Shown: positions 1-64,000 of the stretch, one piece after another
How positions within the stretch are numbered: the stretch's first letter is position 1
How the letters are laid out: each line of letters opens with the position of its first letter
NCBI RefSeq assembly: GCF_006345805.1
Contig: NW_021832440.1
Location: 124,001 to 188,000 of the forward strand
Length of the DNA: 64,000 nucleotides
Origin: Octopus sinensis
Lineage: Eukaryota
Direction: 5' to 3'
The notes under the pieces: generated by a model
What the model was told of the DNA's origin: nothing
What the model saw: only the letters and a program-made list of their open reading frames with translations
The model's database searches: none
Program-made: the position numbers and the translations under genes

Positions 1-1119
1 CCAAGTCGCAAGATTTGTCTAACTACTACGAAAATAATCAAAAAAATGTGCGATATTCTTGGCACAATCAAACACGTCAAGAATTGGTTGATCCGACCAG
101 TAGTGGAGATAAAAATTAGTTTAGAGACCATCTTTTTAAATAACCAAGTTGATCGACAAAGAACTACCGACCCTGTTCCACGAGTTGTAAGTGTTTTCCG
201 TGCCGATTAAACTTATTTTAGGATATATCTGATAAACTACTGTCTTTACATCAAAAATCCAACTATCCATTTGTTCTCAGGTAGTTGGAATTAATATGAT
301 TAACTTAGGTTAAAACCCATTTATTTCTGAAACCTTATGGTACTATTACGGAAATAAAATTAATAAATTTAACCTCACGATCAATGAATAATCATTTTCT
401 TAATTTCTTTGAAAGACTGATAATTTAAATTAATAGCTGAGGATGGACAATATAGTATATAAAGTGTAGTAAAGTGCTGAGTAAAAATCAACTTTTCGAT
501 TCTGTGAGAATAAGTCACAGGCTTTTTTATTTACTAGGTTAATAAAAATATGATGTTTATAAAAGTTTTTGATAAAATTGTTTGTAATTCCCGACTTTGC
601 TAATATGGTAGGGACCAGCTCAAACTATAGATAACGAATATGTACGACTGGTCGTTCCCACAAGTTTAGCGAAACGGTTTAAATAGTCCAAGACAGATAA
701 GTCTTTATGGGAGTAGATCCTTCAGATCAAAAGTGGGTTATAAAAAAACGATAATTTTCAAAGAAAAGTTGGGGAAGTTGATCCGAAGCTCTCAGTTTTC
801 TGACTCGTCGATTTAAAAAGGACAATGGAGGAGGTTGGTGATCCCTGAAGATACAATGGCCTTTGAAGACGTGGTAATAAATACGAAACAAATTAATCAA
901 TTTTCAAGAGATTTCTCATTTAATCGGGAAGAGTTGAAATCATATGACGCCTATATAAGGTTTAAATGATTTGGAAGACTATCAAAATTGATCAAAATAT
1001 TTTAGTAGAATTCTTACGCTTTCAGAATATTTTCAATTATAGGAATAATAAGTTATATATTAATAATTAACTTATATTAATAAATTTAATAAATTAAATA
1101 TTGTGTTCTAGTGCTACTG

Positions 1120-1501
1120 ATGGTTAGGCATGTTTTGTTAAGAATTCACAAAAATTATATAGCTAATATAATTTAGTCTCATACTTTATTCATGTATCAA
1201 GTCACGTCGGATTCGAGTTCGAAGATGTACGTGGACTACGAAACAGAGACGGAATGCGTAAAGGCCCTGTGCAACATATTCGAGGAAAACCTGAGGAAAC
1301 AAACCCCGAATACAGACTCAATTACATACGACATTCAAGACTTGTTTGAATTCATGGATAATTTCTACGACATGGGCTGTCTAGTGTTGATTGTGTGTTT
1401 ATATTCGTAGTCTCAACGACGAGACATGCTCTTACTACCCAAAGGACAGACGGACTCTCAAGGAGTGGATATATAACTACCTTAAATCCAGGCAGGAATA
1501 A
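1120..1501 (+). CDS. ERH: Enhancer of rudimentary homolog (3 exons: 1120-1122, 1177-1385, 1411-1501)
   Basis: Spliced product MSHTLFMYQ...YVDYETETECVKALCNIFEENLRKQTPNTDSITYDIQDLFEFMDNFYDMGCLVLNDETCSYYPKDRRTLKEWIYNYLKSRQE matches the ERH family; GT-AG introns of 54 and 25 nt restore the frame. Confidence 0.92.
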
Positions 1502-2357
1502 CTTTTCTCTTATGATTTTTTGTCTAATTTTTGCTTTTTACGTTATTTAGAACGAATTTTATTCTAATATTAAGGTGGAATAAAAAATTTTTAAAAATTC
1601 AACAATAAAAATGGAATATTTTCAGAACAAGCCTCGGCATAAAGTTGTTGATCACAAAGATTTTAAGATATTTTATTTGGTCTCAGTTCCTTTGGAAAGA
1701 TTGATTTTAGGTGGTCTTGAGATAAAAAAAAATCCATATATTGCAAGTTAAAAAAACTTAGTCAAAACAGACTTTCCAAAACATGAGAGAAAAAAGTTGC
1801 TAAGGTTTGTTGATATGGAAAACAAATGGAACAAACACAATTGCCACATTTAATTTGCTTTCGAAACGTAAAGTAAAATTTGCTCTTTGTAAAGTTACAT
1901 CAGCCGGGAATAAGAGATTCCGAGTGCACAGATGTTGAATTACTATCCTTCTTTCTTGTACGAAAGGTCCTTCAAGAATATAGAGAATCGATTTTCCCGC
2001 TGCCAGTAAGTGAAATAAGAAAAAATTCTTTGGCAACAGAAGCGGGTTCAACAAAATAGCTAAGTTGTTTGTAAGATGTCCACTTTCATGAATACCTTGA
2101 ATTGTCAAAAACGATTAAACGCGATGGGATCACAACTTTCTGGATCGCCTTAATGTGTGCATGTCAGTGAAAGAGAAGGGATCTCGCCAACTCTCCATAT
2201 ATGATCGCATTTTGAGGCTGAATTTCCCTATTGGTTATAATCTTTCCCTGGGCATTAAATAGTTCCTATCCTAGGAATATAAAAATTAAATGTTTCCGTA
2301 AGACACAAATTTAACATAAAAAGGAAAAATATTAATAGATAAGGATCGGGTTCAAAT

Positions 2358-3336
2358 TCATTTGAATACTCTCGGCCTTGGAAAAATGAAAGACTAAAAA
2401 TACTTGGCCACCTCCACATTGAGGACCATATAACCGTAGATTTTTCCATTCAGATTTTGAAGAACGGAGTTCATCATACTCTCGAGTTCAAACGTGACAT
2501 AAGCAAATCCCTTCCATATTCAATTTACAAATAACCCTCGATTTTTTGGTGGAAATATCCATAGGCATTTTTATTCGAATTATTTTAATTCCTTCCAAGG
2601 CAGTAATCAGGCTGACCAAATCCTCCTCGAGACAATCAGGAGGGAGGTTGCTGATTCGGAGGGAGTGCTCTAAAAATTCAGGCAGTTAGGACTACCTTTC
2701 GTGTTTCGTCGGAAATCGTCTCCACCAGCAGTTTCAGCTATTCCCAGTAACTTTCGATGGGGGCAAGAAGAGGACGAGTGCTCCCCTGAACAGTGTGTGC
2801 AGACGAGGGCATTGATGACAATATTTCGGACGATTGATTTTTCCATCTGAGAGACCTCGGCCTGGCCAATTAAGATATGCAGCAACTGTTTTTTTAAAGT
2901 CCTGGCACACGTAATTGACTGGGTTTTCCATGCCAAGTTGACATATTGTTTCCGAAGTTCCAGATTTAACAGCACAATTGTCGTAGACCTTCCATTCCTA
3001 GAATTGTTGATTAAATTAACTACCCTTCTTCGGATCACACTGGGAGGCACCTTCATTGTATTTATTCTGAACACTCGGGTGATCTATGTTTGTCTTTAAT
3101 GGTAAAAACAACTTTTTTATTTTCCCCATTTGAGAGTTGTACGATTCTTGTTATCGACATTAACTTTTTCTCTTCGTCGTATGATTTTTCTGGAATGGCA
3201 AGTTCGAGTTCTATAAAAGGAGTAGTTCAATGCACGGAAAAAAACCTGAACATTGATCAGAATCCTAAAAATAGTTTAATAATTCGATTACACTTTCGTC
3301 GAAATTCTCATAAGTAGTGGGTGGAACTGTCGACAT
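2358..3336 (-). CDS. EIF3G: Translation initiation factor 3 subunit G (multi-exon)
   Basis: Minus-strand exons give ITRVFRINTMKVPPSVIRRREWK, a zinc knuckle VCTHCSGEHSSSSCPHRK, and a C-terminal RRM SLRISNLPPDCLEEDLVSL...KGFAYVTF...LNVEVAKPRVFK*, matching eIF3g domain order and motifs. Confidence 0.85.
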
Positions 3337-4089
3337 GAGCACACTTGTCAATTAATTTAAAATACAAAATTAATTTAATAAAAAATAGCAATATATTTTA
3401 ATTAATAATTTTTTTATTGTTGAGGGATAGTTGAGTTTCACCACATCAATTTAATCTTAAAATAAACTTGCATTCTTCATACTCAAAACCTCTTTTATTC
3501 ATCTTTAAAAAATTTTTTCCAATTTCCCCATTCTTTAATCATATTTTCCTTAATATAATTAATTCCGTTTGTGACAACATGCATAAACTCACCGGGCACT
3601 AAGTACCACAGTTTTTATTGAAGAAGGGAAGGAAGAGTATGGAGTGCCACTTTTTCTTTACTCCAAAGGCCTAGTACTTAGTTAGGGAGTTTAGTTTTCT
3701 TGTTAATAAAGGTTTGTATTCAAATAAGTTTTTCACTTTTCATTATTTACTTGAAACATTAAAAAAGTTCTAAAAAGGACGGGCATGTAATGGTTGGAAA
3801 GACAGTTTTAGAAATCTATGGTAGAACTTGTAACATGCCGGTTCTGGAAAATTTTCTAAAGTTAATTGAAATGGAGTTATTTTACATGTTTTTGACATAT
3901 TTCCAAATGTTTACACGGGGTAACTCGAATCTATTGTACAATAATCAACAACCGATCTCACCCCAGAGTTCAGACTAACAACATGACCGAAGCCACATTT
4001 CTTGACTGTCTTATCAGCCTACCTGGTGAAGAAAGACTAGGAATTCTGTGATTTCACAAGCAGGCTTCTGAAACTAGACTTGCACATCG

Positions 4090-4890
4090 GCTTCTTCCTC
4101 ATGAAAAGCAGTATGGACCACTGCCTAACTCTCAATCCCTTCTGAGTTGTCCAAATAGATGAAATGCTACGATATCTGGGCAGCACACTCTTTTTTATGC
4201 TACAACCTCTACTGGACCAGCAACGCCTGGCCTGGTTATTTTCCATAGCACAAAAACACAGTGGCTCCTGGTACGACGCCTTCTCGTCGGCATCTACGCA
4301 CTCGTTGTTAAATGACGAGACCCTCCGGATTGGAGTTGCTCTCCAGCTGTGTCTTGACATCTTCACGCCCCATTTATCTCGATGCGGAGGCACGGTGGAT
4401 GTAAAAGGTTTACACCCCCTCTCGTGCCGCCGGAGCGTATGCTGCTTACTTCGTCAAGAAGCACTCTACGACGTCATTCCGAGTGCATTTATTGTTCCCG
4501 AATGTACTTAAACGAGTTGGTCTGGAAAAGAGGAGACGGAAAACTTCCGGACGGGATGACAACCTTCCCATTCCGTTGTGGAAAATTCCTCATCTGGAAC
4601 GCAACGTGCACAGATACTTAGTCACCTTCTGTGATACTTTCATCTGCTTCTTCTCCAGTATCGGTCGCAACTTTGGCGGAGGCCAACAAAATTGAAAAGT
4701 TAAAAAACTCGTCGCCTAACATTCTATTGTCCCTCTGACACTCGAGACTTCGGGAGCCTTTGATCCCAAAACATCGAAATTCCTGAAATACGTCGGTCTT
4801 CTTATCGCTCAAAGGTAGATAAATACACGCAAATCCTCTTGGCTGAGACAGAAGATCTCGCTTACAATTGTATGCGGCAACGCGCAAGTT
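4090..4890 (+). mobile_element. Degenerate CRE-clade non-LTR retrotransposon 3' fragment
   Basis: QQRLAWL...HSGSWYDA...LLNDETLRIGVAL...GLHPLSC and [10 protein letters not shown] are homologous to the C-terminus of the 53964-56933 ORF; frameshifted. Boundaries approximate. Confidence 0.7.
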
Positions 4891-4929
4891 ACCCATGAAG
4901 CAAGGAAAAATTTCCGGAAGGACAATATG

Positions 4930-5394
4930 TGTTTTGAACTTAACTGAAGGCAGTTTTACAGAAACTTGACTGAGAAAAAGAAGAATAAACAGTTTATGTT
5001 TGACCAGAGTCAGAGTCTCTCATTCTGGGAGAGTGTTTGGGTAAAACATGAGTCCGTGGGGGACTCGATTTTATTGGATAACCGGGTGACTGGTGCCGAG
5101 GACACAATTGCTGATTTTGGAAAAGACACAATTATTGAGATCATTAACCAGCTGCCAAATTGGAGGGCCTGTGGATGCGATGGCATATACAATTTTTTCT
5201 TGAAAAAGTTTACTGCGTTCTACGATGACCTCTGTAAGAACGTCGCGGGTATCATATATGGAAAGTACACACCTGATAAGTGGTTCTACACAGGAATTAT
5301 TCATCTTATTCCAAAAAAAGAAATTTGTGACTCACCCAAGGACCTGAGGCCGATTACTTGCATTTCAAATCTATATAAACTTGTGACGGACTGA
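4930..5394 (+). mobile_element. R4/Dong-like RLE retrotransposon RT fragment
   Basis: NWRACGCDGIYNFFLKK...WFYTGIIHLIPKK...DLRPITCISNLYKLVT parallels WKTPGVDKVYNFFIK...TGVTYLIPK...YRPITCMPNLYK in the 51273-60800 element; truncated. Confidence 0.7.
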
Positions 5395-5683
5395 AGCATA
5401 CAATTTGATCAGCTACAATCAATTGGTGTCGTGATGCAATCGTTTATTTAAACTTCTTAATTATTATAGGCACTTTCGCGATGCCATGGATCATGAGAAA
5501 GCTTGTGCAGCACAGAAAACAATACGAGTAATTAGTTTATTCCATTTCCCGCGATCTTGGGCGACGTCCCGTAGTGCATCGAGATCGTCCCCCTCCTTCA
5601 ATTCTTTACCAGTCCTCTTTAGGTCTCTATCCAGAGTACCGACGTCTTTATTATTTCTTAATTATGAATATTAATTATCTTTT

Positions 5684-6730
5684 CTGAAAAAAGCTGCTGA
5701 ATCCGTCCTCAACGTCCAGCTCGATGCTCCGGGATGGGCCCAATGCTCGCTCCCACTGAGATTCGGAGGTGCGGGAATCCGTACTGCATCCGATTTGGCA
5801 CTTCTGGCATACCTATCCTCCCTTTCGATGTGCAACAACCTGACCTCGGAGATCCTACTCAAACCTTTCGGATCTTGCCTGGACGGTGCTTTTTCGGATG
5901 GGCTTGCTACCTGGGATCGCTCCTTTTCTGAGAGGCCTGGAGATTTCTTCTCCCAACGTGCCTGGGACACTATCGCATGCCGAGCGCGTGTGTCTGAGCT
6001 CTCGGCAACCCTTGATCAACACCGCCTGGCATGCCTTCGTGCGGCATCCGCCCCTCACTCTGGCAGCTGGCTGAATGCTCTTCCTCTTTCCAGTATCGGG
6101 ACGTGGCTGGACGATGCTGCCATACGCATCGGAGTCGCTCACCATCTCGGCCTGGATGTTTGCGCAAGTGGTGAGGACGTTGACGAAAAGGGACTGCACC
6201 CACTTTCCTGCAAGAGGAGCGCAGGCAGAGAACACAGACACAAGGCCCTCAATGAAATCGTAAAGGCCGGTCTCGAATCGGCGGGCATTCGTGCCTCCTC
6301 GAACCGGTCGGACTCGATCGGGGAGACGGCAAAAAGCCTGGCGGGATGACAATATTCCCGTACTTGTCGGGGAAGGCCCCTGTATGGGATGTTGCCGTTG
6401 TGGATACCTTTTCAAAGTCAGGATCCATTCTTCCGCCGTGAACCCTTGTTCGGCTGCAAACCACGCCGAAAAGATCAAAATACAAAAATATTCTTCGCTC
6501 GCGGACCGCTACCGCGCTACGCCAATTGCCCTGGAGACCGCTGGAGCCGCGGGAAAGGTGACTGACTCGTTCCTCAACGAGGTCGGGCAGTCCATTGGGA
6601 GAAGGCTCAAGGACCCGAGAGAGGGCTTCTGGTTCCGCCAGCGCATCGGTCTGGCCATTGTTCGCGGCAACGCACACTGCGTCCTTGCCGCAGGGACTTT
6701 TCAAAATCAATTTCTTTCATTTAATTCTAA
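5684..6730 (+). mobile_element. 5'-truncated CRE-clade copy, same family as the 53868-56980 element
   Basis: High nucleotide similarity to about 55900-56960; small deletions break the frame; ends ...AIVRGNAHCVLAAGT followed by an AT-rich tail. Confidence 0.9.
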
Positions 6731-6736
6731 TCAATT

Positions 6737-7088
6737 TTTTTTTTTTGAATATAAGAACTAAATAATTAATCATAATGTCGATTCAATCGGATTCCCATCA
6801 GTGCTGGAACCACCTGGATTGGACCGAGGAGATGGAAAACGCCCAGACGGGATGACTATCTTTCCGTTTTTGGAAGGAAAGCCTCTCGTATGGGATTCAA
6901 CATGTTCCGACTCCTTGTCCAAGACAAATATGTTGGAAAGTGCCTGCAATGCTGGCTGTAAAAAGCGCATATAATTAATTCGCGGCTGACGACATAATCG
7001 AATAGGCATTGCCGCGAACAACGGCCAAACCTATTTTTTGTCGAAGCCGAATTAATTATTTATGATTAATTATTTAGTTCTTATATTC
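6737..7088 (-). mobile_element. Short rearranged CRE-clade insertion with 13-bp TSD, poly(A) and inverted 3' UTR copy
   Basis: Direct repeat ATTCTAATCAATT at 6724-6736 and 7085-7097; poly(T) 6737-6746; 29-bp inverted repeat 6747-6775/7060-7088; minus-strand LRQKIGLAVVRGNAYSIMSSAAN* (7048-6971); plus-strand LEPPGLDRGDGKRPDGMTIFPF...LVWDSTC (6776-6970). Confidence 0.75.
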
Positions 7089-7328
7089 TAATCAATTATT
7101 TTACTTCCTAAATAAATTAATATCATCCCGATATGATATAACTTACTTCCTGAATAATTATGCCGGAAATTCGAAAGAACATTAACAATTAAATGGTTGC
7201 TAAAAAAACAATTCAATTGATTCCAAAAAAATTGATTCCAATAACTTAATAAGATCGATTATGTCTATTCTCACCGAATAAGTAGTTTATTGAGTTTATT
7301 AAATAAATTATAAAAATAAAGAAGTTAA

Positions 7329-8492
7329 TTAATCAAATTTAGAGTTTGTGAATGTCAATCCGTCAAAGGATATATCTTCAGGAACGTCAAACCCTCCAAA
7401 ATCTACTGTCAATATCCACAATCATACCAAAGTCGCTCTCGGCATCGCTCGTTTTTTGATCGACTGATACTTCCACTGGGGAAAGTTCCTTTAGGGCTTG
7501 ATCTTTTTCCAGTTGGACTTGCAATTCTTCTTTCCTTTCTTTTCGATATCGCATGTATGAGGGTCGAGGAACTGATTCGTTCGATTTCGTAAGAATGGAA
7601 TCCTTTTCCTCTATTTCGAATCGACTGTAGTTCAATTCAAGACTGTCTGTTTTCTCAATGGAAGAAACTTCTGGAGATGTATGTCGATTATAGTGCAATG
7701 AAGGAGAGTCCTGAGCTGGAATAGACTCTTCTGGTAGTTTCCGTCGATTATAGCGCAACGGAGAAGATTTTCTCTGGACGGGAATAGATTCTTCTGGGGT
7801 TTCCGTCGATTATAGTGCAACGGGGGAGATTTTCTTTGTGCGGGAATAGATTCTTCTGGGAGTTTCCGTCGATTATAGTGCAACGGGGGAGATTTTCTCT
7901 GTGCGGGAATAGATTCTTCTGGGAGTTTCCGTCGATTATAGTGCAACAGAGAAATTTTCTTTGTGCAGGAATAAATTCTTCTGGTGATTTTCGTTGATTA
8001 TATTCCAACAGAGAAGATTTTATTTGGATGGGAATAAATTCTTCTGGCGATTTTCGTCGATTATAGTGGACCCTGGAAAAGGGTTTTATCTGGACGGGAG
8101 TAGATTCTTCTGGTGATTTTCTTCGATTGTAGCGCAATTCAGGACAATCCTTAGTCTTGGGTAGAACACCTCTCCTGTCTTGGTTTGTTATATAACTTCG
8201 GTGCACATCTGAAGTACCCCATACACGACCAGAATAAGATCTATCTTCTCTTTGTGTAGTACTGCCTGTATCATTTCGATGGTCTGAGGGAGTCTTTTTA
8301 AATCCTTGGCCATTTAATTCAGCCTTGCGAATATCTTCTCTTATTTCCTAGAAACTAAGATATTGGTAAATATACGAGGTATTCTTCGTTGATTTGATCG
8401 TTTGACTTTTGAATGAGCTTTATACGTTCGTCTAATAGTCTTTCAAACTAATTATATATTATAAAATAGAATACATCAGAATCGTCAACCAT
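7329..8492 (-). CDS. Orphan protein with about 8 tandem ~21-aa repeats (LHYNRRKLPEESIPAQRKSPP); two apparent 1-nt frameshifts
   Basis: Three overlapping ORFs (8206-7748, 7946-7632, 7758-7387) carry the same peptide repeat; short GT-AG introns are plausible at both ends; start and stop are inferred. Confidence 0.5.
7683..8150. repeat. Coding minisatellite, 60-66 bp units (mostly 63)
   Basis: GTCGATTATAG-like anchors at 7683, 7743, 7805, 7868, 7931, 7993, 8056 and 8122. Confidence 0.9.
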
Positions 8493-8666
8493 AACAAATA
8501 AAGTGACAAACTTCTAAACCTGTTTTTTATTTTATATTAAAATATTTTAAATAAAATTAATAATATTATAACAATTAATATTTTTTAAATTATTTTTAAC
8601 AATTTTTACCTAATTATAATTTTTATACCTACAGAAAACTAAAATTGGATCACTTTAAATAATATT

Positions 8667-10185
8667 TAGGGCAATTTAAGTGCTAAATGCTATTTTTACT
8701 TTTTAATTTTTTTTAATATAAAATTGAATTTGGAATAATTATTTTTTAATTTTGTTAAAAAAAAACATACATTATAAATGCTATAAATGCTATTTGTAAT
8801 TTTAAATGCTAATTTTTTTTTAAATGCTAATTTAAATTGCATTTAAAATTTTTTTAATGCCACCCATATTAAATAAAATAATTTAACACGCTATATAGTA
8901 TTTTGAGTGATGCCAAAACCCAAGTGTTTGTTGCTTAAGAAAGCCAAGCGTATAGTCTCAGAATTCAAAGATGAGTTTTTACTTTTGATAAGTTTTCCTA
9001 TTGAGCTAACACGCGCGTTGTTGTTGTGGTGCACTTTTTCTATTCATTTGTTCATTTGCTATTTGTTATTCAATTCAATAATTCTCTCTCTTTTTCCATT
9101 TCTTTTGTCATCCATTTTTTCATTGTTTTTATCTGCTCTCTTTTTATGTCTTTCTGTTTCCACCCACTTCTGTTCTATGCTCTACTTGCGAAGTTAGTAA
9201 CAACCGCAAGAAAGGGAAAGTCTGTTCTAGTTGCGACAGATTCTTCCACCTTTCTTGCGTGCGTCTTTCTAGGCGCGTTTCTGCCTCTCTCTTAATTTGG
9301 GACTGTCCTTCCTGCCGCACTTGCCAGCCGGTTTAGTGTTCCAGCCCGCAAGAATTCCCCGAAAAAGTGCCATTCGCAACATCCCCGTCTGCCGAGGAAG
9401 TTCTCAAATCTATCAAGCTCTTCTGCCGTCTCCGGAAAATCCCATCCAGAATCCCAAAAGCTGCGCGTATCTTTGCAGCCTCCTCCTTGTTCACCGCAAT
9501 CGATAATGCTTTGGCATCTGATGGCCATTCCGATTGGCTTAAGCTGTTTTGCTTCGCCTCTTTCGGTCTCGGTTTTATTATTCCTTCCCTCTCGGCCATT
9601 GGCCTTTCTATAAACGACAACAAATCCGAAGTGGTGAACATCAATCTTAACCCAAATTCATTCACTGAAGACGTCGTAATTTGTTCAAGGATGTTGGATA
9701 CCCACCTGATATCGTAATTACTAGGTATTCTTTTTCTTAATTTATGCAGATGGGGAAGTTGGTTTAAAGCAGCGAAATATTATTTTACGAATTTTGAAAA
9801 AATTTGTGAAATTTTTAACGCATTTCAGTCAGATGGAGTTTTAGTATCAAATGCTAAACATCATGTAAATAATCCCGATATTAAGTTGAAATTAACGGAG
9901 ATAAAATTTAAATGTTATTTTATTATTTTGGCGCCTGGGGATCATATCGAACACAGAGAGAGGATGCGTAGTCTGATTGGGAATGTCGGGGTCACCTAAT
10001 TAATCTTGTTTTCTGGCCTGACGGTGCTCTTGGTTTTTAAATAAATAAATTTTTATTATTTTAAGTTATAGATTTTACAATTTTAAATGCTAGATTTGAT
10101 CATTTTAAGTGCTAATTTTTTAAATTATAAATGCTAGATTTAGCGCTAAAAATTTTTTTTTAAGTGCTAGAAAAAAATTGCCCTA
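8667..10185 (+). mobile_element. Internally deleted hAT element (TAGGGCAATTT TIRs, 8-bp TSD ATAATATT)
   Basis: TIRs begin at 8667 and end at 10185; TSD at 8659-8666 and 10186-10193. Transposase remnants MPKPKCLLLKKAKRIVSEF (8910) and RWGSWFKAAKYYFTNF (about 9748) are homologous to the 44302-46155 transposase. Confidence 0.85.
9008..9720 (+). mobile_element. 5' end of a CRE-clade element (PHD finger plus N-terminal region) embedded in the hAT
   Basis: CSTC-x11-CSSC-x4-H-x2-C-x13-WDCPSC at 9178-9315 and RIPKAARIFAASSL...WLKLFCFA align to the 53964 ORF; shares the 5' GCGTTGTTGTTG motif. Confidence 0.8.
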
Positions 10186-10249
10186 ATAATATTACATAAA
10201 CAATCTACGCAGACGACCGGACCTTATATCCGTAGACACGGGGCACCTA

Positions 10250-10640
10250 AACATAATTTTACGTGAAACCAAACAAATTTTGGCTGCCGTCGCCTTCAAA
10301 AGATTGATGAATATCCACAAAAAACAAATAAATCTATAACTTCGACAATGGCTATAATGCATACGTGCTACCAGTGCTTTTATACAACGCCGGTACATGT
10401 GGATCTACCAAAAATCATTTATGTCGATGGTTTCTTTTCATAGAAATAGGTTAAGAAGAATCGTTGGCATATATTGGCCACACAGAGTATCCAATGAAAG
10501 TCTGTAAAAGATTTGGAGTTTGGGACCTAAAAGCAGTGATATGCTGAAAAGCCGGTGGAGCCTCTTGGGATAAATGCTAAATAACGAAAAAAGAGACCTT
10601 CCTAAATGGAAGATGAGAATTAGCAAGCTTCTTGGTCTCA
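10250..10640 (+). mobile_element. RTE-like LINE 3' coding fragment, degenerate
   Basis: YNAYVLPVLLYNAGT...FHRNRLRRIVGIYWPHRVSNESL is the typical post-RT region of RTE elements. Confidence 0.55.
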
Positions 10641-10661
10641 AAAACACAGGAAGTCTCGACG

Positions 10662-10851
10662 ACAATTGCCAAAAGCAAAATCAATCGCGTAAATCCTCAT
10701 ATTTCGTCAGTTTTGTAGAATCGGCTTTCTCGGCCGACGAACCGGGTCGACAAGCCGTGGAATTCAAGGCTCTCTTGGCAAAAGAGTCGGCACAGGTGAC
10801 GTCCCATACAAGCTGCTTTCCGGATTCAAAAGCGAAAACCGTACAGCCGTA
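10662..10851 (-). mobile_element. CRE-clade RLE fragment
   Basis: GCTVFAFESGKQLVWDVTCADSFAKRALNSTACRPGSSAEKADSTKLTKY; a near-identical sub-fragment recurs at 15073-15152. Confidence 0.75.
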
Positions 10852-10929
10852 AAATCTGAATTTACATTTGAAAACGGATAATGACGTAAATAAAATGAAA
10901 GAATACTCTGACAATTATTTTTTAGTATT

Positions 10930-11520
10930 AAGAGATCAATTATCCGAAAAGTTTGTGCTGAATTTGTGGCCTGTGCTCAAAGTCAGCCATTAAAAGCACA
11001 TATTCCCTTAATAAACATTAAAGCAAAAGCTCCAAGATAACGTTACCAGATGGATATAGTAGATTTCAGTCGCTGGTCTGAAGAAAATTATGGTCTCAAA
11101 TATATTTTTAACGTAATCGATATTTATTCCAAATTTTGCTTTGCCCAAACTTCTAATTCGAAGGAAGCATTTCTAATTTCTTTTATCTTAAAAGATTTAT
11201 TTTATAATTTTGGGCCTCCTCAATATTACAATCAGACAACGATAAAGAATTTAAAAATGAAATAGTTACTTCATTATGCTGAGAATTAAACATTTTACAC
11301 AAATTTATCATCCAAGGCACCCTCTATCACAGGGTCAAATTGAAAGGTCTAACCAAACATTAACGCGTTGGTTACAAAAAAGACTTTGTAAAAGAAAATC
11401 ACGAATGGTCGACGAGTCTTGATTCAGTTAGTCATAACTACAATATAAGTATTCATTCAGCAACAAAAAACTCACCGTTTATCTTATTTCACTGTACTAA
11501 AGGGTTTATACATTTATGCC
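10930..11520 (+). pseudogene. Degenerate DDE integrase core (Ginger/KRBA2-SCAND3-like)
   Basis: RYQMDIVDF...KYIFNVIDIYSKFCFA...LFYNFGPP...HPLSQGQIERSNQTL...YNISIHSATKNSPF, with stops and frameshifts; no LTRs or TIRs seen. Confidence 0.65.
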
Positions 11521-12127
11521 GAATGAAAGTGACTTTAAATTTAATAATGTTTAGATATTGATGAAGATAAGGAAGAAGAAATATAGAACTTGAACTACGA
11601 AGATGACTGAAATTAAATCAAGTGAAGGTATATAGAAAATGTTTATTTTAGATGTTGAAATTAACAATGAAAAATATTATCAAAGAATGAAAAAGAAAAG
11701 AAATTTAAACAATAAAGTAGAAATTAGAGATTCGGTCTTAATAGCGAATGACTTTAATAGCGATCAAAAATATTAAAAATGAAATAAATTTATGTTATGA
11801 AGGTTTTTATTTAATTTGGACACAATATGAGTAAATTAAATAAAGGAAATCGCAAAGTAAATACAATGACGAAAAACGCTTTTCAATACAAAAATAATCT
11901 TTTCATGACCTTTTTGGCATCTTTATTAAAACAAATAGCTTGGACGATTATGGAATAACCTTTTAAGATTCAAAAATAGTTGTTGTTTCGCAATTTCATT
12001 ATAATATTTTTTACTGTAAGTTATTTGTCCGGTTCAACTTATTTCAAAATACTGCTCTATTTGGTATTCAGAAACTTTAACATTTACACGTTATAAATAA
12101 ATTATTTTATCTATATTTTGAATATAT

Positions 12128-13950
12128 TTAATTAAATCTGGTTAGTTTTTTTAAATATCCCTTCGGGAGTTGAACGAAAAGAACTCCAAAAATAAATATT
12201 CCACTTGAAGCAGAGAGCACCACAAATAAATACTCTACAATTTTGAATTCACTCTGAATTTTGATAGCAAATCCAAATATCCAACATAGTCCTAGATAGG
12301 TGATCTCAAAAACTTTACCAAGGAGTATTCCAGAACAGAGAGCAAGTTTATTTACCAGCTCCGGCTTCATTTTGACTTTATAAATGTTGTAGCATATAAT
12401 CAAAAACATTACCCAGTTTGAGATTATAACAAGTCCAACGGGAAGATAGACTGCCAAGTACATGCTCATACCATGTAGCCAGCAACTGAAGACATATCTG
12501 TCAAACTGCTTACTTGTGTTCTGGGATATAGAAGTTTTGTCGATTCCCAAGACAAAGCCGACTATAATAAAAGGAAACACTATATTAAAGATAGTACTCA
12601 AACCAATAGAACATAGAATGAAAATGTAGTAGTAAGCCTTTGATCGAGTTATAAGCACTTGTACAAATTTGTGGTAATGGAAAATAGCTAAAGAAAACAT
12701 GATTCCGAACATTGCTAATAATCCGTAATGAAAGATACTCCCCACGGCTGTACAATTTACCTGAGAGGTTTTTCCCAAGTCTAGCAGCAAAAAGGACGTG
12801 TTCGTGATTAAAACAGTAACTGAAAGAACTGCTATAAGAATTTGAAGAACTGAAGACATGCATTCCCTTGACAAAATCAATCAACATTTTGATTTACTTA
12901 TAATTTGCAAAAAAGAAGAATAATGTCAGGAACGAAAAAAAGTTTGATAAGCCAAGACAAATGGTTGTGAGCAAACTCGTTGCAGCGTTATATTCCAGAT
13001 TTTCATTCTAGCGAATAAAATGACTAATAATACGAATATTATGGCGAAACTGCTTAAATGAGAGTAAGAACAAATGATTGAGTTATTTTTTCTTATAAAT
13101 TCACCATGGGTCACCCATCTATCATTATCGTCATCGTAATATCCACATTTCATTCCTTCCCGAACGTTAGAGTCGAGTAACTTGAATTAAGATTTCAAAA
13201 ATATCAACAAATGTAATATTGACTACAGAACCCGAAAATGTCGTTTTAAAATTTCTCCCCTTAACTGTGATTACTGGAGAGGTCTGATAACGCTGAGAAT
13301 ACAAAGATAGATTTTTGATAATATTAAAAGTGATTTTGGCATCTAAAATAATGAAATACAGTTACTGGAATGTTTATCGAGAAGATAGTTTTCAGGGAGC
13401 TCAACATTGAATTTGTTGTGTTCAAAATTAGGATAAAATGCCAGCATGCTACATATGCTGTGGTGATCCGATATCTCGACACTACCACTGCAAACTGTAT
13501 TTCCGCCAAGTTCGAAACAAGTATTATTCCCAGCGTTATGAAAATGAAAATTTTCGAGTAAATTACGAAACCTATATCTTATTTATGTGGATACATTGTC
13601 GTGACTCGAGAAATTTTGTTAGTATCTTTTGTTATTTTTGCAATTCTTCTTAAAATTCTATTTTCCGATTCATACAAAACTTCAAATAACTAACAATGAA
13701 TATTTTGATATTACTTTAAATCCATTTTCAATCCCGTCAAAAGCACTTTCAAATTCTTGTTTCAATAATTTCACGTCGCTTAAAAAAGTATCAATGTCTT
13801 CCGTAGTGTCTGTTATCCTTAAAATTGCATTTATTTTGTCAAAAAACTAAATTAATAATAAATTATATCAAAACTCGGCTGTCCTGTGCCCGGAATAATA
13901 CAATGAAGAATAATACAAAACCGCCTAGAAACATACTCAAATATAAAATT
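12128..13950 (-). CDS. Adhesion GPCR (GAIN/GPS plus 7TM family B2); 5' end uncertain
   Basis: GPS motif CGYYDDDNDRWVTHG...ICSYSHLSSFAII followed by 7TM with CTAVGSIFHYGLLA, CWL, LPVGLVIISNWVMF, WIFGF, YLFVVLSASSGIFIF. Confidence 0.85.
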
Positions 13951-14069
13951 AGTGTCGAAATGCAATATTTATTCCAATTATTGCCCTATTATTCTTGGAA
14001 ATGCTGAAGTCAACGAATAATTAGGGTTACTTTGATTAATATGACAATATAATTAAAATTTATTCATGA

Positions 14070-15070
14070 TTATGCAGGGTTTCCAGAGATGTCATTAAGG
14101 TGGGTTGAAAATATTTTAGCCACCTCAACAGGGTCCGAGAAGAGGGTTCCATCAGAGTGTTTAAGGCGCACTGAATTTGCCTCCCCTCTCCCTGACAGGC
14201 TCTTCAACTGTTTCCAGAAATTCGGGAAGCGGGCGTCGACGCGTCTGCAGGTCCGCATCCACCGTGAACTTTCAAATTCACGGATTTCTCTTTGGATCTC
14301 CCTCTGATCCAGCCACGAAACCAAACACGGTTTACCTCGTAAACGCATTTGTCTTGTAGTCCGGACACCCGGCGCTTGAACCTACTTTTATTTAAAACCC
14401 GGTACAGGAATAGTAATCCTTTGATCGAGTTATAAGCACTTGTACAAATTTGTGGTAGTGGAAAATAGCTAAAGAAAACATGATTTTGAACATTGCTAAT
14501 AATCCATAATGAAAGATACTCCCCACGGCTGTACAATTTACCTGAGAGGTTTTCCCAAGTCTAGCAGCAAAAAGGACGTGTTAGTGATTAAAACAATAAC
14601 CGAAAGAACTGCTATAAGAATTTGAAGATGCAGGGCTTACCCTGCACTGAGTTCTGTTTGAAATTATCTCGCATATAATCAGTGAGGGCAGCATTGATTT
14701 CATTATCTAGCGCCTCCAACTCACGTATGTTGGCGCAGGTATTCCCCACCAGAAGTGAGGGTAACCTGCTGACCATGAACCTCTCCAGGTTGGCCCAAGA
14801 ACCCGACCGAAGGTCAAAGTATCTCGGGACCCTTTGAGTTCGTGCACTTTGCAAGGCGAGGTACGGCTTGTAGAATAGTTCCCGTGCCACATATTGACCC
14901 CTGTTTCCAGGGTATGTGACAACAGTTGTAGCCATCAACTACGTACGGACCCCCCTTTACCTTCGTTTCGTTGACCACCAGAATTTCCGCACTCGTGGTG
15001 GCCTTTAAACGGCGTCTCCTTTACTGGACAAGGAGCGCGCGTTCACCGATATGATGTTGAGCATGAAGCG
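14070..15070 (-). mobile_element. APE-type LINE fragment (endonuclease and linker), interrupted at 14411-14627
   Basis: VNARSLSSK...ILVVNET APE motif; FWKQLKSLSG...DPVEVAKIFSTHL linker; GC-rich relative to flanks. Confidence 0.6.
14411..14627 (-). repeat. About 215-bp duplicate of the adhesion-GPCR TM exon (about 12629-12846) inside the LINE
   Basis: Direct alignment by eye shows about 8 substitutions, same orientation. Confidence 0.9.
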
Positions 15071-15741
15071 GCAATTGCCCAAAAGCAAAATCGATCGCGT
15101 AAATCCTCGTATTTCGTCAGTTTTGTAGATTCGGCCTTCTCGGCCGACGAACGGTCATAAACTGTCCAGATTTTATGCACGCAGCTCATTAGGTTCAAAT
15201 TGAATGCGAAAAAAAGACCGTAGAATTACCATTCATTTTGCAATATTTTCAAACCACAGGAAAGATAGATCATATGAAAAATATATCTCTGTTATTAGTG
15301 ACTTGATCGATTTATTTATTTATTTATTATTTATTATTTAAAGACCAATACGGGCAAGCCAGTTAATTATAGTTAATCCCGTGATCGCCGATCCAAACGA
15401 GGGAGATCCTTCTGAAAGGTTCAATCCTTCCCGCAAGATCGGCCTGAGACGACGATGTCCCAGGGTCTGAGAAGCTAAGAGTCCTTTTTCGGAAGGCATT
15501 AAGTGCCTCCTGAGCGTTGCCATATCGAAGGATATTTCCAACTGACATGGTGGACCCCGTAACGCCACGCTAAGCCCGGAAGGTAAGAGATCCCCATTTC
15601 CAACTGTGTCGTGCCAGAAGTACTCGTTGCCTCACGGGCAGGGGAACGATAACGAGAAACACGTTTTAATGATTTTAAAGAAGCTCTACCTATTATGAAA
15701 ATATTTCTGTTATTAGTGACTTAATTGCCCTTGAGCTAAAA

Positions 15742-15765
15742 GGGTTGAGAACCCCTGTCCTAGAG
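15742..15765. mobile_element. Solitary Buster-type hAT terminus
   Basis: GGGTTGAGAACCCCTG (reverse complement CAGGGGTTCTCAACCC) followed by TCCTAGAG; partner end not found. Confidence 0.4.
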
Positions 15766-16079
15766 TGAGACAACAGTCTCTTTAAGGAGGTTGAACAGGT
15801 AATATAGTCGATTTGATTGTATGCGTAAATATGTAGGAACCATCATTCTAGGACCTTACGCAAACCCAGGTATGTTATGCTTTGCAGGATGTTTAAACGT
15901 GGTATTGCAGAGATAAAAATTTGATAAATTACAAAAATCAATGAGAGATTTTCCAGATAGATTTCGTTATCCTCTTTTATGTTTCCTCATGTATACTTCA
16001 TTATGCCTTCTCATGTCAGCTTTTACATTCCAGTCGCCACAGAGGAAGTCATTGTACATTTATGAACTTTGGAATATGC

Positions 16080-16425
16080 TTTTGTAAGAGTTTAGTAAAA
16101 TTTGTCTAGTTCATCGATGTGTTTTGAGTTCTTCCCGTGTATCGAGCATTGACGTTGATAACAGTCATCATAGTTTTGTTTGAAAATGATAAAAGAAGCT
16201 ACATTACAGCAATACGATCATAAACTGTCCAGATTTTATGCACGCAACTCATTAGGTTCAAATTGGTCGCAAAACCAAGACCGTAGTGACGATTATCGGT
16301 CGGAAGTAGAAAAATACAATAGTTGTCAAAAGTTCCTTCATACACAAGAACGTTCCTCGTTTCTTGTAAGCCAAAGATATAGAGTTTGTAGTGGGACAGA
16401 TCTTCAGCCAATTGTTCCGACTTAA
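16080..16425 (-). mobile_element. RTE-type APE endonuclease fragment
   Basis: EDLSHYKLYIFGLQETR...YGLGFA...IWTVYDRIAV...TVINV; a short piece is duplicated at about 15155-15202. Confidence 0.6.
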
Positions 16426-16941
16426 TTAGAAATAAACGACCTTAAACATTGTATGTGATAATGGTAAACAGGGATTTTGAATTTAAGCATTATAAAGGCA
16501 TGCTTTTTCTAAGACAGGTCGAAAAATCTGTTACTAAAAAACTAAATTATCTCTTATTTAATTTACAAATCCAGATATTAATTAATTAAACTTCTCCTGG
16601 TCGCAACTTCCTCTATTCGCAGTGATTCAGGAAGGCAAGCCCGCCTCTTTCCCTTCGAGGTACTGACAGGCAGGGGCGATGTTGAAGACACACTCATTTG
16701 GTGATAAATCTCGCTTATTCTTTTGTCCAGTTCAAGCGTTCTTTCACACGGTTCAACTCTGTTTCTATAAGAAACAATCATGCTCTCAAGGGTTTTCTTT
16801 ATAAGTGATTGAATGTATGCGTGCGTACTCTCACTGATGTAAAAAGTAAATTATTATATACGATTTTTGTAATTTAGTTGATTTAATATTTAAAAATATA
16901 TTTTTTAATTTATAATTAGTGGTAACCTCGCTTATTGTGTC

Positions 16942-17202
16942 ATGCCGGTTTATCGCCAAACAAGTCAGTCAAATCCATCATGCTTTGAAAAAATGAAATA
17001 TGGATTTTGTGTGGGCTGCTTAGTGGGAGTTGGTTCGGGATTAGTTTTTGGAGGCTTTAACGCGTTAAGGTTTTATTCATAAATATTTGTTAGATTCGGA
17101 CTTCGGGGAAGAGAACTTGTAAGTACCCTTGGCAAGTCCATGTTTCAAGCTGGTGGGACCTTCGGAGTATTTATGACGATTGGGACCGCTATTCGCTGTT
17201 GA
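16942..17202 (+). CDS. ROMO1: Reactive oxygen species modulator 1 / Mgr2 (2 exons; intron 17070-17093)
   Basis: Spliced [78 protein letters not shown] matches ROMO1 over its whole length. Confidence 0.93.
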
Positions 17203-17286
17203 TTTTTATTAATATCTAAATTTTTTTTTAATTTGATTAATTTTATAATCGAGATATTTAAAACATATTTATCTCCAAGATATCAA

Positions 17287-17865
17287 ATGCCAAATACAAT
17301 AACTAGCAATGTTTTTGACGTTGAATCTAGAATTAAAAAAGTTCTTTTAATATCAAAAGTTGTAAGGTTTTTGAACAAATCAACGTGAGTGGCGAGGGAT
17401 TGGCAAAAGAGGATTACAAACTTGCAATCATCAGCATTTTTGGTTATACGCCACATAAAGTTTCGTTTAAATCAACCAAATAAAATAGTCCGAAATTGAG
17501 AAGATTTTTGGGAAAAATAAGACGAAAAGTTAGCAATTAATAATTATTCACAGGAATTCACTACGACTGCTACAAACGAGAAATCGACTCCAAATTAAAG
17601 TGGTACTCAGATGATGATTTAATTCGAGCCTCATTTTCCGCGGTGGATAAAATGGGTCACATTAAGACATTATATTCCAGGTCACGGTTTTCTTACTCTC
17701 TCGGATTTTAAAGATTGCTTTCCTCAAGTGATACGAGATAGCTCGTCTATAATTGAAACAGCTTTCCGGCATTAAGAATTTACATTTTATACTCTTAGGG
17801 AAGTTGATCGGGACAACGACGGGAGAGTTACGTTCCAGGATTTTGAACTAATGATGAAACTATGA
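17287..17865 (+). CDS. EFCAB11: EF-hand calcium-binding domain protein 11 (multi-exon)
   Basis: EDYKLAIISIFGYTPHK, GFLTLSDFKDCF and FREVDRDNDGRVTFQDFE correspond to recalled EFCAB11 motifs; the last intron is GC-AG. Confidence 0.75.
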
Positions 17866-18103
17866 TTTATAAACTAAATCTGTTTATATTTGAGATATTT
17901 GTAGTAAATACTCTAATGTAATTCCGAATATTAACTAAAAATTATCTATCTTAACTAGTAAAGGGAAAACATGTAAGATAACAAGATTGTTGTCCCCAAT
18001 GCGGCCTTTAAAAAAATTAATTTTATTTTTTGTATTCAACTGTCTTCGAACCTAAAATTTCTTTAATTATCTATTGGTAACCAAATCACGTTATTTTTAT
18101 TAA

Positions 18104-19771
18104 TTACAAATTTGTGGGGTCACAAGTTGTATGAAAAGAAAGAACCTGAAATATCATAATAATCATTTCTGTGTTGATCATTATTTTTTTCAAATCAACA
18201 TCTTCGCCAACAAGCAAAAGACTGACTACATCTGCTTCGAGATTGATGCTCTCATTTAGAATGTTCATCACCAGTGATGTTATTTTTATTCTGTTTTCAA
18301 TACTATTTTCGAATATTTGGTGATATTCTGTTATTTTCGATATGGAAATATGATAAGATACAAGAATTGTGAGCCGGTAAGCTCGCATGTGTCCATTTAC
18401 TAAATCCAACGTGATTTCTTCACTTTGCTTGATTAGTTTATCGAGACCAAAACTGACATCTTTTAAGGCTGTGGTTACAGGAAAATGACTTTCATTTTTT
18501 GGAAGATCCAACGACTTTAAGTTTTCGAATGTGAAATACTGAGCCATCGCGATTATCGAATTAAAGTCCATCTTCTCAGGACCCACAAATGAAATAATTA
18601 AGAGTTTTTCAAAATTATTTTGTTGGCAAACGACAAGTATGTTGCTAACTCTCAACAAGCAAATACCAAACTCACAAAGTCGAGTCAAACACCTGGTCAT
18701 TTGACAGAGAAAATAAATCATTTCAGTTACGTTTCTTGATTTCGTTTTTGTTTGGAATGTCCAGTTTTCAAAAGTTTTGACGGATTTTGCGGAAATCCTA
18801 ATTCCAAATGATTTGTGTTCTTTAGAATGTTTGTTTTTAATTTCTCTAGATTGAATCACAGCTTCAAATGCATCAAGTAACAAAAATTCGTGAGCTGAGA
18901 TCTAACAAAAAGTTGAAAATATTTTTAGATACAATTTCATATGTTTTTGATTTTTTAGAATACGAAATCATATAATCCTCGTTCCCCGAAACGACCTTAT
19001 TTTTGGTTGAAGGGAAGATGTCGTAAAAATAATCGCCGACATTTTTATCGATTATTGTTGCTTGTAAAAAGCACATTTTTTCAATAGTTCTGCATAAATA
19101 TAAATTTTGCATTTGTTCAAAACAAATTTTACTGGACAGTATATCTATCAACGGACTATTCGCAACGTAATCTGAGAGTGATTTTTCGTAGTAGTGTTTT
19201 TTTTCTAATTTTGGATCTTGGGCATCAATATAAATTGATGGAAGTCGCCAATTTCCTAAACTGTAAAATATTTTAAAAACATGCCCAAAATTGTATCAAA
19301 ACAAGAAATTGTCTTTGGCTGTCTTTTTTTCACTATGATCTATTTTTATAATTGAAAACAACACTTACGACTGGTTCTTCTGGTTTGACCTATTTAAATA
19401 AAATAAATTAACAAATAACATTTTCTTCAAATATTCTGCATGATTCTTGAGCAGTGAACATATTTTCTTCATTTGAAGATAATTTTTCACCGCCTTTGTC
19501 CAAAGATTGGGAACAGCAATTAGTTTTTTCGCCTCCAATTGGAGAGAGATTATCTAAGAACAAAGTCCTGGCAGACTGAAAATTATATTTCTGTTAGGGT
19601 TACTAAAAGGGAGTCGCTTGTATCAGATGTACGATTTTGTTGAAGCTCGTCAGGAGATTTTATATTGTCGTTGATCAATTCTTTCAGTTCATTTTGATGT
19701 TTTTCCAATTTGTGCAGACAATTTGCACACAAAGAAGGTTTCCAAAAATTCTTTTCAAAATTTGAGCACAT
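18104..19771 (-). CDS. PEAK1/pragmin-like pseudokinase, reduced and divergent
   Basis: N-terminal MCSNFEKNFWKPSLCANCLHKLEKH resembles the PEAK1 N-terminal Cys/His motif; C-terminal FLCQMTRCLTRLCEFGI...SNILVVC...KLLIISF resembles PEAK-family subdomains VI-VII. Confidence 0.5.
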
Positions 19772-20009
19772 TTGGAATATCACAGAATTGTCCTACTTAA
19801 AAGAATCAAATGCGTAAATTCGATTTATATTTCCTATTTAAAGCCGTTATTATTATTAGCCTTATCACGAGAGCCATAGTACTTTATAGCCTCGAATAGA
19901 AAAAAAACAATCTTTATTTAAGTAAAGACTACTTAATGTTAATTAATCGAGAACAGATGAAATGACTTTGACTTGTTTTTCTTTTTCCTGCGTGTTAGTC
20001 TCTTCTAGA

Positions 20010-20135
20010 CAAATCCGGTTCCGCAGTGGTATCCACTGATGACGGCGTCATTCGTCAAACAAGAAACTTTCAATCGGATGGACAGCGGCCAGATTCGAAC
20101 CCGCGAACTATGTCACACTAAGATGTGTCCTCATT
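20010..20135 (-). other. Possible tRNA-derived SINE remnant
   Basis: B-box-like GGGTTCGAATC on the minus strand at about 20092-20102; no A box or cloverleaf found. Confidence 0.25.
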
Positions 20136-20416
20136 TGTTAATTAATATCGTTTCTTCAGAATAAAAACAGGCTACCATAGTTCGTATGACTGTCTATTTG
20201 TTTATAGATATTTTATTTAAGGGTAATTTTGGGGTCAAATAAATTATTAGTCGAATGTAATAACTTATTACATTCTTATTACTAATAAGATAATGAAAAT
20301 CAGTGATTAAAATACTTCGAATACAAATCCACCATATCATTCTAATTTAAAAGAATAATTAATTTTAATTTTTATAAATAGTTTATGAATAAAAATAAAA
20401 TTTTGCCTGTTAATAA

Positions 20417-23400
20417 ATGAAAGCTTGTTGTACGGTCTTGAAAACTTCGACTGCTGTTATTGACAGTGCTACCGGTAATTTAATTTATTAATTATCGCAG
20501 GTTATTTTGTTAATGACCAGGAAAAGAATTTGTTAATCGCAAAGAATTCCCATGTTGAGGTGTACAATTATGTCGACCACGAGCTGGTCCCTGTTCTTGA
20601 AATACCAATCTACGGGAAAATTGACTGCATTAAATTGTTTTCATCCAAAGTGATTATTCCTACTGAGTGTGTAGAAATGGAATAAACCAGTTTTGCTAGT
20701 ATATACTGAAAATGGAGACTTGATGATATTGGAATGCAGGAAGGAGACAGTCAGAACAGTGCTGCACGGAAAATTAGATGTATTCGATTAGTGATAGTCC
20801 AGAAAAGGCATTCTTCCTCACCCGTTGTTGATTCGACCGGGGCATACCTGGCTGTGCAATTTAACGAGCATTCAATAAGAGTGGTATGTCTTGACCAATC
20901 GTTGACTTCCTCCACGATGCAGTGATAAGGCTGTTATTATTTATAGTATGAACGAACAAGTGCTTGCCATTGCCTTTTCCGACACTTCATTGACTGTGGG
21001 AATATTATATGATGTTAGTTCTTGCTCATATTTAGAATTTCCACGGGAAGTATTTTGTCGTCCGAGATGTGCTGGGTAGCAAAAAGTACGGAAATCACAA
21101 ACAAGTGAATGGTGATGTTACCGCCATTACCCCTCGTTATATTTTCGACTAATGTGTAGTTTGTGGTACGGATGCATTTATTCTCTATGGAGGGGGATCT
21201 GTTGTGTATATCAATGAGGACCGTGTCATGTCTCGTACATATTCGCAGGTATACTTTCACTAGAACGTAGACTGCCTTTATCACTTGCTGTTGTCAAGTC
21301 GGGGATGACCACTCTAGACTAGTCTTGGGTGATTTTAGTGGACTACTCTACTATGCCATCATTACTCCCACTGGATTGAGCATTGGCACATTCGGCCAAA
21401 CGACTATTCCTTCCACTCTACAACATTTGGGTAATGGAGTGCTCTTTGTTGGCTCGAAGATGGCGGACTCACTCATTGTTCAAGTTTTTTTTATAGTTAC
21501 ACATCGTAGATTGTATCTGAACAACCCGCCATAAAACAACTAACCCGGATTCCTAGTATTGGGCCTGTCGTGGATATGGGGTTTGTCGATAAAGATGAGG
21601 ATACTCACAAACTGGTAATGTGCTCGGGGTATGGTCGTTTTGGTTCACTCAACGTGATTGAGCATGTGGTGGGTTTTGACACTACTCTTACCATCGATTG
21701 TCCTCACGTCCAATGTATCGTGACAATTGCAATTTTAGATATTTCTCAGTTCATCATTGACGACTCACCCTATCTTCTCCTTTCTACTATTACGACATCT
21801 CAGTTGTGACTCCCTGCCTATAATAGTGTTATTTACAAGTCTCGGGAGATTCCCTTTGACTGGCTTGACAATTCGTGTCCTACTCTATTAATTGAAAATG
21901 TGCGGGATTACTTGTTATATGTTAGCCTTACTGACTACCCATTCATAGGTTAACACTCGCCAAATGTCACTCATCTATTCCAACAATGTCATCAGTTGGT
22001 CTCCAAACGGCCCAGAGATAACCCTGGTTGCCACACACCAGTCATTAGTATTGGTTGTGTCCGTCTCTACCATCTACTCATTTATTATTGGCGATGGTGA
22101 TTTTCAGAACGTGAAGTTATATTTGGTTATTTTCTTGACAGATCACATCTGTTCAATCAACAAGTGTCAGCTCTCTGTTTGATTGGAGATATTTTCGTAG
22201 TGTCCTTTTGGTCTGATAACTCAGTCTATGTTTATGAAGTAAATTCATTTTCCCTCCGCTTTTCTACTCAAATTGGTACCCTGACGGTTTTATTTTAGAC
22301 CACGTGGTTTTCAGTATGGTGTTACTTAGTTCATCATACTCCCAACGCCTCATCTGTTCTACTAATGATGGATATATTGCACATGCTGATTATAACTCGA
22401 CCACTTGTATGTTATGTTGTAGTAATGTCCAGGTATGCTTACTGATTTTGATGGTCGTTATTTGTCTCATTCTCCTACGAATTTATGCAATATTACTGCT
22501 GATGGTGAGCCTTGTGTTGTTGCTTGCTCTTCGTCCTCTTCTCAAATACGCTACTCAGAGGACAATGTGGTGATATATCCCACTAAGATCAGTCATTTGA
22601 GATATGCTGCCAATTACACTTGCCCTGATAATCGACATACGTAGTGTTTTGTGTTCATTATTAGTCACATTGTTTCCGATGGAACATGCGTGATGATTGG
22701 TCGATTTGATAGTATAGAACGACTGCATTGCCACAATATTCCATTAGGGGAGTCACCGCGGTATTTGTTGTTTACGTAACAGTAGGCGAATAAGTTATTG
22801 TTCACAGAATAACTTCATTCTTGTGTTGACCTGCCAACCTTCGAATGTTTCGTCATTGCTTGTGTTGGATGGAGATAGTTATGACTTGATATATTCACAT
22901 ACATTCCCCCCAGTTGAATATGCATCCAGTCTTGTAATTCTCAATACGGGACAGTACTATTTGTATGCTGTCGGAACAGGCGATACTGATAAGGATACAT
23001 TCGAGTGTGAGGAGGGAAGGATTATATTATTTGAGTGGCATGAGAAAAGGCTTAAAGAGTTCAATCACGTTGATATCGATGGTTTTCCATATTGTATTGC
23101 ACAGTACAAAGATAAGTTTGTTGCAGCAGTGAATGGGAAGGTTAGTACAGTATTCGTTATAATAGATAATCATCTGCTGTGTAATTACCTGCACAATCAT
23201 TTCTGTACTTGACAAATATGTGGCATGCACAAACATGACCGTATTTGGAGATTATATTGCCGTTGCTTGTTTTATGGAGTCTGTTGCTCTTCTGACAGTA
23301 CAGAATAATACATTGATCGAAGTTTATTTGTATTATTCAATGATAGGTCAAGAGGGACTATCGCTGTAGAAGCATCACTCATGTCCTCTTTCTAGACGAT

Positions 23401-23952
23401 GATCTGATTTTGGCATCAGACAAAAACAAGAACATATTAGTTTATAGAATAAACGCGGATTACAAACTCGAGATCGAATCATGCTACTATTTGGGGGATT
23501 CCATAAATAAACTAATTTGTGGACATATTACTAAATATAGTCCACAATCAAAAATTTTATTTGCTACTACATCAGGAGCTTTTGGCTTTGTCCAGCTTAT
23601 AAAAAATCAATTGGACGTAAAATTTTATTCTGCCGTTACATCTGCTTCTCTGTCGGTGTGTGGTAAAGTGGGAAATATAGATTATAACAAGTTCTGCCAG
23701 TTATTCTTATTCTAGATTCCGTCAGGAATGTTTTGCATTTCCTAGATATTATGGATATCCACTCAACTTTGATTATTTTATTGACGGGGATCTTTTACTT
23801 TCTTGTCTTAAATTAAATTCAGTTCAAATAGATCAAATTGTTACGCATCTCGAGGTAATCAAACATTCCTATTTCTTTAGAGGCATTTTAGTATTTCAAA
23901 ATCTTCTAAACAATTGGTCAAGACAGTTAAGAACTTTTATTCCAATCTGTGA
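20417..23952 (+). CDS. DDB1: DNA damage-binding protein 1 (many micro-introns)
   Basis: TAVIDSATGYFVNDQEKNLLIAKNSHVEVY...IYGKI; LGNGVLFVGSKMADS; SIGPVVDM...LVMCSGYGRFGSLNVI; YAVGT...EEGRIILF; FIDGDLL are hallmark DDB1 segments in order. Confidence 0.92.
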
Positions 23953-24049
23953 TTTACATTTATTATTATTTTTACTTCGTTTTTTTATTTAACTTCTAAA
24001 TTGTGGTGGAAGCGTTTTAAAATTATTTTCTAAACTTGTTGTTCAATTA

Positions 24050-25600
24050 GTAAGCACCTTTTTATCAAGTGAATTAGTTCCACTTAGCTTCCTCGATACT
24101 TTTCAATTAGTAATGGGCATCTAAGAATTAATTTTAACAATATAAACACCCCTTACTCTTTTTTGAACTCTTATTACGTTTTGCATTTAGAAGAAGAACT
24201 AATGATCTCTTAAGATAAAAGGTTTAGAGACACGCTCAATCCAAACTGAGTGTAGGCAATCTTAGATAAAGTCTGCATAGTCTCGAACACTTTGAGGCCC
24301 CACCATAACCTCTAAAAAACGTCTCATTTGCTCTACATTCCCACATAGCTTGAACTTATCGGCATAAACCATGGACACGAAAAAAGCCAAACTAAATTAC
24401 TGTCTTCCCTATTTGATTTGAAGGAAAAAGGCTTGTCTGAAATGATCTATACACTGAAAAAGTTCTTCGGTAACGAACAAGTGTTGAGATAATGTTCGGG
24501 TCTTGTCCTTCTAAAACTTGAGCATCAGAAAATTGCAAGAGTCTCATGGACCTTTTCATCTTTATTCACGTTTCGGCTGAAAATTGCGGTGTCATAAGTC
24601 TTCAGATATTGTGCCTCATCAAAAAAATCTGGCTACTTGTGTTAAAGAAAAATCTACAAGAAACTATTATATTTTACCAGATAATTTTTCAAATGATTGA
24701 AGTTCTTTCGGGGATAAAATTATTTTTCATATTGTAAATTTTATTCATTTAAATTTTAACTAAAATAATTTTTGACATTAGGACCCTTTCCGTTACGTGT
24801 TACTGTGGCAACTACTTAACAAATTGATACTATGAACTTTAAAAATTAATAAATAGTCATTTAATTGTTATTTTTGTAAACGAGACATCAACACCTATTT
24901 TTTCTCACCATTTGAAAATTCGACTTAAACATGAGTTTTACATATACCTCTACAAGTGAATTGGAGAACATCGTGACTATTTTGCAAGTAACAGAACACT
25001 TGGATTTGAATTTATCCAAAATTAAAGCTGGATTCGTCCCCTAATCCTTTGCAATCCAAATCTTAATGAGATTAAAAATAATTTACTTTATCCCCTATGC
25101 CATAGAGCCTATGGAATAACTGTATTTACTAAAATACGAGTCCATTTTCCTATTCAACCTCTTTTAGTATTGATCTTCACCATCTATCGGATGTATTTCA
25201 AAATTAATGGGTACTTCTCCGGACCATTCTTAAGATTACTTAAAATATGGCAGCTTCTATGGATTCGTTCACCGGCATTAGATTTGTTCCTAGAATTCTT
25301 CGATAACGCTTGAATAGGGTCTCATTTGAAAATAAGTGCATCGTTGTATTGTAGCAATAACTGAATATTCGAGAATTGAGATTTACTCATTTTCATTAGA
25401 ATACTTCAACTTCGATAGTGTCGCGTAATCGTTTGATGAAAGCATGCAACTATTCCTTACAAAATGATGGATACACGTAAATGGACAGAGTGCACATAGC
25501 GACCTGGTTCCCCATGGCATGACATATAATATACAAATTTGAGAATTTCTCATTCGAAATCCACGCCTTTTCTTAAATTTGGATAAAATCCATAGTTTTA
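24050..25600 (-). CDS. Unidentified multi-exon gene
   Basis: Successive coding-like blocks (LYIICHAMGNQVAM; VARFFDEAQYLKTYDTAIFSR; VYADKFKLCGNVEQMRRFLEVMVGP) separated by short AT-rich spacers; family not recognised. Confidence 0.3.
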
Positions 25601-25654
25601 AAATTTTCAAGTGAAAGCTTCTTAGCAAATAATAATTACAAAATTGAAAAGAAT

Positions 25655-26000
25655 CTGTTATTTACTAGAAGTTAACAAAGCCATCTATCCGAAGTGGACC
25701 CCACCAACATAATTGACGTTGCGTTGCCTCTCACGATAGCAACGGAGATCAACTGGAGAAGCCACCGGGTCTCACGTGTGTCGTGGCTTTTTAATGTGGC
25801 TAAGCGTCCAAGCTTCTTTAGGAAGCAAAGCGATTTCCCACTTATTCCTCAAGTTGTCTCGACCACAATCGGACAAAACACGAATCGATCTCGCAGCGCT
25901 TCATATTTTCTCTCCTTTGCCCTCATCGTTTTTTCCGCGGCATACAGTCTGTCCACTGCGCTCCCGGCAATGTTGGACGGGCAGATAGTGTCCATTCTTC
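25655..26000 (-). mobile_element. CRE-clade 3' end (separate subfamily)
   Basis: AKERKYEALRDRFVFCPIVVET...RETRWLLQLISVAIVRGNATSIML...WLC*; its last ~78 bp recur at 31555-31629. Confidence 0.75.
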
Positions 26001-26479
26001 CTTATTAGATATTAATGCACCGTTCAATATTGCGCCTAAAAATTTTAAAACAGAGATATACTTTTTGATTCCATCGAATTCATCCACTCAACAAGTTTTC
26101 ATCAAGTTGCGGGAACATAAACTTTTTTGAGATGAATTTTTAGTTTTGATTTGTTCCTCAATTCACTCACGACTCTTTAAAATACTGTTAACTCTCCTCC
26201 TGTAAATGTTCAAATTAAACAAAAAGGAAAATTTAGCGAAAATTTTTTAGCATGATAATAAGTTGTTGCCATCCATATAATATAAGGTTTTCGGATCAAT
26301 ATAATAATTTTTAAATTCAAAGAAATTCAAAGAAAAAAAGATCAAAAATCAAAAATGCCGAAACTGATAAATATGCCAAATGTCCAGCTTTACTTCTTCG
26401 AACAGTTGAGCAATATCTTTGGTTGAATATCCATCCAAAGATTTGTTTATTATACTTTCTCTCACATCATTAGATATTA

Positions 26480-27110
26480 TGTCGCGAGCGCAGCGCGCGA
26501 CCGAGCGCTAGACGCGACTTTGACACCTAACAAGCCTATCATCAACAAATATATTTATTAAATTATTTAAAATTTTAACATGATTTAAAATTAAAATTGA
26601 AATAACTTAAGTTTTCCATTGAATCCCATAAAATAATTTATAAGTAGACCTTAATAGAAAAAGTAAAATCAATGAATACTGAACGCTAATTTGGTTTAGG
26701 TTGTGAGGGGGGTAATAATTTGACAGATCTCATTGCTATTTTTTTGTTTTAATCTCTAAAATTAGGTCTTCTAATCAAAAATGAACTGTGCTGACAGGCT
26801 TGCTCCTTCAGAAGATTCTTGTTTTGACATTTTTATAAATTATGAAGCATTTAGATTTTTTCTCATTATTCTAAAATATCAATTATAAATTTTAAAATAT
26901 TATTTTTATTTATGAAATCGGTTTTAAAGCACATTCTGCTTTGGCATCGATTTTAACCCAAATACCAGCACGATTTTAATTTTTGTAATCGAATATATTT
27001 AAATCCAAATACCAGCCTGGGTATTTGTCAATTTATAGATTTTTTGATTGATCGGATCTAGAAATTGAGTGGTCGCTCGCTGCGCTCGGTCGCTCGCTGC
27101 GCTCGCGACA
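26480..27110. mobile_element. MITE-like element with TGTCGCGAGCGCAGCG TIRs, flanked by TA
   Basis: 16-bp inverted termini at 26480-26495 and 27095-27110; a second copy in opposite orientation lies at 50884-51272 plus 60801-60972. Confidence 0.75.
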
Positions 27111-27228
27111 TATTATATATTTGTCGGTGAACCATCGCTGGCTCGATTGAATATTCAGAAGCATTTTAATTATGTGAATCCATTAACAGTAAATTCAGGT
27201 CAATAAAATTTAAATTTTATTTAATTTA

Positions 27229-27375
27229 AAAATTATTATATTGATTCGAAAAATTATTATATTGATTCGAAAAATTATTATATTGATTCGAAAAATTATT
27301 ATATTGGTTCGAAAAATTATCATATGATTCGAAAAGTTATTATATTGGTTCGAAAATTATTATATTGATCCGAAA
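27229..27375. repeat. 21-bp minisatellite (TTGATTCGAAAAATTATTATA), about 7 units
   Basis: Period of 21 measured at 27241, 27262 and 27283. Confidence 0.9.
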
Positions 27376-27429
27376 ACCCTATATTTGCACTTTTTGTTCA
27401 ATGGCAAAATTGTATTTTAAACTCATTTT

Positions 27430-27960
27430 AAAAACTCGGCCGTCCCGGGGTCTTTTCCTTAGCAGCAGCGGTGGGATGAATCGCCTAAAGTTCATCTATC
27501 TCTTGTTCCCATTAACCCACGAATCCGGAAGGGATTTGCCACCCTTGGCGGTGCGGGTCTACAATTTCGTCGAACGGCTTGCACGGCTTGTTGTGCAAGA
27601 AGAGTGGTGATGGAATTTTTTGCCACACTCAGCTTAACGACGTCGTCAAAAGGGCTCAAGAGTCGGCTCGTTTTTTGTGACGCTGTTTCCAGGGACAGTT
27701 AGCAATTTAGGTTTTCCTAGTGTTCAGGTTAAGGAGTCAAAAGGAAAAAATATAGGTACATTTTGGACTCTCAAGTTTGTCCCCCTCGCCTTTGGAAACT
27801 TTAGAATCACCAGCAAGTACGCGACTCAATTTCTTACTGATATTGGTTGGAAAATTTCGACATAACTAAAGACCGGAGGGAGAGTAGCTGGCTTTTCCAA
27901 TGAATCGCGGTTGCTTTGTTCCGCGTAAACTTCCACTCAATACGCAGCGCGCCGTAGTTG
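27430..27960 (+). mobile_element. Highly degenerate CRE-clade 3' fragment
   Basis: ICHPWRCGSTISSNGLHGLLCKKS...HTQLNDVVKRA zinc knuckle and DRRESSWLFQ*IAVALFRVN terminus. Confidence 0.6.
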
Positions 27961-28132
27961 AGCTGACACGCAGGCTCTCCACTATCCTTTTCTTACTTTG
28001 TCTGTTCTCTGATTTTAATCAATTATAAGATTGAATTGTTTATATTGTTCAAGAAAAAGTAAAACCCCCCAAAACGAGGAAAAATCATTGACAGAGAGAT
28101 AAAAACAAGGCACAGAAGTGCCTCTTTTTATG

Positions 28133-28830
28133 CTAACCCCAACTATAATAACTCAAAACAACTTTTCTCCCGAACCATCCGGATCGTGGGACAGAAGATT
28201 CTTGTGAGTCCTCTATCCTTCCGTCAAGTTGTACTCCGTAAGCCAGTTTCAATGCGAAACGTTTTGTCTTTTCCAATTGTTCGATAAGGTAGTCACTCTC
28301 CTCCGTTCCTAACAAGTACGTTTCCCGACCCAGATAAAACCTGGTTAAGCTTTTAAGGATCTTCACACTCCTTTTCCTCTGATTTGATACGTGGTCGACG
28401 TACGAGCCGCAGCAGTAGTGTAAATTCAAGGTCTTGGAGAGATCCATAGCATAATCACTCATAGCATAAGCGCACGATGGCGCACAACAATTCCCTCTCC
28501 ACATCCATGGGATGTTGCTCTTCTCAAATGATAGGGTTAACTCTTTATCTGCTGTCCACTTCTTTAGCATGGCAATGCATGACTTAAGTCGTCTTCAAAA
28601 CTGGGAAATCTTTTTGAGATATCCGTAACCAAGATGTCATCAGCATATATGATAAGTTTGCTAGTACATACGAACGACAGGGGAATGTCCGCCAGAACGA
28701 GGTTAAAAATAAGTGTACTCAAACCGATCCCTTCTAGGTTCTACACATCCTGATAGACAGTTTCCACAGCGAACAAAGGATTTCCTTCAAGACAAATAGC
28801 TCTCCAGCCATCGATAAATCTTTATGCCTG
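28133..28830 (-). mobile_element. APE-class LINE reverse transcriptase fragment
   Basis: GSV*STLIFNLVLADIPL...IIYADDIL RT motifs, with stops. Confidence 0.65.
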
Positions 28831-28971
28831 CTTCGCTATAATATAATTTTTTTATAAATAAAAAATCAAATATTTCAAGCAATAACGTCATAATTCGCAA
28901 TAATCAATCTTGTTAATTATACGATAAATCGACAACTTAAGTAGAATTATTTCCGCATGTATTTTTTTAAC

Positions 28972-30973
28972 ATGAAAATAACCGAATTAAAAATGATAAT
29001 TGGAGGTCTTATTATTTTAGCATTGTCCATTTCCATTGCTCTTGGCATAGATACTATACTCATCCATAGAAAAGTGAAATGCCTAAATATACTTATAACG
29101 TAGACTGAGAATATCCATGGTGCTGTGAGCAGCAGCAGTCCACTGTGTTCTTCTCATGGACGTAGTATTTTGAAGGATGGAGGTTCTGCAGTGGATGCCG
29201 CTATCTCTGTTGCCCTTTGCATCGGAGTAGTAAACGCCCACAGTTCTGGAATTGGAGGGTTGATTTCTGGTGATCGTTCATTAGTAGGGGAGCCTTTATT
29301 GTTGTCCGAGATTCGGCAGGAAACGTTAAGGCGTTTGATGCACGGGAAACAGCCCCAGCTGCTTCTAAAAAGGATATGTTCGATAATAATACTTCTCGGG
29401 AGGGAGGACTATCAGTTGGAGTTCCAGGATTTCTTAAGGGGATCTTCAGAGTCCATCAAATCTATGGAAGGTATTTTTCTCGAATCAATAAAAATAGAAA
29501 TTCCTGGAAAACACTGTTTAAAAACGTGATTGAACTTTGTGATGAAGGAGTAGAGATCTCCCAACCAATGGGTTTTAATTGTGTTCTAATCAATTAGCGA
29601 AGGCATTTAACACAAAAATCTCCATTCAGGAAATCCGATACACTCCTCAACTTGGCAACATCTATTCCTCAAATATTAGCAATACTTGTTGTGTTAGAAA
29701 AGAAGGAGAAAAAGTCAAACTGACGGAATTGGCAACTACTCTGAGCATCATTGCATCAGAAGGGATTAAACCATTTTATGAAGGAGAGATCGCTGATAAC
29801 ATCATTTCTGCGGTATACCAGTCATTCTGATTGCCAAAGGTAGTTCAAAATGGAGGGATTATGACAAAACAAGATCTCGAAAACTATAAAATCATTGAAG
29901 AAAGCCCAATTTTTGTTAAAATTCGAGGTTTATGGTAATTTTTAAATTCTAAGAAAGCACAATTTACTCGGTGCCGCCTCCTAGCATTTCAAGTTTTATT
30001 TTTGCGGTTTTGAAAATTTTGGAAAAATTTGAACTCAAAGATGAGGACTTTGAGAATCCTGAAACATATAGGAAAATTTTGGAGGTTTCCTGTACTTGAC
30101 ATTATATAGACTTTTCGATACGCCTATTTAGGGGTTGAGAACTTCGGCGACGTTGAGGATCGAGGGACTGAGATGTTAAATCAAATTTTAAGGTTTTATC
30201 TTGTAAATGAGGCTAGCGAGGAGTTTGCCGAAGAAGTTTATAAAAAAGTTCTTAAGGGCACAGTCGAAAACGGACCAGTCTCTACCAATCCTTCATTCAG
30301 GGAAGACAGCGTCGGGACTTCACATATTTCTGTAATCGACGATACCGGCCAAACTGTCTCGATTACATCGTTATCATTATTATTAAAATTGGTATTTCAG
30401 GTCCATTAATCGGTATTTCGGGTCACATGTAATGACTCGAGATGGAATAATCCTCAATAATCACATGGATGATTTTTCCAGTGGTTCAGATAACCTTAAT
30501 TTTACAGTTTGTAATTTTTCGTTGTAATCAGAACAATTTACCATTGCCTGGTCATCGCCCAATTTCTGGAATGGCCCCCCTAATAATCGCGGACGAATCA
30601 AATGGGAAAATATTTAGTTTAGGTGGAACCAATGGGACCCGAATTGTTACTGGTTAATTTTTTCGCAAAACAGAAAGGGCTTGCGAACGTCCTCATAAAT
30701 ATTTTTATTCGCGGATATAATTTAGAGAAAGCTATTGAAGCTCCGAGATTACATGTTTTGAGTAGCCCGAGGGTATTTTACGAAGGTAGGACGTTTTATG
30801 AATACTTTTTAGATGGATTTAAACCTCATGTATTGGAGGCACTTGGAGGAATGGGGTACGAGATGATACATTCGACTGAGGGTATCAATATTGTCAACGG
30901 AGTCTCCGTTGTCGGGAATAAATTTGAAGCTCATGGAGACACTAGGAAATTCGGAAAAGGAATCGTTTTTTAA
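28972..30973 (+). CDS. GGT: Gamma-glutamyltransferase (type II membrane, multi-exon)
   Basis: N-terminal TM anchor; ILKDGGSAVDAAISVALCIGVVNAHSSGIGG; FDAREAP-like segment; SVGVPG; catalytic Thr in GTSHISVID; PGHRPISGMAP; AIEAPRLH. Confidence 0.92.
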
Positions 30974-31537
30974 GTAATGAAATATTTTATTAGCCCTTAT
31001 TTCGAGATTTTCTAACTAATAAAATATATCAAAATCTCATTTTTCTAATAACATATTGTAAATTGACTGTTGTTTTAAATATTTGTCATTTTTTGAATAC
31101 CTTGATGAATATTTGAAAAAAAAATTTATTAAATAAACCGCAGGCAAATCAAAATATGACTTAAACCCTGACCTTAAAAATAAACAAAAATGCATTCATT
31201 ATCTACGTAATCATTTTTTTAATTTTTAAATTCCTGAACAACTACTCTTAAATCATTCTAATGCTCTGTTATCTAATGTTCAGTTACTGTTATTTTAATA
31301 TTACCGCGGTTATAAGTTAAAATGCATCAAGTTAAAACAATAGTAATTCCCTTTAAAAATAATCCGCTTGAAGTTCCTAATTCAATAAATCATACAGAAA
31401 TGCAACAAAGTATACGAAAAATATGGAAAACCGATAAGGAATAAAGTAAACTCAAAGCGAAATAGAATATTGGACAAGGGATTAAAAATATGCACGACCA
31501 GTTGTGCCAGCTGTTTATTAAGAATTACAAACTCACT

Positions 31538-31629
31538 ATTTACTAAAAATTAACGTGAGAGGCAACGCAACGTCAATTATGTTGGGGGGGTCCACTTCGG
31601 ATAGATGGCTTTGTTAACTTCTAGTAAAT
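31538..31629 (+). mobile_element. About 90-bp CRE-clade 3' end insertion with 17-bp inverted UTR copy at its 5' end
   Basis: 31555-31629 matches the reverse complement of about 25660-25736; 31538-31554 is 15/17 identical to the reverse complement of 31613-31629. Confidence 0.65.
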
Positions 31630-31729
31630 TACAGTAACTTTTGATTAAAATATATCATTTCACACTTAAAATTAACTAAACTAAATATTACTGCTCCAGT
31701 TGGCTAAGTTGAACAGCGCTTGCAAAGTA

Positions 31730-33985
31730 TCTTAATAATAAAATGGTATGGTGTGTGTCTGTCTGTCTGTCTGTCTGTCTGTGTGTGCACACCAACTTCA
31801 AATTGGCAATACGATGTCCTCGACTTACATGATGAGGTCCTTAAAACCTTCCCCCCAAAAAAATTAAAAAAAAAATTTCTGCATTTTGGTTAAAATGAAC
31901 AACTACAATGTCCTCGACTTACATGATGAAGTCCTTAAAACCTTCCCCCCAAAAAAATTAAAAAAAAATTTTCTGCATTTTGGTTAAAATGAACAACTAC
32001 AATGTCCTCGACTTACATGATGAAGTCCTTAAAACCTTCCCCCCAAAAAAATTAAAAAAAAATTTTCTGCATTTTGGTTAAAATGAACAACTACAATGTC
32101 CTCGACTTACATGATGAAGTCCTTAAAACCTTCCCCCCAAAAAAATTAAAAAAAAAATTTTCTGCATTTTGGTTAAAATGAACAACTACAATGTCCTCGA
32201 CTTACATGATGAAGTCCTTAAAACCTTCCCCCCAAAAAAATTAAAAAAAAATTTTCTGCATTTTGGTTAAAATGAACAACTACAATGTCCTCGACTTACA
32301 TGATGAAGTCCTTAAAACCTTCCCCCCAAAAAAATTAAAAAAAAATTTTCTGCATTTTGGTTAAAATGAACAACTACAATGTCCTCGACTTACATGATGA
32401 AGTCCTTAAAACCTTCCCCCCAAAAAAATTAAAAAAAAATTTTCTGCATTTTGGTTAAAATGAACAACTACAATGTCCTCGACTTACATGATGAAGTCCT
32501 TAAAACCTTCCCCCCCAAAAAAATAAAAAAAAATTTTCTGCATTTTGGTTAAAATGAACAACGACAATGTCCTCGACTTACATGATGAAGTCCTTAAAAC
32601 CTTCCCCCCAAAAAAATTAAAAAAAAATTTTCTGCATTTTGGTTAAAATGAACAACTACAATGTCCTCAACTTACATGATGAAGTCCTTAAAACCTTCCC
32701 CCCAAAAAAATTAAAAAAAAATTTTCTGCATTTTGGTTAAAATGAACAACTACAATGTCCTCGACTTACATGATGAAGTCCTTAAAACCTTTCCCCCAAA
32801 AAATCAAAAAATTATTTTCTGCATTTTGATTAAAATGAACAACGCGAATGTCCTCGACATTCATGATGAGGTCCATTAAAACCTTCAAGGCAAAAATCTC
32901 ACGTATTAAGAATATCCTTGATGAAAACGACAGCGAGAATATTAACAATGATGAACTCCCAATTATTCGCGATAAAGAAATTCAATTCATCCTATGTTTT
33001 TCTCTTTAAAATTAAATGCATATATCATTATCGACCATGAATCAAAATTAAAGCTATTATCATATTTGACTTTGACAGAATGTGCAATCACAGATTGCAC
33101 GACTTTGAATAGAGTGTGCAATTAACAGATTTTGAAAAACCACTTTGATAGTTGAAACCACATTAGCACAATCATTAACACAATTTACCACCAATTGACG
33201 CACGACCTTGAATAGAGTGTGCAATTAACAGATTTTGAAAAACACTTTGATAGTTGAAACCACATCAGCACAACCATTAACACAATTTACCACCAATTGA
33301 CAGCGCAATCAGAAGAATTTGCGTAAAAATATTAACTATTTACTTGAGTTTTTCGTAAAGATAGAATTTATTTTCGGTATGCCTCTTTTCCTAAACTTTT
33401 TTATTATTCAAAAATAATTTTTTAAATAGATAACCGAAGGAGGAAAAACGAAGCTGAAGAAAAAACGGTCAGCTTAATAAGGTAATTAATTAAATCTTTT
33501 TTGTGTGTCGCTTTTTTGTGTGTCGCTTTCTTGCCTGCCGCATTTCCGCCTGCCGCATCTCCCCCTGCCCCATTTCCGCCAGTAAAAAACAAAAAAATAA
33601 AAAAAGAAAAAAAAGGAAATTACAAAGGAAAAATGAAAAAATTAAATATAAAAAAAAATAAACCACAAAAAATGAAAAAAAAAGTTTGCAATGACAATAA
33701 ACAAGGCCCAGGGACAGTCATTAAAGGTAGTTGGGTTATTTTTAGAGAGTGAGTGCTTTTCACATGGACAGCTGTATGTGGGATGCTCGAGGGTAGGCAG
33801 AAGAGAAAATTTATTCATATATGCCAAGGAAGGACGGACGACAAACATCGTTTATCAACAGGCGATAGAATAGGGTTACATTAAACCAGGTAGTTTTATA
33901 CATCTACATAAACTTATAGTTGTTTGATGAAACAGGCCCTCCGCAGGAGCTAGGTCGCGGTGAGCGAAGCGAGCTGCCGAGCTAG
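31730..33985 (+). mobile_element. Non-autonomous Helitron, copy 1
   Basis: 5'-TC and CTAG-3' termini between host A (31729) and T (33986), no TSD; (GTCT)n near the 5' end; 94-bp array; helicase remnant [11 protein letters not shown]...[13 protein letters not shown]. Confidence 0.9.
31815..32880 (+). repeat. 94-bp tandem array inside Helitron copy 1 (11 full units plus a partial)
   Basis: Unit starts at 31815, 31909, 32003, 32097, 32192, 32286, 32380, 32474, 32568, 32662, 32756 and 32849. Confidence 0.95.
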
Positions 33986-34332
33986 TTACTAATAAAGAAA
34001 AATAGGCGTTTGAAATAGCTACTTTTTATGAATATTTGTTATTGATTATTCAGTAATTGATTAATCAATTAATCATTTTTCCGGAATGATTACAGTTGCA
34101 TGATTGTATTTTTTATCGGGTTTGATCATCAAAAAAATATATAAACTTACGATAATAAGAATCAAAATATTGAATTACAAAAAAATCGAACGTTAATTTA
34201 TCATATAAAAAAATATTATTGTAAAAAAAGAAAAATATCCTTTAATTTTAATACAAAATTGATTTATATTTTGTATTTAATTTATTATTTTAAATCGTAA
34301 AAGATTATAAATATAATCAGATCTAATTTCAT

Positions 34333-35033
34333 ATGCTTCTTGTTGCATTCTTGTTAATAAAATTATAATAGATCTTCCTAATATTCAATTCCTTTGCCAT
34401 TTCTAAAAATGTTGATGTCGAAATCACTAAAGAAAATCAAGATGGACAGGTCATCGAAATATCTGCCTCAGGGAACTTGCAATCTGTCATAGAAAGACTA
34501 AGAAATTTCAAGAAATCTATTCTGGACATTGTAAGAACATACAAATAAACTTAGTTTTATCCTAATTCTGGTCTCTCTGATGCAGTCGACGTTACCACAG
34601 ATATTCTTAGCTCTTACACATCAGGTAAATAATTTCGTATCAGTTCTTAGAGAATGAAGCGAACATTCCAAAAAAAGACCTGCCGATCGACAGTCAATCT
34701 GTGGAAGATCCAAGTGGGATCGAAAATGGCTCGGATGAGTATCCCATTTACAAGTCGAAGTTAGAGAATTTCCTGGCATGGGTTAATATAGATTATGTAA
34801 TTTATAAGGTCCACTTCAACCGTAATCCAATCGTGATTGGATTGTCTGCTTTCTGTCTCCTTTTGGTGCTAATGGTGGTCGTGAGTGGATACATAAAAAT
34901 GAGAAGGTCACGAAAAGTTGAATTTTAAGTCTTACATGTTTTTAGCACTATGATCGACTGAACGATGACATTGATTCCATCGATAAACAGAAACTGGTTA
35001 ATTATGTCGATTAATTTGTCATAGGATGCATAA
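34333..35033 (+). CDS. Hypothetical single-pass membrane protein (multi-exon)
   Basis: Hydrophobic N-terminus, several short GT-AG introns, TM segment VIGLSAFCLLLVLMVV; family not recognised. Confidence 0.4.
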
Positions 35034-35993
35034 TTACTTACACTAACAATTTCCTCGGTTATACTAATCAGTGATTTTTATTAATTTGATTTTGGGTTTT
35101 ATAAGCTGAAAGGAGATTAAAGAGACAAAGTGATCTGTATATAATAAAAACGAGTCATCTAGGCCTATTTTGTAAACTAATTTTGGTGCAAAGAATATAC
35201 TTTAAATAAATCGATAATTTAGTTCGTTGTTAAATAAAATAGATCAAGGTGCATTTTTCTAATCAAAAATGATTTAAACAATCAAATTTTTTTGATCAAG
35301 AATGAAATTTTTATAAATATTCTAACATGAAATAATTTTTTTTTTTTTTTTGATGAAAACCAACCAATAACTACAAGTTAATTAATTAAAAGCTTCAAGT
35401 GCGGGAAGCCGACGCGATCGAGAAAGAATTAGAGCGTACTATCGCAAGGGATATCCGCTCGAAAAACCATCTCGATTCGCGGGCGTCGCCTGTGATGGCA
35501 GACATGCGGGATCCGATCTCCTGAACGAAGCTGATTGCCTTACTGCCCAAGGAACATGAAATAATTATACTTGAAATTCGAATAAAAAATTTGGTCGTTT
35601 CATATTTTCCTCAAAATAATTGCTTTATATTTAATATTGTTGAAAGGCTTTCATTACATCGTAATTATTATATATTTTTCTTTTAAGAGCAGGATTATTT
35701 TTGAATAACAAATTCTAATTATTGAACGCGTCATACTATGACGCACCATCACGATTTTTCGATTTTATTTCTTAATTTTGATACAAAAATGGAGATGACC
35801 TTTTTCATGGTTTAGAGTTCGAACTAAAAAGAAAACAAATTAGAGACCCAAAGAATAAAAACCAAATATTCAAGTATATCAATCCTCTCAAAATGTTAGC
35901 CGCTTTTACCTCTTTTAGTTATATTAATGGCATATTTTATATTCATAAGAATTGATTATTCAAAATTTAGTCCAAAGAATAAAAAACCATCTA

Positions 35994-38900
35994 TCAAATA
36001 CATTTAGATCCTGCTTTAAAGGATAACGGTAACAATGGTACATTTAAGAAAACGCACAAAAGCAAATTAAAAATATATATCGTCGTTAGCGTTCCTACCA
36101 AATCCAATACACACAAATAAAACCCAATATCCGTTATCCGCTCCTCTTGGGGCAGATGTGAAGACGACCTTATGAAAACATCATCGAATCCTTCGTCACT
36201 AGCTTCCGTTTCTGGGACAATAGACATCCAATCATCTTCCAAATTTGTATCTCCGCCTATAATCCTCCTCCTACACTCCATAATATCCTCGACCACCCCG
36301 CTCAACCTCTCGCCTGTCAACCTAAAAACATGACACTCCCATATAACGGAATTCAGGCATACCTCAGCACTAGAGTAGTGACGAAATCCACAGATACGGA
36401 GTAAATTGTACATCCCCTCTTCTATCTCACCACCCCTCAACCGTACATCTTGCATTACTGATCCAGACATTGCTTCCAAAATTTGATCTATCACTTCTGC
36501 TCGGCCTATCAGGAAATTGAATATAAAAACCACCACCGTGAGAATATATTTCTAAAATCCACTCAAATATACTATTTTCCCGCCAGGAAGACTTTAATTC
36601 AGCAGAGGACTGAATCAAATCCAACTTTATAAGTCGACTCACAATTTGACGGCGGGTTCTATCTTTACGTATCAAACGAGACATGATATCTTCCACCGGG
36701 GTTTCTAGGACTCAATAAACAAACCAAACTTGATACTCCTCTCAGCTCAGTAAACAAATGACAAAGTTCGTAGTCTTCCTCCTCATTCCATTTTTTTCCT
36801 TTTCGTGTCCCAGCAAGTTCATAAGTGTTGTTTCCATGAGTCAAATTATACGAATTCCGATGATTCTTCCAAAACAGCAACTCCACGGCAGCCAAAGCTC
36901 CCATTTCAGAAAAACGTTCAATAAAGATTTTAAAGAGCCCACCCAAAAAATCAATAATATCCTGTATAATAAGGTATAGTCAAACGGTAAATTGTTCCCC
37001 TTGTTTTTTTCTGAAACATTCAAAAACTTTTTGAAAAATTCTAAATACTCTCAATTGAAATAGTAATCCCGGGATATCATATTGTGTTACCACTTGCCTT
37101 AACAAATTAACAACAGCCAGGTTAGTATCTTGACTGTTATTCATAAATGTCTCCAACACAGTAACGCATACGACGAGTACACTTTGACATGACAGTCTAA
37201 ATTAGATAACCAAATACTTGTTAATTAAGTCACGAGCAGTCATTTCTTTTTCAATATACTCTACTTGAGAAGACGACGATTGGTCGCTTTCGTTGTGGGA
37301 ATCAATTTGTTCTTTTACGTGAGAACATGATGACTGGAGAGACTCGATAATAGAGTCTCCTTTGAAAACATTCTCCATCGGCCAGATCTCTCTAAGACAT
37401 TTTAAATATCAATTACTGGCAATGATGGAGAAACTTGACTCCCTTTTCTACATTTCCATCCAAAAGGAATTGTTTTATAGTATTACATGCTTTCGAACTG
37501 TTAAGATTAGTATATATTAAGAAATGACTAAATAATGTAACAACCCTATGAACTTATTACACTTAAACATGTCGATAATAATAAAATAAAATAGGTGTGA
37601 TAGATCAAAACTGAGAAATAAATACATTTGATCTTCTTCAGAAAGGTCAGATGTAGGATCGAATGCAGAAGTTCCATCATATGGAACTTTCTCAATCATT
37701 GAAACAACTGATTCCAGATTTTTCCAGTCAATTAAATTAGTTCTCTTTGGTTTATTCTTGCGTTTTATTCTCCGTTTGGTTTTTTGAGCGAAAAAATGAA
37801 CTTTGGGCTGTAAGTAAACCGCGAATAAAGAAAGATAAAGGTGGACAGTCTCAACCAGGTCACATATAAACGAGCGTGACATTCTAGACCGACTGTAGCC
37901 CTTAAACACAGATATCAACACATCGAATGTTTCAGAATTATAAAATAAATTCTCTAACATGCAAATAGCATATAACCTTGAAGGATGTTCATACTTTCCA
38001 CCAGTGATGTATCATTAGAAAAGTGCTGAATAATCATAAACAACTCCTTGTATAAACGAATGGCCAAATTAAGTCTAAGCGATCACCCACTGATGGCCTA
38101 ACCGATTAGATGACAGGCTAACAGTGAGTTTATCACGAAGACCCGTATTCCTAAAATTTTACTCATCCAGCTAACCTGGTTGTTTGGAGAGTTGTGGTTT
38201 GACCCATCTCATTCATATATTTTTCAATACTACCTCTGGTGATCCTGAATGAGTGAACTGTCAGTAAATCACTAAAAAGTGAGTGCTGACAGGTCATACC
38301 TAACATATCCAACTTCCAAATTCGTTAGACGAGCAAAAGAAATGAAAAACGAAATAAACCAGATCCAATATGTCTCCCTTTCATGACTCATCACTTCCCA
38401 TTGAGACTATATTGATATGGAATCGCCTTACTTTCACCATCCTCACAATTGGCGAAAAAGAATAAGTAAGGAAAGTGACGCAAAATTCTCTGAGTTGATT
38501 GTTGCCCAAAATGGATGGATTTGTGATGGAACAAACTTGTTTGGTTTTATTGAATGACAGTTGTTGCGTCCCGCGTGATATAATATTCGAGGGACCGCCT
38601 GAAGGAGGTACAGGAACGACAAATACTCCCCCAAAGCGTGGATGTCTATTAAATTATAATATACCTGGAACACCTCTTCGACGACCATTTTCCGGAAAGT
38701 GATTGTCTTTCCTTTTCTCTATCCGCCAATAAAGACGTCCTGTGATTATACAATTGGTTTCTCTGCGAAGGTAGTTCGGATGATAGCGAACAAGGTGTCT
38801 TCAAATAGACAAATTAGATAACATGTTGTTTGAGAAGTAGGGAAACTATTTCAATGATGTAGTGGGGAAATGATTCAAATTTTCTATCTTTTTTCCAATC

Positions 38901-39647
38901 AAACTGCCCCAGACATACAACTAGTTGTAGGAGCCCGCTTTCAGACATAACACTTGAATAAGCCAATAAACAATTACCAAATCAGCTTAGAATGGTCCTC
39001 TTCAAACGAGTTCTGTCAATAAATAAATGATTAATACATTTCGTTGACCAATCGAGTCATTTCCTATTAAAAGAGCATTTCTGATAAGAAAGAGCCAGCG
39101 TTCTATATTCTTTCTGTCATTTTGAGTACGATCAAGCCAATTCTTGTCAATCAAAGCCCCTAAAAACTGACCCGCAACACACCAAAGTTCAGTGTCAGTC
39201 AAGCTCTATGCGAGTAAAGCATTAATTATAATAAACTCGTTTATAGCCTTGAAGATACCACATCACCTCCAAATAATGTTGTCTCTCAATTCGATCCCTT
39301 GGTACTAGACCGTCGAAGCAATCGTGTGCAGGCTGGGTCAGATTTAGAATAAGCCTTTATGATTAGTTATGATTATTGCCTTAGAACGGTCTCAGTTAAC
39401 ACAGAATCATCAGTATATGTCTTTAAAATTGGAATTAAGTCGTTTGAAAGAACATTAGCCTTCCCTAGAAATTGACGAACATTGCAATCTCGCCCATCTT
39501 GATGCACAGCTTTTATTAGTTCTCGAACATTCTCTAATATTTTTTATTTTGATTTTTACCAAGGCAATACGGTTCTTTTATATATTTATTATTTTTAATG
39601 CATCCCAAAGAACTAATTATCGCTTCTATCTGAGATTCGTTTTCCAT
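35994..39647 (-). CDS. TIMELESS: TIMELESS replication fork protection factor (multi-exon; 3' end approximate)
   Basis: YIKEPYCLENVRELIK...VRQFLGKANVLSNDLIPIL; NLFYNSETF...RSFICDLVETVHLYL; AVELLFWKN; WNEEEDYELCHLF; RTRRQIVSRLIKLDL match TIMELESS motifs in order. Confidence 0.88.
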
Positions 39648-40059
39648 TATATATTCGTCACACAAAACAGTTCTACAGTATGCGCTAGTTTATTTAAATA
39701 TTTATAAACTTATTAGGAATTTACTCCCTATAAAGTTTAGCTGGAATGAACAACAAATTCCAAATTTAAAAGACGAAATATTCGTATATGTCAAAACAAA
39801 AAGTCAGCTTATTTTTTAGAGGATCTAGTTGCGATCCTCATTAGAAACTGTTTCGCGGTCTTTAGAACTGACGAATCTCATAATTGATTCTGAAAATGGG
39901 ACACTCACGATATTTAAACAATATTTTTATTTTCATTAATCATCTATGTTATAATGAATCAATTCATAGTTAAAAATCTGCAAGTTTTTATTAGACCATC
40001 GTTATAACAGTTATTATACATTACATTCCAACATTGTCAACGACCTCCTTCCTCACCAC

Positions 40060-41041
40060 ACTAACAGATTTCATAAATGAAGGACACAAAAAAAGAAATT
40101 GCAGGAGAAATCGATTGTATGCACTATCGACATTAAAAAAGCGTTTGACTCCGTCCCAAGGAAGATCCTAATTCAAAAGATATTTGGTACAAATATTTCT
40201 ACACCTATGAAGCTATGGATAGCGAATTTTTTGAGCGGACGTCGTGGGAAAGTGTGCGTCGGGAACGAGAGTTCAAGATCACGCTTATTGCCCAATGGTG
40301 TACCCCAGGGTTCCCCTTTATCCCCGACCCTCTTCAACTTGTTTCTGAATGATCTCCCGGTTCCTATGGATAATAATGACATACTACTCTCCTATGCCGA
40401 TGACATAGTTGTCGCATCTAGGGATGAAAATGTCGAATACGCGAAGGAAAGACTACAAATAATACTGGACGACTTATATGGATGGCTATATGAAAACAGA
40501 CTACATGCATGTTCCGAAGTCAGCAGTCACTCTATTCACGAAAAATAGGAAGATGGGGACGAAAATTATTGATGTCACGTTGAACGGAATTCCAATACCA
40601 CAAAAGAAAACACAGAAGATATTGGGAGTAACGCTTGATACTTTCCTCTGTTTTTCACCTCACGTAGAATCGATCGTATCAACATGTATAAAGAAGATCA
40701 ATTTTGTAAAAGCCTTCCTTTGGAACTGTGGGAGAACTTATCCGCCAGGGGTAGAGACCCTTTACAAGCAGTATATCGAGCCAACAATAAGCTATGCATG
40801 TGCTGCTTGGGGCTGTAACCTGGCAGCAACGAACCGGCTAAAAATCGAAAAAATTCAAGAAAGATCTATCAACCTACTGAAGGACCATACCGATAGGGAA
40901 ATTGTCCATAGAACACTGGAGTCTCTCGTAGAGGCAAATGAGGGGGGGATCGTGGAAATGGACCACAAACCATTCACCGTACATACAGAAAGTGTGTGGG
41001 GTCACGGTCGGAACATCGTGAAAAGATGGCTCGACTGTTGA
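40060..41041 (+). mobile_element. Jockey/I-group-like LINE RT fragment
   Basis: IDIKKAFDSVP...NGVPQGSPLSPTLFNLFLNDLP...SYADDIVV...KILGVTLD; frameshift near 40500. Confidence 0.85.
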
Positions 41042-42149
41042 GAAGTGTCGGAATCACCTGAACGTATTAGTTAATGGTTAAGACGGTGATTTTGTTTGGC
41101 TTAAATAATAATAATAACAGTTGTTAGACAAAAACTACTCATTTTTCAATTCTAACTCAATTCGTAATAAATTCGCATAAAAAGAAATATTTTACAGAAA
41201 TACATATTAAAAGCATTATGAACGACAAAGAATTGAATAACTTGATCATATAACAAACCTTAAACGCTAATGAAAAATACAACTTAAACGCCAATAAAAA
41301 TCAGAACACTGAAACGTTTAATGATCACGACCAATTTAGTTCGATAGTCAGATAGGCCAAGTTTTTCAAATTGACAAGCTTTAATTTTGCGGAATCTCTC
41401 TTTTGGTATTAATGGCCACTCAATTGAATACTTGACACCTTGGAACTCAGAATTAATTATACGAAACCTGCCTTACTGGGTAACAGATAATGCTTTGCTC
41501 AACCTGCTATCCCGTTCCAATTTCTTCGGCTTTCAAGGTAGAGAGATTCGTCCGTAAAGGAGTGTCACTTCCAGTACCAAAACTCACGATGCAGAACAAG
41601 ATCGAGGCCCAATCTCTAATAAGATCGGGAATGAAGATCGGTTTTAAGGAAATTTCATTCTGATGGTTTAAAAACTAAAAGACCAGTTCTCAGATGTCAG
41701 AAATTTGGACATAGTTTGAGATTTTGCAGAGAACAGGGGGGTTTTCTACCGTGTGGGGGCCCGACAGTCGAAACCAATGCAACTCCGCGCCTGAATGCCG
41801 TAGAACATATTTTAACTGCGGATCATCGGATCACTGGACGAATTACTGAGGTTGTCGGGAACCTCATTTTACTAAAAAGCCGACATTGTTTTAAAGAACG
41901 ACTATTTTTATCTTCCGCGTCTGTCAGTCTCTTTTGCGACAGGACCAGGATAGAACTGAACATTGGCAGTGACTATCTGCTGAGCTGGTCAGAGAGAAGG
42001 TGCGACTAGAAAGCAATAGAAAAAAGTGTTTTGAAACTGAGGACTCCTGAAATCTAAATATCAGAATAAAAAACCTTTAGAAATCAGATCGATGAGCTGA
42101 TTAAAGCTAACACAGATGGAAGCGAGAATGTTAAAAAAAAATTTTAATC

Positions 42150-42952
42150 CATTTTTTTTAAGAAAGACAACGAAAATCGTTAAGTCCCAGCGGCAAGGAC
42201 GCAGTGTGCGTTGCCCCGAACAATGGCCAGGTCGATGCGCTGGCGGAACCAGAGGCCCTCTCTCGTGTCCTTGAGCCTCCTCCCAATGGACTGCCCGACC
42301 TCGTTGAGGAACAAGTCAGTCTCCTTTCCCGCAGCTCCAGCGGTCTCCAGGGCGATTGCCGTAACACGATAGCGGTCCGCGAGCGAGGAATATTTTTGTA
42401 TTTTGGTCTTTTCGGCGTGGTTTGCAGCCGAACAAGGGTTTACGGCGGAAGAATGGATCCTCGATTTTGAAAAGGTATCCACAACGGTAACATCCCATAC
42501 GAAGGCCTTCCCCGACGAGTACGGGAATATTGTCATTCCGCCAGGCCTTTTGCCATCTCCCCGATCGAGTCCGACCGGTTCGAGGAGGCACGAATGGCCC
42601 GCCGATTCGAGACCGGCCTTCACGATTTCATTGAGGGCCTTGTGTCTGTGTTCCCTGCCTGCGCTCCTCTTGCAGGAAAGTGGGTGCAGTCCCTTTTCGT
42701 CGACGTCCTCACCGCATCTGCAGCGGTGTTTTGCACAAACATCCAGGCCGAGACGGTGAGCCACTCCGATGCGTATGGCAGCATCGTCTAGCCACGTCCC
42801 GATGCTGGAAAGAGGAAGAGCATTCAGCCAGCTGCCAGAGTGAGGGGCGGATGCCGCACGAAGGCATGCCAGGCGGTGTTGATCAAGGGTTGCCGAGAGC
42901 TCAGACACACGCGCTCGGCATGCGATAGAGTCTCAGGCACGTTGGGAGGAGA
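42150..42952 (-). mobile_element. 5'-truncated CRE-clade copy, same family as 53868-56980
   Basis: 242-aa ORF near-identical to the C-terminus of the 992-aa ORF; short 3' UTR and A8 tail. Confidence 0.93.
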
Positions 42953-43665
42953 CAACTGAACAAGAAAAATCCAAAATTCTGGAAACTGTACAAAATAATG
43001 AGCGGGACGGAAGCGAAGGGGAAAAATCATACTTAAATCGGTGGATTGAGCCTTTCTTCCTACTAAGAAAATCTTTGAGGTGTTCCGCCAGCAGCTAGCA
43101 GTGATTCTGGAAATGGACCCTTCATCAATTTTGCATTGGGAAATATTCTAGGAGTCGACTCAAAATTCAAGCTCAAAATATAGCTAAATTGTTTTAATAA
43201 ACCTATATTCTATTCTATATATTTTCCATGTAAAAAACGTTCACATCCTAGTAAAAATCTAAAAAGTAATCAGAATATTGTCTGATGATAATTTCCCTGG
43301 TTGTCTGTACATCAGTGGATAATCTCGAAACTAAATAACTTTAGTTTTTGAATTTTATATAACAATTTAATAGGGTACTAATATTAACTGGCAAGTATTC
43401 TACCTCTTCTCTTTACCGACTACAACTAACGAGTCTCTAGGACAGGGGTCGGCAGGATTTTTGTCTTCGCGGGCCAAAATTTTATTTTTGTATGCGATCC
43501 GGGCCAAACGAAAAAAAATCCTTATCGGTCACAAAAATAAGGCGACGCTTGTACATTGCGATCTTTTTTTATCAAGTTTTTTTTGCAACTTTCTTACGAA
43601 ATAAAAATTTATCAGTTAAAAATGATTATAAAGAAGTGAATTTATTTTACTCATTAATCTGACTA

Positions 43666-44212
43666 TACCATTTTCAGTTCAAGTTTGACATTTTTTATAC
43701 CAATTTTGAAAATGCGACGTTCAATTTTGACATTTTTTAGATCAATTTTAACAATGCAACATTCAATTTTGACAATACAATAAGCAATATTGACATTTTT
43801 TTACATTGGTTTTGACAATGCGATATTCAATTTTAACATTTTTAGATCAATTTTGACAATGTAAACTTTATCAAATTCACTTGCAAAATAAACTTTATCC
43901 AGGATATTTTACCAGTAGTCAAATTAATTAATCTTCAAACAAATAAAAAAACAAAAATATTAAACAGTAAAACATTAATAACAAGAACAAATGAAATAAA
44001 AATTAACAACCGTAAAGGGACGGCGAATCAGAAAATATAAAATAAATGAAGAATCGGCAAAAGTCAAAATTGATGCAAAAAGTGTCAAAATTGAATGTCG
44101 CATTGTCAAAGTTGAATATCGCATTGTCAAAATTGATGCAAAAAGTGTCAAAATTGGATGTCGCATTGGCAAAATTGGTGCAAAAAATGTCAAACTTGAA
44201 CTGAAAATGGTA
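43666..44212. mobile_element. TA-target MITE (Tc1/mariner type) with long TIRs and internal ~20-bp subrepeats
   Basis: TACCATTTTCAGTTCAAGTTTGACATTTTT inverted at both ends; TA at 43664-43665 and 44213-44214; removing it restores the Buster frame LATSQI. Confidence 0.8.
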
Positions 44213-44301
44213 TAGTTGCTAAACGTAATATATCGTTAAGATGTGAATCGGTAATCCTCGTTCTCAGACAATTTTTTACATTATTCATTTTAGAGAATAA
44301 C

Positions 44302-46155
44302 TAGGGCGATTTTTTTTTAACCTGAAAAATAAAAATTTTAACCTAAAAACTTTAACTTTATTAACTTAAAAACTAAAAAAATTAACCCAAAAATTTAACT
44401 TTATAAATAAACAATAAAAACACTAAAAATGTTTGTTGCACATACAAATTACATAATTTTCTAAATTTTCTTGTAGAAAATTTCGGTTGGATCTTAGAAA
44501 ACTCTTTATTAGGGAGAAAGTTCTTTCAACCGAGCACGAGGTCGGCTGACAATTCAGAAGTAATGCATACTCGGCAGGAGATATTTGTGAATTAGTCATT
44601 CTAATTATGTTCGAAATATCGTTTGTTTTAAGCCTTTTAATTATGTATTCTTTGATAAATTTGTTGTCATTCCCAAATTCCAACGATTCTAAACAATAAT
44701 ATGCCTGTTCAATTGTGAAGCGCGTACTTTCAAATTTCGTAATAATATCTGCAATAGCGACATTTACTCGAAAACCTGGAATGTTTAAATAGCTTCGGAT
44801 AAGGTCACATAGACTGCTCACTAATACATGGTTTCGAAGACTTTCTTTGGCTGTTCGAACTAGATATCCATCATTCGCGAATGATTCGAAAATATTTTGT
44901 ACTCCGATCAGATTTTCTGAATAGTAAGTAGCGGCCTTAAGCCAACTCCCCCATCTTGTCAAATGCACACGAGGTGGAATGGCGATGTTTCTGTCTTTAA
45001 ATATTCGTTTTCTTGTATTGTTCTTGTTAATTGCTGCTTGTACAGTAGCAATCATCAAATCAATTTCCGGATAGGAGGCTTTTATTTTCTCACAACAATT
45101 GTGTAATAGATGAACAGTACATATGACATGGAATAACTTGGGGTACTGATTTGTAAGTATTTTGCCAGCTAAAACTTAAACATGAAATTTTACCCGATTT
45201 CATATAATTTGCGGCATCCGAAATTAACAAAAGGAAATTTTCCCTTTGAACCAAATTATTCCGAAGTACATCGTCGACTATTTGAGCAATGATGTTCTTG
45301 TTAGGAGCAGATTCTACCGGCTTAAACGATATCAGATATGTTGTTTCAGGAGAATTTAACGATCCAATCATCACAGCAACGTATCTTTGGCCACGAATTT
45401 GTGTTTCATCCGCGATAGCAAAAACCTTTTGATCGCTACGAAATAAAGTAAATTTTTATACACAATTTTTTGTTGAATTATCAATTTTTGATCAATTGCG
45501 ATTTGATTGACACAGCATCTAGCCTTCGATGGTGAGGGTACTCGCACAGAACCTCCGTAAAACAATTCTCTAAGCCATGACATAGATAGTTTGTTTAGCG
45601 GAATATCGGATTTAATGAATGCTCTGGTTACTTGTAGAGCCCAATCATCATTTTTGGCATATTGGTCAATATTTGTTTGGTGTGATGTGGTCAGATAATC
45701 TACAAAAAATAATTTTTATTTCGAATAAACTCAATAAATTTTGATGTTTCTGTGAGGATCGATGAGAATTTACAAAATGCCTTTTTTCGCATTTAATATT
45801 ACACAAACAGAGACGACAATATAATACACCATCCTCAAGAATCATAAATTCTTGAGGATAATCCTTAACAATGGCTTTAGCTTTGATTTGATACGATTTT
45901 GCTATCTTAGGCATGTCAACCAAAAATTTTTGTTACAAAATGTATTATTAATTGTTAATTTAAAAAATTAATAAATTATATCAAAAAATATAAGGTTAAA
46001 ATAATTTTACCCTTATAATTTTAAATTTTAACTTTTTAACCTAATAATAATGTTTAATATGCATTTATTTATAATAAAATATAGTTAAAAAATCATTTAA
46101 ATTATTATTTATTTACTATTATTAAATTTTAACTTTTTTAACTTAGTTCGCCCTA
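44302..46155 (-). mobile_element. Nested hAT element (TAGGGCGA TIRs, TSD AGAATAAC) with CGGBP1-like transposase
   Basis: TSD at 44294-44301 and 46156-46163; ORFs with LYCRLC...HRSSQKH BED-like finger, LLISDAANYM, HLTRWGSW, CQPTSCSVERTFS; several frameshifts. Confidence 0.88.
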
Positions 46156-48090
46156 AGAATAACTGTTCACATAAAAATGTGCTTCCAAATATACAAGCCA
46201 TTTTCATAGCATTGTCGGTTAATTGCGGATATTTTCTGACACATACAAAATTTTTGTAGAAGCTCAAAATATTCATTTCAGAAAAATATTTTGATTTAAG
46301 TGTACTGTCGCATTGAATTTCAAGTAATTCCATTTGATAACACCCTGGTACTGTCTCAGTTTCAACATCAAATGGGAATGAAAAAATGTTGAAGATTTTT
46401 ATGAGGCTAAAAAATTATATATGCGCATTTTACTCTTAAATCCATAAAACGTGATGAAAATTCTGATCTCAATTCCATAACTATGTTTGCATATTCCGGA
46501 ACATCAGTCGGATTCGTAAAAAGAAAATTCACAAAGTGCGTCATGTTTCCTTTCTGTAACTGTAATTCCCACAACTTCAATTTATTTTCAAAAGCAGTGA
46601 TTTCGGCATACATTTGGTGTATAAATTTATTACTTTCCTGCAGTTTCAAATTTAAGTCATTTAGATGTGAAGTTATGTCTACAAAACATGCCAATTTGGA
46701 AATATTATCAGTATTTCGGAAATATGAAGCATCATAATTCTTTTCTTCAAGAAAAATTATAACATCTTCCCGTATATGAAAAAACCTTTTGAGCATTGAT
46801 CCTCTACTAAGCCATCTGACATTACAAAAATATAAAAGATCCCCATATTCTGCTTCAGTGTCGATTAAAAATTGCCTGAACTGCCGATGATTCAAGCCGC
46901 GGGATAAAACAAAATTTACTGCATTAACAACAGCATCCATTGTCTCACGTAACCTGACTGATTTGGAAATATTAATTGGGTTCACATTACAAGATAGTCT
47001 AGAAAACAAGAAAACGTCGGTTCCTGTCACTGTACCCATAATTGGAATAACTTTGACAAATTCTTCAAAAATTTGGTATGTTTCAGTTATCCCTCGAACA
47101 AATATGAAAAGTTGAGAAGTATCTCTTCTGTCAGTACTAGTATCCAATGCGATAGAAAAATATTTGAAATTCCCAAAAATGTTTTTTAAAGAGTTATTTA
47201 AATCGAATGACATTTCTTCTACTCTTCTTGTTACCGTTCTTGGAGATAAACAGATAGATTCAAAAATGTTTCTTTTTGTAGGAAATAGATTTTCAGCTAC
47301 TGCCATTAAGCATTCTTTTATAAATTCTCCGTCTGAAAATGGTTTCATTCGTTTCGCAATTATCTTTGAAATTTCGTAACTTGTACGTGTGATATCATCT
47401 TTTTCACAACTCAAAGTATTAAAAAAATGTTGTTTGCTTTTGGTAATTTTGTTCGAGTCTCTTAATTTCCTTTAAGCGAGATTCTCCTGTAAACTTGCTG
47501 AATTTTTCGTAATGTCGAGTTTCATAATGTCGCTTGATGTTATAAAGTTTTTTGACAGCAACTTTTTCGAAACATATTAAGCATATAGGTTTTCCATAAT
47601 CCTCAATAAAGAAATATTCATGAGTCCAATCTGGATTAAACGTACGGGTTTGAAGATCTTTAGTTCTTTTCGAACAATTCGGCATTCAAATTCACCACAC
47701 AAAATTATTAACACGTTTATAAATTTATTTAATTTTTAATAATAGATAAAATGTATGTATAAATCTATATTACTAAAAGTCTAGTACTTTACTAAATTTG
47801 CCCGCGGGCCATGTTAGTTGGAAAAATTTGTCGGCGGGCCAATTTCTCTTAGTATTGTAAAATTTGTTCGCGGGCCATTTTTAAATCTTCCTGGGCCTAA
47901 TTTGGCCCGCGGGCCGCGATTTGCCGACCCCTGCTCTAGGAGAAAGCGTTTTTCTGGTTTTCTATTTTTTGATCAAATTCCAAAAACCAAAGCTATCAAC
48001 ATAGTAAATTAAATTGATATTATTAAATGAAAAAATTGAACATAATCTAATTGATTGTAAACAATTATTTCCAAGGAAATATAAACTAAA

Positions 48091-50123
48091 ATGACTTGTA
48101 CAAATTGGACCAATCTAGACGTAGCACAAATCATTTCGGACCACAAAATAAACTTAAATTTTCATAGAAACAAAAGAATTTTTCATCCAAAAGCATTTCT
48201 TGGTACTGAAGAGCATTTTGTTTATGTTTCACAGATAAGATACCACAAAATGTAAATACAAAGTTTATTCCCGCAAATCAATCTTCAAATAATTTCGGTG
48301 GAGGTTTTAATTTGGGAAATACCCTGAATAAAAACAATACACCATTTTTCCCTTTACATTTGAGAACTACGCCTTATGAATATGGTCGCAAAGTAATTTA
48401 AATCTTCTAGGATACAAATCTGCCGAAGACTATAAATTAGTTATAGACATGCTCAAAACACAAAAAACGGAAAAAATGTTTCTGCCTCAGATTATAATTC
48501 CAAACATACCTTCACATTCTCGCTCAACTCAGACAATAAAAATCAAGGAACTTTCCAAGGCGTCAAGTATTTGAATACATTTTAAAGCATTAAGATGTGA
48601 TTGTAAACTCGACACCAAGTTGGGATACTCTAGATGACAAAAAAAGTTATTTATTAATTTTTACATAAAGTGCAATTTGCACAGGAAATGTGTCGTAGAA
48701 ATTCTTCTTCGGACTACGCCACTTGGCAACTGCAGGCAGCTCAGGCTGTTCGCGATTTGTTTGTTGAAAAAAAAGTTTTTTAGTTTAAATAAAATCAGAA
48801 TGAACCAACGAATATAATAGAAAAATCTCTATCGTCTAATTCAAAAAAGACAATTGATTCTGAGATTTATCCTCAGGAAAATAAATCTTTGTCAAAACCT
48901 TTTGAAAAAGCAGAAAACGTGAACCGGGAAATGTCTATTTACAAAACTCCGCAAACTTTTGATAAAAGTGTTTATGTCGAAGCCGAACATCCAAAACTTA
49001 TAAATACAGCGACTTCTACAGATCCAATAACGAGATTTACAGAAAGATCCAGTTCTCCGATTTTGGTATCCAACAAAAAAGATATAAGTTGTTCTACTGA
49101 TGTCGTTGTATCGTGCATTTTAGTGAATAGCTCAACATCACCAATCAATCCTTTTTCTTTAAACGACCAAACAACACAAACTGAAGATTTTACAGAGATT
49201 CAAAGCAAGAGTAGAGAATTGGAATTTACGAAACCGTTATTTGATTCTGAAAACACTTTTGTTAAAAGAGACGAGAAATTATTTATTAATTACAAAAAAG
49301 AGTCCAATTACGACCATCCTAATGCTTTGGATCAAAAAACTCGCGACAACATTCTTAGTGAAAAAATAGAAAATGATCAAATCGACAGTATTCATAGGTA
49401 TTTGAATAATTTTATATTCAAGCTACGACATTGAACCAGATATTGATTCCTTACTCAATTACATTGAGGTTGGAGATGATGCGACAGATCAAGTCCTTTT
49501 GAAATTAGATGAAGATTCTAAATTAAATCTTAAAAAACAACCTGCAACAAATAGTGCAACTATAAGGCAATGGATGCGGAATTCTTTTTACAAAAGGAAT
49601 CAAACGTATATAAATGACAGAAACCTGGCAATTAAACAAGAAAGAGCACCATTTTTCAACAAAAAAGTCATTAAAATAAAAGTTAAATTAGGATCCTATA
49701 AAACGATCGAACAATTTTAATGAAACAAAAGCAAAACAAAAAAGAAACTCCGATGCATACCGAATGGCTCTGTCATATGTTTGTTAATTTTTTATCAATT
49801 TAAGCTGACGGAAATTCAATGCAATAAAAAAGAATCAAATTTAATGGTTTCAAAATCGAAGAATAGTCAAACAAGCCGTCAACAATTACAAAAAATATAT
49901 GGCAACTAATATTTATATATATTACTAAGGGACATCACGTCTGTCTTCGATAAATAAAATGATCTCAAAGAATAAAACTCAAGTAAAAAATAAATTCAAA
50001 ATATTTTCCGATATAAATGAATGTGAAATGAAAATGAATACACAGGACGAAATATCTCTTGTCAGCACCAATGATATCAGTGAGATCATTGACTGGGCAG
50101 AAATTGACAGAATAATATCTTGA
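48091..50123 (+). CDS. Hypothetical multi-exon protein
   Basis: 181-aa S/T-rich exon (48889-49434) plus coding-like blocks with short introns; ends DWAEIDRIIS*; family not recognised. Confidence 0.35.
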
Positions 50124-53100
50124 TATTTGATGTAAAAAATGTCTTTAATTTATATTTCATTTAAACGTTGTACCCATTTTGGCAAAAAGCTCGTTCCTAA
50201 TTTCCAGAAAAGATTTAGAAAAATGAGGACTTTAAGAATCCTGCATTTTAGAATCATTTTAGACTTTAGACTAAAAGGAGATTTTTCCAGAATAGATGCA
50301 TAGTTTCTTTTAAGTATGTGACTTTTTAATTACATTTTGAATATTTTATTGGAAATGGCAAATTTTTAAAAGTTCAATTTGATTGGATTGAGCATAGAAG
50401 ATAAGTTTAAACAGAACTCGGTTCTTTTTGTCATTTATGGCGACCATCTAACATTTTCTTAAGATACAAAGAACCGGAATACTTATTACTAGGGAAAAAT
50501 AAATCAATAAAGTCAATTTCAATTCAGAGTTAGACTTTAGTCTCACTTCTTTCAGAGTTTACTTGCCGCAATATAGTAGAAATTTTAGCTCAACAAAAAA
50601 TATCAGAAATAATTAATTTAATTTCAAATATCAAAGTTAGTTTGAATAGTTTAATTGTCACGGTTTTTTGATTTTGGATGAAACTGATGTTAAGAAAAAC
50701 AAATTTGTTATTTGTCTATAGTTGAAATGTCGGTGAGCTACTTTTCATATTGAAATTTTTTGTCGATTGACTTATATATTTTAATAACAAAATTTTATTT
50801 TATAATTAAAAGTTAATGGGATTTTTAGCAAAATTTTCAGAAATACTTTCAGTTCTTCTGACAACAGACTGTTTTGAGAGTGTGGTATTTGGATTTAAAT
50901 ATATTCGATTACAAAAATTAAAATCGTGCTGGTATTTGGGTTAAAATCGATGCCAAAGCAGAATGTGCTTTAAAACCGATTTCATAAATAAAAATAATAT
51001 TTTAAAATTTATAATTGATATTTTAGAATAACGAGAAAAAATCTAAATGCTTCATAATTTATTAAAATTTCAAAACAAGAATCTTCTGAAGGAGCAAGCC
51101 TGTCTGCACAGTTCATTTGTGATTAGAAGACCTAATTTTAGAGATTGAAACGAGAAATAGCAATGAGATCTGTCAAATTATTACCCCCCTCACAACCTAA
51201 ACCAAATTAGCGTTCAGTATTCATTGATTTTACTTTTTATATTAAGGTCTACTTATAAATTATTTTATGGGAGTCTGTTATGCAACGTGCTACTATCTCG
51301 ATGTGTGCTCTACCTGGACAACAAGAAACTAACAATATTATTAATAATAATATACCTAGAGCAGGATGGACAACCGCATCGGAGAGACAGACGTCCGATG
51401 GCAAGAACATCGTCTTTGCCATTGCTGAAGGGATCGAGTGCACGACCCGGGAGGACTGGATTAAATCCGCCCTTTCCCAAGTGTTGGGAAGAGCTTCCAG
51501 GATGCCCAGAAATGGGTGGCCTACCCTGCTTCAGTGTTTCAATCGACGCTTTAGCTCGAACCTATCGTTAGATGCACTGAAGAAGCTGGCCAAGACCCCT
51601 CCTCCTGGCTCGCGGGGGAGGACTGCCGCTGCGGTTACGCCGTCAGGATGCCCCCCGTGTTCTGAACAACACGAGCACCAGAGTAGTGAGTTATCGCTAC
51701 TCTTGCAGGTTAAGGAGATATTTAGTAGGCATATCTCTGCGAATCGTGTTGTCCCCCTTGCGGACCGCAGAGTGACCCGAAAGATACCTCGGTGGCAACT
51801 CAGAAGTGACGTGATGGGTTGCATCAATCGTGCCATAGTTTACGCGATCGTGCGTGAGCCTCCGGAGACAATGGACGAGATTTCTCTTTATTTGTACTCG
51901 GCACAGACAACCTATGATGAAATCACTCAGAGGCCTGCCCCAAAGAGTAGATGGAGAGAAAACATTGCCGCAAAAGTAGCCGCAAGGAAAGCCGAGCTGG
52001 AAGCGCTGACTGGGCACATTTTGAATGTGAGCAATGGGGTCAAGGGCAAGACTCCCCCCTTGGTGCGTACTTTACTTCGTCGGGAACGAGCTGCCAAATG
52101 GGACCTCAACGAGTTGAGGCGTGTCCGGGCAGAGAGGGAGGAGCTGATTCTCGTTTATCAGAAGAAGCTCTCAACTCATGAGTCTCGGTGTCAGCGCAGG
52201 CGGGAGAACAACCTGTTTGAATTTAATCGCAGGTCGTTCTATCGTCGGTTGCACGGAGAGACGAAGGAGGGTACCCAGCAAAAGGCCGAAATGCTTGACA
52301 CATGGGGGAGTATGTGGAAAGCACGTCCTCGCAAGGGTGTGTCGTTTCCGTTTTGTGGACCCGATGCTCCCTTGATGACCGAGTCTTGTGGTGTCCCTGA
52401 CATCCGCAAGAAGTTCGATGAAGCAGTAACCCGTCTCTCTGACTGGAAGACACCTGGGGTCGATAAAGTGTATAATTTCTTTATTAAAAACTAGCTCGGC
52501 AGCTCGCTTCGCTCACCGCGACCTAGCTCCTGCGGAGGGCCTGTTTCATCAAACAACTATAAGTTTATGTAGATGTATAAAACTACCTGGTTTAATGTAA
52601 CCATATTCTATCGCCTGTTGATAAAAGATGTTTGTCGTCCGTCCTTCCTTGGCATATATGAATAAATTTTCTCTTCTGCCTACCCTCGAGCATCCCACAT
52701 ACAGCTGTCCATGTGAAAAGCACTCACTCTCTAAAAATAACCCAACTACCTTTAATGACTGTCCCTGGGCCTTGTTTATTGTCATTGCAAAACTCATCCT
52801 CAAAGGAAATTGCAGCCTTTTAAATCTAAATGGTGATTCATCAGAAATTATCGGAATTCGTGGAATATAAACATCCTCACCTCTATACTTACCTGTTAAT
52901 GTCGTCGCCTCTATTACGTTAGCCATCAAATTTTTGATAACTAACCTCGTTCCGTTGCATAATTTAGGTGGCGCAAGATTTCGTAATAAAACCACTGGAA
53001 CGCCTATCTTTAACTTTAAAAGATGATTGGGCATTCCAGAGGGATCTAAGGAGTTTAAAAATTCAATCCGGTTGAATTTTTAGAAAATAACAAAAAAAAT

Positions 53101-53867
53101 AAAAAAAAACAAATAAAAATAAATAATTTAAAAACAAACAAATAAAAAAAACAAAAAAAAAAACTTTAAAAATTTGTAAAATAGTATAAAAAAAAATCTC
53201 TGCCGCCACGGCAACAACCTGTCTAATTTTTTTAACAGCCAATTAAGATAATGCTTAAGAGCCTTTATAGTCCGGAGATTTAGCTTAGTGACCTTGATTA
53301 GACAAACCACTGGCGGAAATGGGGCAGCCGGAGATGGGGCAGGCGGAGATGCGGCAGGCAGAGTAGCAGCAGCCAAAAAAGCGACACACAAAAAAGATTT
53401 AATTAATTACCTTAAGCTGACCGTTTTTTCTTCAGCTTCGTTTTTCCTCCTTCGGTTATCTATTTAAAAAATTATTTTTGAATAATAAAAAATATTAGGA
53501 AAAAAGAGGCATACAGAAAATAAATTCTATCTTTACGAAAAACTTCTTTTCTTAAGGTCGTCTTCCCTCCTTCGGTTATCTATTGAAAAAATTATTTTTG
53601 AATAATAAAAAAGTTTAGGAAAAGAGGCATACCGAAAATAAATTCTATCTTTACGAAAAACTTAACTAAATAGTTAAGATTTTTACGCAAATTCTTCTGA
53701 TGGCGCTGTCAATTGGTGGTAAATTGTGTTAATGATTGTGCTAATGTGGTTTCAACTATCAAAGTGTTTTTCAAAATCTGTTAATTGCACACTCTATTCA
53801 AGGTCGTGCGTCAATTGGTGGTAAATTGTGTTAATGATTGTGCTAATGTGGTTTCAACTATCAAAGT

Positions 53868-56800
53868 TAGAATTTGGAAAATTAACACCGAAAATAGTTA
53901 AGTCCAACGTGCGTTGTTGTTGTTGTTGTTGTTTTTAAACGCTTCTCGATCTGTGTGAAATATATGACAAACTCTGAAGAAAATCGAACTATGAAAAAAC
54001 CTGAACAGTTCACTCGCTCCCCGACAGTATGTCAGTCGTGCCTCGTGTCAAACCCCCGCAAACGGGGAATCCACTGCGCCCTCTGCAATGCCCATTTCCA
54101 CCTGAGCTGTGTATCTTTGTCTAAGGCGACTGCAAGTGCCTTGGGCGCATGGCACTGTGCCCGCTGCCTCTTCAACTCAAAGGGCGCTGGGCCAAATCGG
54201 CGACCCTCTCGTACTACTTCCCGCCACAATCTCTCGACTGAAGAATTTATTCTTTCCCTGTCTTCGCTTCGTGGCACAAGAGACATCCCTCTCCGCATTC
54301 CCAAACAAGCCCGCCTGACGGCCGCTTCCTGCCTCGAACAAATTATCTCAGAAGCACTCAGTTCCGAAGAAGACCTCCCGTGGTTCCGTATCTTCCTGTT
54401 CGCACCTCTCGTCCTCGGAAACAAGCACGAGCCGACCATTCCCGGCAAGGGAATCTCGTCCGCAATTAAGTCTCGGGCAGTTTCTTTCGGCGAGGAATGC
54501 GACAATCTTGTCCTACCCTTCCCTCTTCCCTCCTCTCAGAGGAAGTCCGGCTTATGCGAAAATGGCATCGGACAGGACGCCAGGATGATCGATCGGGTGA
54601 ATCGAAAGCTCCTCGAAGGAGACGTAAGAGCTGCCCTCCGTGTCTTGTGCTCCGGGGACTCTGTTGCCGAGTGTACGTCCAGAACATCAACTTTGCTGAG
54701 GTCAAAACATCCGCCGGCCCCTGAAGACCTAAGGCCTTGGACTCCCCCCCGAAGCCCCACACCGATGATCATCACTGAGGAAGAAGTTCTGTCGGGAATC
54801 AGATCTTTCGGAGCGAGCAGCAGCGGGGGAATTGACGGCCTTCGGCCGGGGCATATCAAGGACATGACTTCTGCGATCACCGGGGAATCCGGCTCTCGGC
54901 TCTTGTGTACAATCACGAAACTGGTCGGAAGGATCATCGACGGAAAGATCCCCCTCTTCGCGAGGAATCTCTTTTTCGCTGCCCACCTTCACGCTTTTCA
55001 AAAACCGGACGGAGGTGTCCGCCCAATAGCGGTTGGCAATTACTTCAGAAGGCTCTGCGGAAAAGTTTCTGCCAGAAGGGTTGCAACGAGAATCGGGGCT
55101 GAGCTTTCGCCTACGCAAGTCGGTGTTGGTGTGCGTGGCGGCTGCGAAGGAGCCGTTCACGCCACCAGGGGGTTCTTCTACATGGGGCAACGAGTTACTA
55201 CCGATTTTATTGCTGTGAAGCTTGATATCACCAACGCTTTCAACAGCGTGCGCCGGGATGCTATTTTGGAAACATGCGCTCGAAGAGTACCAGAAATAAT
55301 CAATCTTGTCTCGCTTGCCTACGGCTCGGAGAGCAGTCTTGTATACGGGAATGAGATCATCCGTTCGGAGACCGGCGTGCAACAGGGTGATCCGCTAGGG
55401 CCACTCCTCTTCGCGTTGACAATCGATGAGGCAGCTCGACTTGCTGTCTCTCAATTCAATCTGTGGTATCTTGATGATGCCACATTGGGTGGCCATGCTG
55501 ACCACGTTATTCGGGATGTCGAACACATCGTTCCAGCACTGGCTACCCTCGGCCTCTCGGTCAACGCGAAGAAGACCGAGATCATTAATGTCTCGTGTTC
55601 GGAGGCCGACTTCCGATCCGCTGTGGCCCGCCTCAGAGCAACCCTGCCTTGTGCGAACGTTACCCCAATCGATGATGTCACCTTTCTCGGTGGATCCCTG
55701 TCCTACACGAAGCTCCAATCCATGCTTTCCGCCAAAGCTGAACACTTCCAAAGATTTTCTACAAATCTCTCTATCTTGTCTTCGCACACTGCCTTTTTCC
55801 TCTTGAAGAACAGCATTCACATGCCGAAACTCATTTTCACCCTCAGGAGCAATCCCTGCTTCCTGCATATGGACCTACTCGCCGCATACGACGTAATCCT
55901 GAAAAAGACTGCCGAATCCGTCCTCAATGTACACCTCGATGGTCCTGGATGGGCCCAATGCTCGCTCCCATTGAGATTCGGAGGTGCGGGAATCCGCACT
56001 GCATCCGATGTGGCACTTCCGGCATATCTATCCTCCCTTTCGATGTGCAACAACCTGGCCTCTGAGATCCTACTCAACTCTTTCGGATCTTGCCTGGATG
56101 GTGCTTTTTCGGATGGGCTCACTACCTGGGATCGCTCCTTTTCTGAGAGGCCCGAAGATTTCTCCTCCCAACGTGCCTGGGACTCTATCGCATGCCGAGC
56201 GCGTGTGTCTGTGCTCTCGGCAACCCTTGATCAACACCGCCTGGCATGCCTTCGTGCGGCATCCGCCCCTCACTCTGGTAGCTGGCTGAATGCTCTTCCT
56301 CTCCCCAGCATCGGGACGTGGCTAGACGATGCTGCCATACGCATCGGAGTGGCTCACCGTCTCGGGCTGGATGTTTGTGCAAAACACCGCTGCAGATGCG
56401 GTGAGGTCGTTGACGAAAAGGGACTGCACCCACTTTCCTGCAAGAGGAGCGCAGGCAGGGAACACAGACACAAGGCCCTCAATGAAATCGTGAAGGCCGG
56501 TCTCGAAATGGCGGGCCATTCGTGCCTCCTCGAACCGGTCGGACTCGATCGGGGAGATGGCAAAAGGCCTGACGGGATGACAATATTCCCGTACTCGTCG
56601 GGGAAGGCCCTTGTATGGGATGTCACCGTTGTGGATACCTTTTCGAAATCGAGGATCCATTCTTCTGCGGCAAACCCTTGTTCGGCTGCAAACCACGCCG
56701 AAAAGATCAAAATACATAAATATTCTTCGCTCGCGGACCGCTACCGCGTTACGGCAATCGCTCTGGAGACCGCTGGAGTTGCAGGAAAGGAGACTGACTC

Positions 56801-56980
56801 GTTCCTCAAAGAGGTCGGGCAGTCCATCGGGAGAAGGCTCAAGGACTCGAGAGAGAGCCTCTGGTTCCGCCAGCGCATCGGCCGGGCCATTGTTCGGGGC
56901 AACGCACACTGCGTCCTCGCCGCTGGAACTTAACTATTTTCGGTGTTAATTTTCCAAATTCTAAAAAAAAAAAAAAAAAA
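53868..56980 (+). mobile_element. Full-length CRE-clade non-LTR retrotransposon
   Basis: 12-bp TSD AACTATCAAAGT at 53856-53867 and 56981-56992; ~18-nt poly(A); 36-bp inverted terminal duplication; single intact ORF; the empty site is visible in Helitron copy 1 (about 33135-33160). Confidence 0.95.
53964..56933 (+). CDS. PHD-RT-CCHC-RLE polyprotein (about 989 aa from the first ATG)
   Basis: PHD at 54030-54167; RT motifs GIDGLRP, VRPIAVG, KLDITNAFNSV, GVQQGDPLGPLLF, WYLDD; CRC...HPLSC...RHKALN knuckle; KRPDG...WDVTVVD RLE; AIVRGNA terminus; no stops. Confidence 0.95.
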   Translation: MTNSEENRTMKKPEQFTRSPTVCQSCLVSNPRKRGIHCALCNAHFHLSCVSLSKATASALGAWHCARCLFNSKGAGPNRRPSRTTSRHNLSTEEFILSLSSLRGTRDIPLRIPKQARLTAASCLEQIISEALSSEEDLPWFRIFLFAPLVLGNKHEPTIPGKGISSAIKSRAVSFGEECDNLVLPFPLPSSQRKSGLCENGIGQDARMIDRVNRKLLEGDVRAALRVLCSGDSVAECTSRTSTLLRSKHPPAPEDLRPWTPPRSPTPMIITEEEVLSGIRSFGASSSGGIDGLRPGHIKDMTSAITGESGSRLLCTITKLVGRIIDGKIPLFARNLFFAAHLHAFQKPDGGVRPIAVGNYFRRLCGKVSARRVATRIGAELSPTQVGVGVRGGCEGAVHATRGFFYMGQRVTTDFIAVKLDITNAFNSVRRDAILETCARRVPEIINLVSLAYGSESSLVYGNEIIRSETGVQQGDPLGPLLFALTIDEAARLAVSQFNLWYLDDATLGGHADHVIRDVEHIVPALATLGLSVNAKKTEIINVSCSEADFRSAVARLRATLPCANVTPIDDVTFLGGSLSYTKLQSMLSAKAEHFQRFSTNLSILSSHTAFFLLKNSIHMPKLIFTLRSNPCFLHMDLLAAYDVILKKTAESVLNVHLDGPGWAQCSLPLRFGGAGIRTASDVALPAYLSSLSMCNNLASEILLNSFGSCLDGAFSDGLTTWDRSFSERPEDFSSQRAWDSIACRARVSVLSATLDQHRLACLRAASAPHSGSWLNALPLPSIGTWLDDAAIRIGVAHRLGLDVCAKHRCRCGEVVDEKGLHPLSCKRSAGREHRHKALNEIVKAGLEMAGHSCLLEPVGLDRGDGKRPDGMTIFPYSSGKALVWDVTVVDTFSKSRIHSSAANPCSAANHAEKIKIHKYSSLADRYRVTAIALETAGVAGKETDSFLKEVGQSIGRRLKDSRESLWFRQRIGRAIVRGNAHCVLAAGT

Positions 56981-57249
56981 AACTATCAAAGTGGTTTTTC
57001 AAAATCTGTTAATTGCACACTCTATTCAAGGTCGTGCAATCTGTAATTGCACATTCTGTCAAAGTCAAATATGATAATAGCTTTAATTTTGATTCATGTC
57101 GATAATGGTATATGCATTTAATTTTAAAGAGAAAAACATAGGATGAATTGAATTTCTTTCTCGCGAATAATTAGGAGTTCATCAGTGTTAATATTCTCGC
57201 TGTCGTTTTCATCAAAGATATTCTTAATACGTAAGATTTTTGCCTCGAA

Positions 57250-58420
57250 GGTTTTAATGGACCTCATCATGAATGTCGAGGACATTAACGTTGTTCATTT
57301 TAATCAAATGCAGAAAATATTTTTTTGATTTTTTGGCGGGAAGGTTTCAAGGACCTCATCATGTAAATCGAGGACATCGTAGTTGTTCATTTTAACAAAA
57401 ATGCAGAAATTTTTTTTTAATTTTTTTGGGGAGAAGGTTTTAAGGACCCCATCATGTAAGTCGAGGACATCGTAGTTGTTCATTTTAACCAAACTGCAGA
57501 AAATTTTTTTTAATTTTTTTTGGGGGGGAAGGTTTTAAGGACCTCATCATGTAAGTCGAGGACATCGTAGTTGTTCATTTTAACCATAATGCAGAAAATT
57601 TTTTTTTAATTTTTTTGGGGGGGAAGGTTTTAAGGACCTCATCATGTAAGTCGAGGACATCGTAGTTGTTCATTTTAACCAAAATGCAGAAAATTTTTTT
57701 TTAATTTTTTTGGGGGGGAAGGTTTTAAGGACCTCATCATGTAAGTCGAGGACATCGTAGTTGTTCATTTTAACCAAAATGCAGAAAATTTTTTTTAATT
57801 TTTTTGGGGGGGAAGGTTTTAAGGACCTCATCATGTAAGTCGAGGACATCGTAGTTGTTCATTTTAACCAAAATGCAGAAAATTTTTTTTTAATTTTTTT
57901 GGGGGGGAAGGTTTTAAGGACCTCATCATGTAAGTCGAGGACATCGTAGTTGTTCATTTTAACCAAAATGCAGAAAATTTTTTTTAATTTTTTTGGGGGG
58001 GAAGGTTTTAAGGACCTCATCATGTAAGTCGAGGACATCGTAGTTGTTCATTTTAACCAAAATGCAGAAAATTTTTTTTTAATTTTTTTGGGGGGGAAGG
58101 TTTTAAGGACTTCATCATGTAAGTCGAGGACATCGTAGTTGTTCATTTTAACCAAAATGCAGAAATTTTTTTTAATTTTTTTGGGGGGAAGGTTTTAAGG
58201 ACTTCATCATGTAAGTCGAGGACATCGTAGTTGTTCATTTTAACCAAAATGCAGAAAATTTTTTTTTAATTTTTTTGGGGGGGAAGGTTTTAAGGACTTC
58301 ATCATGTAAGTCGAGGACATCGTAGTTGTTCATTTTAACCAAAATGCAGAAAATTTTTTTTTAATTTTTTTGGGAGGGAAGGTTTTAAGGACCTCATCAT
58401 GTAAGTCGAGGACATCGTAT
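57250..58420 (-). repeat. About 94-bp tandem array inside Helitron copy 2 (about 13 units)
   Basis: GAGGACATCGTAG anchor recurs every 93-95 bp. Confidence 0.95.
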
Positions 58421-61249
58421 TGCCAATTTGAAGTTGGTGTGCACACACAGACAGACAGACAGACAGACAGACACACACCATACCATTTTATTATTAAGAT
58501 TGCAAACCTATCCATGATTGCATGTGTCGAGCAATCGAACAGTTTACACTAGACCCTGGCTCGATTCCAGAGTGGTTATGTACTGGGGTCACTTATTTGA
58601 TCCCTAAAGTAGATAACCCTTCCGCTCCGACAGATTATCGTCCGATAACCTGTATGCCCAACCTGTACAAGTTGATGACTAAGGTGGTGGCTACTGAGGT
58701 CAGAAATTTCGTGGAGGTGAATGGGATTCTGTCCGAGAACCAGTTAGGTACTCGGCGTGATTGCCAGGGAGCTAAGGAGCAGGCACTGATCAACAAATGC
58801 CTCGCGAGAGCCCACGGAAACTCACTAGTGTCAATGTGGGTGGATGTGAAGAAGGCATATGACTCGGTTGATTATGCCTACCTCGTTGAGTGTCTGCGAA
58901 GGCTTAAGTTGCCAATGTGGTTTATCAAATTTGTTGCAACTGTGATGGACAGGTGGAACGTCCATCTAAATTACAACAAATGCGATATAGGCGAGGTGAA
59001 ACTAGAGAGGGGCATATTACAGGGCGACAGCATGTCTCCGCTGCTGTTCGTCCTCTGCCTAGAACCGCTGAGTAGAGTCCTCACTGCCCAATTCGAACAA
59101 ATGTCGATCGAACATGAAGGAGGGTGTTTTAGCACCAACCATCTCATGTTCATAGACGACATTAAGCTGTTCGCTCGGTCTTCAGAGATCCTTCACTCAA
59201 TGGGTAAAGTCCTGAAAGGTTTCATGAAGGCCGTGGGGTTGGAGCTCAACTACAACAAGTCGGCGACTAACACCCCTGTGTGTGGTGACCTAGTCAAAGT
59301 CTTGGAGGAACACCAAGGATATAAGTATCTTGGTGTGGTTGAGAGTCCAGCCTCATTAATCACACCCGAAACGAGAAAGTGTGTAGTGGAGGGTGTGCGT
59401 AGTAGGGCGGCAATGTTATGTAAGACTCGGCTAATGCACGGAACTTATTTCATGCCTTGAACGAGTATGCCATCTCATTGCTAAACTACTACGTTGGCCT
59501 GATCGAATTCGAGCCGAGTGAGTACGATGAAATGGACCTTATTGTCCGAAGAGTACTCCGAGAGAATCATGTCCACGTGTTGGCAAGCAATAAGGAGAGA
59601 TTGTACTTGTCTCGCGGGCAGCTAGGACGTGGACTGAGTAACATCGTACACTTAAGTGAGCGAATTCTTACTAAGATGCACGACACCTTGTGGAGTGGGT
59701 CGAGTGTATCCCAAAGGAAGGCTGCCATCCTTGCTGCTGAAAAAGCGCGTGGTACACACCTAGGGACCATAAAAGGCTATGTGTCGGCTAAGTATGGTCT
59801 AGGTGCTACCCAAGTTAATGTGAAGGAGTTGATCAAACTTCAAAAGGAGTCTTTAATTAAAAAGATCAACTTAAAAGTCCTTCACAAGACTCTCTTTAGC
59901 AGCCTGGACAACCCGCACATTGACGTATCGTCGTCATCTACGTGGCTGAAATATGGGAATAACTCTCCCCGATCAGAAGGGTTGTTCTCATATTTGCAGG
60001 ATAGAAACTTTTTTAATGGTCAACGGAAACAGTGTAACCACTGTAAGAGTAAGGCAATGACCGTTGACCATTTAGCCACGAAGTGCGGGAGTATGCTTTA
60101 CCATGATTACACATGGAGGCATAACGAGGTGGTGAGGTCCCTCCATCTTTTGCTCTGCAATAAGTACGGCTTGAGGCGGTCCAGAAAGTTGCGAACCCAT
60201 CGAGTTCAATCGGTGTGTGAGAACTCGCGGGTGTGCATTAAGGTGGATACCCCCATACGCACCTCGATTGTTGTCCAGCACAACAGACCCGACATTGTGG
60301 TCCACGATAAGGGGAGATTGTTATCGTGGAGGTGGGCATCACGTGCCTAGACCGTTTGCAGATAGTGGAAGTGGAGAAAAGGAGGAAGTATGACCTCCTT
60401 GCAAACGAGCTAGGACTGATGCACCAGTGCAAAGTCCATGTCATCCCGTGTGTGATGACATGGGATGGACTGGTCACCAAATACCACAAGCGGTACTTAA
60501 GACAGTTGGATGTAGATAAGTCTCTACAGGCTTATATACAGTCAACTGTTCTTAAGAGGACTCTGGAGAGTGTTTCGTTTGATGCTCGCCGATCCAGCCC
60601 TTTCCTGACGTTTAGTCAGCAAGAGGCGCTGGACTGCACCTTCTCGAAGGTCTACAGTGCCAGAGAAGAGGAGGAAGAAGGGGAGGAGGTGCGTGGAGTG
60701 CCGCCTTCTGCTCACTTCGAAGGCTCTGGACTTAGTTAGTAAAATTACTTAGTTAATTAGTTTCTTTCTTAATAAAAATAAAAAGTAAAAAAAAAAAAAA
60801 ATAAATTATTTTATGGGATTCAATGGAAAACTTAAGTTATTTCAATTTTAATTTTAAATCATGTTAAAATTTTAAATAATTTAAAAAAAAAAAAAAAAAA
60901 AAAAAATTTAATAAATATATTTGTTGATGACAGGCTTGTTAGGCGTCAAAGTCGCTCTCAGCGCTCGCGACATAATCTTTTCAACTTTTTAGAACTTTTT
61001 TATTAATAAGATTTTATTTTTTTATTATCAATATTTTTTTGCAATGAAATGTTTTGTAGGAAAAATATTTGTTTTGTATTTAGATAATTGACCTGACCAA
61101 TCTGGCGCCCCGGCCGGTCTGGACGGTGACATTAAATGTTAAAGAATCAGTTTTTTAGTTGAAAAAATATAGTATTTCTTTTTTGTCCATATACTCTTAC
61201 TCTAACACCGAATTTCCCGAAAAACGTTAATTTTGCTCATTTAGTATAT

Positions 61250-62043
61250 AATTGTGCATTTAAAATAAAAGTAAATTATTTCGAAGTCAACAAATGATTG
61301 CTTGTGTCGAACCATTAGTTGTAAAAACAATTATCGAAGACAATTATTTAAAGAAATTGGGTACCCACCAGAACCAATAGTTAAGAAATGAGGGAGCTGG
61401 CTTATAGCTGTTTTTTTACTATACTACAAACTTGCCAAATGTTATACACTTCCTTCGAAGGAGATTTTTTGCTTATTAAAAGAGTGAAAGAATGTTTATT
61501 TAGTTAACAACTTCATGAAGATCTAACGACGCTAATATCACAATATTCACCGTTATTACATTTGCTTGATGATTTAGAATCGACCAATTTTACTATAAAA
61601 AAGCATTCAATTATTTAAAAACATTGGATTTTAAAGAAGACGTGTGTGGAATAAAAAATTATATTATCGAAAGGATGAATTCCAATGATATCACAAAAAT
61701 TGTGAATTTCGATGATCATTCCATTTCACCTTTAGATTATTCTTTGTTGATTGAATGTCAGGCAACATCGTGCGCAGTAGAACGATCATTTTCGATTCTT
61801 AACAAAATCTTAACCAAGGATAGGAATTTTAAAGTGGATAATGTAAAATATTACTTAATTGTAAATAACTCGATAAACGATGAATAAAAATACTTTAAAT
61901 TTTCATAAACGTAGTTTATATATGAAAATAAAGTAGTATTTTTACGGTCAATTATTTGGTCAATTTTTAAAATTTTAAGGTCAATTACATTGACTTTTTA
62001 AGGGAAATTTTTATTTTTTTAAGTCAATAAAAATGTTGCTCTA
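61250..62043 (+). pseudogene. Degenerate CGGBP1-like hAT transposase
   Basis: PPEPIVKK*GSWL...LDFKEDVCGIKNYI...ECQATSCAVERSFSILNKILTKDRNF is homologous to 44423-45058; a TTGCTCTA terminus-like motif lies near 62040. Confidence 0.7.
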
Positions 62044-62109
62044 GTTATTAGATTTACTTGATGATTTAGAATCGACCAATCTTACTATAAATAGAGCATA
62101 AAATTTTTT

Positions 62110-62265
62110 TTAAATTAGAATTCAAAAACTGAACACGTATTTAATTAGTAGCAGAGGATAAGATGGAATGGCAATTCCCACGCAAAATGGCTATTGATAT
62201 GCGTTGGAAAAGCCATGTCCGTTCCCGATGATCATTTCTCCTTCTGCTTGCCAGGTCCCCCAGTT
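62110..62265 (-). mobile_element. Short CRE-clade 3' end
   Basis: RERTWLFQRISIAILRGNCHSILSSATN* followed by a short UTR and A8. Confidence 0.65.
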
Positions 62266-62664
62266 TAATAAGTTAAATGATGATATCCTGCACTTTCAAG
62301 GAATTCCGAAGAATATCCTTTCCTTTGACCGATGATATGTTATTGGCCCACAAGAAAATAAATTTTATGATATCCTCCAAAGGTACTCTGGCTCCCTCTA
62401 GCCAAGTTCCTGTACATTTTTACAACGTATTTTATACCGGCTTTCAATCCAGAACTAGTTCTGCACTCTCTTTTGTGACAATACCATAACGGTGGCGTCT
62501 TTTGGTAAATTGAACAGGTTGAGTTCACGTCACATTTAAATTTATAACACGTGGGATTATTATTTTATTTTATTGTAATTAATTATAAAACACATATATT
62601 ATCACTGGAAAAAATAGTATTATTTTGAAACTCGCTAAAAAGTGGCTGTAGACTACTACAAAAG

Positions 62665-64000
62665 TACCGGAATTTTTTAGTTCTGGGACCGAGGACTCCC
62701 GACGTCTCCACTGCGGTGAGATAATGCACTGTATTTCTTGATTTTTAGCGTTTCGGCCAGGTTAGCTGCGGAGCCCGGCTCTGCGGCCATTTTCGAAAGG
62801 GAAAGTCGTTAGGCCGTCAGGACGTTTACCATCCTCCCGAACCTGGCCGACCGGTTCCAACTGTGATGGGAATCCGGCAGTTTCAAGGGTCCGCTTAACT
62901 ATGTCGTTCAGGGCAATGTGTCGGGGAAAGCGTCCGGAGCTTTTCTGGCACGATAATGGGTGCAATTCAAAGGGGTCAACAGTCGATCCACAGCGGCACC
63001 GGTGTTTTCGGCATACGTTTAGTCCCAGGCGCAATGAGACGACGATCCTCAGGCAATCGTCGTTCAATAAGGTTCCAATAGATCCCATAGGGATAGCGGT
63101 CAACCAAGCCCCCGAATATGGTTGCGAGGGAGCCAATAAACAAGCCAAGTGATGTTGGTTAAACTTAGGCTTGAGGTTGTTCGACTTCTGATCACAGAGA
63201 ATCCTGTCCCATTCGTCTTGTGCGTGTGTATTCTGTGGAAGCTCAAGAGACATCCCAAGCCAGCGACTTTCTGCGGCGACTGACTCTGAGTCCATAGGAG
63301 ATTCGGTAACGGGTTGGAGAATCTCTTGGACAAGGGTGCTCGTGGCATGTGTAGGAGAAAGAAATGCTGGCAAAGAAAGGTCAGTGGCTGACCGCACACC
63401 GATGCCGCCACGACCGATGGGGAGTGTTGCCTGTTCCCAGCCAAGATCGTCAAAGAAGGCATTACATATTGATTCGAGGCAAGTCCTGAGAGCATGGTCG
63501 AATCTGGAGAGGCTTTCGGGATTGGCAAAGCATGGAGCGCTTCTAAGTGTAAACAATAGTTTGGGGATGGCGAAACAGTTCCTCAATAGAAACAGGGCCG
63601 AATGGGAATCGATGATACCAAGATTACGGGACATTGATACAAGGTTTGGTGTTTTTTCTGATAATATCCAAACGACACCGGTGTTAAAAATCGGGGAACC
63701 CAGAATCTTGAGATTACTGGGCGAGGTGACATGGATGTTGGGAAGTAATGATTCGATAGAACCATGGGCAACGGAGAAACGGTAGACATCATAACTGATG
63801 TTAAAGATTTCAGATTTTGGGGAATTGATTTCGAGGCCAATTGCGTTTAATGCAGAAATTAAAACTCTCAGGTCGTCAAGAACGGATTCGAGAGTACCTC
63901 CGATAGTGGCATCGTCCAAATACCACGCATTGAAAACGAAGGATACACTTCTGGCAACGGGATCGATTGCCAGGGCAAAGAGAAGAGGACCCAGAGGGTC
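62665..64000 (-). mobile_element. CRE-clade element, divergent subfamily; runs off the window end; 3' deletions
   Basis: DPLGPLLFALAID...AWYLDDATIGG...RNCFAIPKLLFTLRS...WEQATLPIGRGGIGVR...GKRPDGLTTFPF. Confidence 0.9.

Follow-up and report, generated by a model that had tools for sequence, protein, structure and literature searches.

A full-length and apparently intact non-LTR retrotransposon in the Octopus sinensis window (the whole 64-kb stretch of DNA that was analysed) carries at its 5' junction a perfect inverted copy of its own 3' end. The interval 53868-56980 is one single insertion, and the inverted piece lies inside its 12-bp target-site duplication (TSD). As to its origin, we lean, with a little less than even confidence, towards the scar of one aberrant event of target-primed reverse transcription (TPRT), a 'dual priming' variant of twin priming. 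The features on which the analysis builds are collected in Table 1.

Table 1. Coordinates of the insertion, its parts, its empty target and two further copies of the family in the window
Feature	Position	Strand	Remarks
Left TSD, AACTATCAAAGT	53856-53867	+	Equals 56981-56992; single in the empty paralog, 33142-33153
Inverted antisense copy of last codon, stop and whole 3' UTR	53868-53903	-	100% complementary to 56928-56963
5' leader of the element	53904-53963	+	From the sequence
Single intact ORF	53964-56933	+	989 aa from first ATG
Source arm: last codon ACT, stop TAA and 30-nt 3' UTR	56928-56963	+
Poly(A) tail, 17 nt	56964-56980	+	Adjoining As ambiguous with UTR end and TSD
Right TSD, AACTATCAAAGT	56981-56992	+
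Empty paralogous target site	33142-33153	-	In the other arm of the large inverted duplication
Copy B, same family	42167-42957	-	95% identical; 5'-truncated at about position 56161 of the full-length copy
Copy C, same family	5606-6699	+	About 91% identical; 5'-truncated, decayed

The element and its relatives

The ORF (989-992 aa) is uninterrupted and is covered over 97-100% by relatives of about 970-1050 aa, and the element is full-length and apparently intact. Pfam places a PHD finger at aa 23-68 (PHD, 1.9e-5) and a reverse transcriptase (RT) at aa 346-542 (RVT_1, 1.7e-16), the latter with an intact YLDD motif; inspection and alignment add a C-terminal CCHC and the RPD...D...K motifs of a putative restriction-like endonuclease (RLE) at about aa 808-916. 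The residues C810, C812, H822, C826, R868-P869-D870, D886 and K916 show no or almost no variation among 14 relatives, and D504 and D505 are invariant. Neither an APE nor an RNase H domain was found in the ORF by Pfam. The predicted RLE gave no sequence-level match to the solved RLE of R2, its call resting on the motifs, and the family profile matches R2 proteins at 1e-19 and also group II intron RTs and PHD readers. With one long ORF that encodes an RT of the LINE/group II type, and a C-terminal CCHC followed by what looks like a PD...(D/E)xK-like motif in a protein that lacks APE, the element is a probable member of the RLE-type non-LTR retrotransposons. The hallmarks of TPRT are present as well: a tail of 17 A, a 12-bp TSD that was checked against an empty site, and 5' truncation of copies B and C.

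The best database relatives are metagenomic ORFs and Octopus proteins listed as 'uncharacterized'. No relative above 49% identity was returned by the search with the full-length protein, and none at all by that with the N-terminal 232 aa; a literature search found no PHD-bearing RLE LINEs. An 18-mer pattern from the 3' UTR occurs in 47 metagenome and 21 prokaryote-genome stretches, which we treat as chance matches because blastn finds the element in none of them, and scans of viral contigs gave no copy of the family.

The first-pass annotation had called the element a member of CRE. This label found no support: the CRE elements (CRE1/CRE2, SLACS, CZAR) insert into spliced-leader (mini-exon) genes, and here the target is a 102-bp satellite, Rfam detects neither a spliced-leader RNA nor any other RNA family over the window, and copies B and C sit at unrelated sites. 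Most long ORFs of the window are without a Pfam domain; one CPSF_A exon was seen, without a database match.

The insertion and its inverted arm

The window holds a large inverted duplication and satellite arrays, and the two arms of the duplication differ by the presence or absence of the insertion. The empty target on the minus strand aligns to both flanks of the element (31807-33153 with 58328-56981, and 33142-33463 with 53867-53547), and this uninterrupted paralogous copy confirms the boundaries and the 12-bp TSD, of which the left repeat is the final 12 nt of a 102-bp satellite unit; the element entered this unit once, at a staggered cut of 12 bp. The aligned empty site is without the 36-nt piece, so that the piece must have come with the insertion; on the same ground we rejected the idea that the 36-mer belongs to the satellite target.

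A repeat search extends the inverted arms to 53867-53903 and 56928-56964, i.e. 37 nt with 100% complementarity if one ambiguous T/A is included. The 36-mer is found at two sites only in the 64 kb, even when up to 3 mismatches are allowed (expected number 0 from 100 shuffles), and the longest exact 5'/3' inverted repeat in the element, 37 nt, compares with a mean of 9.4 and a maximum of 13 in shuffled sequences. The repeat search and the shuffles thus agree with the exact inverted copy reported by the first-pass annotation, and each part of the architecture that it had described was recovered: the first TSD, the 3' end inverted and free of poly(T), the full-length element, its poly(A) and the second TSD.

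The inverted copy begins with the first base past the left TSD, and its start is complementary to the final base of the UTR as well as the first A of the tail, no more than 1-2 nt from the UTR/poly(A) boundary; between the left TSD and the UTR complement there are 0-1 T (the ambiguous T at 53867) and otherwise no poly(T). In the 3' arm the last codon occupies 56928-30, the stop codon 56931-33 and the 3' UTR 56934-63. At its other end the inverted copy meets the 5' leader, which runs from CCAACGTGC to the first ATG and includes (GTT)7 at 53913-53933. The reverse complement of this junction goes on as GGT.GC, with 5 of 6 matches to 56921-56926 if A56927 is skipped, and the first 3-6 nt of the leader (CCAACG) may accordingly be a microhomology to the sequence into which the inverted copy would continue, one base being skipped. 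This microhomology is imperfect (a 1-nt slip and one mismatch) and of weak significance, with p at about 0.01-0.02 as judged post hoc. The RNA structure of the 3' UTR amounts to a small hairpin at 56924-56956 that is not significant (z = -1.4).

Large inverted duplications and satellite arrays such as those in this window can mislead assemblers, and two readings had to be weighed: that the structure is an artefact of sequencing or assembly, or that the 3' end was duplicated and inverted afterwards in a local rearrangement. The 36-nt piece respects three landmarks, however, namely the intact TSD, the 5' leader and the UTR/poly(A) boundary, and since the insertion is present in one arm of the duplication and absent from the other, the locus is not a collapsed or mirrored read; we consider an artefact or rearrangement very improbable. 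Elements of the RLE type can hit one site repeatedly, and very short truncated copies occur in many LINE families, which would favour two insertions, the 36-nt piece being an extremely 5'-truncated copy that landed the other way round, beside the full-length one or ahead of it. We reject such an independent inverted mini-insertion as barely credible: the piece has neither an outer poly(T) nor its own TSD, one 12-bp TSD encloses the composite, and the piece is identical to the 3' UTR variant of this very copy.

The other copies in the window bear on the direction of copying. Copy B, with a shorter variant 3' UTR and a tail of 8 A, has in common with the source arm its first ca. 20 nt (ACTTAAC.ATTTTCG.TGT). 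Because the start of the 3' UTR is thereby common to both copies, the native arm is the one at the 3' end; the 5' arm derives from it, and the direction of copying was therefore from the 3' end towards the 5' junction. The 5' junction of copy B has a possible 6-bp TSD (TGGATT) and 15 nt of filler, and no reverse complement of its own 3' UTR. Copy C, which is frameshifted and altered at its 3' end, lacks such a piece too; B, C and four other related fragments make up the six further copies or fragments tested in the window, and none of them has it.

These copies also enter the question of whether the inverted piece belongs to the family, i.e. whether its full-length RNA or DNA would normally begin with the reverse complement of the 3' UTR, inherited within the 5' UTR or regenerated with each full-length insertion. 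The only full-length copy at hand carries the piece, its arms are perfect and match its own 3' UTR variant rather than that of copy B, and the copies in the window give no direct contradiction, as B and C are 5'-truncated. On the other hand, in eight related families (9 contigs, 37-47% amino-acid identity) whose domains are laid out alike, 5'/3' complementarity does not exceed chance, the longest inverted repeats of 7-11 nt being at the level of shuffles; a piece upstream of the native +1 would be left out of transcripts from an internal promoter; a perfect 36-bp panhandle in the RNA would be a likely target of dsRNA responses; and the survey of natural R1/R2 junctions reports no such ends, the word 'inverted' occurring 0 times in its text (PMC2718515). 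A family feature is in our view unlikely, and it is quite improbable that the inverted 3' UTR is regenerated at each full-length insertion by a top-strand nick that normally target-primes on 3' UTR RNA. That neither the other copies in the window nor the eight related families have such a repeat speaks against TIR-like ends within this circle of relatives, and the alternative raised at first pass, that the family has true TIR-like ends, is unsupported by these families and by the other copies in the window; moreover, the right arm is followed by the 17-nt poly(A) inside the TSD. A pair of MITE or DNA-transposon TIRs was rejected as well, the 3' arm containing the end of the ORF and being common to copy B. 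Most likely the structure is the scar of a single imperfect insertion, and not something built into the family.

Formation of the 5' junction

Under dual priming, the nick in the bottom strand would prime ordinary first-strand cDNA from within the poly(A), and this synthesis would run to the RNA's 5' end. The nick in the top strand (...AAAGT-3'OH) would also be used as a primer by the RT of the element, sitting on the 3' end of an element transcript, which would be a second RNA or one lacking its tail. This second synthesis would begin where UTR and poly(A) meet, T:A pairing being possible over 1 nt, and after about 36-42 nt the nascent strand would switch to the 3' end of the finished first-strand cDNA, possibly by way of the imperfect CCA.C microhomology. 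Completion of the second strand and filling of the 12-nt overhang would then give the TSD. The properties that this route presupposes have precedent: the RTs of RLE LINEs jump between template ends without homology and accept both RNA and DNA templates (PMC6895275), and a 3' module of the template is required for TPRT (PMC11371274).

Several observations fit this route. Immediately past the upstream TSD the inverted segment opens with the 3' end of the RNA, as dual priming expects, and a single TSD surrounds the whole composite, as in twin priming. A start at this RNA 3' landmark is expected if the polymerase begins on the 3' module of the RNA, and is not if it leaves its template by chance. 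The 5 of 6 matches at the junction after a 1-nt skip are consistent with microhomology-assisted joining. Annealing of the tail would be expected to leave a poly(T) at the 5' junction, however, and 0-1 T is seen there against 17 A at the 3' junction; the two primings therefore did not occur at the same place on identical RNA. In models of the R2 type, in addition, the top strand is cut after cDNA synthesis, when the first RNA is in a heteroduplex, so that the route would call for a second RNA or for steps in an unusual order. The first-pass annotation had proposed that the second nick primed on an RNA 3' end, followed by a switch to the first-strand cDNA. This is physically consistent and equals the two-RNA or 'dual priming' model put forward for L1, where the model was never validated (PMC2837659).

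The evidence for dual priming is one locus, and a snap-back of the cDNA would leave an identical final sequence. In that case the 3' end of the cDNA (...CGCACGTTGG-3'), after a full-length first strand, would have switched onto its own 5' region beside the downstream target, copied it for about 36 nt, as far as the edge of the poly(T), and jumped to the upstream top-strand overhang, after which the second strand was made. 'Snap-back' is a defined class of 5' junctions among insertions mediated by R2 proteins in human cells, in which antisense insert sequence separates the upstream target from the RNA-templated 5' end, often once the cDNA had reached full length (PMC11371274, PMC11331408). Antisense insert sequence in that position is what we see here; the sequence predicted by snap-back is the sequence observed, and the CCA/TGG microhomology with its 1-nt slip suits it equally. 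Against it, three successive templates would be needed (the RNA, the 5' region of the cDNA and the top-strand overhang), the 5' region of the cDNA would have to be freed of RNA, and Pfam detects no RNase H domain in the ORF; the exact exit at the UTR/poly(T) boundary, rather than into the poly(T) and the target, is left unexplained. We give snap-back an appreciable minority chance and regard it as a close rival of dual priming, with the same product. The first-pass annotation named no earlier description of such a structure for CRE elements. The phenomenon is less unprecedented than this suggests, because snap-back is documented and predicts the same product, and descriptions of both classes exist, in L1 and in R2-protein insertions.

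The formation of the 5' junction and the priming of the second strand are still the least understood step of TPRT in LINEs. A natural full-length copy with an antisense 3' UTR anchored at the RNA 3' terminus would be the cleanest signature so far of the use of an upstream nick on an RNA 3' end or, alternatively, a natural snap-back in an RLE LINE. With one locus, this is an instructive anecdote; with recurrence in the family the mechanism would become testable, and the finding would matter for the by-products of R2-based gene-insertion tools. Were the piece regenerated, full-length copies should systematically gain TIR-like ends that co-vary with their own 3' UTR variant; were it a one-off, other full-length copies should begin at or near CCAACGTGCG directly after the TSD.

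Comparison with known systems

In its general build the element resembles the RLE clades CRE, NeSL/Utopia, R4, HERO and R2 (Kojima and Jurka 2015, PMC4640811), with which it has in common the single ORF, an N-terminal zinc-binding domain, the central RT and, as predicted here, the C-terminal CCHC and PD-(D/E)xK-like nuclease; the cysteine-protease domains of NeSL/Utopia likewise appear in some relatives of this element. It differs from these clades in that its N-terminal domain is a PHD finger, in the lack of evident site specificity, in the poly(A) tail and in the 12-bp TSD, and the octopus family is only distantly related by sequence to the solved R2 proteins.

One related proposal is 'dual priming' with the poly(A)-anchored variants of twin priming in L1 (Meyer et al. 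2010, PMC2837659), where both nicks prime at the RNA 3' end and a 3'-end segment stands inverted at the 5' junction of a sense insert, with one TSD. Those L1 loci have only a 5' poly(T) without recognisable inverted L1 sequence, and all are 5'-truncated, whereas here 36 nt of unique 3' UTR are inverted, poly(T) is absent and the direct part is full-length; the endonuclease is of the predicted restriction-like type here and APE in L1. In classical twin priming (Ostertag and Kazazian 2001, as outlined in PMC2837659), the top-strand 3' overhang primes a second cDNA, as proposed here, and inverted and direct segments are joined, often by microhomology, within one TSD. According to the same outline, this second cDNA starts inside the same RNA, so that the more 5' sequence is the one inverted, the direct part is 5'-truncated and loss at the junction is usual; here the direct part is full-length, the inverted part duplicates the last 36 nt, at the extreme 3' end, and nothing is lost. 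That classical twin priming does not duplicate the 3' end, as had been noted at first pass, agrees with PMC2837659.

The snap-back junctions of PRINT (PMC11371274, PMC11331408) also involve an RT of the RLE type and antisense sequence between the upstream target and a frequently full-length cDNA end, and are treated as a minority by-product of 5'-junction formation. PRINT is engineered, however, and works in human cells with an avian R2 protein at the rDNA; its antisense sequence has been ascribed to a DNA-templated extension of the cDNA 3' end, and anchoring at the 3' terminus of the template is not described in the available text. Among natural R2 and R1 junctions (Stage and Eickbush 2009, PMC2718515) the classes are precise, with microhomology, with non-templated bases, or with target duplications or deletions, and do not include an inverted own 3' end. 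Like the present element, full-length R2 and R1 copies may carry extra nucleotides, microhomologies and duplications at the 5' junction, and this variation has been ascribed to how second-strand synthesis is primed (PMC2718515).

The inverted 3' end and the limits of the insertion

At its 5' junction, element A (the full-length non-LTR retrotransposon inserted at 53868-56980) carries an inverted copy of its own 3' end (5' arm, 53868-53903; 3' arm, 56928-56963). The first-pass annotation described this copy as a perfect 36-bp match, which our repeat search of the window confirmed, the arms amounting to 37 nt of 100% complementarity (53867-53903 / 56928-56964). With up to three mismatches allowed, the 36-mer has only these two sites in the 64-kb window, shuffles being expected to give none; exact inverted matches between the sequences upstream and downstream of the ORF reach 37 nt, whereas those in shuffled sequence average 9.4 nt and never exceed 13. 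The ORF and UTR coordinates likewise bear out that the 3' arm comprises the last codon, the stop, and the whole 3' UTR.

The limits of the insertion can be read from an interrupted inverted duplication (26624-34000 versus 50883-58500; 93-99% identical, spacer ca. 18.5 kb), whose other arm has the target in uninterrupted form. Minus-strand alignments pair 31807-33153 with 58328-56981, and 33142-33463 with 53867-53547; since 33142-33153 is common to both flanks of element A, a single insertion spans 53868-56980. The uninterrupted target copy also establishes that the target-site duplication (TSD) is 12 bp, AACTATCAAAGT, at 53856-67 and 56981-92, and that the inverted 36 nt came in with the insert and are no part of the target, which is one unit of a 102-bp satellite. 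The other arm of the duplication lacks element A, which was therefore inserted later than the duplication. Satellite arrays of 94/95 bp (31810-32886 and 57247-58419) form part of the duplication, as do 102-bp units, and the large palindrome of the window may be real or an assembly feature. An Rfam search found no RNA genes anywhere in the window. A separate inverted mini-insertion of 36 nt is unlikely, as such a piece lacks both a poly(T) and a separate TSD, and a single TSD encloses the composite; an assembly artefact is also unlikely, given that the piece respects three biological landmarks, namely the edge of the TSD, the boundary between UTR and tail, and the point where the 5' leader starts.

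Coordinates of element A, its family copies, and related fragments
Feature	Position	Strand	Remark
PHD finger	aa 23-68		Pfam
RVT_1	aa 346-542		Pfam
Last sense codon ACT	56928-30		within 3' arm
Stop TAA	56931-33		within 3' arm
3' UTR, 30 nt	56934-63		within 3' arm
A-run	56964-56980		directly after 3' arm
Copy B	42957 to 42167	minus	95% identical; 5'-truncated at about A position 56161
Copy C	5606-6699		about 91% identical; truncated, decayed
Related RLE-LINE fragments	4197-4890, 6756-6950, 9157-9573, 10684-10848, 25696-25995, 27540-27668, 35407-35532, 62147-64000		

Classification of element A and its surroundings

Element A has a single intact ORF of 989 aa, counted from the first ATG (53964). 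Together with the PHD finger and RVT_1, a C-terminal CCHC motif and an RPD...D...K motif, invariant or nearly so in an alignment with 14 relatives, give it the layout of a LINE with a restriction-like endonuclease (RLE). The best matches of the family profile are solved R2 proteins (1e-19), while the single sequence matches R2 only at 1e-9. Its database relatives, mostly unnamed metagenomic ORFs, are 37-49% identical at most; their ORFs of ca. 970-1050 aa cover 97-100% of the query, so that element A is full length. The CRE label first attached to it finds no support in the one defining feature tested: there is no spliced-leader target, and two more family copies lie at unrelated sites. Element A counts as a new RLE LINE, with CRE, NeSL, R4, HERO, and R2 as candidate clades (PMC4640811). 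The N-terminal domain of the family (53964-54170, aa 1-68) is a PHD finger, the profile of which matches H3K4me3-reader PHDs in the PDB (BPTF, TAF3, PHF2/PHF8); for this lineage, targeting guided by chromatin marks rather than by sequence is suggested. Its GC content is ca. 54%, versus a host background of ca. 30-36%. Among the relatives, cysteine protease domains of deubiquitinase or SUMO-protease type are fused to the RT ORF (P0014, P0018, P0107 (UCH), P0109 (OTU), and P0078 (Ulp1)), and in L077 (3951-5581) the UCH domain is encoded apart, by an ORF that follows the RT ORF; they are reminiscent of NeSL/Utopia with its Ulp1 domain.

The region is littered with the remains of related RLE LINEs: several related but distinct families (37-58% amino-acid identity to element A) are present in many fragments, including an N-terminal/PHD piece (9157-9573) and one copy that continues beyond the window end at 64000. 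Other kinds of retroelement are represented by two RT ORFs (RVT_1 2e-24 and 2e-30); these and a Pif1-type helicase fragment, which may stem from a Helitron or a host Pif1 gene, are found at 40099-41041, 58522-60350, and 52552-53034. The only recognisable host-type exons (22823-23209 and 29125-29526) belong to a CPSF_A domain and to the first part of a gamma-glutamyltranspeptidase. The former has almost no 5-residue words in common with any of 5.8 billion database proteins; it appears to be a decayed pseudogene, or its source organism to be unrepresented in that database.

Family copies and related families

Copies B and C are 5'-truncated members of the family of element A within the window. 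The 3' end of copy B is ACTTAACGATTTTCGTTGTCTTTCTT, followed by A8; its first ca. 20 nt match the 3' arm of element A and the remainder is different. Because copy B shares the start of the 3' arm, this arm is the native one, from which the 5' arm was copied; the 5' arm agrees with element A's own UTR variant and not with that of B. An inverted copy of the own 3' end at the 5' boundary is absent from B, C, and four other related-family fragments of the window; one 13-nt match in this test is AT-rich, near-palindromic, and far from any junction. The 5' junction of copy B (42958-42990, minus) shows an apparent 6-bp TSD, TGGATT, and 15 extra nt, TTTCTTGTTCAGTTG, between TSD and truncated end; B's own 3' UTR is not the source of this filler. 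From the identities of its copies (95% and 91%), the family has persisted here for some time. Beyond the window, our searches brought up no further copies of this exact family.

True TIR-like ends, raised earlier as an alternative, are disfavoured by a comparison of eight related families (P0001, P0002, P0003, P0007, P0013, P0016, P0019, and P0021; loci L001, L002, and L071-L077), whose contigs each include the 3' UTR, the ORF, and 150 nt or more of upstream sequence. Inverted 5'/3' matches in these families reached only 7-11 nt, equal to the shuffle level, so that such ends are not a property of this group. Tails were seen in the four inspected 3' ends not cut by a contig end. An inverted end inherited or regenerated as a family feature may exist but finds no support among the relatives, and its systematic regeneration within normal second-strand priming seems to us improbable.

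Origin of the 5' junction

The top strand reads, in order, upstream target (...AAAGT), reverse-complement 3' UTR, 5' leader, ORF, 3' UTR, A17, and downstream target. In route (a), second-strand cleavage would leave a top-strand 3'-OH that would be extended on the sense 3' UTR of an RNA, starting from the UTR/tail boundary, and after ca. 36 nt would change over to the first-strand cDNA at its 3' end. Route (a) is the RNA-end priming of the first-pass annotation, which is plausible and fits the junction, though the product fits snap-back equally well. In the latter, the less favoured route (b), the completed first-strand cDNA would fold onto its own 5' region, copy it to the poly(T) boundary, and jump from there to the upstream overhang. 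Two reports (PMC11371274, PMC11331408) catalogue snap-back as a minority class among the 5' junctions of R2-protein-mediated insertion, in which antisense insert sequence separates the upstream target from a cDNA that is often full length. We favour route (a), as it involves two top-strand templates versus the three bottom-strand templates required by (b), and gives a natural reason for the anchoring of the copy, which lies no more than 1-2 nt from the end of the 3' UTR. Against it count the 17 A at the 3' junction versus 0-1 T in the inverted copy, the requirement for a second or tail-less RNA, and a final product that is the same for both routes and cannot tell them apart.

LINE reverse transcriptases of both endonuclease types perform homology-free jumps between template ends and copy RNA as well as DNA (PMC6895275). 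At the inner junction, the reverse complement on the 5' side still matches the 3' end (GGT.GC, 5/6, skipping A56927); this weakly and post hoc suggests an imperfect CCA.C microhomology at the putative switch point. Right after the inverted piece, the 9-mer CCAACGTGC (53904-53912) recurs in sense inside the ORF (56168-56176), 7 nt downstream of the truncation point of copy B; by chance, about 0.01-0.02 such recurrences would be expected (a post hoc estimate), and the match may point to a more complex filler built from several templates. A (GTT)7TTT microsatellite inside the 5' leader (53913-53936) may be native 5' UTR or non-templated/templated filler.

Natural R1/R2 junction surveys contain no class of such inverted 3' ends (PMC2718515), and in a natural RLE element the junction is undocumented as far as the searched literature shows. 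Route (a) corresponds to the 'dual priming' of L1, proposed without validation (PMC2837659). We regard the junction as a variant of aberrant 5'-junction products that are already known (twin or dual priming, snap-back), unusual in its anchoring at the 3' UTR terminus beside a full-length copy.
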